A DNA stretch of 63,740 nt, the filler included, from Craspedostauros australis (lineage: Eukaryota): assembly GCA_030167865.1 (NCBI GenBank). It is 11 parts of 11 records of this genome, joined end to end, with 100 filler letters (N's around TTAATTAATTAA, not from the genome) between each part and the next. Parts side by side here need not be neighbours in the genome. Positions count along the whole stretch, not along the records: positions 16,126 to 37,161 come from JALAGF010004231.1; 10 more parts are not named here. The stretch is one strand, 5' to 3'. Of this stretch, positions 1 to 63,740 are shown in pieces (positions within the stretch are counted from its first letter, which is position 1; the number at the start of each line of letters is the position of its first letter). The notes beneath the pieces are model-generated. The model was not told the origin of the DNA, did not search any database, and saw only the letters and a program-made list of their open reading frames with translations. Both the position numbers and the translations under genes were made by a program.

Positions 1-359
1 TGCTTTGGCCTGTAGTGAGCAGTGTCTTAGTGTATGATGGGTCCTGGAAATTGCTTTGGTTTTGTGTGTTTGGTTATCATGCATGGGTGTGTAGTGAGCA
101 GTTGGTGACATGTTGTGTCATGGCCTTGTCTCTGTGCATGCTTTGTGTGTCTTGTGTGCCTTTGCTACTCGTGTATTGAGGGTTATGGGTTATTAGTGAT
201 GCTGTATCTTGGGTTTTTGTGCATTTCCTTGTTGTGAGCAGTGTGTGAACAGTGTATGGGCAGTGTGTTGTGATTTGGCCATTCAAGCTTGTAGGGAACC
301 GTGTGATCAGTGTGTGTGCACTGTCTGTGTGCTGTCTGTGTGTGTGTGTTGGCCAGTGA

Positions 360-2951
360 GTGAGGGGCTGGAAGTGACTGCAAGTGTGATCCAACATGGT
401 CCATCTTTGAGTCTGATAATGAGTATCATGGAGTAGCCAACCGCATGTGCCACACGTGTATCATGTCATGAGTGTTATGGGGTGTGTATGAACGTTGTTG
501 GATGTGTGATTACCGCAATAGGCAGTGGTGAGAGACTATCCGGAAATGTGTGCAAGTGTGGGATGTTGGGGTGTTGGGGTTTTGTGATCCAACATGGTCC
601 ACTTTGGAGTGTGACAACGAGCATCATGGAGTATCCGACCGCATGTGATACACTTGGTCCATGTCAAAGTAGCTTTGGAGTGTGTATGAGCGTTGTTGGA
701 TGTGTGATTACTGCAGTTGGAGGTGTTGAGATATGGGCTGGAAGTGAGTGCAAGTGTGAGATATTATTGTGATCCAACACAATCCATCATGATCCATCTT
801 TGAGTGTGACAATGATCATGTTGGGGTGGCTGGCTGCATGTGATACACTTGGGCTATGTCATGCGTGGTATGGGTGAGTGCGGCTGTTGTTGGATGTGTA
901 AAGTATTGCTGTTGATGGTGTTGAGCCATGGGCCGGAAGTGACTGCAATTGTGAGATGTTATTGTGATCCATCATCCACCATGGTCCATCTTTGAGGGTG
1001 ACAGTAACAACAAGCATCACTGAGTTGTTGGCCGCATGTTCCACGCTTGTATCGTGCCATGAGTGTTATGGGGGGTGTACGAGCGTTGTTGGTTGTGCCA
1101 ATGACGCAATTGGTGGTGGTGAGAGAGGATCTGGAAATGTGTGCAAGTGTGAGATATTATTCTGATCCATTATGCATTATGGTCCACCTTTGAGTGTGAC
1201 AATGAATATAATTGAGTAGCCAGACGCATGTGCCACGCTTGTATCGTGCCATGAGTGTTATGGGGTGTGTACGAGCATTGTTGGTTGTGCCAATGACGCA
1301 ATTGGTGGTGGTGAGAGAGGATCTGGAAATGTGTGCAAGTGTGAGATATTATTCTGATCCATAATAGTCCAGGTTTGTGTGCAAAACTGAAGATCCTGGA
1401 GTTGCCAGCCACATGTGGTACGGATGTGGTGTGTTGTGTATTGTGTATTGTATGTGCCATGGTGCGTGTGTGAGCGTTCTGGGATGTGCGAGTATTGTTG
1501 TTGGTGTTGTTGTGAGAGTGACCGGAAGCATCTGCACAATTTGAGATTGTGTGATCCATCATGGTCCATCTTTTGAGTGTGAAGGTATCAACGAGTATCT
1601 TTGAGTTGCCAGCCACATGTGATACAGACGTGGTGTATAGTACGCTGTACGCTGTACGTGCTATAGCTATGGAGCGTGTGCATACAATATTGGATGTGTG
1701 ATACACTGCATTAGATGGTGTTTGGAGAGGGACCGGAAATGACAGCATGTGCGAGAAATTGTGCTCCACCATGATCCACATTTGAGTGCGAAGGTAACAA
1801 CAAGTATCATGGAGTTGCCGACCGCATGTGATACGGATGTACCATGTCATGTGTGCCATGAGACATGTGCGAGCGATGTTGGATGTGCGATTAGTGCAGT
1901 TGATCGTGTTGTGAGAGTTAGGGTTAGCCGTTAGGGTTAGGGTTAGCATTGTATCTGCAAGTATGTGATTTTGTGATCCATCTTTGGTTCATCTTTGAGC
2001 GTGAAGGTAACAACAAGCATCATGGAGTTGCCGACCGCATGTGATATGGATGTGGTGTATTGTGTATTGTGTATTGTGTATTGTGTATTGTACGTGCCAT
2101 GGGGCGTGTGTGGGCGTTGTGAGATGCGCGAGTATCAAGGTTGGAGGTGTTGTGAGAGGGGCCAGAAGTGTCTGCTTTTGTGAGATAGTGTGATCCATCA
2201 TCCATCATCCATCATGGTCCATCTTTGAGTGTGAAAACGAACATCATGGCGTTGCCGGTCGCATGTGATATGGATGTGTTGTATTGTGTATTGTGCATGC
2301 CATGGGGCGTGTGTACGCGTTGTGGTATGTGCGAGTATTGCAGCTGATGGTGTTGTGAGAGTTAGGGTTAACCAGAAGCATTGTATCAGCAAGTACGTGA
2401 TTGTGTGATCCATCATGGTCCACATTCGGGTGTGACTGCAATAATGAGCATCATCGAGTTGCCGGCTGCATTTGATGTGGATATGGTGTATTGTGCGTGC
2501 ATGAGACGTGTGCGAGCGTTGTGGGATGTGCGAGTATCGTTGTTGATGGTGTTGTGAGAGTTAGGGTTAGCTGTTAGGGTTAGTATCAGCAAGTGTGAGA
2601 TTTTGGGATTCATCATGGTCCATCTTTGAGTGTTACTGTGGCTGTGACAATGAGCATCCTGTAGTTGCTGGCCAGATGTGTTACGGATGTGCCATGTCAG
2701 GTGTGCCATGGGACATGTGTGATTGTTGGTGGTTGTGCAAGGATTGCAGTTGATGGTGTTGTGAGAGTTAGGGTTAGCCAAAAGCATCTGCTTGCTTGAG
2801 ATTTTGTGATTCATCATCCACCATGGTCCACCTTTGAGTGTTACTGTAATAATGAGCCTCATGGAGCTGCCAACCATATGTGATATTGATGTGGTGTATT
2901 GTGTGCGCCATGGGACGTGTAGTAACATTGTTGGATGTGCGAGGATTGCAG

Positions 2952-2982
<31 letters not shown>

Positions 2983-4390
2983 GAGAGGGACCGGAAGTGG
3001 CTGCAACAGTGAAACTTCATGATCCATTATGGTCCATCTTTGAGTGTGACGGTAACAATGAGCATCATGGAGTGCCCCGCCGCATGTGATACAGATGTGG
3101 CGTGTCATGCGTGGCATGGGACGTGTGCGAACGTTGCTAGATGTGCGAGTATCGCAGTTGATGGTGTTGAGAGAGTTAGGGTTAGCCATAAGTATCTGCA
3201 AGCAAGTTATTGTTTGATCCATCTTGGTTCATCTTTTAGTGTTCCAACAAGCATCATGGAGTTGCCGGACGCATGTGTTTTGGATGTTACATGTCATGCG
3301 TGCTGTAAGACGTGTAGGAACGTTTGTGAGGTGTGCAAATATCGCGTTTGATTGTGCTGTGAGAGTGAGAGTGGCTGGTGGCATTTGCAAGTTTGAGGTT
3401 TTTTGTGATCCATCATCCACCATGGTCCACCTTTGAATGTGACGGTAACAATGAGCATCATGGAGTTGCTGGACGCATGTGTTACGGATGTGGTGTATTG
3501 TGCGTGCCATGGAGAATGTGTGAGCATTGTGTGATGTTCGTGTATTGTGGTTGTTGGTGTTGTGAGAGGGGCCGGAAGTGTCTGCAAGTATGTGATTTTG
3601 TGAGCCATCTTGGTTCATCTTTGAGTATGTCAACGAGCATCATGTCATTGCCGGCCACATGTGATATGGATGTGGCATGTCATGTGTTCCATGCGACGTG
3701 TGCGAGCGTTGTGAGATGTGCAAGGATTGCAGCTGATGGTGTTGTGAGAGTTAGGGTAAGCCAGAAGTATCAGCAAGTTTGAGGTTTTGCAATCCATCAT
3801 GGTCCATCTTTGAGTGTGACAATGGGCATCATGTCGTTGCTGGCCAGATGTGATACAGATGTGGTGTATTGTGTATTGTGTATTGTGTATTGTGCGTGCC
3901 ATGGGGCGTGTGTATGGGATGTTGGATGTGTGACTACCGCAATCGGAGGTGTTAAGAGAGAAGCCGGAAGTGACTGCAAGTGGGTGATTTTGTGATCCTT
4001 CTTGGATCATGTTTGAGTGTGATGGTAACAATGAGCATCATGTCGTTTCTGACCAGATGTGATATGGATGTGGTGTATTCTGCGTTCCATGGGGCGTGTG
4101 TGGGCGTTGTGAGATGTGCAAGTATCACAGCTGATGGTGTTGTGAGAGGGGCCGGAAGTGTCTGCATGTGTGAGATATTGTGATCCATCATCCATCATCC
4201 ATCATCCATCATCCATCATGATCCATCTTTGAGTGTGGCAATGAGCATCATGGAGTTGCCAACCACACGTGCCATGCTTCTACCATGTCATATGTGGTGT
4301 GGGGCACCTCCTGGCATTGTTGGATGTGTGACTACCGCAATCAGAGGTGTTGAGAGAGAGAAGCTGGAAGTGACTGCAAGTGGGTGCTGT
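360..4390. repeat. Diverged tandem satellite, ~20 units of ~200 bp, G/T-rich on the + strand
   Basis: Core CATGGTCCATCTTTGAGTGTGAC...CATCATGGAGTTGCC...GCATGTGATA recurs at about 395, 593, 788, 980, 1178, 1363, 1560, 1770, 1983, 2213, 2414, 2614, 2822, 3028, 3223, 3421, 3609, 3798, 4001 and 4217 (mean spacing ~201 bp). Units are similar along their whole length and contain (TATTGTG)n, (TCCATCA)n and (GTT)n microsatellites. Confidence 0.95.
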
Positions 4391-4427
4391 GTGGTGAGTG
4401 ATGGCAGTTGCTGTGCATTCCATTTCG

Positions 4428-4510
4428 GGTGTGTGAGTGAGTGTGAGTGAGTGTGTGAGTGAGTGAGTGTGTGAGTGTGTGTGTGAGCACGTGTATGTGT
4501 GTGTATGTGT
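4428..4510. repeat. (GTGA)n/(GT)n simple repeat tract
   Basis: Directly visible GTGTGAGTGA/GTGT iterations. Confidence 0.85.
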
Positions 4511-4887
4511 GATGAATTTGTATCAAGGGTTAGGTTGGGCAATACTTTTAGGAGTTAGTTAGGGTATGCATGGTTGGGGTTAGGGTATGGGGTTAGGGTA
4601 TAGGAATGGATATCAGCTAGTTTTTGTTGTGCTGTGAGTGATGGTAAGGGTCAGGGTGTTATGAATTTGTATCAAGGGCTAGGGTGTTGCTGTGTGACGA
4701 ATTTGTATCAAGGGCTAGGGTGTTAATGTGTGTTGGATTTGTATCAAGGGCTAGGGTGTTGCTGTGTGATGAATTTGTATCAAGGGCTAGGGTGTTAATC
4801 GATGATGAATTGGTATCAAGGGTTAGTTTGGGCAATACTTTTAGGAGTTAGTTGCGTGGTTGGGGGTGGGGTATAGGAATGGATATC
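4511..4887. repeat. Second minisatellite with telomere-variant motifs
   Basis: GAATTTGTATCAAGGGCTAGGGTGTT-type units at ~4663, 4699, 4736 and 4771. A ~50-bp block (GATGAATT.GTATCAAGGGTTAG.TTGGGCAATACTTTTAGGAGTTAGTT) occurs at 4511 and 4804. TTAGGG/CTAGGG motifs are dense. Confidence 0.85.
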
Positions 4888-4987
4888 NNNNNNNNNNNNN
4901 NNNNNNNNNNNNNNNNNNNNNNNNNNNNNNNTTAATTAATTAANNNNNNNNNNNNNNNNNNNNNNNNNNNNNNNNNNNNNNNNNNNN
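4888..4987. other. Artificial contig linker N44-TTAATTAATTAA-N44 (first of 10)
   Basis: Identical 100-nt linkers carrying a six-frame stop cassette at 4888-4987, 7226-7325, 9780-9879, 11649-11748, 16026-16125, 37162-37261, 39420-39519, 41229-41328, 59935-60034 and 62540-62639. The run 59612-59703 is an ordinary scaffold gap. Confidence 0.98.
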
Positions 4988-5767
4988 GTGACAGTCCGCA
5001 ACGCTTTGGTCTCGCCGCAGACACACATCACGGAGAGCGTCATCCATCCAAAGCCCGATCCGCGCAACAAGCGCCAATCAACTTTGAAACTGACCGGGAT
5101 TTTGGTGGCGAGCACACTGCTGTACGTTGTCACGCTGCTCGTTGCGGCAATCAGCTTCATCCCAGCCTTTGAGCTATGGATGAATGTGGTCAAGCCACAG
5201 ACATCATTCGAGGCAGTCCCATTGGTAGTGTTATCGGTCATCATCCAGACCATCGTGTGGACCATGCTCTTGCGTGTGCACTCTTTGATCACATTCGCGG
5301 GAAGCAATGAGCGAACGACGCCATGGTGCTTGCCGCTGTACATGGTCTACCAATCGTTTACTTACTCGGTCCATATTTGGTCGCTGTATCCCATGCTCTG
5401 GGGAACACCGATGATCAACAGCGTTCTCCGCTTTCGTGGGGTCACCTTGGAAGGCCGCTTGCTCTACTTCGGTTTCCGCCTCAACGAGCCGACCTACGTC
5501 ACCTTCGCAGATGGATGCGTCGTCGATGAATGTTCGATCACTGGTCACTGCGGCGTATTCTCCCAACTGAGCTTGGGACAGTCGTACGTCAGCGGAGTGT
5601 TGCACCAAAATTGTGCTGTCATGATGGCAACCAAGACGGCAGCAACCGCGGACAAAGCAAGGTTGGCTGAACACGGACCTCAGCATCTCCTCATGAACTC
5701 GGAGCAATCGCTGGGTGGAGGACAAACGCAAACCTCCCAAGAGATGGTCCATTCAGATACAGCTTGA
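4988..5767 (+). CDS. 5'-truncated NRPS-like protein, Pls/PosA-type C-terminal membrane/beta-helix domain (copy A)
   Basis: Open from the contig edge. Two hydrophobic helices, then LWGTPMINSVLRFRGVTLEG...EPTYVTFADGCVVD...H. This resembles the L.GTP..N..LR..G..IG...E...V.IGD...V....H pattern of the terminal domain of poly-amino-acid synthetase-type NRPSs. Confidence 0.65.
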   Translation: MTVRNALVSPQTHITESVIHPKPDPRNKRQSTLKLTGILVASTLLYVVTLLVAAISFIPAFELWMNVVKPQTSFEAVPLVVLSVIIQTIVWTMLLRVHSLITFAGSNERTTPWCLPLYMVYQSFTYSVHIWSLYPMLWGTPMINSVLRFRGVTLEGRLLYFGFRLNEPTYVTFADGCVVDECSITGHCGVFSQLSLGQSYVSGVLHQNCAVMMATKTAATADKARLAEHGPQHLLMNSEQSLGGGQTQTSQEMVHSDTA

Positions 5768-6255
5768 GACCGCACGACGCAATCACGGCATCATTCACCA
5801 TGGAGTTAAGAAGTAGAGAGCTGCTCGGTCAGGAGATTGAGATGTGAGGATTGCAGTCGGATCAGTGGGCGCAGCAATGGAGAGTGAGAAATTCACTGTA
5901 AAATCACTAACTCTCTCCACAGAGCACTCTGCTCTCCCCAACCAATGCCGTAGCTACTTCCAACAGACATGGGTTTGCGAATCCGTTCTGCGCGGCACAT
6001 CAATGATGAACGCTCTGTGGCGGTTCCTCGTTCCCTCCGCCGCCGACGACGCCGTACTGGTAGTACCATCGTTGTGCTGACATTGTATCGGAACCCGTGG
6101 TTGTATTCGTTTGCAGGACGGAAAGATGATGCCGGTTGCCGCCTGCCGACTTGGATCGAGCTTACGTATCACAGTGCGGGCTTTTGCGATTGGCGAGACA
6201 GCCAGTACCGCCTCACTCATCACAAATGCAGCTGTTACTATTCGTCGTCGTCGTC
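5768..6255. repeat. 3' flank shared with 8849-9326
   Basis: Aligns by eye to 8849-9326 (e.g. AGAAATTCACTGTAAAATCACTAACTCTCTCCACAG in both). Homology ends in a (TCG)n tract. Confidence 0.9.
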
Positions 6256-7325
6256 GTCGTCGCTACCGGAAGGGGGTGAATTCGTCCAACGCCACTCGCA
6301 CGGTGCAAGACACGGCTCATCGTCCTTGCTGCAAGCTTATCTTGAAACAAAGGCTGGGATGCCGGCACTGGTGGCGACCAAAGACCAGACGCTCCGATAC
6401 GATGAACGGATTCGAATTGTGTTGGGAGAAGGAGGCGAGTGACGTGCCAAGCTGCGGCAGCGTAAACATGAAGAAGGGTAAAGGATACTGGGAGATGACC
6501 AATCACCAGCCACCAACAGCCACCAATCAACTGAGAGTCAAGCCACCCCGCTGCCCGCTCCAACGAAGAAAGCATTCAGCCGGTGGTCGGGTGATGTAGT
6601 TCCTGCTCTCAATTCTCGCTGCCCACGATTTGATGCGATACGATGCGATGTTCCTCCTCACATCTGCTCTTGAGGGTTATCGTGAGACATTCTTCGTTTC
6701 TGTCATCACGAAGGAACAGCAGTAATCATGGCAACGGTCGTAGTGGTGGCGACGGTGGCAACGCAACCGATCATGTCTGCTCTGGATGATGTTTGAGGTG
6801 ACAGATTGACATGGTGCGGATAGCAAAGCGTTGCATCTGAAGAGTGCCGGAGTGGTGCGGGGAAGCGCGCAGGAAGGGGGAGGCAGCCTCCAGCATCCAA
6901 CTGCGTAGAGAAGATGAAGCGCAACAACGGCACGCAAAGGCACACAAAATGATGCGAAATCGTGTGAAAACATGCAACAGGACTGAGATGGTTGACAGCC
7001 GCCGATTGGCAACGAATAAGAAAGGGCATGCGGGTTGGATGAATTGGCGGTTAACGGGGGTAAATGTCGGCATCAAGGCAGTCGTGCACACGGCTGTCGC
7101 ATCATTCACTCATACCAACTTGTTCATCCAGAGAATGATGGATGGTGCTGCTCCGGATGGTTCACGACAACAGATCCATAACACATAACTTTTCGTTGTT
7201 AGCAAATGACCGACTTGTGTCCTTCNNNNNNNNNNNNNNNNNNNNNNNNNNNNNNNNNNNNNNNNNNNNTTAATTAATTAANNNNNNNNNNNNNNNNNNN
7301 NNNNNNNNNNNNNNNNNNNNNNNNN

Positions 7326-8105
7326 GTGACAGTCCGCAACGCTTTGGTCTCGCCGCAGACACACATCACGGAGAGCGTCATCCATCCAAAGCCCGATCCG
7401 CGCAACAAGCGCCAATCAACTTTGAAACTGACCGGGATTTTGGTGGCGAGCACACTGCTGTACGTTGTCACGCTGCTCGTTGCGGCAATCAGCTTCATCC
7501 CAGCCTTTGAGCTATGGATGAATGTGGTCAAGCCACAGACATCATTCGAGGCAGTCCCATTGGTAGTGTTATCGGTCATCATCCAGACCATCGTGTGGAC
7601 CATGCTCTTGCGTGTGCACTCTTTGATCACATTCGCGGGAAGCAATGAGCGAACGACGCCATGGTGCTTGCCGCTGTACATGGTCTACCAATCGTTTACT
7701 TACTCGGTCCATATTTGGTCGCTGTATCCCATGCTCTGGGGAACACCGATGATCAACAGCGTTCTCCGCTTTCGTGGGGTCACCTTGGAAGGTCGCTTGC
7801 TCTACTTCGGCTTCCGCCTCTACGAGCCAACCTACGTCACCTTCGCAGATGGATGTGTCGTCGATGAATGTTCGATCACTGGTCACAGCGGCGTATTCTA
7901 TCAACTGAGTTTGGGACAGTCGTATGTCAGCGGAGTGTTGCACCAAAATTGTGCTGTCATGATGGCAACCAAGACGGCAGCAACCGCGGACAAAGCAAGG
8001 TTGGCTGAGCATGGACCTCAGCATCTCCTCATGAACTCGGAGCAATCGCTGGGTGGAGGACAAACCCAAATCTCCCAGGAGATGGTCCATTCAGGTACAG
8101 CTTGA
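7326..8105 (+). CDS. 5'-truncated NRPS-like protein, Pls/PosA-type C-terminal domain (copy B)
   Basis: Identical to copy A for the first ~465 nt, then diverges (N>Y, C>S, S>Y, T>I, D>G plus synonymous changes). Confidence 0.65.
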   Translation: MTVRNALVSPQTHITESVIHPKPDPRNKRQSTLKLTGILVASTLLYVVTLLVAAISFIPAFELWMNVVKPQTSFEAVPLVVLSVIIQTIVWTMLLRVHSLITFAGSNERTTPWCLPLYMVYQSFTYSVHIWSLYPMLWGTPMINSVLRFRGVTLEGRLLYFGFRLYEPTYVTFADGCVVDECSITGHSGVFYQLSLGQSYVSGVLHQNCAVMMATKTAATADKARLAEHGPQHLLMNSEQSLGGGQTQISQEMVHSGTA

Positions 8106-8112
8106 GACCGCA

Positions 8113-8848
8113 TAACATATCAGATCAAAAGTCTATATTCACCTTACTCTATGTCAAATCTTGTTCTCTATAGAATGCATCAGGTCACGCAGGAGACTTT
8201 TAGTCATGAACCGTTTTCTCTTTCTCTGTTGACCTCATTTCCCGCATATCCCGACGGCCCTCAGATACCTGTCTTGGTGTCTGAAGGTGGTAGCAAGCTA
8301 ATACATGGATGTCAGGCCCTGCCTGTCATCCTCCTTATGTGTACATGAACATGTATGTCTGAATCCCCAGCAAACCCACCTTCACAGGGCATGTCTACTG
8401 TCTTGTTGAGTGAATGTATCTGAGCATCTTGGCTCAGATACAAGCTCATCAATCCCATCAAATTTGGCAAGATCGCATTTCTGCAATGATTGGATTTGTT
8501 GCATGCATCATTGCTGTTCCAAGAAGCAAGATCAGTATTGGAGGTGCCATGAACCTCCTCAGTCTTGCAAACTTGACAACACCTTCATGCTCTGCACTTC
8601 ATGCACTGCAATTCATGCTCTGCTGTGTGTTGCAACACATGTTGCCTCAGCATCATTTTCATCGTTTCATCTTCATCTGCTCACAATTCAGACTCCAACA
8701 GTTCTGAATTGGGCCAGCTTACATCATCTAATACTATTAACCACTCAGAGCACACTGAAAATTATTACCAGCTTCACTCTACTTCATTTGACGGACCTGA
8801 TCACTCCCAATTTCAAAGTAAGTACCCATTCTTGTCTGTGTTCTATCA
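8113..8848. mobile_element. ~736-bp CpG-poor indel absent from copy A; possible transposon relic
   Basis: Copy A reads GAGACCGCA|CGACGCAATCACGG; copy B reads GAGACCGCA|[736 bp]|CAATGCAATCATGA. The insert has only ~8 CG dinucleotides. No clear terminal repeats or intact ORF. Confidence 0.4.
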
Positions 8849-9879
8849 CAATGCAATCATGACATCATTCACCATGGAGTTTAAGAAGTAGAGAGCTGCA
8901 CGATGGGGAGATTAAGCTGCAAGGATTGCAGTCTGATCAGTGGGCGCAACAATGGAGAGTAAGAAATTCACTGTAAAATCACTAACTCTCTCCACAGGGC
9001 ACTCTGCTCTCCCCAACCATTGCCATAGCTACTTCCAACAGACATGGTTTTGCGAATCCGTTCTCTGTGCCACATCAATGATGAACACTCTGTGGCAGTT
9101 CCTCGTTCTCTCCGCCGCCGACAATGCCGTACTGATAGTACCATCGTTGTGCTGACATTGCATCGGAACCGTCGTCGCATTCGTTTATCGGACGAAAAGA
9201 TGATGCCGATTGCCGCCTGCCGACTTGGATCGAGCTTACGTATCACAGTGCGGGCTTTTGCAATTGGTGAGACAGCCAGTACCGCCTCGGCTATCACAAA
9301 TGCAGCTGATGCTATTCGTCGTCGTCTGTTGAAACAGGTCTCAATCCTGTTACTCATGTAGACCGGGTGGGGCTACAATTGGTTCACTAAGTTAGTTGTT
9401 CTGTTATCCCGGGTTTGTAGGTTGGTGATTCCTCTTTCTCCGTTTTATGAGCTCGACTTGTCTGTCAAAAGTCAACCCATGTCAATCTCCAGTTGCGCTG
9501 CAAACTTGTGTTAGGAATCGAGGGTGCGACTTTGTCGGAATACCAATGATTGCCGCACCTCCCAACATTATTCGCCACAACATTGAACATTATTCGTCAC
9601 ATATTCGGAGACTATTCGTCACATCTTTGAATACCATGTCATTATGACTATGACTAAGGACACGGACATGATTGATACCTGTACTGCCACGAGGAGGGTA
9701 GTCTGTCCTCTGGTAATGTAAGAACGACGCCTATGGCGGATCAGGAGGTCCCGATACCAAACCAACCATGGCAACCATGNNNNNNNNNNNNNNNNNNNNN
9801 NNNNNNNNNNNNNNNNNNNNNNNTTAATTAATTAANNNNNNNNNNNNNNNNNNNNNNNNNNNNNNNNNNNNNNNNNNNN

Positions 9880-10771
9880 GTGGGGTCATGCGACGACCTC
9901 CAATGTGTCGATGCCAACGATGATGTCTCATCGCCTGCAGGCACGTCAGGTCGCAACGCTGAATCGTGCAGTGTTGTGGAATGGTACGCGCATGAGGGAG
10001 TGGAGTACAAGATCATCGGTACGTATTGTACAGTATGGTGCCCTTGCAAAGGGTGGTGTTTGTGGTCATCATCGTTGCATGTTTGCTGTACGTCTGTCCC
10101 TCTCGTTTGTTCCTCTCGTTGGGTCCTCTCGTTTGCACCAGGTCAAACATCGTGGCTTGAGCATCTGACTCGGATGCCCCTTCATGTTGAGAGTGCGGCA
10201 CCAGTACATCTTCGCCACACACTTCCTGCACACCACCCAACGCTCCGATGAACCCAACTCCTCACACTTGCAATTGCAATCGCTGAACAACGAATCTGTC
10301 ATTTCGCATGATGCATTTCACATGATGCATTTCACATGATGCATTACACATTCTGCATTTCACATTCTGGTACCGTGCGAGTAGTGCATGGATCCGTGGA
10401 TCGACCGGCAGATGATCTGTTCGAGTGTGAGGTCATCTTCAAGGTCACATTGGAAGAGGCTGAGTCTTCGGCAAACCAAACCTGCCTCACTGCAACTCAC
10501 ATACCAACTGATGGAACCACCACCATCACCACACTCGATCCAACCATCAAAACCATCGATCAGATGGATCCCACCATTCCCATCACCGTCGATGACTCCG
10601 GAACCACTGCCTCATCTGACAACCACGACGAATACCTATTCTGGTACACTGTCAAGGGAACTGGCACATCCCTCACTGCATCCACTTGCCATCCAGGATC
10701 CATGCTACCAGCCACATCGGCAGCCGCTGCCACTTCCACATCCATCTTCATCCTTGCCAATGATGGCAACG

Positions 10772-10810
<39 letters not shown>

Positions 10811-11648
10811 CATCATGCGACGACCTTCGTCAGCTCATCGATATGACTTCAACAGCTCCATCACCCGAGTTCTTGGTGCACACACCCTGCAATGATCACA
10901 TGTCCGCCACATGGAAGACCACATTCGATCAACAATACTTCGTCGTCGTCAAGCTCACAGTCATTGACAACACAGTCATCGACAACACCTCACTTCATCC
11001 AACCTTCACCCTCACTGTGGAGGATGCCGCTGTCAACGACAAGTGTAGATCGGCCATCGGTCCACTCCCTTTCGATGGACAGTACAGGACCATCACTACA
11101 CGAAGCGCGACCCGCAGTTTCGTCAGCGTCAACGGTGATCGATCCATCACGGACTATCCAACATGTCCCTCCACCCTCTCTTCCATCATGGACAACGTAG
11201 ACAACGTAGACAACATGGATGGAGCGGATGGACGTGATGTGTGGTTCTCCTTCATTGGCAACGGGATGGACCTCATCGCATCCACATGCTCCATCTACAC
11301 ACAGTTCAACACACAGATGACGATGTACCGTGGTGATGAATGCACATCGTTGTCATGTGTGGCTACTTCTGCAACCACCAACGATGGCAATGACTATGAC
11401 AACGACGATACAACTACACCACGTGGAATGGAGATGAACTGCAGCGATGTGTTCTTGAGCGAGGATCGTGACTTCAACAAGATCGCACAGGGCAGAGGAA
11501 GATCCATCCGCTGGACAGCGAAGGAGGACGTCCTGTACTTCATCCGTGTGTCAGGTCGTGATGTGAATGAGGACTATGGTGTGGTGGACTTTCGCATCTC
11601 TCCCAGCAACGATGTGTGCAGTCGAGCGAAAGTGGTGAGGTTGACGGC
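9880..11648 (+). CDS. Internal part of the PPC-like repeat membrane protein (exons 9880-10018 and 10385-11648); same gene as 11749-15028
   Basis: The 5' part is the reverse complement of 11749-12646. GT-AG intron 10019-10384 restores YKIIVHG, matching YYIYVHG and YHILVHG in the other repeats. Truncated at both contig ends. Confidence 0.88.
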
Positions 11649-11748
11649 NNNNNNNNNNNNNNNNNNNNNNNNNNNNNNNNNNNNNNNNNNNNTTAATTAA
11701 TTAANNNNNNNNNNNNNNNNNNNNNNNNNNNNNNNNNNNNNNNNNNNN

Positions 11749-14700
11749 TGTTGTCGTTGCCATCATTGGCAAGGATGAAGATGGATGTGGAAGTGGCAGC
11801 GGCTGCCGATGTGGCTGGTAGCATGGATCCTGGATGGCAAGTGGATGCAGTGAGGGATGTGCCAGTTCCCTTGACAGTGTACCAGAATAGGTATTCGTCG
11901 TGGTTGTCAGATGAGGCAGTGGTTCCGGAGTCATCGACGGTGATGGGAATGGTGGGATCCATCTGATCGATGGTTTTGATGGTTGGATCGAGTGTGGTGA
12001 TGGTGGTGGTTCCATCAGTTGGTATGTGAGTTGCAGTGAGGCAGGTTTGGTTTGCCGAAGACTCAGCCTCTTCCAATGTGACCTTGAAGATGACCTCACA
12101 CTCGAACAGATCATCTGCCGGTCGATCCACGGATCCATGCACTACTCGCACGGTACCAGAATGTGAAATGCAGAATGTGTAATGCATCATGTGAAATGCA
12201 TCATGTGAAATGCATCATGCGAAATGACAGATTCGTTGTTCAGCGATTGCAATTGCAAGTGTGAGGAGTTGGGTTCATCGGAGCGTTGGGTGGTGTGCAG
12301 GAAGTGTGTGGCGAAGATGTACTGGTGCCGCACTCTCAACATGAAGGGGCATCCGAGTCAGATGCTCAAGCCACGATGTTTGACCTGGTGCAAACGAGAG
12401 GACCCAACGAGAGGAACAAACGAGAGGGACAGACGTACAGCAAACATGCAACGATGATGACCACAAACACCACCCTTTGCAAGGGCACCATACTGTACAA
12501 TACGTACCGATGATCTTGTACTCCACTCCCTCATGCGCGTACCATTCCACAACACTGCACGATTCAGCGTTGCGACCTGACGTGCCTGCAGGCGATGAGA
12601 CATCATCGTTGGCATCGACACATTGGAGGTCGTCGCATGACCCCACAATAACACTGATCTTGGTGTCGAAGGCCGTCTCGGTGTTGCATGTCGAGGCACG
12701 CAGAAGTGTCCCGGTCCCGGTCGTGTTGAACCAATTTCCTCGGTACGTATAGGAAGGATTGCCTCTGATGTCGACGAGGACATTGTTGGCGCAAGATGCG
12801 ATTGGATCCACTCCAGGACCGAACTTGAGCAGGGTATTTTCTGCGCTGGACCCAACTGGCAATCCAATTGCCGACGGGCACTCGTCTTCCGGCAGTGGTG
12901 ATGGTGTCGGAGGTCCCTTGTCGGTTAGTGATGTGACCGAGAATACGAAGTCTCCGACGCTATTGCCGAGGCCGTGTACGAGGATATGGTACTTGGCCCC
13001 AGCTTCTGGAAACATCCCGAATTCTGCGGTATCACCTCCGACACACCCGACCTCGCCACAGCTGTCGCCTCTGAACACCGATACTTGCGGGATGAACCCT
13101 TCCGTGATGGGAATAGTGCGCATGAAAAATCTAGTCACGAACACAACGTCGGATGCATCGAATTCCACTTGGAACCAAACTCCAGGCGCAGAAGAAATGG
13201 CGTTACCGCAATCCCCAATCTCCGGAGGCTGGATGGTTGCGCCTTTGGTGGTTGAGACCACGGGTGATTCCACGAGGACGCGGGTGGCATCCTCACATTG
13301 GAGATTGTTGGGCAGCTCCGAAAGTTCCATCACGAAATCACCACGAGAAGAGCGAAAGCCATGAACGTAGATGTAGTACGTCTCATCACCGTCTCCGTCA
13401 CCGCCAGCAACACCACCACCTTGTGTATTGAAAGCGAACGATGCGCGGCTCTTGTCCACGCAACCGAGCCCGCCTTGGTCATTGCCCGCAACACATTTCA
13501 ATCGGTCACAGCGATCGCCAGTGAAGATCGAGATCTGGCTGTCGAAGTTCGTTCTCTGCACAAACGGTTGCCCAGGTTCGGCATCGGCAGCAGAAGCTCG
13601 TTCGCAGAGCGACGCCAGGAATCTGCGTTGGGTCGGAGTGTCTGCGGCCACATCTAGATTGCTGTTGCTGTCCGTGAAGGGTTGATTGCTCATGCGATAC
13701 CACACACCGGCTCCGTTTCTGGATATGCCATCGCATGTGTTGACCGCATCCGGTGTGGCACCCACTGTACTACCGAAGAGGGACTCGCCAATGTGAGTTT
13801 CGTTGATCTCCAGAGCACACTCGCAGAAGTTGTTGGATGTGCATGGCGCATCGGTGTCGATGAGTGGAGAGAAGGTGGGTGGCATGGTTGCCATCGGAGT
13901 TGGTGGCACTGTTGGGCCCGGGTTGTTTCCACCGCCACCATCATCACTGCGATCTCCTGTCGGACTACCGGGTGACGATGAACTTGAGGAGTTTGAAGAC
14001 TTGGAGTTGTTGCCTGAGACTCCCACGACGATGCCGACGATGGCACCGACCACGATGAGAAGGGCGATGCAGATCATGATCGATTTGGATCGTTTGTTGC
14101 TTGAGGAAGTATCTTTGTCTTTAACGTACTCCTCAGCAGCTGTGGCATGCACTGCAGCTTCGTCCATCTTCTTGCGGGCATCCTCCTCGGCTTGTTCTCG
14201 AATGCGTTGTCGTTCGGCATCGGTGACGTCAGTGCGATCGTCGTTGACGAGCATGGCTGAATCTGTTTCCACCAGCACCGCTGCTGGAAGAGACTTCGAG
14301 GAGCCCGGATCTTCCAGTGCGCTCGCTGACACAGCGCCTCTCATGGACATCATGGGGCCATTGCGCGACGCTTGAAATGAATTCAGACGAGTTTCGTGTT
14401 GCATGTCTGCGCCATCACTCGCACTTCTGTCGTCCGCTTGCTTGCCACGGTTGTCTTCGAGCATCATCTTGCGGTATAACTCTGCGGGGGACACTTGTCT
14501 GCTGTTGTCACCTTCGCTGCCCGCACCGCTCTTTGCAGATTGATGGTCAGTTCTGGTGCGTCTCGATGATGACAATTTGCTTGATTGGCCTCGTGGGCTG
14601 ATGCCTGGCGAAGACGCTGCGGCATCTTCTGTTGGAGGCCTGTTGGTTGGGAGCTTACGCGTGGTGGCTTTCTTCTTTTTGGGAGTATTGGGGGAAGCGA

Positions 14701-15028
14701 CGGAGAGATTCGTGCGTCGCGCCTTGGCTTCTGAAGGCTGATGCAGTGGCGCTGTGTCCATGGGTTGCGCGTCGCTATTGCGAAGTACTGCCTCGGTCGA
14801 CGTGGAATCGGCCGTCGCAGATGAAGGGATGATGGAGATCGCACCGACCATGGGTTCCCCGTTGCCTGCCTTGTCCATGGCACCGGCCTTGTTGGCTCTG
14901 CGACGAGAACGCTTGTTCTTGCTGCTATTGTTGTTGTTCCCGCTGGGGGTCTTGCGGTCGCCGCGGCTTCGTGATTTCTTTTTTTCGCCATGGTGGTTGC
15001 CTCTTTTGGGCGGCTTCTCGTGTTCCAT
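11749..15028 (-). CDS. Type II single-pass membrane protein with tandem Cys-rich PPC-like extracellular repeats (exons 15028-12508 and 12141-11749, 3'-truncated)
   Basis: ATG at 15028, basic disordered N-terminus, TM segment SIMICIALLIVVGAIVGIVVGV, Pro/Ser stalk, then repeats N..C..A...GVWY...ASTC...FD.QIS...G.C..L.CV..ND...Y.I.VHG...GDF. Intron 12142-12507. Confidence 0.88.
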
Positions 15029-16151
15029 GGTGATGGTCGAAGCGATCGCGTTCTCAAGTTGGATCCTTTTTCCTCAGTTCTCCGATCATTTGTGGGTTCG
15101 GTGCAATGGCAACGACGCACAGCGCGAGGAAAAGGCAGCAACAGCCTCAACGCAGGCGAAAAAACGTGTCGAGATGCGATTTTGTTGTTCGCAGCGGCAA
15201 TGTTGTGTGGAGTCGACAGCGCAGAAACATCATCCTTGCGCGCACGAGTATCGCGGCTTCACCATTGGGCTGTTTGAATCACTTTGTGTGAAACAAATGT
15301 GTCATGACAAAAGAAAACGCATCACATGGGACACACATTTGAATTGCCACACGATTTCTTTCCAGTCGTGCACACTGTCCGATGTGGTCGAGTGGAACGA
15401 TCGGCATTCCGAATTCCGTATCGATGGGGCACGCTACTCGGTCGAATCAAGACTACTACGTGTGCTGTCGTCCTCCACGCAGGCTGAAGCACCCTGCTGC
15501 AATCTATTATTCCAATACATTGGATTGGATTGTATAATGCGCACATCGCCGATTGGTGTCGTATGTGTGTCATCACTCCCCCCAGTGTCGAGATGTACAT
15601 GTGAGTATATGTCGAGATGTACGTGTATATGTGCATCGTTCATCCGCTATTCTCTCATACGCACTTGGACGGTATAACTAGACTCGTGTCGATAGTATGT
15701 TGTAATTCGTCAGAATTACAACGGAAATGGAACACACGAAAAGAGGCAAGATTTCTGGAGGAAATTTGCAAATAACGATTTCTGGGAGAATCAGAAGATC
15801 GTCCGTCCATGCATCAATGGTACCAAGAGAATCTCGAGGTACTTCCCAACTTGATAAAACGATAATGAAAACGAGGTGAACTTACTGAACGCCGAAGGGT
15901 GATCAATCCGTGGTAGTGCAGTAGGTTGGTGAGTTTGATTGCAAGAGTGTGTCTTAGTCTTTAGAGCTGTACGAATCCAAATGAGACTTTCAATTGGATT
16001 GTGAGCATGTGATGTGCAGCATCCANNNNNNNNNNNNNNNNNNNNNNNNNNNNNNNNNNNNNNNNNNNNTTAATTAATTAANNNNNNNNNNNNNNNNNNN
16101 NNNNNNNNNNNNNNNNNNNNNNNNNTTCATCTCGCTCTCATGCACAATCAG

Positions 16152-17595
16152 GTACTGGATCGATTCTGGTATGGCCATGGAGGACAAGACGGATTCCTCA
16201 TCCACCAACACCCCGTCCGCACCCGCGCAACCACCGATCACTTCCCGACACCGTGCCTCCGACAAAGGAATGTACTCGACCAACCAGAGCGGCCACGATG
16301 CATCAGATTCCCGTCAGTCCATGAGCACTGAGAGTGGCCTGGATGCACGGTCACTGCGGTTGGTCGGCTGGAACGTCGAAATGCTTCTGCAGCTCATCAA
16401 ACAGATAGTCGCGCGACGTGAGGCTGCTCAAACCGTCCCTCATCGGAAGCAGTCGGGGAGTCGTCGAACTAGTTCGAACGGCATCATCCGAGCAATGTCC
16501 AACGATCAGTTCATGCCATTGGACGAGGTGCAGGAGATCATCAGGTTGCCAGCATTCGACAAAAAGGTGGCCTTGCGACAGCAGGATCCTGAAACGGTGA
16601 AGATTTCGCCAGTCGTCGTCGAGCAGTTGCGCAGCTACGTCAGCATGATCGCCAGCATGTACCAAGGCAACGCATTCCACAACTTCGACCACGCCTCTCA
16701 CGTGACCATGTCCGTCATCAAGCTCCTTTCGCGGATCGTGGGCCCATCGGATCTGCTCGACAAGACGCAGGGTTCCGAAACGAGCCAAGTGGTGGCGACG
16801 TTGCATGATCACACCTACGGCATCACGTCAGATCCGTTGACGCAGTTCGCATGCGCATTCGCAGCGCTGATCCATGATGTTGATCATTGCGGAGTTCCAA
16901 ATGCGCAGCTCATCAAGGAGGGCACCCGCATCGCCTCTGTCTACAACAACCGGAGTGTGGCAGAGCAGAACTCGTTGGTGTTGGCGTGGGATCTGCTGAT
17001 GCTGGATGAGTACGATGAATTGCGATCCATCATCTGCGAGACGGGGGCCGAGCTCACGCGCTTCCGCCAGCTGGTTGTGAACGCCGTGATGGCGACTGAT
17101 ATCGCCGACAAGGATCTGAAGGCGTTGCGCAACGCCCGTTGGGACAAGGCCTTCAAGGGTGCCACGTCTCTCGCTGAAGAGGAAAGCCGATTCGGAGACA
17201 GCGTGAACCGCAAGGCGACCATCGTGATCGAGCACTTGATCCAGGCTTCCGACGTCGCCCACACCATGCAGCACTGGCACGTGTATCGCAAGTGGAACGA
17301 ACGGTTCTTCCAGGAGTGCTACGCATCGTACCTGGCCGGTCGCGCAGAGCAGAATCCGCTGGACAACTGGTACAAGGGGGAGATCGGGTTCTTCGATTAT
17401 TACATCATTCCATTGGCGAAGAAGCTGAAGGATTGCGGTGTGTTCGGCATTTCGAGCGACGAATATCTGAACTACGCGTTGGCCAACCGCAACGAATGGG
17501 AGCGCAGGGGCAAGGAGGTCATTGCGGAGATGGCAGCGAAGGTGGTCAAGACTCAGAGCGACGACGCGAAGGGGGATGATGGTCCATCGCGATGA
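16152..17595 (+). CDS. Last exon of an adenylate/guanylate cyclase-phosphodiesterase fusion (class I PDE domain)
   Basis: PDE motifs FHNFDHASHV, ALIHDVDHCGVPN, MATDI and QASDVAH. Acceptor CAG ends at 16151. Identical in reverse complement to part of contig 37262-39419, which carries the upstream cyclase exon. Confidence 0.93.
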
Positions 17596-18600
17596 GGAAA
17601 TGCGTGTACATGGAGCAGTGAAACGCGACGGACGTCCTTGCACTCGCATTTGTGCAACGTCATATACACGCACATGTTTGTATTTATTTGTAGAGTAGTC
17701 GTATTAATGCATACCGAGAGAAATCATGTTTCATGACACATACATGTGGTATCCTTGTCGAAGCTGTGAGTGTCATGGAGGCAAGGAAGGGCACGTTCGA
17801 TACGGAGACCAATAGAACAGATACACCTTGATGAAGTGGGCGACATTGATTCAAATACCAATCCGTGAATGACAGTCACGAGTATCTTGTCTGTCAGTTC
17901 GAAGGATATAGGAGTGTCTGTTTGATACATTTGCAACAACATTGGAAACTGTCAAAATCGTGCAATGAGAAGACAAACAGACATCCCAAACTCGTGTTTC
18001 ACTACTTGACCCATTCGACCAACTCTGTTCGGATGGGGTCATGGCTTTTCAAATCCCGAGAAGTAGATGCCAAAACCAGTCTCAATGCCTGAATCAATGT
18101 CACAAAGCCCTATTGAGATTAATTGTCGCGTTTGTGTCATGAGGTGAGCAAGGAAACGAAAAGTCGCAGTTCGGGCATCGCAGACGGCGGTCTATTTTGA
18201 CGTTTCTTCAACCCAACCACCAGGACTCATTTGCCTCATTCTTCTGGCGTGTGTCTGGTGCACGCCCGGCATTCTTAGCTATTCGGCCATGCTGAGGTGC
18301 ACACCTCTGCGCAGGATCATCCACTCACCCGTCTGGGGTGCAATCAGTCGCCATGCGAGCTGACCATGCGATCTTCTCTGATCACAAACAGCTTCGACGA
18401 GGCCAGTGGCATGGACGATGACACCAACAGGAGAAGCAGAAGCAGTTGTTAGCACCAGACACCTCAAACACAAGTACCAGCCTTCACCTCCCATAGCCAT
18501 ACTCTCGGTCGCACAAAGCAAGCAGCCATAAACTTCCATTCCACTGGAACCGGCGCGATACATACAATCGCACGGGCTATACCATATAACATACCGGGGC

Positions 18601-21063
18601 ATGGACGAGGGCAGCCACAGCTCCGCCATGACTTCCGATGAGAATGTGCACCAACAGCACAACGAATGGGATCACCAAACCGCGGATATCCAGGAGGCCC
18701 CTGCTGGTGCGCATGAGCCGCACACAATGACCACCAAGCGGTACGGGAGGTCAAGCATCGACCGCTTCCTTCCCGACAAGCCCAAAAATCGGCAGATGCA
18801 GGCGCACGAAACAATGACGATGGATGACGGCGAGTCGCCCCGCAACAGCAAGCTTGATGGCATGGTCGTCAAGAGAGGCAGTGACGACATGCATCATGAT
18901 GACCCTGCATGCATCCTAGGGCCAAGGCCTGAGACTGTCGAGAGCGTCGAGTTCGAGCATGACATCTACAGCCTCCTCTTCGTCTCCAAGATCAACACGC
19001 AGGCGTTCTGGGTTTCCTTCGCCGTGCTCACCGTCCAGGTGAGCATCCTCGTTCTCCTCATCCTCGACTTGCTCAAGACGGAGGACAAATTCGCGCAGGA
19101 GAACAAGTTCAAGGCGCCGCTTATCGGCAATGACACGACCGTCATCATGGCGCAGTACACCGCCATCATCATCTCCATCCTCGCGCAGGATGACATCCTA
19201 AAGACCATCGGCCTCGTCACCGTGTCCTTCAACGCGGAGGACTTGTACCAACAGATGTGCAACTGCGAAGGCTCCACCCGAGACACCATGAAGACGATCG
19301 ACAAAGCAAACTACTTCAAGTTCATCCTGTGCGTCGTCACCCGCTTCATATCCGGTCTCCTCACCATCTTTATCAGTTTCATCTTCATCGTTCAATCCGA
19401 CAACATCCTCGACATGTTCATGAACTTTGCGGCCGTGGAGTTCGTCGGCCAGCTCGATAACATGGTCTTTGAGATCGCGTTGCATGGCCTCTTCGGCGAC
19501 AACTTGGCGCAGTCCGCGAACCTCGTCACCCATCTGTCGCTGCCCGTCACGCGACCGCACCTGGCTTGGATCCAGCGATCGATCTTCAGCCTCATGGTCA
19601 TCGGCATGATCAGCAGCATGGCCGTCCTGCAGACGAGGCAGACCAACGGCGTCTTCCTCTACGACAGCTCCTGCCTCGACATGTACATCACGCTCGGCGA
19701 TGCGACGTTGGGCCTCGATCACCCATTCTACCTGGGCGACACGAAGCGCAACACGTCCTTCTTCGCTCTCGAGATTCTCAATGCTTCCGTCTTCGACAAA
19801 GACGTCGACGTCGTCGTGGAATCGCCGCCGGATCTCGTCTACTCCTTCTTCAGCGGCCGATACGAGGCATTCGACGACCAAAAGCCATTCAACCGACGGC
19901 CCGTCTATTACCAGGATGGCATGACCAAGGACGGTACAGCCGGCATGTTCTACTACTGCGACGAAGAGGAGGCCTGGGTCTTCACCATCCCGGCTCTGGG
20001 TGACAACATTCCGAAGGCATCTCTTGGCAAATGCAAGTACGGTTGGCTCATTCAATCGCCCATCACCGAGGCAGCAAGCCTGGAAGATGCGCCGCTCGAA
20101 GGCTGGCACGTGTGGACCGGGACCATCGAGACGATGGATATCCAGATCTCCTGCAACCAATGCGTGCGAGACGCTGACTGCGGATTGGAGAACGGCGTCT
20201 GCAATGCAAAGACGCGATCCTGTGACTGCAACAGAGACTGGGATGGCTCCAAATGCGATCACGACCGTACGCTTTGTCCTCGGATGACATGGGTCAAGTA
20301 TGGATCCACCTCTGAGGACTTCCAGTTTGACGAAAGCGTATTTCCGCTGGAGGATCCAACCAACGCCAATGCCACTCTCTTCATGTACGACCGTCCCACC
20401 TACTACACGATCACAAACTTCTCGGCCGTGCTTGAAGTCGATCTCATCTTCTACGCTGGCTCGCGCTGGCTGCAGGCATTCTGGGACTACGAAAAGTTCT
20501 TGAGTCTCTACGCGACAGAACCGTATCCCATCCACGCCTTTTGGCACGTCGAACGCGGTGACAACGTGGCCGCGTTCAGCGAATCGACCACCAGTTTCTA
20601 CCCATCCAACAACAAATGGTTCAACGTTCGAGCGTCAGGATCCCTCGGCGCCACATCATCCGCGCTCGTCGAACAGTTCGGAGCCCACTACGAGGATGAA
20701 AGTGTCAGGTTGGATTGTACACTCCCGGTGTACAAGCCACGGTCCCAATCGGAGGTAGAGACCAACAAGCACTTCACGACGTGCGGGCGATTCGGCAGGC
20801 CCAACGTATCATCCGCAACATGCCACTGCGAGTCTGGATACGGAGGCTTCTCCTGCGAATTCGAACCCGACGGGCCTTACGTCCAGGGGCAAGCTTCCGC
20901 ATTCATGGATGCTTTCGACCCATCGTCCGGCGAGCTTAACGAGGAAGCGTACACGAAGAACACATTCCATTACTTGTTCTGGGACGAATACAGCGACGCC
21001 CAGCTCTACGACGCCATGTGCATTTACACCGACTGTGACGCTGATGCCGCGGATGAATTGTAG
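18601..21063 (+). CDS. 820-aa multi-pass membrane protein with a large C-terminal region holding two EGF-like modules
   Basis: Single long ORF with strong C-ending codon bias. 4-5 hydrophobic segments including DMFMNFAAVEFVGQLDN. EGF-like CVRDADCGLENGVCNAKTRSCDCNRDWDGSKC and CGRFG...CHCESGYGGFSC. Confidence 0.88.
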   Translation: MDEGSHSSAMTSDENVHQQHNEWDHQTADIQEAPAGAHEPHTMTTKRYGRSSIDRFLPDKPKNRQMQAHETMTMDDGESPRNSKLDGMVVKRGSDDMHHDDPACILGPRPETVESVEFEHDIYSLLFVSKINTQAFWVSFAVLTVQVSILVLLILDLLKTEDKFAQENKFKAPLIGNDTTVIMAQYTAIIISILAQDDILKTIGLVTVSFNAEDLYQQMCNCEGSTRDTMKTIDKANYFKFILCVVTRFISGLLTIFISFIFIVQSDNILDMFMNFAAVEFVGQLDNMVFEIALHGLFGDNLAQSANLVTHLSLPVTRPHLAWIQRSIFSLMVIGMISSMAVLQTRQTNGVFLYDSSCLDMYITLGDATLGLDHPFYLGDTKRNTSFFALEILNASVFDKDVDVVVESPPDLVYSFFSGRYEAFDDQKPFNRRPVYYQDGMTKDGTAGMFYYCDEEEAWVFTIPALGDNIPKASLGKCKYGWLIQSPITEAASLEDAPLEGWHVWTGTIETMDIQISCNQCVRDADCGLENGVCNAKTRSCDCNRDWDGSKCDHDRTLCPRMTWVKYGSTSEDFQFDESVFPLEDPTNANATLFMYDRPTYYTITNFSAVLEVDLIFYAGSRWLQAFWDYEKFLSLYATEPYPIHAFWHVERGDNVAAFSESTTSFYPSNNKWFNVRASGSLGATSSALVEQFGAHYEDESVRLDCTLPVYKPRSQSEVETNKHFTTCGRFGRPNVSSATCHCESGYGGFSCEFEPDGPYVQGQASAFMDAFDPSSGELNEEAYTKNTFHYLFWDEYSDAQLYDAMCIYTDCDADAADEL

Positions 21064-21689
21064 GCACGAGTATGCATGTGTCCGCCGTGCGACACTTGGA
21101 TGCCCGGGTGCTACCAGATACATTGTAAGGCCGCCGGAGCTACACTTGGCCGCATTTGCTCTTTCTGGATGGCAGGAGCAATGGCGGACCCTGGACTGCT
21201 CTCCAGACTCGTACAAGCTATAAACAATCAAAGAAGCATGCCGACAAGGAACAATGACGGCATCAGTATGACAAAGGAGCCACTTTCTCTCTGCAATCTG
21301 CCCAAGGAGCGCAACAACAGAGTAGAGGTCGGCCAAGGTAAAAATATAATTGCTCACACTTAGGACAGCACGTCAGCAATAGCTTCTAAACTCAGTTACT
21401 CCGGTATAACCACCTTTTCATCTCATGACCGCCGAGTGAGTTGGTCCTGGAGGGGTGACGGCGAACAAAGCCGACATGCGATCACGAGGGGAGAAGAGAA
21501 ACACCCACGAACGATGACGAGAGTTCGAGAGGCCAATTCGGCGTTGTCGTTTAAGATGCTATCGTCCTCTATGATTCCTTGGACGAGTCGAGTCGACGCA
21601 ATAAGGTGAGATGTGCTCTGCCAGACGATGCCGAAGCGCTGTTTGTTCTCTCTCTCTCTCTCTTTCCCTCTGTGTGTGTGTGGCCGCGC

Positions 21690-24230
21690 TTAAAACAGAC
21701 AGGACAAGCGATAGCCACCACTGAGGAGAATACAGGCGTAAATCTCGCCAGATTTCGAATCGATCGTAGTTGCGACACCGCATTCGTAGAACAGCGGATT
21801 GAATGGTGCGGTCCCATCCGATGATGTGTCCGCGTTGGTAGCTGCCGCAGACGACGAGAGAAGTTGCTCCAGGACCATGGCGCGAATCCCCTTCAACGAT
21901 GCACTGCTACCCCGCAGCAGCACGCCGGGATACTTGGAGGTTCGATCTGCCTTGCTGTTGCTGCCTTTGCTGGCCTCGTTTCTGAAAGAATCATCGACTT
22001 TGTTGCAGGCTGCTTCACGACGGACGTGATCTATCGCGCACTCTTGCATCGTTGCGCTTCGAGCCAATGGAACCATGCCACGGTTGCGCCGTTCCTCGTT
22101 GACCAGATCCAACAGCACGAGACTCGGATTCTCCAAGACATCAGGAAGGTTGTCGTCTTCTGGTGGGTCTTTCTCCTCGAGTTCACTGCCTACGGAGACG
22201 GAGTCATCGTAGAATGACACAGCGATCGACCCGTCGATTGTGAACATGTCGTTGTCATTATCGTTGTCGTTGTTGTTATCATGGTCGTTGCCATTGGCTT
22301 CGCTGCTCTTGTCCTTGGTATTGCTACCGGTGTTGCCAGTGCCGTTGCCGCTGGCTGTGCCCTTCTTGTCTCGGCCCAGGTGGTGATCCAAGGTCTTCCT
22401 GGTGTTTCTTCTGTGCTTTGGCGATCGATTAGACCTGCTGCCATTGTGGTCATGGCTGACGCTACCACCATCTATCACAGCTTTCTCGGCATCAGCCGCT
22501 TCGGCCGCATCTTCTGTGGCCGCAAATACTGTCAACGGAGGAGAGGATGGCCGCTTGTCTGGTGATGTGGCCTCCCCTGAGCCGCGAGTTTCGGAAGAAG
22601 ACGAGAAGGTGCGCTGACGTCGTTTGGATACGTTGGACTTGCTTAACTTGCGTTGTGGTTGATCGTGCGATTGGTGCTGCTTGCTTTGGTTGTTGCCGGC
22701 TCCAGTGTCAGCGCTCGCGGTGCTTCTGGAACGTGTCACGAATTCGCCAGAACGACGACGCACCAAGGGAGGTTTCTTTGTAGACTTGCTCGCATTCTTC
22801 TCAGTCACCTGTTGCTTGTCGGATGATGCGTACAGCCTCTCGTTTGATCGATTGCGATATCTGCCGCAACTGCGACTGCGGGTACGGGTCGTCACGTTGT
22901 CCACAGAACGATGCCGACGTGGGGCCGTGCGGGTGCGACTGTGGTCGTCGTCCGCCTTGGAATCGTCTGTGGCCTGGCCGCGCCTGTGTCTGCCGCGGGG
23001 CTTCTCCTTGTCGCCGGATGGCTGTGTATCGCGTCTATGCGACGACGTGTGCCTGCTGTGGCGGGATGACATCGACGATGAACTGATCTTTCCATTGCCA
23101 GGAGCTGAGCGCTCCGTCGATCGATTGCGGCGCAGGCCAACAGTGCGCTGCCCCCTTTGGGACATGCAACGATGCCTGCTGATATGTAGCGTCTTGTGAT
23201 GATCAATGGGTCTCGCACCACCCTTTCGTGGAGATGGAAGGGTGCCGTGGGCACTGCGGTGCAATCTGCGGCTGGGCGAGTGGCTTCTTACCTTTTGTAC
23301 GCCCCTGCTTCGATTGGCGAATCGCGACGGCGCCATGCGATGCTTCGTGTGTTCGCTCGTGCTAGGAGTATGGCCATCAGCGTCGTTGCAGTCGGCATCA
23401 TTGCAGTGCTGGTTGTCATGGTGGTTACCACCGAGATTGTTGCCGTTGTTGCGCGCCATGTCAGCGGGAGCATCAACGGAAGTCATGCATGGTTGATCAG
23501 CGTTCGTTTGCACGTTTGGGATGGCACTGTCACCCGCCTTGTCATTCTCGCTGCCGCTGCCGTTGTTGCCATTTTTGGTAGGCGCCACTCTCACCGCTCG
23601 CTGCGGTGATGGCGGGACCAGAGTCGGGATGGGGATTCTGCCGAGCGTCCCATTCCAGAGACGGTTCATGAGGTTTTCTGCCTTGGAGTCTTCCACCATG
23701 CCTGCAGTATCGCAGCCTTCTGCGTCCTCGCTATTTTGGTGTTGAAGCTTGTGCATACTATTCTGTAGTTCGTCATAGAGGGTGCTGAGCTCCCGGTTGA
23801 CGCAGAGCTGATGATACTTGAGGTCGAGATCGGATAGCTCGGCGCCGTTTGGATCATCGAGCTTCCCAGAGGCGCTTTCGATGTCGGAGTGCCCAAAGCT
23901 GTCGGCATCGTCGCAGCTATCGAAGCTGGTGTGGCTCATGGTGGTGCCGCTGTTGTTGTGCTTGTGGTCGGATGTGAGGATGGAGTTGGAATCGTAGGAC
24001 TTCTGCGATGTGCCGAGCAGGAACATCTCGCTGTCCTCCGCTTCATCGTCGTCCTGCATCAGAAGATGACGTTGCTGATTTTGATGCCTCGTATCCACCC
24101 CAATGGACGCCGTTATCACGCCAGCGCCAGCACCCGCGGCTCTGCGGAGCTTGTGCATGGTGTTGGAAAGTACGTTGCTGTTCCCATCGTGGCAACCATC
24201 GCTGCTGCTATTCTCATTAAGTCTCATCAT
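21690..24230 (-). CDS. 846-aa largely disordered protein with a degenerate C-terminal CAP (SCP/YkwD-like) domain
   Basis: First ATG at 24230; the upstream His/Gln stretch of the ORF track is a simple repeat behind a TTG start. The C-terminus VLLDLVNEERRNRGMVPL...A.DH...FNPLFYECGVAT...IYACILL fits the CAP pattern. Confidence 0.75.
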   Translation of the reverse strand: MMRLNENSSSDGCHDGNSNVLSNTMHKLRRAAGAGAGVITASIGVDTRHQNQQRHLLMQDDDEAEDSEMFLLGTSQKSYDSNSILTSDHKHNNSGTTMSHTSFDSCDDADSFGHSDIESASGKLDDPNGAELSDLDLKYHQLCVNRELSTLYDELQNSMHKLQHQNSEDAEGCDTAGMVEDSKAENLMNRLWNGTLGRIPIPTLVPPSPQRAVRVAPTKNGNNGSGSENDKAGDSAIPNVQTNADQPCMTSVDAPADMARNNGNNLGGNHHDNQHCNDADCNDADGHTPSTSEHTKHRMAPSRFANRSRGVQKVRSHSPSRRLHRSAHGTLPSPRKGGARPIDHHKTLHISRHRCMSQRGQRTVGLRRNRSTERSAPGNGKISSSSMSSRHSRHTSSHRRDTQPSGDKEKPRGRHRRGQATDDSKADDDHSRTRTAPRRHRSVDNVTTRTRSRSCGRYRNRSNERLYASSDKQQVTEKNASKSTKKPPLVRRRSGEFVTRSRSTASADTGAGNNQSKQHQSHDQPQRKLSKSNVSKRRQRTFSSSSETRGSGEATSPDKRPSSPPLTVFAATEDAAEAADAEKAVIDGGSVSHDHNGSRSNRSPKHRRNTRKTLDHHLGRDKKGTASGNGTGNTGSNTKDKSSEANGNDHDNNNDNDNDNDMFTIDGSIAVSFYDDSVSVGSELEEKDPPEDDNLPDVLENPSLVLLDLVNEERRNRGMVPLARSATMQECAIDHVRREAACNKVDDSFRNEASKGSNSKADRTSKYPGVLLRGSSASLKGIRAMVLEQLLSSSAAATNADTSSDGTAPFNPLFYECGVATTIDSKSGEIYACILLSGGYRLSCLF

Positions 24231-26814
24231 TGTGATTGATCGATGTTGGTGGTGATGTTGGTGTTGGTGATGTTGGTGTTGGTGATGGTGGTGATGGTGT
24301 TGGTGGTGTTGGTGATGTTGGTGGTGATGGTGTTGGTGTTGAAGTCGGCGATGACGTTGATGTTGATGGTGGTGACGAGGATGACGATTGATGGGCTTCT
24401 TGCCGATCTGATGGGTCGGCCAGCCCAATAAGATACAGGTACAACTGAGTATAAGTCTGCAAAGGTATGGCGGTTCAGAAGGGAGAAACAAGGAGAGCCG
24501 TGTTGTATTTGTGGTGACTTCAAGTGGTAGGAACCCGAACGTGATCCTGCGTGTTGCGATGCGTTTAGTTGAGTCGAGTTGAAGTGGAGTGAGTTGCGTT
24601 GATTTGGTGGACGATTTGTTTTGTGGACAAGGTGCGCCAACATGAAAAGCGCATTCGTTTGCGTGGTCGTGTTGTTTGTCTGGAATCCAACGAAGAGAAC
24701 ATGCAACACTGTGTGAGGATGCGTAGTAGAATAGTTCCTATAGTTGCAGCGCAGGTATTGCATCCATTCTATTGCAGGAGGTACAAGACGATCACGACAG
24801 CGGCCGCTGTTGCATTTCCGCCGCCTTTCGGGCATCATCGGCAATACCATGGCCATTGCCATTGCCATTGCCATTGACGTGCGATCGTGTTGATGGCAGT
24901 GCGAAATCACGCAAAAAGGTTGCGAAACTGAAAGACGATGAAAGACCGAAAATGTGAGGAGGATGACCATGCCGTTTCCGTTTCGGATGTGGGCCGGTTA
25001 AGTTTTGGTCACGGTGGTCAATGCACTCGGACGGATCGTTCACTATGACTGTAGAATGCCCGGCGGTTAGATGTTGTCGATATCAGTCGCTTGAAGGAGG
25101 ACATATCGGTTCACGAGGGGGAGTTGTGAAGAATCGATGCGTGTCTGGTCGTCACTGGGGTTAACTTTGTTCGAGGCACAATGCCGGTGACACTTGTGCG
25201 AACAATACGACGGGACATGGACGGAAATGGCAACGACACAAACCAACCCAACTGAGAAAACCGTCCAGACACGACGAACATCACGAATAGTGAGGATGTC
25301 AAAGGCGATAGTGGGCGCAGAAACAGCATCACGAACACAGAGGGCACAGAGAGAGAGAGAGAGTAGAAAGGGTACAAAAGATGCGAGCCGCGAGGGTTAT
25401 GGCTCGATACCGAAAGAAGGTCGAGAATAAATAGTTCGCATCCACGTTCTCGGTGTCTGGGATAACAAGCTGTTGTGTCTGAGCCGGTGCGCTCTCGGCT
25501 ACAAAACACGACAAAGGCACAATACCGATAGCGGCAACAACGAAGAGACGCCAATTGGGAGCGTAACAACAACAGCAACAGCGAGAGCCGCGCCAACAAG
25601 AGAGGAGAAAAGAAGGGAGAACGAGAGAGAGAGGACCAACAAAGGATGATTACTCGTACTACTACTACTATTCGTGGACAAGGAACCTGATGACTGTACG
25701 AATACGAGCCGCCAATCGAGAGGACAGCGGCAAAGTCAAACAGAGAGACAGAAGCAGAGTGACCGTCTCTTGAAGAACCAGACATCCCAAGCGGTGCCTT
25801 CTGGGAGAAAAGGTTAGGAAGCTTCAACCCTTCACTGCCTTTGAAGTTGTGTGTGTGAGTGAGCGAGTGGGTGAGTGAGTGAGTGTGTGAGTGAGTGAGT
25901 GTGAGAGAGAAGCTATCGCTGTGCACCCAAGCAACAAAAGACAACGTGACAAAAAGGAGGAACAAACAACGAACAACAACAGAAGCGGCAATAGAAGCGA
26001 CAACAGCTGAAGTAACTGGCAGAGCGGCGTGAAGGAACACAAGCTTCGCACGACACAGATCCACACCACAGATCAACGAAGAACGAACAACGAACAACAC
26101 TGCATTGTATTGTACGCACCGCACCGTACCATACTGTACCGTACCGCACGAACTGCAACCACAAGGAAAGAGGAGGCACACGCAATCGCTTCGACGCAGA
26201 GGACTCCAGGGAACATACAACATACAACATACAACTGTAGTATAATACCATCCTCTCCATTGTGCACAAGCAGGTGACGGAATCGCAACGCTCAACTTGT
26301 GCAGAGCTGCGGCTTTCTCGGGAAGCGAAGCAGAGCCAGGCAGTTGCTTTCGGGAGAGATAAAACCAGGGCAATCGAGTTTGGCTTGGAGAGGCGCCGTG
26401 AATACCACAGAGTATCACAGCCTTGTTCCCATCCCCATAGTCGTACTCGTACGTATTCTGGCACGAGTGTACGTGCAGAACGTCTCTCTTGTCGACCATA
26501 CGTGCGAGTGTCACATCCGCACCATCCGCAGAGAGAAGACCCACGAAGCCAAACAGCCGGCAGTGAACTTCGACAGACGGAAAGCGAGAACACTGTCCAG
26601 CAGTCATCAGGCGGACGCTCAGTGGGCCGCAGAAGCGCCTGCAGTTGCTACCAGCATCAGAACTGTCGCTCTGCATCCATTCCATACATCCATACATCCA
26701 CACTGCGCTGCTCTGGAAGTAACCAGCGTGTGACAAACCAGAGCATACCATACCAGAGCAGAGCATACCAAAGCAAAGCAACTTGCACAACAAGCGTAAG
26801 ATCTCGCAGAGCAA

Positions 26815-29800
26815 ATGCCAGAGGTTATGGATTCATCCTCTGTGGATGGTTCCGTGGCAAGCGCTCTCCGAAGCTACCACAGCAGCAGCAACGGAAGCAC
26901 CACCACGATCCTATCCTACGAGGACGTCGTCCCCACCGCGAGGGTCACGTCGCTGCGCATGGCGCCTGTCACGAGAGGGACTCGCAATACATCGCCGTCC
27001 ACCACGAGTCGACCCGCAGCAGCAACCAACGACGTTGCACAGCATCCAGCACGCAGATCGCTGCAGGCCAACGCGCATTTGCAAGAAACAGACAACGACG
27101 GCCACGCACGCACGACCATGACGGCGGACTGCGAATGGGCGGATGCCGACATGCAGGATGTGCGGGCCAAGTATCATGCCGCGGCCTTTCCAGAGTATCA
27201 GTATGATGCGCAGCAGCTTCTCTTCCATCGTCAGCAGCTTCAGTTGAGGCAGCAAACTTCGATCGATGAGGAAGATGAAGCTCATGAAGAAGAGAAGCGA
27301 GAATCGATGCATGCGGAAGATGATCATGAGGATGCTGCTGATGGCAGTGACGTTGATGTTGACGTTGACTGCGAGAGTGGTAGTGGCAATGCTAATGGCA
27401 ATGGTAGTGGCAATGGTAGCGGCGATGGCGGTGTTCCACATGCTGCCGCCCAGAAGAACAGCAGCAATGAGAGTAACACAAGCAGCAATCATGGTAGCAG
27501 CAATCATGGTAGCAACACCAGCAACGACAACAGCAACAACTCCGACATTGATGAACGGAGCCTATCCTGCAGCGACGACATAGATGACATCCATGACAAC
27601 GATGGCGATGAAGCAACAATGGCATCCAATCCATTGGCTGAAATACAGCAGCAGGAATCAAGGATGGAGCAGGAGATCAACCGTCTTCTCGTTGGAATGA
27701 ATGCGTTGGGTACAACAACTACCACAGTTTCAACGCATGATATCAACGAGGATCAAGACGGCAACCACGGTCATGGCGACGGTCATGGCGACGGCCACGG
27801 CGGCGATAATGTTTATGATGATGACGGCGGCGGCAATGATTACGATGATCACAACGATGCCAACATCAACCATAGCATCAGAAGCAGAAGCAGCTTTGCT
27901 CCAGCTTCTTCAAGAAACGACGACCATGTCATTCGCAATGAGAACGATATCAACAACGCCGGTGATATCGAAGAAGACGATGAGAGTGACAACATCTACA
28001 GCACGATCCCCGATGCTTCCGACAGCATCTTTGGCTTCAACGTCGATCCCAACATGGATGACACCATGACGGAGGCGGGCATTTCCACCGTGTGCTCGGA
28101 AGAGCAGGCGCGCATCATGAGACAGACCATGGAGGAATCCATGCAGGAGTATCAGCAGCAGTATCAACAACAGTATCCGCAGCAGCAGTTTGGATGGTAC
28201 CAGCAGCAGCAGCAGCAGCAGCATCAATATCCGCAGCACCACCACCAACAACAACAACAACAGCCACATCACCAATATCCGGAAAGAGAGGATACGAATC
28301 AGTCACAGCGGAATGCCTCCGTGCCTGACCGATCCGGTCACGAAAGACAAACGTATTACTCGGATGCTGCTGTGACACCTGCTCTGCAACTCCCAAGGGC
28401 CGTACCTGTCGTTGGCAACATCGACAGTGGCAGCGGCCATGGGGCTCCCATCATGGCAGAGATCACCTACCAGGTGTCCGCGCCAATGGCCTCTCCCAGC
28501 GTGGCGAACAATCTCACATCGTCGAGACGCGCGACTGCATCGTCCATCGAGTCCACCAGCAACCACAGCATGCCGGACCACAATCGCAGAACTCTCGTTC
28601 GGCACCATTCACATCAACAATCCTCGCCACGCCAGCTGCACCAGCGTATCTCTCAGTCGCAAACCCAGGCACAGATGCACGCACAGATCCAACCTCAGCT
28701 GAATCATCCCTACCAGCATCGCGCATCACGAGGTCAGTCCGCGTCCACCATGTCACGACACCGGACTTCGTTGCACGATCGCAGATCCAGCTTTGTCAAC
28801 CGTCGTGGCATGTCCATGCGAGAGTTCCGAAATCATCCAACTATTCGCCATTCCACCAATTCGCTCGACCCGACATCATTGAGAACCGCCTCGCGCACCG
28901 CACTGGGCCTTTCATCTCCACCCTCCATGCTGTCGTCGACAGCCACGACGCCATCATCGAGCGGAGTAGCAGCAACAGCATCGTCATCGATGAATGGGGG
29001 AGCTGGCGCATCGGGTTCGACACAGACGTCCGCCCTGCCCGGTGTGCATGGCTCCTCCGCGCATTCCATGCGCCCGACGTTAACGGATCGCGCGTTCTCG
29101 AGGCGTGCGTTGCGAGAAATCGAGCAATCCTCCGGCACCGTGGTCGACAACCCGCACACGGATGCGATGGAACGACGCAAACGCGTGAGCCGGAATTCGT
29201 CGTCGTCAGGATTCTTCATGAGCAGCTCCAGCAGCGTGGCGACGGGGAGACGATCCCACCCGATGTCACCGAGATCGGCCCCCTCGTCCGCGAGCTACTG
29301 CCCCAGCTCGAGCATGAGCGTCACCAGCGCACCCGTCTTGACATCAACCACACCGCCAGCAGCTGCAGCAGCAGCATCGCCGTCAGGACCAATATCGGTA
29401 TCTGCGTCAATGGTGGCCGCGACAACTCCAACGCACAACATCGTCAGAACGTTCTCGGCAGGGCCTTCGACGTTAGTGGGTGGCTGCCTGGCACCACCTC
29501 CAACATCTCAATCGAACAGTGTCATCAGCGGAATGAGCGCCGCGAACATGCCGTGCTCTTCGTCCAACGCTGGGGATGCTGCTGCTGCAGCTGCAATGAT
29601 GCAGCACGACAGCATCACCAACGTGCACATCACATCTACCGCTGACTCCGTCACCCCCAGCATCGGCATGGCTTCCACTGGCACAGGCGCCAACCCCAAC
29701 GAGACCACCAACCTAGAAGAGGACATCTTGGAGCAAGCGAAGGCGCATCTCACGGAGCAAGAGATTGAGCAGATCCGGATGGCGCTCCAGGAGGCCGATG

Positions 29801-31755
29801 ACGTCTCCACGCCCAACACCCAAGCCGTCGCGAACGCAGCGCCAACAGCTGCATTGGCAACAACAGCGGGGTCCATGGGCACGGAGACCACTTCCACCAG
29901 TCTGACCGCAACGACGATTCCTGTGCAACGTGAGGAGTCGAACAGATCGTTGCTCTCCGAATCATATGCGAGCATCGACGATCTCTACGCAAATCAAGGC
30001 TCTGGGAACTTCCTGTCGGATGGTGAAGCCGCGGCGATCGAGGCCGCTTTGCGCGAAGCAGACGCGGCTGAAGAACAGCAGTCTTTGCTGTTGGCGTTCC
30101 AAATGCAGCAGCAGGAGGTCGTCAACATGCGCGAGCGACAGAGGCTGGGTGCTACGTTCTCCCACAGCCCTCCGCGGCAGCATCCATTGGACATCACCAC
30201 CACGGCAACCTCCACGACGTCATCCACGACGCTTCATCACCATGGTTCATCGCACCAACAGCAGCTGCAGCAATCCACCAGTCACGCACCTCCGCAAGCG
30301 TCACACCCTGGCGCTATCTCTTCCTCATTGCCACCAGCGAGACATCCGTTCGAAGGTCCCACAAATCATAACAGCGCTCCATACAGCCACGACGCTTCTT
30401 CCGCTTTCGCAAGCACGAGATCTATGACCTCGTCACCTGCGACGTACACTCCCGCTGTCGTATCAACCTTCCCAATCGTTGCGTCTCTTGCGCCACCTCC
30501 ATCGTCGTCATCTTCGTCAGTCCGTGCCAGCTCTCGGACGGCAGACCAGCAACAGCAACATGAGCAACAACGAGAGTCGACGGACAAACCCAAGAAGAAT
30601 AAGAAGAAAGAGTCGAAGTCCAAGCGCAAGAAGCTGGGATTTCGTCGCATGATGCGTTCTCGCGATCACAGCTCCAGCAGCAACGGTAGCAACCGGAGCA
30701 GCATCAATGGCAACGGCAGCAATCACAACACCAGCTCCAACAGTAGCACCAGCACCAAAAGCAGCACAAACGCCAACACTAGCAGCAGCGGCAGTGGCAG
30801 CTCAGGCAAGCAACACAGCCATCGAGTAATGGATCCGAACGTTCGTTTACAATTGGGACGAGCAATCCAAAGTGGATTCATTGAGAAGTGCAACCCCACA
30901 TCGATCCAAGGTCAGCATTCCAGCTTGTATCATGCAACGGCGAGCAAGTCAGCTCGAGATGCTGATGGCAATTCGGGTGCATGCGGTGGTGTGGGCGATG
31001 ACAACCAACACCATGATGTTGCCGTCAAGGTGCTCAAGGCCAGATCGACCGAAGACGAGGACAATTTGCTGCTGGATCCGCGGTACAGCGGAAAGATGCT
31101 CCCCTGCAGCAGGCGAGAACGGTTGTATCTGTGGGCCGAGAAGGAGTTTCGCAACCTCGTGCGCGCGAACGATCGCGGCAAAGTGCCGGTGCCAACGCCG
31201 CTGCAATACAAGGAGAACATCCTCTTCACGCGGTTCATGGGCACCGATGCGAATTCGCCCGCACCTCACCTGCATGAAATGAACCATTACCCCAACGGCG
31301 ATCCCATTTGGGATGCGTGGTACACGCAGGTGATGGAATCAATCCGCCGGCTCTACAACGACGCCAACCTCGTGCATGGCGATCTCAGCGAGAATCACAT
31401 CTTGGTGGCGCCTTCCGATCAGGTGGACAACACCATCGGGTGCGGGCATGGCAGCGACAGCGAAGACTTGCAAACCGTCCTGATCGATTTTGGAAATGCC
31501 GTGGATTCACAGCACCCGATGGCGCAGCAGCTGCTCGAGGAGGACCTGTTGCGCATCCAGGCATTCTTCGAAAGCCGTGGAGTGAAAACGTTGAGCGCGG
31601 AAGAGTCACTGGAACTCGTCCAGAGTTCGTTCGACTTTCACCAGGACGGTGATAGTGCCGATGGTGGCAATGGCCTGCGTGATTATCTGCACGGAAGTTT
31701 CCACACGTTGGACTTTGGTTTGGACAGCAAGGACTCGGACAACACAGACGACTGA
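26815..31755 (+). CDS. 1646-aa protein with a C-terminal RIO1/RIO3-family atypical kinase domain
   Basis: VAVKV, WAEKEFRNL, VPVPTP, NILFTRFMG, LVHGDLSE and VLIDFGNAV in ~30830-31620, after a long low-complexity N-terminus. Confidence 0.9.
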   Translation: MPEVMDSSSVDGSVASALRSYHSSSNGSTTTILSYEDVVPTARVTSLRMAPVTRGTRNTSPSTTSRPAAATNDVAQHPARRSLQANAHLQETDNDGHARTTMTADCEWADADMQDVRAKYHAAAFPEYQYDAQQLLFHRQQLQLRQQTSIDEEDEAHEEEKRESMHAEDDHEDAADGSDVDVDVDCESGSGNANGNGSGNGSGDGGVPHAAAQKNSSNESNTSSNHGSSNHGSNTSNDNSNNSDIDERSLSCSDDIDDIHDNDGDEATMASNPLAEIQQQESRMEQEINRLLVGMNALGTTTTTVSTHDINEDQDGNHGHGDGHGDGHGGDNVYDDDGGGNDYDDHNDANINHSIRSRSSFAPASSRNDDHVIRNENDINNAGDIEEDDESDNIYSTIPDASDSIFGFNVDPNMDDTMTEAGISTVCSEEQARIMRQTMEESMQEYQQQYQQQYPQQQFGWYQQQQQQQHQYPQHHHQQQQQQPHHQYPEREDTNQSQRNASVPDRSGHERQTYYSDAAVTPALQLPRAVPVVGNIDSGSGHGAPIMAEITYQVSAPMASPSVANNLTSSRRATASSIESTSNHSMPDHNRRTLVRHHSHQQSSPRQLHQRISQSQTQAQMHAQIQPQLNHPYQHRASRGQSASTMSRHRTSLHDRRSSFVNRRGMSMREFRNHPTIRHSTNSLDPTSLRTASRTALGLSSPPSMLSSTATTPSSSGVAATASSSMNGGAGASGSTQTSALPGVHGSSAHSMRPTLTDRAFSRRALREIEQSSGTVVDNPHTDAMERRKRVSRNSSSSGFFMSSSSSVATGRRSHPMSPRSAPSSASYCPSSSMSVTSAPVLTSTTPPAAAAAASPSGPISVSASMVAATTPTHNIVRTFSAGPSTLVGGCLAPPPTSQSNSVISGMSAANMPCSSSNAGDAAAAAAMMQHDSITNVHITSTADSVTPSIGMASTGTGANPNETTNLEEDILEQAKAHLTEQEIEQIRMALQEADDVSTPNTQAVANAAPTAALATTAGSMGTETTSTSLTATTIPVQREESNRSLLSESYASIDDLYANQGSGNFLSDGEAAAIEAALREADAAEEQQSLLLAFQMQQQEVVNMRERQRLGATFSHSPPRQHPLDITTTATSTTSSTTLHHHGSSHQQQLQQSTSHAPPQASHPGAISSSLPPARHPFEGPTNHNSAPYSHDASSAFASTRSMTSSPATYTPAVVSTFPIVASLAPPPSSSSSSVRASSRTADQQQQHEQQRESTDKPKKNKKKESKSKRKKLGFRRMMRSRDHSSSSNGSNRSSINGNGSNHNTSSNSSTSTKSSTNANTSSSGSGSSGKQHSHRVMDPNVRLQLGRAIQSGFIEKCNPTSIQGQHSSLYHATASKSARDADGNSGACGGVGDDNQHHDVAVKVLKARSTEDEDNLLLDPRYSGKMLPCSRRERLYLWAEKEFRNLVRANDRGKVPVPTPLQYKENILFTRFMGTDANSPAPHLHEMNHYPNGDPIWDAWYTQVMESIRRLYNDANLVHGDLSENHILVAPSDQVDNTIGCGHGSDSEDLQTVLIDFGNAVDSQHPMAQQLLEEDLLRIQAFFESRGVKTLSAEESLELVQSSFDFHQDGDSADGGNGLRDYLHGSFHTLDFGLDSKDSDNTDD

Positions 31756-31959
31756 AGTTAATCGTTTTCGCTGTGTGGAGTACGTAGGAGCCCTCTTGCA
31801 TCACATTTTTACATACGAGTATACCAGTATAATAGTCATGGAAGCAACATTACAGACAAGAAAAGAAGCAGCGACAATGAGACGGATGGCATGCTTGAAT
31901 CATCCATCGAACTATCCGCTTACTTGTGTCGTGCAATCATGCCCTATCATGCTAGTACT

Positions 31960-34704
31960 CTATTGTTTGCTCTTGAAGGCTTCCAAATCCAAATCGATTC
32001 CGCGCAACCCCTCGCAGCCTTTCGGAGTGAACCAGACCAGACTGTAGCGCTCCCCTACGAAGGGCATCGTCCAGTGACGTTGCGTCCAGCCGTTGAATTC
32101 GAGGCCCTTGTACCGGATGTCGTGCTTCGCTCCTTCCACGACTAGCTCCCCGCCGCTGTAGGTTCCCAATCCGACGATCAGGCTGGTGGATTGCCCGGCG
32201 CCCGCACCGCTGTCGGTGTGGGGCCGAAATTGGGCGTTGCGGTTGATGGCGATGGTGCTGCTGGGTTCGCGGTTGGGGCGCAGCTTTCGTTCCAGGGCGA
32301 AGGCGGCCTCGACGAGCTCGGGGAACATGGAGTTGGCCTTGGGTTGCTTGTTGATGCCGCCAGGCATGGCGCCGACCGAGAAGCTGCCACTGGCTCCACC
32401 TTGGCCTTGAGCGAAGGAGTATGCGGAGGACCGGGTGTGCTTGTTATGCTTGGCCTTGGAGAATGCCAACGACAGGGAGTCTGTCGATGACACAAGGCGT
32501 TGCGGCTGCGATTGATCGCCATTGCCATTGCTCTCGCCGCTCTTTTCTTCTTGCTGTTGCTGTAGCTGCTGCTGATCGGACACCATGACTAGTTGTCGTT
32601 TGGATGTCGTGGACGGCCATTGGCCGCTCTTGTCGGCCAAGCGCAAGTAATGAAGGACGGCTTCGTACAGTTGAGGGACTGTCGCATCGACATCATCCGC
32701 AGAAGTCGCTTCATTCGTTGGCTCACTAGCAGTGCCATCAGCGGACACGGCCAATTGCTTCGCGATGGTTGCGGTGTCAAGTTTCCATTTACGGTAATCC
32801 TGCAGCTGTTCCTTCGCAGTCTCGGACCATGGTACGAGGACGTCGTCGAACCACTTGCGAACGGAGCAAAGATCGCCGGTGCCGGAGTCCACACCCGATC
32901 GCAACCACCCATCGACGGCACGCTGGTACATGATGGACTGCCATTCCTGAACCCGTTGCAGGATGTGGTCCGAGTTGAAGCCTTTCTCGTACCGATCCGT
33001 GCTACGAGGGTTGAGGATTGCCTTCGCCTTGCCTTCCCAGGATATGTAGTAAGCCTCGGCCGCCATCATGGCATGGTTAGGCGCTGGTGGTGTGGGGATG
33101 AGGTGCGGGTAAGACTCATCGAAGACGCAGTCAACGAAATCGGGATCGATGATGCCGTTCGCCAGCGCGACGAGGACGCCGATGAGACGGCACACCTGAC
33201 CTTCGAGGAAGAGGTCGCCCTTCAACGAAAGCACGAGGAATGGCATGGAACGTGCTGCTGTAGCGGTTGGAAGTTTTGATTCGGCTGGCAGCAACGGATA
33301 GCGCAGCGTGGATCGATGGTAGAGACGGTCCAATCTTCTGTACGCGAGGTAATGGTGCGCCATGACTCGTGGGGTGAAATTGTGGAAGCGCTTGCGTTGC
33401 AGCATCCTGTCGCCACTCGCAACCATGGGTACCTCTTTCTCTGTATCTGCCTTCTCTTCCGATGATTGTGGTGACTCTGGTTTGGATTGCTCATTGTCGT
33501 TGTCGTTGTTGTGGCCATCGTCATTGGCGTCGTGGACTGGCGGATCGTTCTTGTTGCGCTTGGGTTTGCCCTTGAAGCGCTTTGGCTTTTGACGCAACCG
33601 CTTGCGGCTCCGGAGATGGAACTGTTTCTCTGCCACGGCATTCTGATCGTTGATATCAATCTCCACAATCCGCGTCGTGAGCGTCTGCATGATGCGCTTG
33701 AGGACGAGGAAGTACTGTCGGGCGTTGGGATGCGTGAAGGAGCTGTCCGTCTCGTGATTGACGGAGTGCCTGTGATTCTCGACGAATTCCGGTATCGTCT
33801 GTTCCATGCTGTCGTACTCCAATTGCAGATCGGAGCTTGAGGCACGTTGGACGGATTCTCGCAGCATGCAGAGCGGCACGATGTACTCGTTGCGGCGATG
33901 CGACATGTCCATCTCGGCGTTGAATTTGTTGTGCTGCAGCGCGAGGCGCGCCAGCAGACGCAGAGGCGAAAAGTCTGGCAGCGCCTGTGATGTGTCGCGG
34001 AGTGTCGCGCATCGTTTCTTCCAATCGGCTTCCAGGATGGTCTGGGTCTCGTCGACCCAACGTTCGTTGGTCATGGACCCTTGCAGCGGTGCAATCTTGA
34101 CGGCCAAGAGCTCCGTGATGGCGCCCGTGTCCTGATCCTGACGAATGAGGTTGGCATCGCGGTTCAACGTTCCGTACGATCGATTGATCTTGACGCTGTC
34201 CTCCGGAGCAGGAGGCTTCTTCTTGAGAGCGGGTTCCTTGGGATCGTCATTCTTCTCAACAATACTGTCGGTCGTGTTGTTGCCACTGTTGCCCCTGTTA
34301 CCACTGTTGCTGCCAACGGTGTTAACGGTGGTAGCGATGTTAGCGCCCCCCTGTTTGCCTCTGTCATCATCATCATCTCCTCCTTCTTCCTCATCATCAT
34401 GCTTTCGAATCGCACGCAGAAGCAACCTTGCAGCATCATCGCCATCCTTGATGAAGTTCGGAATCGCGATGTAACCAAACAGCAGCACGTTCTTTTGCTT
34501 CGGAGTGGAGGACCTGACGAACTTCTTGAAATCGGCATGATCCTTGGGACTGAGGCAGGCGCCGTCCGTGGAGGTCAGATGCTTGAACAGCTGGCTCTTG
34601 GATGGGAACGTCGCTGCGCAACCGGAGCAGACCGTTGGAGTGGGCGCGTGCTTGCGTTTCGACTTGGTCTGCTTCTTTGCATTGTTGGCATTGTTGGATG
34701 CCAT
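31960..34704 (-). CDS. 914-aa fusion: Zn finger + TruA/PUS1-like pseudouridine synthase domain + C-terminal 2OG-Fe(II) dioxygenase
   Basis: Zn finger CSGCAATFPSKSQLFKHL. PUS-like motifs in order: LLFGY, RQDQDTGA, FNAE...RRNEYIVP, FHNFT, YRRL, LKGDLFLEGQVCRLIG. Dioxygenase motifs: AINRN, PHTD, SLIVGLG.YSGGEL, H.T.PF.GERYSLVWF. Confidence 0.85.
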   Translation of the reverse strand: MASNNANNAKKQTKSKRKHAPTPTVCSGCAATFPSKSQLFKHLTSTDGACLSPKDHADFKKFVRSSTPKQKNVLLFGYIAIPNFIKDGDDAARLLLRAIRKHDDEEEGGDDDDDRGKQGGANIATTVNTVGSNSGNRGNSGNNTTDSIVEKNDDPKEPALKKKPPAPEDSVKINRSYGTLNRDANLIRQDQDTGAITELLAVKIAPLQGSMTNERWVDETQTILEADWKKRCATLRDTSQALPDFSPLRLLARLALQHNKFNAEMDMSHRRNEYIVPLCMLRESVQRASSSDLQLEYDSMEQTIPEFVENHRHSVNHETDSSFTHPNARQYFLVLKRIMQTLTTRIVEIDINDQNAVAEKQFHLRSRKRLRQKPKRFKGKPKRNKNDPPVHDANDDGHNNDNDNEQSKPESPQSSEEKADTEKEVPMVASGDRMLQRKRFHNFTPRVMAHHYLAYRRLDRLYHRSTLRYPLLPAESKLPTATAARSMPFLVLSLKGDLFLEGQVCRLIGVLVALANGIIDPDFVDCVFDESYPHLIPTPPAPNHAMMAAEAYYISWEGKAKAILNPRSTDRYEKGFNSDHILQRVQEWQSIMYQRAVDGWLRSGVDSGTGDLCSVRKWFDDVLVPWSETAKEQLQDYRKWKLDTATIAKQLAVSADGTASEPTNEATSADDVDATVPQLYEAVLHYLRLADKSGQWPSTTSKRQLVMVSDQQQLQQQQEEKSGESNGNGDQSQPQRLVSSTDSLSLAFSKAKHNKHTRSSAYSFAQGQGGASGSFSVGAMPGGINKQPKANSMFPELVEAAFALERKLRPNREPSSTIAINRNAQFRPHTDSGAGAGQSTSLIVGLGTYSGGELVVEGAKHDIRYKGLEFNGWTQRHWTMPFVGERYSLVWFTPKGCEGLRGIDLDLEAFKSKQ

Positions 34705-35248
34705 CGTTTCGAGGTCAACTGTTGCAGAAGTTTTGTGATGGGAAACACTCTGCCTTGTCTGGACTCTGTGGGTGCCCAGATCGCACTTGCACGATGCTTC
34801 TTGCACCTATCTGAGTGGAGAATGAAGATGGGACACCATGTGAGAGACTTGCTTGTTGATTGGAGTGGAGAGTGATGCCGAATCGGTCTTCCTGTTGATG
34901 TCTCTGCGTTTTGTGTTGATGTTGATGTTGAGGTTGATGTTGGGGAATGAATGGTGGCATTGCACTCGTATGAGTCGAAGATACGACCGTTGTTTCAGTC
35001 CCGTGTGTTCGGTTTCAAATCATCGGAGTTGTTGTTCTACAGGCTTCCTTTGGCTTGCGGTTGATGCCATCGTTGCGGTTCTCTTCATTTGCTACCTCGC
35101 ACCTCAAGAGGCTCCACTTGCGCTCAGCTCGAGAGAGACGCATTCATCCATCATCATCATCATCATTGTCATCATCATCATCATTGTCAAAGTACATCGT
35201 CCAGACACTCACTCACGATCCATCAACAAGCGCGCAAACAAGACAACG

Positions 35249-36373
35249 ATGGTGGTCATCATCGATTACAACGATCTGCTGTCGGAGGACAGGAACGAGG
35301 AACTGCTCAATTCGGTCGGCACCGCCGTGGGATCCTCGGACGATGCCATGGGCGTCATCTTCATCCGCAACGTCCCCGGATTCGTCGAGGCCAAGATGAA
35401 GCTGCTGCCGTGCGCCTACAAACTGTCGCAGCTGCCGCAGCAGCAGCTGGAACAGCTCGAGGACCCGCCCAGCTTCTTCAACGCTGGCTGGAGCTACGGC
35501 AAGGAGAAGCTCAAGCCCAACGTGCCGGACACCAACAAGGCGTCATTCTACTTCAATCCGGTCACAGACGTTCCAGGCACGCGGGAGGATCGGGACAAGT
35601 ATCCGGCATCGTATCCCTGCAACAGATGGCCCACGAAGGGGCTGCCGCAGTTGGAGCCGGCCGCCAAACATCTGGGATGCATGCTCAAGGATGTCGCCAT
35701 CCTCCTTTCGAAGCAGATCGATGCTTACGTCGCGGACGAAGTTGAGAAGCAGAATGAGGACGGGGCAAATGGGCAGAAGACGGGGATGAAGAAGCCCCTG
35801 TCGTTGTTCGAGATATTGGATGGCACGGAAAAGGTCAAGGGTCGGTTGCTGTATTACTACCCGCTGCCACCACAACAAGCAGACGAAACGAAGGAGGAAA
35901 CAGCTGCCAGCAACGACTCATGGATCGGATGGCACAACGACTCGGGTTTCCTCACGGCGCTGGCAGGCGACTTGTACTTCGACCCCGCCACCGGCAAGGT
36001 CGTGGACACCAAACCACAGAACACAGGGTTGCAAATCGTCGATCGCTCCGACGCACCGCGCCTCGTCACCATCCCGCCCGATTGCATGGCCGTGCAGATC
36101 GGCGAATGCACGCAGATCCTCACGGGCGGCCTCGTCGTCGCAACTCCCCACAGCGTGCGTGGTGCGCCGGGCATCGCGCGGGCCTCTCTGGCATGTTTCA
36201 TCGACACGCCTCCCGGCTTTCCCCTCACCATGCCCGACGGCGTCACGAGGCAGCAAGTCATCAAGAGTCAGCAATCCAAGCTCGTCCCGCCGCTCGAGCT
36301 GCGGTGGAAGCAGTCGGGCATGACCTTCGGGGACTTCCTTCAAACCACTTTTGAGCATTACTACGATTGGTGA
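35249..36373 (+). CDS. 374-aa IPNS/DIOX-like 2OG-Fe(II) dioxygenase
   Basis: ATG at 35249 (MVVIIDYNDL). Motifs G.IFIRNVPG, GWSYGKEKL, RLLYY, GWHNDSGFLT (HxD), VQIGE...ATPH (distal His) and R.S. Confidence 0.92.
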   Translation: MVVIIDYNDLLSEDRNEELLNSVGTAVGSSDDAMGVIFIRNVPGFVEAKMKLLPCAYKLSQLPQQQLEQLEDPPSFFNAGWSYGKEKLKPNVPDTNKASFYFNPVTDVPGTREDRDKYPASYPCNRWPTKGLPQLEPAAKHLGCMLKDVAILLSKQIDAYVADEVEKQNEDGANGQKTGMKKPLSLFEILDGTEKVKGRLLYYYPLPPQQADETKEETAASNDSWIGWHNDSGFLTALAGDLYFDPATGKVVDTKPQNTGLQIVDRSDAPRLVTIPPDCMAVQIGECTQILTGGLVVATPHSVRGAPGIARASLACFIDTPPGFPLTMPDGVTRQQVIKSQQSKLVPPLELRWKQSGMTFGDFLQTTFEHYYDW

Positions 36374-37261
36374 TGGCGATGGATCGGAGATGATGGCTCA
36401 AATATTAGTGAATTACAGATTTGTTCAACACAGTTCGCGCCACACATATGTACTATTCTTCGTCTCCTGCTTGGATGATAAGGATGTTGATTTGTTGGTC
36501 GCCGTCGCAGTGGATTATGGATGTGCCTTGCACACTCAATTGGGGAGCTCTGGTTATCACAAGGGCATTGCCACTTCACATTCGTGGAGACCGTCCTTTA
36601 ATTTCCTGTCATGGGTTGTTCTGACATGACTCAACACCACATGGATAGAGCAGCTCTGTCACCATCGTTTCGCGAAAGTGTGTTGTATTCTCGTACTATA
36701 TGATATAATACCGACAATCCTCCATGACCAAGTTCGATCGGCGTTGTTGCCATCACTCCTATATGTTGGTCTCTCTGGAGAGAAGTGACTGGAGCCCATG
36801 AACCTCGACTGTGTTGTTGGAAACCGCGGGTTCGGCGAAAAGAGATCTGGGATGATGATGGGAGTGACTTGTTTTCTGGTTCCAGATTTTGGCAACGCAT
36901 CAACAACCAACTCATCTCCTCGCATGTGTGTGCGCGCACCATTCCAACACCCATCTCTCTTCGCCTATTGGCTTTGATCTTGTGTAGTAACTGTTCTAAT
37001 TCCTTTAACAAGGAATTGTCGGGCATCGCCCGACACTTGTTAAAACTATTTTTGACACGGGGAGGATCCCTTTGTGCTTGCACAATATCTCTCCAAGGAT
37101 GGTCCTGGCATTTCACACACCGCCTTGACTGTCCACCACCCCCCATCCAACCTCCCCCCCCNNNNNNNNNNNNNNNNNNNNNNNNNNNNNNNNNNNNNNN
37201 NNNNNTTAATTAATTAANNNNNNNNNNNNNNNNNNNNNNNNNNNNNNNNNNNNNNNNNNNN

Positions 37262-39379
37262 CTTCGCTGCCATCTCCGCAATGACCTCCTTGCCCCTGCG
37301 CTCCCATTCGTTGCGGTTGGCCAACGCGTAGTTCAGATATTCGTCGCTCGAAATGCCGAACACACCGCAATCCTTCAGCTTCTTCGCCAATGGAATGATG
37401 TAATAATCGAAGAACCCGATCTCCCCCTTGTACCAGTTGTCCAGCGGATTCTGCTCTGCGCGACCGGCCAGGTACGATGCGTAGCACTCCTGGAAGAACC
37501 GTTCGTTCCACTTGCGATACACGTGCCAGTGCTGCATGGTGTGGGCGACGTCGGAAGCCTGGATCAAGTGCTCGATCACGATGGTCGCCTTGCGGTTCAC
37601 GCTGTCTCCGAATCGGCTTTCCTCTTCAGCGAGAGACGTGGCACCCTTGAAGGCCTTGTCCCAACGGGCGTTGCGCAACGCCTTCAGATCCTTGTCGGCG
37701 ATATCAGTCGCCATCACGGCGTTCACAACCAGCTGGCGGAAGCGCGTGAGCTCGGCCCCCGTCTCGCAGATGATGGATCGCAATTCATCGTACTCATCCA
37801 GCATCAGCAGATCCCACGCCAACACCAACGAGTTCTGCTCTGCCACACTCCGGTTGTTGTAGACAGAGGCGATGCGGGTGCCCTCCTTGATGAGCTGCGC
37901 ATTTGGAACTCCGCAATGATCAACATCATGGATCAGCGCTGCGAATGCGCATGCGAACTGCGTCAACGGATCTGACGTGATGCCGTAGGTGTGATCATGC
38001 AACGTCGCCACCACTTGGCTCGTTTCGGAACCCTGCGTCTTGTCGAGCAGATCCGATGGGCCCACGATCCGCGAAAGGAGCTTGATGACGGACATGGTCA
38101 CGTGAGAGGCGTGGTCGAAGTTGTGGAATGCGTTGCCTTGGTACATGCTGGCGATCATGCTGACGTAGCTGCGCAACTGCTCGACGACGACTGGCGAAAT
38201 CTTCACCGTTTCAGGATCCTGCTGTCGCAAGGCCACCTTTTTGTCGAATGCTGGCAACCTGATGATCTCCTGCACCTCGTCCAATGGCATGAACTGATCG
38301 TTGGACATTGCTCGGATGATGCCGTTCGAACTAGTTCGACGACTCCCCGACTGCTTCCGATGAGGGACGGTTTGAGCAGCCTCACGTCGCGCGACTATCT
38401 GTTTGATGAGCTGCAGAAGCATTTCGACGTTCCAGCCGACCAACCGCAGTGACCGTGCATCCAGGCCACTCTCAGTGCTCATGGACTGACGGGAATCTGA
38501 TGCATCGTGGCCGCTCTGGTTGGTCGAGTACATTCCTTTGTCGGAGGCACGGTGTCGGGAAGTGATCGGTGGTTGCGCGGGTGCGGACGGGGTGTTGGTG
38601 GATGAGGAATCCGTCTTGTCCTCCATGGCCATACCAGAATCGATCCAGTACCTGATTGTGCATGAGAGCGAGATGAANGTTGAAACAAGGTTTGGTATCA
38701 TGCGAATGAGAAGTGGAGTGAAGAAAAGGACGGCTTGTGGGGGTAAGCAAGGCATCTGGATGTATTGAAATGAATGGCCTCGATCTCAGAGGCAACGAGG
38801 CTGTTCAACATTGGGAGTTCAACATTGGGAATACAAATGTAACTGTACACAGTAGCAACAGTGTTGTGGATGAACGAACGAACGAACGAACTCACGTTTG
38901 CATCTCTCCCTTTCCTTTGGCTTCCACCAGACCTTCACGCTTGATCAGCCAGTGTCCCTTGCCGCAGGTCCTCACAACCTCAGCAGCTTCGGATGACAAA
39001 TGGATGCGGCCAACCGCACCGGTATGTTCGATGCGGGATGCGGTGTTCATGGTGTCGCCGAACAGCTGGAAGCGAGCACGTTCTCCACGCAGGACGCCGG
39101 CGGTGACCGGCCCGGAATGGATACCGATGCGCAGCGACAGGTCCCCTGTGTCCGGGCCCAATGTGATCTCGAGCTGCTTCGTGATGTAATCCATTCGTTG
39201 CAGGATGTCGCGTGCGAATCGCACCATCACGATGGCATGATCCTTCCTGTACTCTGGAATGCCAGACGCGGCGACGTAACAGTCACCAACAGTTTCGACC
39301 TTGAAGACTCGTCGCACGTTGGCCAGTTCATCGAAGGACGAGAACACGGTTTCCAACAGAGTGAACACTTGTGACGGCT
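37262..39379 (-). CDS. Class III cyclase-PDE fusion, partial (exons 39379-38896 and 38651-37262)
   Basis: Cyclase motifs PSQVFTLLE, FKVETVGDCYVA, LRIGIHSGPVTAGVL, RFQLFGDTMNTASR and KGKGEMQT. GT-AG intron 38652-38895 restores EMQTYW and joins in frame to the PDE exon. Confidence 0.93.
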
Positions 39380-39557
39380 CTACATGTTGCAGATGTTGTC
39401 CGAGTAGTTGGAGCGAATTNNNNNNNNNNNNNNNNNNNNNNNNNNNNNNNNNNNNNNNNNNNNTTAATTAATTAANNNNNNNNNNNNNNNNNNNNNNNNN
39501 NNNNNNNNNNNNNNNNNNNCAGCTCGTAGAGCAGCTCATAGAGCAGAGTAGAACATT

Positions 39558-40568
39558 CTACATCATGCTTTGGCTCATCAGTCCGTGGGCACCGACAAAG
39601 TGCGCGTCGGCAGTTTCTCCGGTGGCATTCTTGAGCATCATATTGATGATCATCATGGCTGCCGATGTGATCGTCGTGTTGGTGTTGACGATCGTTTCGT
39701 TGACGATCGTTTCGTTGCCGATTGGCATGTCCATCGTCGTGGATGCTGCCATGCTCATCTGCATCAGCATGCCGCATCCGTACAGCAGCAGGGCGGCAAC
39801 TGCGACAGCACTTCCGACGTAAAGGCGGAAGAGACTGATGATGCCGCGGAAGGCCAGGGTGAAGAGGAAGGAGTTGATCAGGCCCATGAACTGGACGATC
39901 ACCAGGTGCTGCATAGTGAGACATTCGGGGAAGCACATGTCCAGGGTGACTGCCGCCAGCATGGGGATGTTGAAGATCCACGAGTTGCCGTTGCGGAGGT
40001 CGGATGGGATGAACTGCTTCCATGTCATCAGCTGCAGCGAGAAGAGGATGGCTGGGATGGTGGTGTTGAGCTGGATCGCGTTGAGGAACGACATCAATGA
40101 CGGCGAGTCGCCCATGATGTTGCTGGCGGTGGGGAGATCGCCGCATAGACCGCAGTCCTTGAGCAGCAGTCCGATGATGCGGATGGTGGAGTAGTGGAAG
40201 AGGGCGATGGCCAGCTGGAATGCTTCCTTGTGGCACACGACGATCCTGTCTGGTCCCCAGATGACGGTCTTTTTGGGAACCTGCTTCATCAGTGAGTAGG
40301 CGTGTGTGGCGAGTGTCTCGTTGGAGAGCGTGGCGAATGCGACGAGGTATGGGTTGTTTGGGAACACGATGGCGAGCATCGCGGTGAGGAGGCAAGTGGA
40401 GCCAAGGATTCCGTGGAATCCAAACCTCAGCTTTCCGATCTTGAATAGGTAGGCATGCTTTCTGGCTTGGTACTTGCCAGTGGACTTCGGCTTGTGCATG
40501 CTCGTGTTCTTACTGTTTGTGGTGTTTGTGGTGATGTTTGCGCTTGTGGTGGTGAAGAGGTTCATCAT
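39558..40568 (-). CDS. 336-aa multi-pass membrane protein of unknown function (copy 1)
   Basis: ATG at 40568 (MMNLF), several hydrophobic segments and a coding-type codon bias. The upstream ORF extension is not shared with copy 2. Confidence 0.8.
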   Translation of the reverse strand: MMNLFTTTSANITTNTTNSKNTSMHKPKSTGKYQARKHAYLFKIGKLRFGFHGILGSTCLLTAMLAIVFPNNPYLVAFATLSNETLATHAYSLMKQVPKKTVIWGPDRIVVCHKEAFQLAIALFHYSTIRIIGLLLKDCGLCGDLPTASNIMGDSPSLMSFLNAIQLNTTIPAILFSLQLMTWKQFIPSDLRNGNSWIFNIPMLAAVTLDMCFPECLTMQHLVIVQFMGLINSFLFTLAFRGIISLFRLYVGSAVAVAALLLYGCGMLMQMSMAASTTMDMPIGNETIVNETIVNTNTTITSAAMMIINMMLKNATGETADAHFVGAHGLMSQSMM

Positions 40569-41366
40569 TTTGTTGGATTGATTTGGTGTGGTTTGGTTTG
40601 GTTTGTGGTGTTGTGCGATTGACCTTTTGTGGATTTGTGAGTTTGTGAGGAGTGGAGAGGCAACAAAAGTTGTTTCCTCGGCCATCCAGTCTGTGCTCAC
40701 TTTTTGTTTGCACTTTGGGGGAAGAGTGCACAAAAGGATGAGATGGGCATCCCACCTCTGCATACCACACGTTGCAACTTTGTTGTTCGGAGTGCAACAC
40801 GTTGAACCATACCTCGGAGTAACCTTGTTGTCGCGATCTTTTGCGATCTGTCGTGATCTGTCGTGATTTGTCGTTGTACAGCGAGGTTGGACATACACAG
40901 TCCCAGTGCGATGTTGGAAAACTCCGTCGTTGCGCACAGGAAGTGGTCTTCGTTTGTGAATCGCGCACTGCTGTTGTGAGTGTTGTTGATGGCGTCTATT
41001 GTCAGTTGGGGAGTTTGGTTGATGGACGAAGTCCAAACGACACAAAGAGCTCAAGATCGTTGGAGGATTTATTGGACTGGAAAGAAGTGGGCATAGGCAC
41101 TGGAGAACAAGAACATGTCTGTCATATTCGTCATGAAACATCCCAAAAGGCGAAGCCAGAGAAGCACTCACAAGGTTGCGTTTGGATCGACCACGAACAT
41201 GTGAAGACGAACCACCACAAGAAAACTGNNNNNNNNNNNNNNNNNNNNNNNNNNNNNNNNNNNNNNNNNNNNTTAATTAATTAANNNNNNNNNNNNNNNN
41301 NNNNNNNNNNNNNNNNNNNNNNNNNNNNCAGCTCGTAGAGCAGCTCATAGAGCAGAGTAGAACATT

Positions 41367-42377
41367 CTACATCATGCTTTGGCTCATCAGTCCGTGGGCA
41401 CCGACAAAGTGCGCGTCGGCAGTTTCTCCGGTGGCATTCTTGAGCATCATATTGATGATCATCATGGCTGCCGATGTGATCGTCGTGTTGGTGTTGACGA
41501 TCGTTTCGTTGACGATCGTTTCGTTGCCGATTGGCATGTCCATCGTCGTGGATGCTGCCATGCTCATCTGCATCAGCATGCCGCATCCGTACAGCAGCAG
41601 GGCGGCAACTGCGACAGCACTTCCGACGTAAAGGCGGAAGAGACTGATGATGCCGCGGAAGGCCAGGGTGAAGAGGAAGGAGTTGATCAGGCCCATGAAC
41701 TGGACGATCACCAGGTGCTGCATAGTGAGACATTCGGGGAAGCACATGTCCAGGGTGACTGCCGCCAGCATGGGGATGTTGAAGATCCACGAGTTGCCGT
41801 TGCGGAGGTCGGATGGGATGAACTGCTTCCATGTCATCAGCTGCAGCGAGAAGAGGATGGCTGGGATGGTGGTGTTGAGCTGGATCGCGTTGAGGAACGA
41901 CATCAATGACGGCGAGTCGCCCATGATGTTGCTGGCGGTGGGGAGATCGCCGCATAGACCGCAGTCCTTGAGCAGCAGTCCGATGATGCGGATGGTGGAG
42001 TAGTGGAAGAGGGCGATGGCCAGCTGGAATGCTTCCTTGTGGCACACGACGATCCTGTCTGGTCCCCAGATGACGGTCTTTTTGGGAACCTGCTTCATCA
42101 GTGAGTAGGCGTGTGTGGCGAGTGTCTCGTTGGAGAGCGTGGCGAATGCGACGAGGTATGGGTTGTTTGGGAACACGATGGCGAGCATCGCGGTGAGGAG
42201 GCAAGTGGAGCCAAGGATTCCGTGGAATCCAAACCTCAGCTTTCCGATCTTGAATAGGTAGGCATGCTTTCTGGCTTGGTACTTGCCAGTGGACTTCGGC
42301 TTGTGCATGCTCGTGTTCTTACTGTTTGTGGTGTTTGTGGTGATGTTTGCGCTTGTGGTGGTGAAGAGGTTCATCAT
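41367..42377 (-). CDS. 336-aa multi-pass membrane protein of unknown function (copy 2)
   Basis: Same coding sequence as 39558-40568 (offset 1809). Confidence 0.8.
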   Translation of the reverse strand: MMNLFTTTSANITTNTTNSKNTSMHKPKSTGKYQARKHAYLFKIGKLRFGFHGILGSTCLLTAMLAIVFPNNPYLVAFATLSNETLATHAYSLMKQVPKKTVIWGPDRIVVCHKEAFQLAIALFHYSTIRIIGLLLKDCGLCGDLPTASNIMGDSPSLMSFLNAIQLNTTIPAILFSLQLMTWKQFIPSDLRNGNSWIFNIPMLAAVTLDMCFPECLTMQHLVIVQFMGLINSFLFTLAFRGIISLFRLYVGSAVAVAALLLYGCGMLMQMSMAASTTMDMPIGNETIVNETIVNTNTTITSAAMMIINMMLKNATGETADAHFVGAHGLMSQSMM

Positions 42378-45302
42378 TTTGTTGGATTGATTTGGTGTGG
42401 TTTGGTTTGGTTTGTGGTGTTGTGCGATTGAGCTGTTGTGGATTTGTGAGTTTGTGAGTTTATGGGTTTGTGAGATTCTGAGTTTGTGAGTTTGTGAGAT
42501 TGTGTGTTGTTGTGGATTGTGCTGTTGTGTTTTGCATTTATGAGGAGCAGAGCAACACAAGCCATCTCCCTCGGAAGGTCCTATCTGTCTCAGACTTTTT
42601 GTTCGCGGTTCGACGAAGACCTCCCACATACATGAGAACGAATCCGGAGTAATCATGTTGTCGAGAGCTGTTGCAATCTGTCGTCATCTGTCGCGATTTG
42701 TCACGGCAATGTGAGGCCGGACATGCTGAGTACCAGTGCGACTCTTTGGAACTGCCCATGTTTCACGTATGAATGGCTCTCCTCCTGTGAATCGCGCTCG
42801 GTTGGATTTATCTGTGCGATGCTGTGGTTGTGAATCAAGTTCATGGGCTTGCCTGTCAGCTGGGGAGAATTATTGGTAGAAGAAGCCCTTTCGACACAAC
42901 GAGCTCAAGATCGTTGGAGGATTTATTGGACTGGGAAGAAGTGGGCATAGGTACTGTGCTAGAATAGCATGTCTATCACATTCGTCCATGAATCGTTCCC
43001 AAAGGCGAAGCCAAACAATCTGTCATATTCTGCCATCCGGACCGACCATGAACAAATGATAGCGAACCACCGCGCACCACACAAAACACAGGAACGGGCG
43101 GAAGAAGGTGCCCACAACGACCACAGGATGACACAACGAAGATCGCAGCACCATCGCCCAAAACACAGAATTTCTGCACATTACTCTTCCACGCTTCCAG
43201 GGCCTCATCTTTCCCAGCAGTGCCGTCAGCCACAGCAAGGTACCTGACGAGAGCAGAAGAGTCAACTTGTTCTACATCCTAGTTGGACGCAGACCTCGTA
43301 GGTAAAACTCATATGCACATCCACTCTTCTTACATGCCGCAGTGCGTATGATGTTTGTGCACAGCAAAGCTATTGTAGATTGTCATACCATGGAGTACCA
43401 GCCTCATGGCTGACATCGCACCGCCATCGCAATGTGCAGATCCGCTTCGTTCCGCAGTTGTATTTCTCCGCAAGCATGCAGGGGGTGGACACCATGTGTG
43501 GTGCCACGTGACAAGTTCCAGACTGCGTCAAGGAGGTGTTGTGCTCCACGTCCACCATGTTCATCAATCTCTGAAGAACTGCGTCGTGATTCTGAAGAAG
43601 CTGACGCACCAGAGAAGCGAAAGGCCAGGAACCAAGCGCAACCAGATCCATTGTATCGCAGGTGCCCATATTCGTCTCGTGCAAAAGGAGCCGCGTCGAT
43701 GCCATGCTGACTCGCAGGTAGAGCATGTATAGTATGTGCTGCGTACGACAAGCACAAAGGCAGAACTTCTCCGTGGCGGCCAATCTCTTGGAACTGGTAC
43801 CAAGAACATCTGCAAACCGTTGGTCCGTGGCTTTTTGAGTCCATCCGCTCGCCTGGATCAGAACAATTCTGCGCAGATTGGACTTCGTCATCTGACAACG
43901 AGGTTCGCAGTGGTACACCAAGACTAGAGGGATGCCATTGCTCGCCGTCGATGTACGAGTACATGCTTCTACGTATGACTTGGTTCCATCCGAATGCATC
44001 GACACCATGGGCGCAGAACAGAGCAGAATGGAGTACCCGCCTCTACTATGGAGTACCTCCATCAGACTTCGGATGGGACAGGCACGGCCCAAAAACACTC
44101 CCAAGACGAGAGCGTCGGGCGAATCCTCCTTGGTGGCGTGTTTTGTGGAACAGCGTGCACGTACTAGTATTCAGCGCGGGCTATGCAGTGTGGGCAACGC
44201 GGCGCTTCTTCAAGTGAAGGAGGATGGAATTGCGTCCTGTCCGTGCAATGAGAAGAGATCTGGAGAACGGGAATGTGTGATGTCCTGGGGGGAAGCCGGT
44301 CACAACCAATCTGGGTGGCCAGAAAGAGAAGTTTCGCTTTGTCTTGATGATTGGAAACGTCGATTTCAAGTGATGCGTATCAGATATTTCACTGGACCCC
44401 CATGCAATTCGATTCAGGAGTTAGTGCAATGACAGAATAACAACTCGATTTTTCAACATCGAAATCGAATCATTGAATTCAACTGCAAAATAACTTCCTT
44501 TTTTCGCTGTTCTGCAACGTGCTGTTCTCAGTCCAACCGTCGCAGGAAGCGAACACGCACAGCCGCCGTCGGTTCTCGATGATGGACTGCGTCAGCCAAT
44601 GATTGACAGCAGACATGTCGCAGCATTTAAATAGACCCATCAATGCAGAAGCGTTCTCTCGTGAAACGCGGCCAATCAAAGCACCTCCGCACGCTCAGCA
44701 ATGTTCGCATTGTTCCTCTGTTGGAGCCATCAAAGTGACGGAACTGCTTCCACTTTTTCTCGTGAAACAGAGTTACGGCAACAAACGCGCACACAATTTC
44801 AACAACTTCAGCCAGATCTGTGAGTTCGGAAGCGTCTTTTATCAATGCAGATGATGTCGCAACTGCCTCGTTGCCCATCGCTCACCCATGGGCTCCAGTT
44901 CCACCCGCTTGTCTCTCTGTCTGTTTGACATGGAGCTTCTTCTGACATCGAGCTTCTTGGTTCGGATCCGTCGACGCTCATCTCTCTGTCGTGATTGCTT
45001 GACACCCTGGACGATGGCATCGCAACTGACGCGCGAGCTGCCTCTCTCTCTCTCTCTCTTCCTGATACGTTTCTCTCATCTCCACCCTCTTACACACAAA
45101 CGCGCACAAACTTGCATGACTTCCTCGCCTACATTCCGCTCACGCTGCCGAAACAGAGCCAATCAAAAGGTCCGCCAACCAACCCTGCACAAAGCCATCA
45201 GCGAAGCCACCAATCAACCTCATAAACAAGTCACCGCATACTTCTCTATCCAATTCAGAACACTTGCGCACACACTCTTAACTCCGCACAATCTATTCCA
45301 AC

Positions 45303-46616
45303 ATGATGTTTTCACGAGCCACAGCATCCTCCCTGCGACAACATTCGCGACGCCTCGCGCAACAGCACCAAAGTGCTGCCTTGCGTTGCGTGGCGAGTGT
45401 TTCGTCGTCTTCATCTCTCGGCACATTCAACACCAACCCGCACCATGCCAGCGAGTTATTCGTCGATAACAACACCATCGTAGACCAATGGTCCCGCACC
45501 ATGTCGTTCGCAGCTGCCGAGTCCGACTTCACTTCATCTGATCGCTTCGGCCCCGTGAATGACGGCAATACAGCTAAAGATGCGAATACCGCCATCTGGT
45601 CGCAAGCTCTTTCCTTCGCGTCTCCTGAAGCTGACTTCGTCGGCGAGATGGCCCGCGATGAGAGCCAACACGTGGCGCAAGGCGCGGAATGGAGCAGCAA
45701 TTTGTCCTTCGCGTCTCCCGAAGCCGACTTTGTCGGCGAAATAGCCCGCGACGAGAACCGGGGAACGCACGCATCGGAATGGAGCAACGAGCTGTCCTTC
45801 GCAAGCCCAGAGTCCGACTTCATCGGCCAGGCCGCACGTGATGAGAACCACGCCTCGCGCGCGTCCGAATGGAGCAACGACCTGTCCTTCGCGAGCGCCG
45901 AATCGGACTTCGTGTCGTCGCAGGCTCGCGACATCACTGAAGATGAAGCGGCTTGGTTCGAGAGGTTGCTCATGTCCAGCAGCAGCAGCATCAGCCAGGC
46001 TAGCAACGCTGCGACTGCATACAGCAACCATCACTGGAGGAACACCGACATGCAAGACGGCGAGGCAATCTTGGCATCGCCCGAATCGGCCCTTGGCCAT
46101 CACAGCCTGGCCGAGATGCTGAGCCCCGACATGGTGCAAGCGTACATGAAGTACCAACGCGACTCCAAGGCGTTGGTGGATCAGAACTTGGTCCACGTCC
46201 AGGTCGGGCAAGAGCACATGCCAAGGACCATCAGCGAAGCCTTGGAGGACCCAAGACCTATCGTCATCACATCCATGTCTGCGCCGTTTGTTGTATTCGA
46301 CGTCAACGATGCATGGACTGGTCTCTGCGGGTACTCCCGTGAGGAAGCGCTGGACCGAAGCCTGGGCGAACTTCTCCAAGGTCCCGAGACCGACTCCGAA
46401 GTGGCGCGCTCCATGGTCGGTCAGCTCAACGACACCAACTACTCGGAGGCGATCCTCACGAACTACACCAAAGCAGGACGCCCTTTCAAGAATCACATCC
46501 AGGTTGGCAAGCTGTCCACAAGCGATGGATCATCCGACTTCTTCGTGGGTGTGCTCTCTGACGTTGGCATGACGAATGCGCAGAATCAAAACGGCAATGC
46601 CCACCAATACGCTTAG
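45303..46616 (+). CDS. 437-aa protein: mitochondrial-type presequence, five WSxxLSFASPExDF repeats, C-terminal PAS (LOV-like, Cys-less) domain
   Basis: N-terminus MMFSRATASSLRQHSRRLAQQ is Arg/Ser/Ala-rich with no acidic residues. Repeats start at 45489, 45597, 45690, 45780 and 45870. PAS motifs: PIVIT...VNDAWTGLCGYSREEA...LLQGPETD...LTNYTKAGRPFKN...FVGVL. Confidence 0.9.
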   Translation: MMFSRATASSLRQHSRRLAQQHQSAALRCVASVSSSSSLGTFNTNPHHASELFVDNNTIVDQWSRTMSFAAAESDFTSSDRFGPVNDGNTAKDANTAIWSQALSFASPEADFVGEMARDESQHVAQGAEWSSNLSFASPEADFVGEIARDENRGTHASEWSNELSFASPESDFIGQAARDENHASRASEWSNDLSFASAESDFVSSQARDITEDEAAWFERLLMSSSSSISQASNAATAYSNHHWRNTDMQDGEAILASPESALGHHSLAEMLSPDMVQAYMKYQRDSKALVDQNLVHVQVGQEHMPRTISEALEDPRPIVITSMSAPFVVFDVNDAWTGLCGYSREEALDRSLGELLQGPETDSEVARSMVGQLNDTNYSEAILTNYTKAGRPFKNHIQVGKLSTSDGSSDFFVGVLSDVGMTNAQNQNGNAHQYA

Positions 46617-46909
46617 TGGAGGTGCCACCGCCGCACCTGTCACCAGTATGAACACATCACATTAAGGGCAACGTATTCACTGCAAATGCGCGTGCTATAG
46701 ACATACAATTGCTGAAGATTATGCTTTCCATTATACGACAACAGTTTGTTCGTAGCTTGTGGTGCGGATGTAGTTGTGGTTGTGGTTATGGTCATCACGG
46801 GTCTTTGTCCTCCCATTTGCGTTCGGGTCGTCGCACATGCGAGCGTTCGGTTTCACCATTTGTTGATGTTTTGGGCAGATGCGGACTCCTTCTGATTTTG
46901 CCTTCTGGA

Positions 46910-48253
46910 TTATGAGCTTGCCGTCGTTGTTGTCGCTTCCGTCTCCGAAGTTGTTGACACTGTGTCTTCATCCGCATCGGTTTCGCCATTACTGCTGCTG
47001 TTGCTGTTCCCCGACACCATGAAGGCTGGCGGATCCTTGAGCGCAGGCATGTTGGATTGAATGACTTCCAATTCCCGTCCGAAGTCTCTGGAAATCACGT
47101 CCGGAATTCTTACAATGTGATGCAGCGATTCCACGTCGTTGTCGTTGTCTTCGTTGGTTTCGTCCTCAGAAGTCGCTTCCGAGACAGTCTCGTTGCAAGA
47201 TTTATCATCAGCGATGCTCTCCTCCACAGCCGTTTGATTGCCATCAGGTATTGTGGGTGTATCTGTTTCAGATTCCATTGCTTGGGTTCCAGACGATATC
47301 TCTTTGACATCGTCATCGTCACTGCTATCGTCGTCAGCGTCTGTCACATCTTTGCTTGCTTCCTCCTTGCTGGCTTCCCCTGTGGTCAATTGATCTTCAC
47401 TTCCATCTTCGTTTGTGTCACTATCACCAGCGCTTTCAGTGGACGCTTGTTCGGACTCCGCGTCGTCAGTTACAGTGACTCTGTCGTCGTTTGCTTCCTC
47501 TTCTTTTTGTTCGCTCGAAGTGGATTCTTCCGCTGCACCCTCCTCAGATTCTGCCATTACGGCTGGTGCCGCTTCCTCGCTTTCGCTGCATTGCTTGGCT
47601 GTTTGCTCTGCGCCATCATCGGCAGCATCAACAGCATCGACAGGGGTTTGCTCTTTTGTGGTGGGTGTCACCCCCTGGAGTGCAACTTCTTCTTCTTCTT
47701 CTTCTCCCATTGTTGGCCCTGTTTCACCCAACGATTGTTGATCCACGACGGCAGGCGGCTCGGTGACTTCTTCTTCGTCGTCGTCATCATCCTGTTCTTC
47801 CTTGCCATCGTCTGTTAATATCGAAGTCTGCTCTTCAGCAGTCTTGTTGTCCTCGCCATCGCCATCGCCATCGGCTTTGGCATCAACGCTTTCGCCCTCC
47901 TCTTCGCCTTTTGATGGTTCTTCTGCGTCCTTGGCAACGGGCGGATCCTCAGGCTTGGATTCCTTCGGCGGGTCCATCCCGACAGTGAAATTCACCTCGA
48001 AGAGCTTCTGCGCGACGAAGCTGGACATCTTCCGAACCTGCTCCGATGATAGAGGCTCTTCAAACAGAACGTCATCGTCCTTGCGAGCACGTCGATCGAA
48101 TGCTCTATGTTGCAAGGCAGCAACGAGAGTATCAGTGCGTTGATGCGATATCGCAAATGGAACCTGCAGAAAGGCCTGCGTGAACGACGGGGCGAGCACC
48201 AACCCACCAATGACCGCCAATCGGGCGGCATGCAGATGGGATCCCGAAGGCAT
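46910..48253 (-). CDS. 447-aa acidic low-complexity protein with a probable bipartite plastid-targeting presequence
   Basis: ATG at 48253. Signal peptide LAVIGGLVLAPSFTQA followed by F (ASAFAP-type cleavage site) and a basic transit-like stretch. The rest is D/E-rich. Confidence 0.75.
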   Translation of the reverse strand: MPSGSHLHAARLAVIGGLVLAPSFTQAFLQVPFAISHQRTDTLVAALQHRAFDRRARKDDDVLFEEPLSSEQVRKMSSFVAQKLFEVNFTVGMDPPKESKPEDPPVAKDAEEPSKGEEEGESVDAKADGDGDGEDNKTAEEQTSILTDDGKEEQDDDDDEEEVTEPPAVVDQQSLGETGPTMGEEEEEEVALQGVTPTTKEQTPVDAVDAADDGAEQTAKQCSESEEAAPAVMAESEEGAAEESTSSEQKEEEANDDRVTVTDDAESEQASTESAGDSDTNEDGSEDQLTTGEASKEEASKDVTDADDDSSDDDDVKEISSGTQAMESETDTPTIPDGNQTAVEESIADDKSCNETVSEATSEDETNEDNDNDVESLHHIVRIPDVISRDFGRELEVIQSNMPALKDPPAFMVSGNSNSSSNGETDADEDTVSTTSETEATTTTASS

Positions 48254-48829
48254 TCTTCCTATTATATAGAAACGTGCTGTCTGTAACCATCTATCGTATT
48301 TTGTGGACGGCAAACTACAGTACTCTATGTACTATAGAATACTCTCTGGAGCAGAATGCTGCCCGTCTCTGCTACCGTGCTTGAACACTTGTGGAATGGT
48401 ATCGTTCGACTTCCGATGGCACCTGGTATCTGGATGGGTTTGACTGTTGTCTCCCTTTGCACTTGCGCACAGGTCCTACACTTCGAGTTCCGCTCAGGAC
48501 AAGGACATCAACAACAGATGGTGTCAGAGCGTTGACGTCGCGAAAAATTGTTGATGTCACAAAGATTCCAACGTCCATCCGTCTATCCGGTTGTGTGATG
48601 ACTGGGTGGAACATCAACCGCTATAACCGTCACAAATGGCGCCAAAAAGCAACATCGACGAAATACGACTAGTCGTAGACTTGGATAGACGACGCCGCCA
48701 TCGCAGACACGCTCACTCCATCCTAACATAATATTCAATAATGTCCAAGAATACTATTCATTTTTATCAGAAACGTTCATTTGCTCACAGGGATTCGATT
48801 CCTTGCTGCATACTCCCATACAGCGGCCA

Positions 48830-51800
48830 TCAGCCGACCGTTCCGCGTGGAATGATCTTGCGAAAAGACTTGGGACGAGTCAGCAGGCTGTCCTTTGGCG
48901 AATCGTCGCCACCTGACTGCGTCATCGGGGATGGCGGTGATGGAGGTGGGGATGCATGGCCGGGACGTGGAAGATACGGTCGTTGCACCATTGAGGAACC
49001 GTATCGGATCCTGCGCTTGCGTGGGATCGTGGGATCCGCCCAGTGCGTCTTGGAGGCCATGCTGCCGCCACCGTCGCAGTCGCCACACGACGAGTCATGC
49101 TCGTCGTTGGGAGTTAGCCAATGCTCCTTGCCCTGCAGGATGAGTTCGGTCGACGTCGTGGAAGACACATGGATCTTGCCGGGCATGCCAGTCTGTTCCA
49201 GGCCGTACGCGACCTTCATGGTCTCATCACAGACGTTGAGATCATCGGTCGAGAGGCAGCTGCTGGTCTTGAGCACGCCGCTGTGGATGCCCACGCGCAA
49301 GGACATGCCGGTGGCACCTCCCATGGATCCATCAAATGCATACGCGGTTTCGCCTTCTGTCATGATCTCAGAGACGCGGGCGATGGAGGCATTGGCGAAG
49401 GAGCAGAGGCGCGTGGCATTGTTGTTTTTGGTGCTTCGGTTGTGGTCGTTGCTGCTTGCGCTGTTGTTCGGTGGGGAACACAATGGTGGAGGCGGGAAGG
49501 TCGCCGGACCGGATGGCGGTTTGCTCGCGTTGGACTGAAAACCGTCGAAGGAAGTGAGGCCAGCAACAGCGATCAAGCTCCGATTGGACAAGTCCATGTG
49601 GAAACGAACATCTTCCATTCTGCGTTGCATGCCCCATCATGTTGTAGCAACGCCGTGGATGTGTTACGTCATGCAGCAACCATGATTGGAAGAAGTGAAG
49701 GGCGTGTGGCGACGGTAGGAACAGACGTGAGTCGACTTGTTGACACAGCGGATAAACGCTCACAACAGAACGAGTTCAGTCTCTGTTGGACACGTATCTT
49801 CGCCTTCAGCAACGCATGGTACTTACGATTGCGCAATGATCTGAATGTCATTCTGAATGCGTTCGACTAGCTCCAGTTGGTCCAGCATGTTGCATGAGAA
49901 CTGTGCAGGCATGGTGTGTGGAATCCAAAGAGAAGCAATGGGAGCGAGTGCATGGGAGATGAGTGAGGAGATTGTGCCTTTGACGTACATGTGTACCATA
50001 CCGTCTGGTGGAATCTATTGTAGATGCCTGATCAAAAGCAACGACTCTTCAAGCGCATTGTACAACACTTACTTCATTGAAGCCCGTCAGCTGTCCATGC
50101 AGGACCGAGCAATAGAACTTCTCGTTGCCGTCCGTCGCCTCCATGCATCGCTTGTCCGTCGCCCATTGATGCGCGTGCTTCTGGAATGCCACGGATGGCG
50201 GGATGGGATGCGGCGACTCGGAGCAAGTCGAAGTGGAGGCATCACGAGATGCATGCTTGCGACCAAAGATGATCGTCTGCTCTTCATCCGCAAAGAGGGT
50301 GTCGCACCGCTCTTCACCGGTACCGTACGGCACATCGTGCATGGGAGTCTTGTACACAGAATTGTACAAGGCGCGACGCAGCTTATATTGCAGCCGGGGT
50401 GGAAGCCAAGAGATGGTGCGTTCGATGACGTGGTGGTATCGGATGCGGTGGATGGCAGGATGTTGCGTGGCATCGGCGTTGGTATCGTACTGCTTTTCGT
50501 AGCGCAATCGTTCTTGCACCCAGCATTCGTGGACGATGCAGAAGAGGATGACGAAGACGGCCGTCAGGATGATGATGTTGCGGGTCATGGTGTACATGGT
50601 CATTGGGTTCATGTCGATCTCGGCAGTGTCACTGGTAATCTCCTTGCTCTTCTCGCTGCTGTCACCATCATCGGCGATGCTTCTGGATCTTGTTTGTGCA
50701 GTGCCTGTGGATCGATGTTCATTCTCAAAAGACATGCGAACATCGTACGTGCAGGACGTGGAGTCCGGCATTGCAGATGGATTTGGGTGGTCCGGTTGAA
50801 TGGTGATCTCGAAGGAAACATGTTCATGAAGGCGATCGACAGAGTTCCCTGCCTCCACTGTGGTCCATGTACCTGATGCGGGATCGCAAAGTGAAACACG
50901 TGATGCGGCATGAGTTTGATGATTCGTGGACACGATGCAGATTCGGATGCAAACGCAAATTCATGACGGACGATGCACTTAAGCAAGCCCACAGTACGAG
51001 AATGCTACGCTCTTACCATTCTTCACCTGAAATCGAAATCCCTGATCGCCGCAGCGCGTGTCATTCTGTGCCGGCGCGACCTCCACCATGATACTACCGC
51101 CGCTGCCATTCTGAAGCAACGGCAGAGTCGCGTTGCTCATTTCGTGGACGAGACTGCGAACGATGATCATGACCAAATCTGGAACGGAATGATACGACAT
51201 GACGAATCCAACGGCGTGCGACGGACCCGCGAGGCTCATGGAGTTGTCGGAGAAGATGGGATGCATCATTGCGAGATGGGGCACGCCGCTGTCGTCGTGA
51301 CCTTGCCACGTCGTGTCGTTGGATTGGTAGATGATGTCCTGCTTGTCTTGCCAGGACTCCTGTTGCGATTCGGAATGCGTGGCCGTGAGGTTGGGCAGCA
51401 CGGTCATGGGGCTCAGTACCGGGCCTGCCGCGGACGTCATGGCATGAATGGCAGTCGCGAATTCATGCTGCGACAGCAAGTCGTAGTTGACCATGGCCGG
51501 GAAGAGCGGAGCTGGTGCGATCTGCCAAATCGGAGCGAAGGTGGTGTTGGAAGGAGGGTCGAGTGACGTTGACGACGACGTGGGGTACGGCTCGGTGATG
51601 CCGGACGACTCGTTGAAGAAGAAGATGCTGGCCGGCACGGCAGCCAGCGGGAATAGGACGTCCGCGTTGCCTCCCTGCTCTCGCGCATGCTGGTACTGCA
51701 AGCCCTTTTGAATCCAGAATTGATTCCTGCGGGCGTAGAACTGCCATTCGGAACGTTCGTTGTCGGCGGCGGACGTATCGACGAAGGGAACGAAGGTGAC

Positions 51801-52825
51801 GAAGGACGGCGGGACGACCGTGGTCGGCAGGGCGAAGGAATCGGAGCCATCGAGAGCATCGTCATTGAGGATGTCCTGCGGATGCGGCTCGACGTGGATC
51901 AGATCGAGGATGTCCTGCGCGTCTTGTTCGAAGGTCGCCATCGTGACGAAGGGGAAGGTCGGCGGGTAGGAGGAAGACGAGGGGCCATCGTTCTGCTCCT
52001 GGATGATCTGCGAGTTCTCCCGCAAGAGGAGCTTGATGGCGAGGATCTTGAGTTCCGATTGGATGGAGTCCACGATGCTATTCGCCTGCAGCTGCAGGGC
52101 CCGTTGCAGCTCCGAGTGATCCTCGTCCGCATGGCCATCATCGATGGGAGGGTCGGTGCCGACGGGAATGCCAGGGATCCCACCGTTCGGCGCATCTCCA
52201 CCCATGTTGCCAACACCGTCTTGCTCGCGGTCCACGCTGTCGATGGGCTATGGAGGGTGGCATACAATGTGTTGCATACAGTTGGTAAAATGTGAGTGCG
52301 AGTGAGTGGGAAGACGAACGTGAGGCCATTGTTGACGCACTTTGTTGACGCAGACTCTGTTTGGCCATGCCCTCAAGCAAACGTCAATAGCATGGCACGT
52401 ACCGTGGAGTCCTCCTTGTCGTCGCCGTCCCCCATGATCATCATCATCATGGCCATGGCGCGTTGATCGTGACGGTACGTGATGACCTGCGTGAGGACGA
52501 CGACGATGAAGAGCAAGGCCACCACGAGGACCTTGGATCGGCGGATCAGCTGCCGGCGTTCCAAGTCGGCAAACACGAGATTGCCCTGGAATGGCGTGGC
52601 GCGCGAGTCGCTGTGGTTCGAGGACATGGAGACTTCGTCCAGCACGACGGACATGCCCGACGGCGAGTCGTTGGTTGCAGCGACGACGATGTCTTCTTGA
52701 TGCGAGGAAGAGCGTCCAGCGGAGTTCGGCGCAAAGCCGCGCGCGGCGGATCGGTTGCCCATGATGTCGGGGTCCTCGTCTTGCGCTGCGTCGTGGTTCA
52801 ACCAGCTGTCGGAGCTGTCGGACAT
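48830..52825 (-). CDS. Five-exon receptor-type pseudo-cyclase (TM, CHASE-like ectodomain, TM, degenerate class III cyclase), ~1105 aa
   Basis: Exons 52825-52403, 52247-51017, 50872-50073, 49900-49827 and 49619-48830. All four introns are GT-AG and phase-consistent (3318 nt in total). Ectodomain motifs TFPFVTM..FE, W..YA, FAPIWQIAP, VNYDLLS, HPIF. Cyclase remnants LRVGIHSG and GKIHVS. Confidence 0.85.
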
Positions 52826-53914
52826 GGTGGCGTTGGTCGGACTGTGATGGATCCTCTGCAGGTGGCAGCGAATTGCAGTTTATGACCAGTCGGCGGCAAA
52901 CTTGCGGACACAACATTGCGTTGCGTGGCACCAGCATGCGCGCGCAATCGCGGTACAGCGCTATTTCTGCGGGTTTCACGACCACCGCGGCATTCCATTC
53001 CATTCCTTTCATCCATTCTTGGTCGGTCGCACGCATGGATCGATGCTCTGCGTGAATCCGCCACGCCATTTTTTGGCATGCAACATCCACCACCACAACA
53101 ACGACAACGACAACGATGTCGACAACGATGTCGACGATGACCACCACCACATCGACTCTCTTTCTTGGTCTCCATTCCATTTTTGTCGTCCTTTCGGTTG
53201 TGCCACCGTTTTGGATTTTTGGTCTTCTTGATCCTTTTCTTGGTCGGTTCGCGCCATTTCTGACGTCCGAGTCGTGGATAATGGTAGCAGTCTTTTATGA
53301 CGTCATACACGTGACTTATTGCTTCTCAGACACGGTCATTGGGGAATGGTGTCGGAAGAAGCACGATGTGTAACGGACGGTCCGAAAACTGCAATTGCTA
53401 GCTGCTTCACAATCGAACAAAATTTGTCCTGGTTGACAAAACGAGTTTTACAAAACAACAAAGAGTGTCCTATTTCAAAATTGAGAGTGAATTGGCACAC
53501 AGGTTGCACTGACACAAACAATTGACGCTTGCGTTGACATTGCGACACGCCCAGTTGCAGAAAGCCTGTGTCATCGGCCCGACGAAGTCACGATCGGAGT
53601 GACAAATTCGTGGGGTTTTGCGGTTATTCCGTCCGAGAAGGGTCGATGGCGCTTTGGCGGAGATGGGGGTTTTGCGTCTCGGCACGGAAAACGAGATGAG
53701 CAATCCGGAAATGACCAATGTGAAGGAAGGGAACGCCCATCGCCACATCAGCGAGCGGCGTGAAGTCACAAACTGGAAAGAGCGCAGTGATCGAGAGACC
53801 CCCCGATGTCCGAAAAGAGGTACTCACAAACCAGCAGCAACACTAGCAACCATACCTGTGCTCGCACGCGAAAGTGTAGTCTAGAGCCATACCTGCTGCG
53901 ACCGCACCCATTGT

Positions 53915-56900
53915 ATGAAGATGATGATAACTGGAACCACGCACTTCGATGACAGCAAGCTCGATGAGGGGACCGCGGCATCTCATCCCGCTGGCGTTGG
54001 TGTCCCCTCCGATCGCTCTCCGTCAGCCAACAACAACGAGCAAGCAAAGCCGGCAGCCCATCAACAACGTCTTTCGTCCACGACCAATTCATTCAGCTAC
54101 TCGAGGTCACCATCAATAGTGTCCACTGACTCGGGCATCGGAATCGATGACAGCAGCCAGCGTCCGGAGAATCTTCAATCTCGAAAGTTCTCCATCGGTG
54201 GCAGGCTCTCCGTTGGCCGGAATGGTGCGCCAAATGAGATGTTCGAACATCGGCCAGCGTTGGCAACGGAGACCAACCGTATGCGCACAGCCAGAAAGCT
54301 AGCGGAACTCTCCCAAAACTCTCTCGACTTCTCGCGCATCAGTCTCATCGGTCGAGAAAAGGAGAAGCGCGTCCTCGACCGTCTATTCCAGCAGATCCTC
54401 AAGAAGCCAACGTCCGCAGTCCCACCACCATCTTCATCAGACGAAGACAATTGCATGACTTCGAATGACGAGGAAAGCAACGCAAGCGATATGGGCAGCC
54501 CGAAGAATAAACACATCATCGACCAACATGTGACAACACAAGCCCTCACCGTCCGATCCCTCGTGACCATCTCCGGATACTCGGGCACTGGAAAATCGGC
54601 CCTGGCCAATACATTGCGACCAAAGTGCAAGGCCAACGACGTCTTCTTCGTGTCCGGAAAGTTCGATCTCAAGCAGATGGATGAGCCATACTCCGGTTTC
54701 CGCATCGCGATGGCTGATCTGTGCTCGCAGATCTGCGCTCTTCCAAGAAGCCGTGTTGACCCCAAGCAGCGTGGAGAAGAGGACACCCGAACCTTCGATG
54801 TGATCAAGCAGCGCATCACAGACGACCTCAACATTGCTGAACTGCAATCGCTTCACAAGCTCATTCCCAACCTCGTCGATGTCGTCGGTATCGAGGGACT
54901 ATTAAACACAAACACACCAGACAACCACGTCGACGGCGACGATAGCACCACAACGTCTGCAAGTCAGCGTGCACACGCTCACTCTGCAGAAGGCTTCAAG
55001 GAGCAGTCCATTCGACTCAAGTTCGCCTTCCGGCGATTCATCAAGATCATCTGCAGTTGCTGTCCCCTCGTGTGGGTATCCGACGATGTCCAATGGGCAG
55101 ACAAGGAATCGCTCAACATGATCGAGTCGTGGATGCTGGACACCACCATCTCCTCTCTCATGGTCGTCATCTGCTTCCGATCCAACCTCGTCAACATGGA
55201 CGGAATCGACAATGGGAACACCAGCAATGCTGAAGGCAATGTCAGGAATACTATTGGCACCAGCAACAAGCGCACTTCGGACTTGGACTCTGTGGCCACC
55301 TCGAGCACAGCCGATCTGGTTGGCCAGATGCTGTCATCCATCCAGAAGAAGAAACGGGAGCGCTTCATTCGATACGTCAGTCTCGAGGTCAACAATCTAT
55401 CGTTAGACAACGTGCACACCATGCTCAAACAGCTACTGGGGATCTACAGCAACGACGGTGATGACCGCAATAGCAGCAACAGCTACGGACTGGCAGAGAT
55501 CGTGTTCAAGAAGACCGACGGTAACGTCTTCTTCGTCCAGCAGTTCATTCGGATGCTCGTCAAGGACACTCTGCTATCATACGACATCGCATCGATGAAG
55601 TGGGTGTGGGACAACGATCAGATCAAGCAAGACACTCCGGCAACCATCAACGTGGTGGAGCTGATGGAGCTGAAGCTGCAGCAGATCGATACGGCGCAGT
55701 ACCTGTTGCCGCTAGCGGCATGCTTGGGATCCACGTTTTCGTGGTTGCTGTTGCGAACGGCGCTGGAGGGATTTGTGGCGGACGATGGAACGGGCGAGGA
55801 TGGGCATCGTGCATTGTACGAGTCGTTGTTTGGTGGACCACCACCTGCAAGCGAAGATGAATGGTTGGACATTCTGAAGGTGTACGAAGAGGAGGGACTC
55901 ATTGAGGCTCATACCGGTAGCCGTACAGCCATGGCAGCCCCGTCACCTGTTGCCTCCGAATACTCCTTCATCCACGACAAGGTGCAAGAAGCAGCACTTG
56001 GAATGATCCCATCGAAGATGCACCTTCTCGAGCTGCAGCATCGCATCGGGATCATCTTGATGGATCGGTTGTCTCTGGATGACTTCGAGTCATCTGTGTT
56101 CGTGGTGGCGAATCTTCTCAATAGTCGCTTGGACATGGTCCCGCAGTACCCAACGCCAAAACCAACATCAACGGAAGACATCGACATCACACAAACACGA
56201 CGCTTCCGAGTTGCACAGCTCAACTTCGATGCTGGAATCAAGGCCGCATCCCATGCAGCCTTCCGGGCAGCATATGCCTATCTGCAAAACACCATCGACA
56301 TGATGCCACCAGACCACTGGCAATCCCATTATGATATGAGTCTCCAGCTTTTCACAGCAGCCGCAGAGTGCGCTTATGTGAGCAACAGGTTTGAGAAGAT
56401 GAAGAAGTACGGCAATGCGGTGGTAGAGCGTGACGACTGTCCGTTGATCGACAAGATGAGAGCGTATCATGTGCTCATGGATGGAGAACTGGCATTGATC
56501 CAACATGGCAAATCCAGCGACGTCATGAAGCTAGGCGCCGAAGTCTTGGCTCAGCTTGGTTATCGATATCCCAAGAATAGCCACATGAAATTGCTGGCGA
56601 TCATCACAAGACTGATGAAGCTGAAAGTATCCGCAAAGAAGTGGACGATTGAGTACTTGAACTCGATGCAGCCATCTGAAGATCCCATGGATGAGCTTAC
56701 CATGAGAACCATGGACAAGCATGCGATGGCTGCTTTTCTCAGTGATCCAGGGATGCAACCTCTGATCACAATTGATCTCATCAACTATGGTTTGACGAAA
56801 GGCACAACATCCTCCACCCCAGCCTCTATTGCAAATCTCGCGATGATGATCGGCCCCATTTTGGGCGACATGGAATCAGCGAAGCAGTATGCCGACTACG

Positions 56901-57916
56901 CCATGCGTTTGCGCGGAACCATCGGCGACAAACCAGCATCAGCCCGAGCAACCATGGCTGCATATGGCTTTGTGCTCAACACCCTCACTCCCTACGAAAG
57001 TTGTACGCAGGAACTGCTGGATTCGCATCTGGATAGCATGGCTGGAGGCGACACTCAAGTCGCGATGTGGGCCATACTCTTCTACTTGGACCTGTGTTTC
57101 TTTTCCGCAAAGCCGTTGAGGTATCTGGATGCAGACTTCTCGACGTATGCAAAGATGTGCGAAGACTTCAATCAAGGCAAGGCGGCTGAACATCTCTCTG
57201 CTAGGTGGCAAATGATCTTGAATCTGAGAGGACGGTCCGATCAACAGACCCTCCTTGTCGGTGAAGCCTTCGATGAGATCACTGTCATGGAACGCCTGGT
57301 GAAAACGAAGGATGAATCGCAGAAGCTGGACCTCCTGCAAACCAAGCAGTTCACATCCGCATATTTCGGTGATTACTACGATGCTGTCGAGACAGCCTTG
57401 GAGGTGGAGAGAAGCAACGAGAAAATGATGCCGAGTTACATCACGGCCATGCCGTTCGTTTTCTTTACCTCCTTCGCCGCGACGATCAGCGTCCACCAAG
57501 ATGACCATCTCTCATGGTCGAAGCGAAACAAGGTCAAACGGATGGCCAGAAACTACCGGAAGGTACTTCGTGCTTCTGTGGACAAGGGCAACCCAAATGC
57601 GGTGCATTGCCTCGCCATTCTGAACGCAGAAAGAGCTGCGTGGAAGGCGCACCACAAGAGACCTCGGGTCCGTGCATTCCAAGCTGCTGCCAAGCTCTAC
57701 CAGGACGCGATCCGGACCGCTGCTCGAGGAGGGTTCTCCCAGAACCAAGCGCTCGCAAACGAACGGCTGGCGGAGCACATGGTACTGGAGGATGACATAG
57801 AGGGCGCGGGGTATCATTTCGATGAGGCTATTCGACTGTACGAGGAATGGGGCGCCGATAAGAAGGTGTCGTTAGTGCAGGAGCGTCGCAAAATCGTCTG
57901 CGATGCAGGGAGATGA
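53915..57916 (+). CDS. 1333-aa STAND-class P-loop ATPase (AAA_16-like) with a helical TPR-like C-terminus
   Basis: LIGREKE, Walker A GYSGTGKS, SGKFD, Walker B WVSDDVQWAD, KKTDGNVFF, AACLGS, FIHDKVQEAA, ALANERLA and YEEWGA. This matches the central region of bacterial Ser/Thr kinase-ATPase-His kinase multisensors. Confidence 0.92.
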   Translation: MKMMITGTTHFDDSKLDEGTAASHPAGVGVPSDRSPSANNNEQAKPAAHQQRLSSTTNSFSYSRSPSIVSTDSGIGIDDSSQRPENLQSRKFSIGGRLSVGRNGAPNEMFEHRPALATETNRMRTARKLAELSQNSLDFSRISLIGREKEKRVLDRLFQQILKKPTSAVPPPSSSDEDNCMTSNDEESNASDMGSPKNKHIIDQHVTTQALTVRSLVTISGYSGTGKSALANTLRPKCKANDVFFVSGKFDLKQMDEPYSGFRIAMADLCSQICALPRSRVDPKQRGEEDTRTFDVIKQRITDDLNIAELQSLHKLIPNLVDVVGIEGLLNTNTPDNHVDGDDSTTTSASQRAHAHSAEGFKEQSIRLKFAFRRFIKIICSCCPLVWVSDDVQWADKESLNMIESWMLDTTISSLMVVICFRSNLVNMDGIDNGNTSNAEGNVRNTIGTSNKRTSDLDSVATSSTADLVGQMLSSIQKKKRERFIRYVSLEVNNLSLDNVHTMLKQLLGIYSNDGDDRNSSNSYGLAEIVFKKTDGNVFFVQQFIRMLVKDTLLSYDIASMKWVWDNDQIKQDTPATINVVELMELKLQQIDTAQYLLPLAACLGSTFSWLLLRTALEGFVADDGTGEDGHRALYESLFGGPPPASEDEWLDILKVYEEEGLIEAHTGSRTAMAAPSPVASEYSFIHDKVQEAALGMIPSKMHLLELQHRIGIILMDRLSLDDFESSVFVVANLLNSRLDMVPQYPTPKPTSTEDIDITQTRRFRVAQLNFDAGIKAASHAAFRAAYAYLQNTIDMMPPDHWQSHYDMSLQLFTAAAECAYVSNRFEKMKKYGNAVVERDDCPLIDKMRAYHVLMDGELALIQHGKSSDVMKLGAEVLAQLGYRYPKNSHMKLLAIITRLMKLKVSAKKWTIEYLNSMQPSEDPMDELTMRTMDKHAMAAFLSDPGMQPLITIDLINYGLTKGTTSSTPASIANLAMMIGPILGDMESAKQYADYAMRLRGTIGDKPASARATMAAYGFVLNTLTPYESCTQELLDSHLDSMAGGDTQVAMWAILFYLDLCFFSAKPLRYLDADFSTYAKMCEDFNQGKAAEHLSARWQMILNLRGRSDQQTLLVGEAFDEITVMERLVKTKDESQKLDLLQTKQFTSAYFGDYYDAVETALEVERSNEKMMPSYITAMPFVFFTSFAATISVHQDDHLSWSKRNKVKRMARNYRKVLRASVDKGNPNAVHCLAILNAERAAWKAHHKRPRVRAFQAAAKLYQDAIRTAARGGFSQNQALANERLAEHMVLEDDIEGAGYHFDEAIRLYEEWGADKKVSLVQERRKIVCDAGR

Positions 57917-58929
57917 CACATCTCTTGTTGCAGATGACATGTGCAGGCTTGAAGGTCGAAGGTGCATTTGCACTTGATGGTGGTGTCGCGCGTTCCACCG
58001 GTAACAGGCACATTTTGCATCAGGAGTAGTCGTACATGCTTGTACAAGTACCCGGTCCGTTGATAGTCTAATCTCGTACATGTACTTCGTTTGTTCTGAA
58101 CGGGAGTAGATTCGTGTTGTTGCTTAGTGACTCGTTCTCCTCGTTTCGACCACCTCGATTCAGATTCACCACCCGAAATCGCGCATTGATGACAGTTTCT
58201 GAACATTGCCGTATCTCCCGACTGTTTCAAATGTTCCGACTGCGGATGAACTATGGAGAAAGATATGTGACGTCTCTCTCTGTGCTGGCGCGGACGATGT
58301 ATGTCATGTTTCGCTTCTGCGCGAGTACATTTGTTCGACCGTCCAGTGTTGGTTAGTCCCTTTTGCTACTATTGTATTCCTCCGTTCCGAAATGATTGCA
58401 ACTTATCTTTTTTGCGACATGTGTTGAGACACTAACGACGTCATCAAAAGTGGGGGGAGCGGTAACCAAATTGCCTGTTTTTAGTGACTCTTCCTTCCTT
58501 CAAAATTCGTGTGGTCGTCTCTCATCTCTGTCGGTGCCAAGTACCACGACAGAAGAATGCGATACCATCCTGTGTGTCCCTACGACAGGCTTTTATCATC
58601 GATGCGTTCCGTCCCTCCCCTCTGTTCGTGGATGTCTTCCCGCAATTCTGTATCGTGACGTCACATCACGCGTTCGAAAGCGTGCATAATTGTTAATTTT
58701 TCTTGGTTTGGATGATGTAGGCGGCAGAAGTATGCCAAAATGCAGATTCTGACAGTGCGAATTGGTCGAAGTTAGCGTATTTTGCGTATTTTTAGCTGCA
58801 TTTGTTGTGTTCAACTTTTGCAAACTCGCTTGTTGGCAGGCGTACTTCCGTATGATGACAGACGCTGATGGAGGCACACCGGCTGCCACAGGGATCATCA
58901 CATCTTCGATACTCTAAGTCCGCCAATAG

Positions 58930-59934
58930 TACCAAATCATACACACCACACTCACACAACATTGACAGGTGATGGCCTTTTCATGCTTCACACAAGTCTT
59001 TCCTTTCTTCCTCTCTTCCTAAGTGCTCCGGGATGTCACATTCTGTTGCATTCACAGGATCTTCTCTCAACCTCTTTGCCCCATACTCTCTGCTCTTGCT
59101 TCCTTCTTCCTTTCATCATGGCTGCCAACAACGATAGCATGGAGTGCCATGCTCTTGTTGATGCCTGCCTCATCTCTGAGCAGCNCAGTTGGACATGGTT
59201 TCCCCTCATGTGGGACGATAACAAGACCACCACCAACCATGAATTCTACAATTTGCTCAATGGTGATGATGCCTTCTTCCATGCCCAAATGGTGCATTGG
59301 GGTGGCAGTCTTGTCCACATCCATGGCATGTGGAAAGTTTGATTGTGGTTTTGCACTTGTGGAGACAACATCAACAATGACGATTGGGTCACCAACCTCC
59401 AGGCCTGCGAGTTCCGAAATTTTCTGTGCCACTCCATCACTGTCCTGCATGTCTACAACATCACTCCATCAATGCGCACTGCACCATCATCAGTTCCCAT
59501 GTTTGATGCCGTTGACACCACCGCTGACAGTGATGCCAGGTTTCCAAGGCTCCTGCCAATGATGACGCCCCTGTTGATGAGGCTGCCAACAGTGGCTGTG
59601 CCAAACACACCNNNNNNNNNNNNNNNNNNNNNNNNNNNNNNNNNNNNNNNNNNNNNNNNNNNNNNNNNNNNNNNNNNNNNNNNNNNNNNNNNNNNNNNNN
59701 NNNTACATTGCTGGGTCTGGTGTTTCCTACACAGTGACAAACTCCACCCCTGCCCTCTGTCGGCACAATTGCTACACCATTGGTGATGCCCTCAATTTGC
59801 TCTGTTTTGGTGCATCGCAGGCGCAGGATTGACAGCAGATCAAGCTTGCAGATGATACACTCGACCAAGTCTTCTTGTGGTACGCACAGCTCCATGCTGC
59901 TGTGGTATTGGTGGATGTCCTCTTTTGCTCATTG
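58930..59934. pseudogene. CpG-depleted degenerate coding-like or transposon relic
   Basis: CG dinucleotides drop sharply while TG/CA are abundant relative to the neighbouring genes. ORFs are broken and the region contains an assembly gap. Confidence 0.35.
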
Positions 59935-60036
59935 NNNNNNNNNNNNNNNNNNNNNNNNNNNNNNNNNNNNNNNNNNNNTTAATTAATTAANNNNNNNNNN
60001 NNNNNNNNNNNNNNNNNNNNNNNNNNNNNNNNNNCC

Positions 60037-60960
60037 ACTGGCAAGTACCAAGCCAGAAAGCATGCCTACCTATTCAAGATCGGAAAGCTGAGGTTTGGAT
60101 TCCACGGAATCCTTGGCTCCACTTGCCTCCTCACCGCGATGCTCGCCATCGTGTTCCCAAACAACCCATACCTCGTCGCATTCGCCACGCTCTCCAACGA
60201 GACACTCGCCACACACGCCTACTCACTGATGAAGCAGGTTCCCAAAAAGACCGTCATCTGGGGACCAGACAGGATCGTCGTGTGCCACAAGGAAGCATTC
60301 CAGCTGGCCATCGCCCTCTTCCACTACTCCACCATCCGCATCATCGGACTGCTGCTCAAGGACTGCGGTCTATGCGGCGATCTCCCCACCGCCAGCAACA
60401 TCATGGGCGACTCGCCGTCATTGATGTCGTTCCTCAACGCGATCCAGCTCAACACCACCATCCCAGCCATCCTCTTCTCGCTGCAGCTGATGACATGGAA
60501 GCAGTTCATCCCATCCGACCTCCGCAACGGCAACTCGTGGATCTTCAACATCCCCATGCTGGCGGCAGTCACCCTGGACATGTGCTTCCCCGAATGTCTC
60601 ACTATGCAGCACCTGGTGATCGTCCAGTTCATGGGCCTGATCAACTCCTTCCTCTTCACCCTGGCCTTCCGCGGCATCATCAGTCTCTTCCGCCTTTACG
60701 TCGGAAGTGCTGTCGCAGTTGCCGCCCTGCTGCTGTACGGATGCGGCATGCTGATGCAGATGAGCATGGCAGCATCCACGACGATGGACATGCCAATCGG
60801 CAACGAAACGATCGTCAACGAAACGATCGTCAACACCAACACGACGATCACATCGGCAGCCATGATGATCATCAATATGATGCTCAAGAATGCCACCGGA
60901 GAAACTGCCGACGCGCACTTTGTCGGTGCCCACGGACTGATGAGCCAAAGCATGATGTAG
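60037..60960 (+). CDS. 336-aa membrane protein, 5'-truncated (copy 3), with its 3' flank
   Basis: Reverse complement of the genes at 39558 and 41367, starting at TGKYQARKH. Confidence 0.8.
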   Translation, partial: TGKYQARKHAYLFKIGKLRFGFHGILGSTCLLTAMLAIVFPNNPYLVAFATLSNETLATHAYSLMKQVPKKTVIWGPDRIVVCHKEAFQLAIALFHYSTIRIIGLLLKDCGLCGDLPTASNIMGDSPSLMSFLNAIQLNTTIPAILFSLQLMTWKQFIPSDLRNGNSWIFNIPMLAAVTLDMCFPECLTMQHLVIVQFMGLINSFLFTLAFRGIISLFRLYVGSAVAVAALLLYGCGMLMQMSMAASTTMDMPIGNETIVNETIVNTNTTITSAAMMIINMMLKNATGETADAHFVGAHGLMSQSMM

Positions 60961-61207
60961 AATGTTCTACTCTGCTCTATGAGCTGCTCTACGAGCTGCT
61001 GTGAGCTGATTCAAGACTCAGCCATGTACCAATACAAAGGGGGCGAAGGGGAATCGCGACGGGAAACACAAATGTCATGCAGAACACAAGACAACACACA
61101 CGACAGAATGTACACTAAACAACGACAAATCCATGTATAATAATACTCATGTTCACATCCATACTCATACTCTTTCATCATCTATTCGTGCATTGTCTGG
61201 TTTATCC

Positions 61208-61280
61208 ATGATGCATGGTGCATGGTGCCTGATGCATGGTGCCTGATGCATGATGCATGATGCATGATGCATGATGGACG
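61208..61280. repeat. (TGCATGA/TGCATGG)n heptamer tract
   Basis: Directly visible; a short (GTACGA)n run also lies at ~61662-61686. Confidence 0.8.
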
Positions 61281-62639
61281 ATGGATGGTGCGCAGTCCTG
61301 TCCACACACACGTAATGATAGGTACTGCCGCTGTGCACTCCTATTCATTATCCTCCTGCGCCATCATACTCGTACAACACCATACGATACAACGAGAATG
61401 TTTGCTCATGTATCATTGCATGTGCAGGTCATTCAAAGTATTCTAGAAACCAGAGGAACTCACGATCGAGAATCCCTCAGTTTCGTCATCGTCCATTCGA
61501 ATCCATGCCACCGTTGAAACGATTCTTCCCGAACGAAGAGATCCATCATGTGGGAGGGTGTAATGACCTGCAGTGTGTGCATCCGTTCGCCCATCAGCGA
61601 TCGGTTGAGGTGGTGATGTGGTCGGCAAATGGATGAGTCCAGATGGCACTTGTCATGCGAAGGTACGAGTACGAGTACGAGTACGAATACAATCGCAACA
61701 ATCGTCCTCTGGAGGATGATTATAGCGACACCACGACCACGATGCAGGACGACGTCAGACATCCTTGGTCGTCATTCGCAAGATCAGCTTGGTCGGGCAA
61801 CATCTTGCAGCGAGAGACGAGGGAGAGGAAGGAGAGAGGGTGACCGTCAAGACATGCCAATACCAATGCGCTCGACGAGCATGATAGAGCACTACTGATA
61901 CTCTGGTCTCTCCGGAGTTTGCTAGGTTTGTTGTTGTTGCATAAATTACTTTGTATTATCGTATGACGCCATCTCCTTCGATGTCCCGATTGGGTGTCAC
62001 GCCAAAATGCTTGTTATCTCACACTTCAGTCTCTGGTTTCCAAACATGCGAACCAGAGAAACTTCTCTTTCTGACCACCGTTGTTGGTTGTGACCTCCAC
62101 CCTTCGAGGACATAGCAGCTTCCCGTTCTCCTCTTCCTTTCCTCAGGCTTCAAGGGCTGCATGCCGCAGGCTGCATACCAAACAGAGATACAATTCTGTC
62201 GTCGTTCACTGAATATGGATGCGGATACGGACTTTCATAGAACACTCCAAACACGGGGATTCATACGACAGTGAAGGAGTACACACACATACTCGTGTAG
62301 TGCCATACATCGGAGCCACCATACAAGTACCTGCGAGCACAAGTACCTCCACAGAAGTGGGCTTGTACTCGTCCTCTCCGATCTGTGATCGCAAGGATGA
62401 AGTTTGGCGATCTGCCTGTCTTGATACGACCAAGTCAACCCTCCTCGGACGTACAGGTAGATCGGAGACGAGCAATGGCATCGCTCTGGTCTTGATCTAA
62501 GCTTGCGAAGTCCGTCGTCAGATGAAGAAGTCCACTCTGNNNNNNNNNNNNNNNNNNNNNNNNNNNNNNNNNNNNNNNNNNNNTTAATTAATTAANNNNN
62601 NNNNNNNNNNNNNNNNNNNNNNNNNNNNNNNNNNNNNNN

Positions 62640-63739
62640 TCCCATTTGAGGAACACAACAAGCAGTTCGAGTGCATTCAAGAGGGAATCGGCTGTGCGCA
62701 CATGTGGAGAGATGACGTCATTGGGCTCATTGTTCTGGTAGCTCTCGTCATTGGCATCGTTTTGCTCCGCTCCGTCCGCTTTATACTTAGCCTTCAGCAG
62801 GTCTACTAGGCGCGAAATTGCCTGTTTGAGTTTCTCCGTCGCCATCCAGAAGTAGCTTTCGAAGGAAGAGAGGCCTGTCTTGATCTTGCTTTTGCGTGTG
62901 AGTAGGTTAGTCATGGTGGCGAACGCGGGCATTCCCACTGGGTTGTTGGTTGTTGATGTGTACATGCCGAATAGTTGTTCGATTGACGTGCTTCCACGAT
63001 CGAAGACAGGGACATTTTCAAATTTGATGCCTCCGAACTGTACCGTGTGACTCAGGCCTGCCTTGTACGTAGCGGTGGTCATGAGAAACGATGCCACACC
63101 AGACAGATTGCAAGCACGCACGCGATACTGGAGAACCTTTGGCGGGATGAGTTCGCCATGGCTGAACATGTCAAAGGCGCGTCGCAACGTTGTTAGTTGG
63201 CTCCGGGTGATTGCGGCGCGTGCAGGCTTGACACGAATACGCTGTTCCTCTGGCAACGTCGCCATGTGACGAGAGAGGATTGCGGAGCTGTTAGTGAATG
63301 ACGTAGACGCAGCGAGGACAGCTCTAGCTGCGATAGCCAGTGTCTGTTCCCCCCCAACACATAGGGTGTACAGATTTGAACCGAGTGCAGTTGGAGGTAG
63401 ATCCGCGCGAGCGCGGACAAACTCCACGACCTGTTGCATCTGGCGCGTTGGCAATTCCTCATGAGGGAGCAAAACACCCCAGAGTGCAGAAGCCACAGCG
63501 ACCCACACACGCGATATGTTCCACCATGTTTGCGCATCGTACTTGCCACCAACCACGAATCCCTTGGGAGGCATAGAATTAACGATGCTCATGTCAAAGT
63601 GATCCGTGAGCTGGTCCATGACACGAATCACTGCAGGACGCCTCCAATTTCCCCCCTCTTCTGGGTCGTACCCAAACTGGCCTCCTCTCCTGTTCCTGCT
63701 GGCGCGCGTTCGTTCCCCCCTGTCGTTGTCGTCGTAGGT
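62640..63739 (-). CDS. Fragment of a large protein of unknown function, open across the whole contig
   Basis: No stop codon in this frame from 63739 to the linker (I extended the track ORF upstream: TYDDNDRGER...RRPAV). Protein-like composition, no motif recognised. Confidence 0.65.
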
Positions 63740-63740
63740 G

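Follow-up and report, generated by a model that had tools for sequence, protein, structure and literature searches.

The window analyzed here, a 63,740-nucleotide stretch of Craspedostauros australis DNA (filler included), contains on its minus strand a complete, apparently single-exon coding sequence (positions 31960 to 34704; 914 amino acids plus a stop codon). Its product, designated P0001, combines in one polypeptide a C2HC zinc finger, a Pus1/TruA fold, and a 2OG-Fe(II) dioxygenase, in that order. P0001 is probably a three-part RNA-modification enzyme, in which a Pus1-like module would guide an RNA oxygenase. Both halves come from well-known superfamilies, and their combination defines an uncharacterized, strongly conserved family spanning diatoms, brown algae, chrysophytes, dinoflagellates, and Picozoa, algal groups that dominate marine primary production. 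No biochemistry for a finger-PUS-dioxygenase fusion was found in the literature searched.

Results

The gene was defined from the ORF list and its translation. The frame is open upstream from a GTG at position 34806, and its earliest ATG is at position 34704 (minus strand). The uninterrupted ORF described in the earlier note was recovered as a single 914-codon frame. At an E value of ≤0.001, 259 database proteins matched P0001, and the best 120 of these (E values of 5e-256 to 6e-177) were collinear with it from the zinc finger to the C terminus, as were 36 full-length homologs. The gene is nuclear and apparently devoid of introns, in a diatom-type alga. Named homologs were from Cylindrotheca, Pseudo-nitzschia, Nitzschia, Seminavis, Mayamaea, Epithemia, and Cyclotella cryptica and, beyond diatoms, from the brown alga Ectocarpus, chrysophytes, Chlorochromonas danica, the dinoflagellate Symbiodinium natans, and Picozoa. 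Automatic pipelines call these proteins plain TruA, which hides the oxygenase.

The zinc finger (residues 22 to 52; positions 34549 to 34641, minus strand) was delimited by ligand conservation and modeling. An AlphaFold2 model of residues 1 to 690, which covers the finger, the PUS domain, and the hairpin (mean pLDDT, 79.8; pTM, 0.79), predicted a beta-beta-alpha finger with pLDDT values of 93 to 96. In its fold and at three of the four ligand positions the finger follows the C2H2 pattern (C-x2-4-C-x12-H-x3-5-H), and the fourth ligand is a Cys at +8 (C50), the spacing C26-x2-C29-x12-H42-x7-C50 being that of a C2HC rather than a C2H2 finger. The Pfam zf-C2H2 model scored 13.8 bits for a cut-off of 25.2. 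Among 62 aligned sequences, C26 was present in 59 (with 3 gaps), C29 in 59, H42 in 61, and C50 in all 62; the finger of non-diatom relatives has H...H ligands. The zinc finger and the divergent Pus1-type fold form one compact unit; an extended hairpin of helices, together with flexible linkers, joins the dioxygenase to it.

The Pus1/TruA-fold domain, including Pus1-type C-terminal helices, extends from residue 67 to residue 638 (positions 32791 to 34506, minus strand), as delimited by structural alignment, Foldseek, and profile comparison. As modeled, this middle region does adopt the PUS fold proposed in the earlier note, and the predicted fold is specifically Pus1-like. VIA-align matched it to human PUS1 (4iqm) with a Z score of 26.7 (rmsd of 3.3 Å, 299 of 313 residues aligned, 17% identity), the scores of yeast Pus1, PUS3, and E. 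coli TruA being 25.7, 18.6, and 17.4, respectively. Foldseek retrieved PUS1 (4nz6; E value of 8e-10; TM[target] of 0.69), and comparison of the family profile to the PDB sequence set retrieved human PUS1 at an E value of 2.4e-5. Pfam PF01416 scored 15.6 bits on P0001 (E value of 0.023), below the curated cut-off of 23.3 bits; it matched 19 of 37 diatom-clade homologs at an E value of ≤1 (best, 5.4e-5), and non-diatom relatives scored above the cut-off (e.g., 35 to 37 bits). The domain is interrupted by two inserts. The first, a low-complexity acidic/Gly/Asn insert (residues 106 to 170; positions 34195 to 34389, minus strand), is disordered (pLDDT of 40 to 52) and covered by 2 of 36 homologs; it is predicted to be coding, and its DNA is in frame and codon-repeat-like. 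The second, rich in Lys/Arg and acidic residues (residues 373 to 432; positions 33409 to 33588, minus strand), was identified as disordered from pLDDT (<50 over residues 383 to 416) and identity (mean of 13%).

Alignment to TruA placed the catalytic loop at residues 172 to 198 (positions 34111 to 34191, minus strand; NRSYG, containing R175 and Y177, ... RQDQDTGAITE). The divergent RQDQDTGA, in which a retained catalytic Asp had been noted, lies exactly at positions 34120 to 34143 (residues 188 to 195), and its D190 (nucleotides 34135 to 34137, minus strand) is the equivalent of TruA D60. This assignment was obtained via a relative, P0297, whose ASRTDRGLHS pairs with AGRTDAGVHG of E. coli TruA (BLASTP E value of 6e-11, 40% identity over 77 residues) and in which D79 and W105 are 26 residues apart, as are D190 and W216 in P0001; the hhalign path agrees. 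Conservation across diatoms and other algae, proposed in the earlier note as a check, was found for the fusion, which occurs in pennate and centric diatoms and beyond, whereas the Asp is conserved in the diatom clade (D in 57 and E in 5 of 62 sequences) but not outside diatoms, where Glu replaces it in 35 of the 39 sequences with a residue at that position. In the wider family, 173 sequences have a residue in this column (D in 114, E in 45).

The Pus1-like pocket departs from the canonical one. hhalign paired F261, R270/R271, residue 272, and Y274 with TruA F107, R116/R117, Y118, and Y120, respectively, placing the Asn of RRNEY (residues 270 to 274; positions 33883 to 33897, minus strand) at the Y118 position. 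Column 272 contains V (30), I (24), M (4), N (3), and S (1), with no aromatic residue in 62 sequences. The Y177 column of the catalytic loop contains Tyr in 59 and Phe in 3 of the 62. The diatom clade has kept the Asp and lost the pocket Tyr, and non-diatoms mostly show the reverse, with Glu for Asp and the Tyr kept. Either Y177 or the canonical Tyr was present alone in 161 of 170 sequences, both in 3, and neither in 6; this reciprocal pattern tracks clades and so could go back to one event in evolution. The claim that the QIR motif has become QVC was borne out (Q503-V504-C505), and R506 directly follows (QVCR, residues 503 to 506; positions 33187 to 33198, minus strand; hhalign). The basic residue is shifted by one relative to the canonical Q-x-R: TruA R205 aligns to position 505, at which Arg occurs in 6 of 62 sequences, and Arg occupies position 506 in 55 of 62. 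Non-diatom relatives retain GQ[VI]R, and the full canonical set (Asp, aromatic, and Q-x-R Arg) is present in 10 of 170 family members, including P0297. The missing pocket aromatic, the non-diatom Glu, and the appended aldo-keto reductase described below are features beyond those of the earlier note.

For comparison, the part of PMC3973310 drawn on here describes the Asp as essential and as the sole active-site residue shared by all pseudouridine synthases, the stacking residue as Tyr in every family but TruD, and the basic position as Arg or Lys in all families. These residues bear on a reading that we consider rather unlikely, in which P0001 would be an obligatory two-step enzyme acting on one nucleotide, a working PUS domain being coupled to oxidation of the same pseudouridine (or of the uridine first). 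The product would be a new oxidized C-nucleoside in RNA, with a third step where a reductase is fused. An acidic catalytic residue nearly everywhere, the 10 canonical sets (with RTDRGLHS as the P0297 loop), and a Y177 that appears where the canonical Tyr is lost, which fits a functional uracil pocket, all point in this direction; moreover, fusions of consecutive enzymes are common in tRNA modification, e.g., the TYW fusions, according to the portion of PMC2938197 used here. However, in the diatom clade, position 272 is uniformly non-aromatic and the Asp is occasionally Glu, and outside diatoms Glu prevails, although the Asp is called universal and essential (PMC3973310, same part). In addition, one base cannot occupy the PUS and oxygenase pockets simultaneously. 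Finally, we know of no oxidized pseudouridine in RNA, which also counts against a two-step reaction on one nucleotide.

The dioxygenase is the most constrained part of the protein, with a mean identity in the family alignment of 82% for its core versus 36 to 60% for the PUS segments. The module (residues 676 to 914; positions 31963 to 32679, minus strand) consists of the N-terminal helix VPQLYEAVLHYLRLADKSGQWPSTT, a disordered linker, and a DSBH core. In a model of residues 555 to 914 (pLDDT of 85 to 97 for the DSBH part), the C-terminal ~240 residues are predicted to form a double-stranded beta-helix. The core is preceded by the Gly-rich GGASGSFSVG (residues 769 to 778; positions 32371 to 32400, minus strand), whose columns G769 to G778 are invariant and which is predicted to be a strand (model residues 218 to 224; pLDDT of ~89). 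Conservation identified the HxD iron ligands as H829-T-D831, at precisely the location reported earlier (positions 32212 to 32220, minus strand), and the distal His and RYS also reported as H877 and the putative 2OG-binding R886-Y-S888 (positions 32041 to 32076, minus strand), the Arg of RxS motifs being the residue that binds the 2OG C5 carboxylate. H829, D831, H877, and R886 are each present in 62 of 62 sequences and S888 in 60; in the wider family, HxD and the distal His are present in 215 of 215 members and the Arg in 213. The invariant HxD...H...RxS and DSBH matches with Z scores of 10 to 12 uphold the identification of this domain as a 2OG-Fe(II) dioxygenase.

A wide VIA-align search gave 38 chains with Z scores of ≥8, and the 50 rows listed were nearly all 2OG or other non-heme-iron oxygenases. 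Z scores were 11.8 for NgTET1, 11.5 for FTO, 11.1 for AlkB, and 10.6 for PHD 6f0w, the alignments spanning residues ~665 to 906 (model residues 111 to 352); AlkB, FTO, and ALKBH5 were neighbors at 10.5 to 11.5. The nearest Foldseek match in the PDB was CcTet (7vpn; E value of 7.7e-6), and phage JBP1/TET proteins came first in the viral library BFVD (E values of 3 to 4e-7). The Z scores of TET, FTO, AlkB, and prolyl hydroxylases all lie within about 1.5, a near-tie because of which no nucleic-acid-specific family is assignable to the dioxygenase. The oxygenase does not resemble the AlkB subfamily in sequence: the AlkB motif R-x5-R places another Arg at +6 from the one that binds 2OG, and the corresponding position 892, six after R886, is an invariant Phe. 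In the Pfam search, no model recognized the dioxygenase domain of P0001, including Tet_JBP (PF12851), which matched 5 of 29 family members, all below threshold (best E value, 0.018). 2OG-FeII_Oxy_3 matched 2 of 29, also below threshold, with the lowest Pfam E value (0.0077), and 2OG-FeII_Oxy_2 matched neither P0001 nor the family members searched.

OGFOD1/Tpa1 and the bacterial EF-Tu prolyl hydroxylase are hydroxylases of the translation machinery. P0001 could similarly hydroxylate a ribosomal protein or translation factor, its catalytically altered Pus1-like domain and its finger only docking tRNA or rRNA. This is improbable, although PHD 6f0w (see above), P. putida P4H-EF-Tu (4iw3; Z score of 10.1), and PHD2 (9.9) are among the structural matches, the lowest sub-threshold Pfam value is that of 2OG-FeII_Oxy_3, and the nearest named ESM-Atlas cluster has PF13640. 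Weighing against it, if not decisively, are the first rank of TET/JBP proteins in two Foldseek libraries, Tet_JBP as the commoner weak Pfam match, and fusion partners that are nucleic-acid binders or modifiers. The same rank might suggest a TET/JBP-like oxygenase of DNA bases acting on thymine or 5-methylcytosine, with the finger binding DNA, since the top neighbors (CcTet, NgTET1, and phage JBP1/TET) are DNA enzymes and the domain is found in dinoflagellates, which are rich in 5hmU (PMC11572971). We consider this highly improbable: in PMC11572971, the dinoflagellate 5hmU enzymes are separate TET/JBP homologs, and neither pseudouridine nor diatoms occur in that paper. Furthermore, the domain is closely coupled to a fold specific to RNA, the protein has one finger only, and the Tet_JBP profile matches are sub-threshold.

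A search with the oxygenase domain returned 1903 cluster representatives at an E value of ≤0.001. Among 122 newly found representatives, PF01416 was present in 37, an aldo-keto reductase downstream of the oxygenase in 14, and a fused FkbM-type methyltransferase in 2. The reductase, of the generic DkgA/YvgN/prostaglandin-F-synthase type, was found in dinoflagellates, Picozoa, and other lineages. The same dioxygenase is also fused in relatives to R3H, RanBP2-type zinc ribbons, C2H2 fingers, and ankyrin. The R3H, RanBP2, C2H2, and PUS partners, the frequency of PF01416, and the proximity to TET/JBP by Foldseek (PDB and viral library) each hint at a nucleic-acid substrate. To our knowledge, the aldo-keto reductase fusion has no precedent in RNA modification, and its frequency could point instead to small-molecule chemistry. 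The PUS-like and oxygenase domains (plus the reductase in some lineages) would then convert free uridine or pseudouridine phosphate into a C-nucleoside or nucleotide metabolite. The methyltransferase fusions and structural matches to the nucleoside-antibiotic oxygenases PolD, PasI, and 7v4p (Z scores of 7.9 to 8.8) would fit such a pathway, to which we nevertheless assign very little probability: Pus1-type enzymes act on polynucleotides, the R3H, RanBP2, and C2H2 finger modules bind polymers, and contact with RNA would suit the basic disordered inserts.

Discussion

In the preferred reading, in which a Pus1-like module guides the RNA oxygenase, the finger/PUS unit would recognize a structured RNA, with tRNA or some other substrate of Pus1 type as the likeliest candidates, and would hold a flipped uridine or a neighboring nucleotide. 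The hairpin and linkers would tether the dioxygenase to the RNA-bound module, and the dioxygenase would hydroxylate, or oxidize in some other way, a base of the bound RNA, modified or not, in an arrangement that resembles ALKBH8. Counting against this reading are the near-tie among dioxygenase families with their sub-threshold Pfam matches, the H-x8-R-Y-S spacing, which may resemble that of prolyl hydroxylases, the PF01416 score of P0001 below the cut-off, the frequent aldo-keto reductase fusion, and the clade-bound pattern of the Tyr. A pure recognition or base-flipping role for the Pus1-like domain appears somewhat more plausible than retention of pseudouridine synthase activity, which we place a little below an even chance because in the diatom clade the Tyr gives way to an aliphatic residue or Asn, the Arg lies one position further on, and a new Tyr (Y177) is present. 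The earlier note offered two functions, an oxidized pseudouridine or uridine product and a PUS fold that serves as a targeting module; both are plausible, and the sequence leans toward targeting or altered chemistry over a textbook pseudouridine synthase.

A bolder proposal, which we hold only tentatively and regard as unlikely, is that proteins of the algal family work as assembly lines that install an as yet undescribed nucleoside in RNA. The remodeled Pus1 pocket, which in diatoms has Asp but lacks the Tyr and in other groups combines Glu and Tyr, would flip and possibly isomerize a uridine; the tethered dioxygenase would oxidize that residue or its neighbor; and the fused aldo-keto reductase of dinoflagellates, Picozoa, and others would perform a third, reductive step. 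If true, the main marine phytoplankton groups would possess a novel class of RNA hypermodification enzyme that works in several steps.

The PUS pocket breaks rules that hold for all characterized pseudouridine synthases, and the strongly constrained oxygenase has no Pfam model. Together, these features predict a novel RNA modification and, less likely, modification of DNA, protein, or a metabolite. They single out D190, Y177, and H829/D831.

P0001 shares with eukaryotic Pus1 (human 4iqm/4nz6 and yeast 7r9f; TruA family) a fold common to nearly the whole catalytic domain, C-terminal helices included, the motifs IRILG..FNAE..RRxEYLLP, FHNFT, and GDxFLxGQ..R..G, and an Asp at the catalytic position. 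Unlike Pus1, P0001 has a replaced Tyr, an Arg shifted by one, and a Gly for the His of GVHA, in addition to its two long disordered inserts, N-terminal zinc finger, and C-terminal dioxygenase. With TET/JBP enzymes (CcTet 7vpn, NgTET1 5cg8, and phage JBP1/TET), it shares HxD...H...R and the GG before the following strand. These enzymes are the nearest by Foldseek and include the top VIA-align match, NgTET1, with a Z margin of about 1 or less over AlkB/FTO/PHD and an rmsd of 7.5 Å, but the partner domain of P0001 is RNA-specific and the Tet_JBP matches in family members are sub-threshold only. Iyer, Tahiliani, Rao, and Aravind reportedly described, in Cell Cycle in 2009, an algal family of 2OG-Fe(II) dioxygenases of very varied domain architecture, for which a role in RNA modification was predicted; the partners found here (PUS, aldo-keto reductase, FkbM methyltransferase, R3H, RanBP2, and ankyrin) fit this account of what may be the same family. 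ALKBH8 (3thp; Z score of 8.1 against the P0001 C-domain by VIA-align) could be the best functional analogy for the working of P0001. In ALKBH8, too, a single polypeptide carries a 2OG oxygenase, of the AlkB type, along with a further domain that acts on tRNA and an RRM that binds RNA, although this further domain is a methyltransferase in ALKBH8 and a PUS fold in P0001.

Open reading frame and genomic context

Positions 31960 to 34704 on the minus strand form a single open frame of 914 codons, the product of which (the window protein, to which all residue numbers refer) comprises a zinc finger, a Pus1-like pseudouridine synthase (PUS) domain and a 2OG-Fe(II) dioxygenase. Translation showed that the coordinates proposed in the earlier note were all exact: RQDQDTGA occupies residues 188 to 195 (nt 34120 to 34143), the HxD motif consists of H829 and D831 (nt 32212 to 32220) and is followed by H877 and R886-Y-S888, and Q503-V504-C505 lies at the place of the Pus1 Q-I-R motif, in agreement with the claimed replacement of QIR by QVC. 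A word-indexed search retrieved 259 relatives at E ≤ 0.001, indicating that the window protein is real. The best 120 of these 259 relatives had E values of 5e-256 to 6e-177; none of the 120 carried a precomputed Pfam domain, and all those named by organism were diatoms. Pennate relatives came from Cylindrotheca, Pseudo-nitzschia, Nitzschia, Seminavis, Mayamaea and Epithemia, and a centric one from Cyclotella cryptica. The top identity of any homologue to the window protein was only ~50%. Alignment of 37 full-length sequences established that the architecture is collinear from the N-terminal finger through the final oxygenase strand. The AlphaFold2 model and the homologue alignment revealed two disordered, poorly conserved segments, at residues 106 to 170 (acidic/Gly/Asn-rich) and 373 to 432 (Lys/Arg- and acid-rich). 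The first of these is present in just 2/36 homologues, and its DNA looks like codon-repeat coding sequence. It is only the collinearity that argues for the single-exon model and for an in-frame insert at residues 106 to 170.

The region is eukaryotic and nuclear, as judged by its composition and the surrounding genes. Pfam analysis identified a RIO kinase, another 2OG oxygenase, phosphodiesterases, and PAS and AAA proteins as neighbors, and this gene context is uninformative for the function of the window protein. The neighboring 2OG-Fe(II) oxygenase (34853 to 36373, plus strand; PF03171, E = 1.7e-5, 25.5 bits versus a cut-off of 23) is unrelated. Since its gene is divergent, with an ORF start ~150 to 540 bp upstream of the ATG of the fusion gene, the two genes may share one promoter region. 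A convergent ORF of 1646 codons at 26815 to 31755 (plus strand), its end lying 205 bp away from the fusion gene's stop codon, encodes a C-terminal RIO1 kinase domain (E = 8e-30) and an N-terminus that is very long and of low complexity, with runs of Ser/Thr/Gln/Asn. Two 3'5'-cyclic nucleotide phosphodiesterase genes (PF00233), at 16171 to 17592 (plus strand) and 37217 to 38755 (minus strand), match the same profile range with 106.1 and 105.8 bits, respectively, and look like paralogues located ~20 kb apart in opposite orientations. On the minus strand between 39472 and 42656, two pairs of ORFs, one of equal length (39472 to 40395 and 41281 to 42204; 307 aa each) and one unequal (39558 to 41171, 537 aa, and 41367 to 42656, 429 aa), both display an offset of 1809 bp, which suggests a tandem duplication; the two longer ORFs had no Pfam match at E ≤ 1e-5. 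Three 259-aa ORFs within positions 1 to 8105 (1170 to 1949, minus strand; 4988 to 5767 and 7326 to 8105, plus strand) may represent a repeated element. The GC skew of the first 4 kb of the window is unusually strong (+0.37).

Pus1-type fold of the middle region

Sequence methods were marginal for the PUS domain when the window protein was used alone, with a PF01416 score of 15.6 bits, below the cut-off of 23.3. PF01416 matches at E ≤ 1 were obtained for 19/37 homologues, and the family profile retrieved human PUS1 among PDB sequences (E = 2.4e-5), the match running through IRILG..FNAE..RRxEYLLP and FHNFT..GDxFLxGQ. An AlphaFold2 model of residues 1 to 690, built from a 62-sequence alignment (mean pLDDT, 79.8; pTM, 0.79), matched human Pus1 both by Foldseek (E = 8e-10; TM on target, 0.69 to 0.71) and by VIA-align (Z = 26.7; rmsd, 3.3 Å; 299/313 residues). 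VIA-align also matched yeast Pus1 (Z = 25.7), PUS3 (Z = 18.6), E. coli TruA (Z = 17.4) and PUS10 (Z = 9.7). Since the Pus1-aligned range of the model extends from residue 67 to 638 and includes the Pus1-type C-terminal helices, the middle region does adopt the PUS fold supposed for it, contrary to the refuting outcome named in the earlier note (no PUS fold).

Catalytic aspartate and altered pocket

Two candidates were considered for the position of the catalytic Asp, namely, Y177 in the invariant NRSYG (compared to GRTDxG) and D190 in QDxxTGA (compared to RTDxGVHA). Comparison of the family with the single E. coli TruA sequence by hhalign was uninformative (probability of 4%). A locus search with TruA gave only relatives of at least 82% identity, and a phylum-wide family search was used instead, affording a 31-sequence alignment of E. 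coli TruA and 30 proteobacterial TruA genes. With this alignment, hhalign matched the C-terminal half of the PUS domain with 42% probability, pairing F261 with TruA F107, E264 with R110, R270/R271 with R116/R117, position 272 with Y118, Y274 with Y120, and position 505 with R205. The path through the N-terminal half placed D190 on TruA D60 with low confidence. Intermediate relatives, retrieved with the oxygenase-only profile, bridge the family to TruA. The catalytic loops of many non-diatom fusion proteins, such as GTEPTCHSLCDT or GLERTCHALADT, carry the GVHA histidine of TruA at +4 from the acid, and the loop of one database relative, P0297, is fully canonical (ASRTDRGLHSLGNVV). The window protein and P0297 matched each other across the oxygenase and the C-terminal half of the PUS domain (31% identity over 485 residues; E = 2e-58), and the N-terminal half of P0297 matched E. 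coli TruA (40% identity over 77 residues; E = 6e-11). The Asp of P0297 is found in the D190 column of the multiple alignment, and in both proteins this residue lies 26 positions from the Trp conserved in the next helix. Thus, the loop of P0297, the alignment column and the equal spacing identify D190 as the equivalent of the catalytic Asp, as had been supposed. The alternative that NRSYG (Y177) is a remnant of GRTDxG that has lost its Asp was rejected in view of P0297 and of the E-x3-H loops, with their His kept, in the non-diatom proteins.

According to PMC3973310, Asp is essential and is the sole active-site residue universal in pseudouridine synthases, a uracil-stacking Tyr that may act as a general base is present in every family except TruD, and an Arg or Lys occupies a conserved basic position in every family. 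The pocket is altered with respect to these residues in the 62 diatom-clade sequences. Position 190 is D in 57 and E in 5, whereas the Tyr position, 272, is never aromatic (V in 30, I in 24, M in 4, N in 3, S in 1). Arg is present at the canonical position, 505, in 6/62 sequences and at position 506 in 55/62, and the catalytic loop contains a new Tyr at position 177 (Y in 59, F in 3). Among 215 family members of at least 450 residues aligned to the family HMM, 170 had residues at positions 177, 190 and 272. An aromatic residue was present at 177 and not 272 in 110/170, at 272 and not 177 in 51/170, at both in 3/170 and at neither in 6/170; the full canonical set (Asp, aromatic 272 and R505) was found in 10/170. 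A further set comprised 45 proteins related to a chrysophyte member, three of them from Ectocarpus. Of the 39 in which position 190 is occupied, 35 have Glu at this site, and position 272 is aromatic (Tyr, Phe or Trp) in 34. The reciprocal 177/272 pattern may reflect one or few evolutionary events, since it tracks clades, and is not statistical proof of compensation.

Our reading of these alignments is that the ancestral fusion contained a near-canonical Pus1 domain and that each large clade has since changed one of the two key catalytic residues, but has retained an acidic, an aromatic and an arginine side chain somewhere in or near the pocket. This retention fits a pocket that still grips uridine, and pseudouridine formation does not follow from it. 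That a single uridine must undergo both steps in turn is in our view unlikely, and we consider it probable that the window protein is an RNA oxygenase guided by a PUS-like module.

C-terminal oxygenase

The model of residues 555 to 914 had a mean pLDDT of 78.2, with values of 85 to 97 for the β-helix core. The ten best Foldseek matches in the PDB were all CcTet (from E = 7.7e-6 up), followed by ABH2, AlkB, a P4H, CMD1 and NgTET1. Against viral models, the best named matches were phage JBP1/TET oxygenase proteins (E = 3 to 4e-7). VIA-align, used as an independent method on 48,161 chains, retrieved NgTET1 (Z = 11.8; rmsd, 7.5 Å), FTO (11.5), AlkB (11.1), a PHD (10.6), ALKBH5 (10.5), CcTet (10.1) and the Pseudomonas putida P4H (10.1). 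The domain is a genuine double-stranded β-helix 2OG oxygenase, the subfamily assignment of which is split among TET, FTO, AlkB and PHD matches. The structural match starts near residues 665 to 675, and the conserved helix VPxxYxxVLxxLRxADxSGxWPSTT is therefore part of the oxygenase module. A protein hydroxylase, which the PHD and P4H matches would suit, appears improbable to us. The TET and JBP1 matches bring in a DNA oxygenase, which we regard as very unlikely for a protein with a Pus1-type domain; an RNA oxygenase remains our preferred reading.

The oxygenase domain had no match in Pfam, NCBIfam or PDB-sequence searches, and the family profile retrieved no oxygenase from PDB sequences at E ≤ 10. 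Sub-threshold matches to Tet_JBP and 2OG-FeII_Oxy_3 were obtained for 5/29 and 2/29 diverse family members, respectively. The ESM Atlas gave only unnamed viral clusters (score of 0.96, recognition below the reliability mark), which were taken as a lead. The Fe/2OG site is intact: H829, D831, H877 and R886 are conserved in 62/62 diatom-clade sequences and in 213 to 215 of the 215 members of the wider family. Mean identity to the window protein was 82% for the oxygenase core versus 36 to 60% for PUS segments. Judging from this very strong conservation, we regard activity of the oxygenase as almost certain, and it is the part of the protein under the strongest selection.

Wider family and fusion partners

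The oxygenase-only profile retrieved 1903 cluster representatives at E ≤ 0.001, including 356 at E ≤ 1e-30. From the best 150 of the 1903, the 122 representatives not already collected were scanned for domains, revealing PF01416 (PUS) in 37/122 (27 of 61 at E ≤ 1e-3 and 10 of 61 at E ≤ 1e-4), an aldo-keto reductase (AKR), always C-terminal to the oxygenase, in 14/122, an FkbM-type methyltransferase, a RanBP2-type zinc ribbon and a C2H2 finger in 2/122 each, and R3H and ankyrin repeats in 1/122 each. The phyletic breadth of the family extends to Chlorochromonas (Ochromonas) danica, Ectocarpus species, Symbiodinium natans (finger, PUS, oxygenase and AKR in 914 aa) and Picozoa (1235 aa). Many short "stand-alone" oxygenase matches are probably exon or contig fragments. 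Pipeline names of the fusion relatives are "tRNA U38,U39,U40 pseudouridine synthase TruA" or "hypothetical protein," and the oxygenase half is without annotation in every public record of relatives examined.

An AKR follows the dioxygenase in one polypeptide in the relatives P0273, P0302 and P0449 to P0451 and in 12 others, a set that comprises the dinoflagellate Symbiodinium natans, Picozoa and many unnamed relatives. Metagenomic gene calls can join neighboring genes; the AKR fusion was seen repeatedly in independent sources, one being an NCBI genome protein. Participation in a small-molecule pathway, which the fused reductase might bring to mind, is in our view very unlikely. The AKR is of the generic DkgA/YvgN/prostaglandin-F-synthase type, which indicates no substrate. 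The diatom fusion proteins, including the window protein, are devoid of this domain, and no AKR gene was detected among the 15 window ORFs of at least 310 aa away from the fusion gene.

Proposed function and comparison with known systems

The substrates of Pus1 enzymes are tRNA, snRNA and mRNA stem-loops. Because of these substrates, because the other domains fused to the oxygenase bind nucleic acids and because the nearest structures are nucleic-acid oxygenases, we propose that the finger and the Pus1-like unit would bind structured RNA and that the tethered oxygenase would oxidize a base in the bound RNA. Iyer et al. reportedly predicted, in Cell Cycle in 2009, an algal family of RNA-modifying 2OG dioxygenases with diverse architectures, which we take to be probably the family of the window protein. 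In our search of the full-text literature, no paper dealing with a PUS-dioxygenase fusion was retrieved; the supplements of PMC2938197 might list such architectures, and a paper about the 5hmU enzymes of dinoflagellates (PMC11572971) makes no mention of one.

By its modeled structure, the window protein is a member of the Pus1/TruA fold, although it departs from this group in two sequence-level features, scoring below the Pfam cut-off and lacking the active-site Tyr. In its mode of action, it may by analogy resemble ALKBH8, in which an oxygenase is joined to a second tRNA-modifying domain, even though its own oxygenase is not an AlkB.
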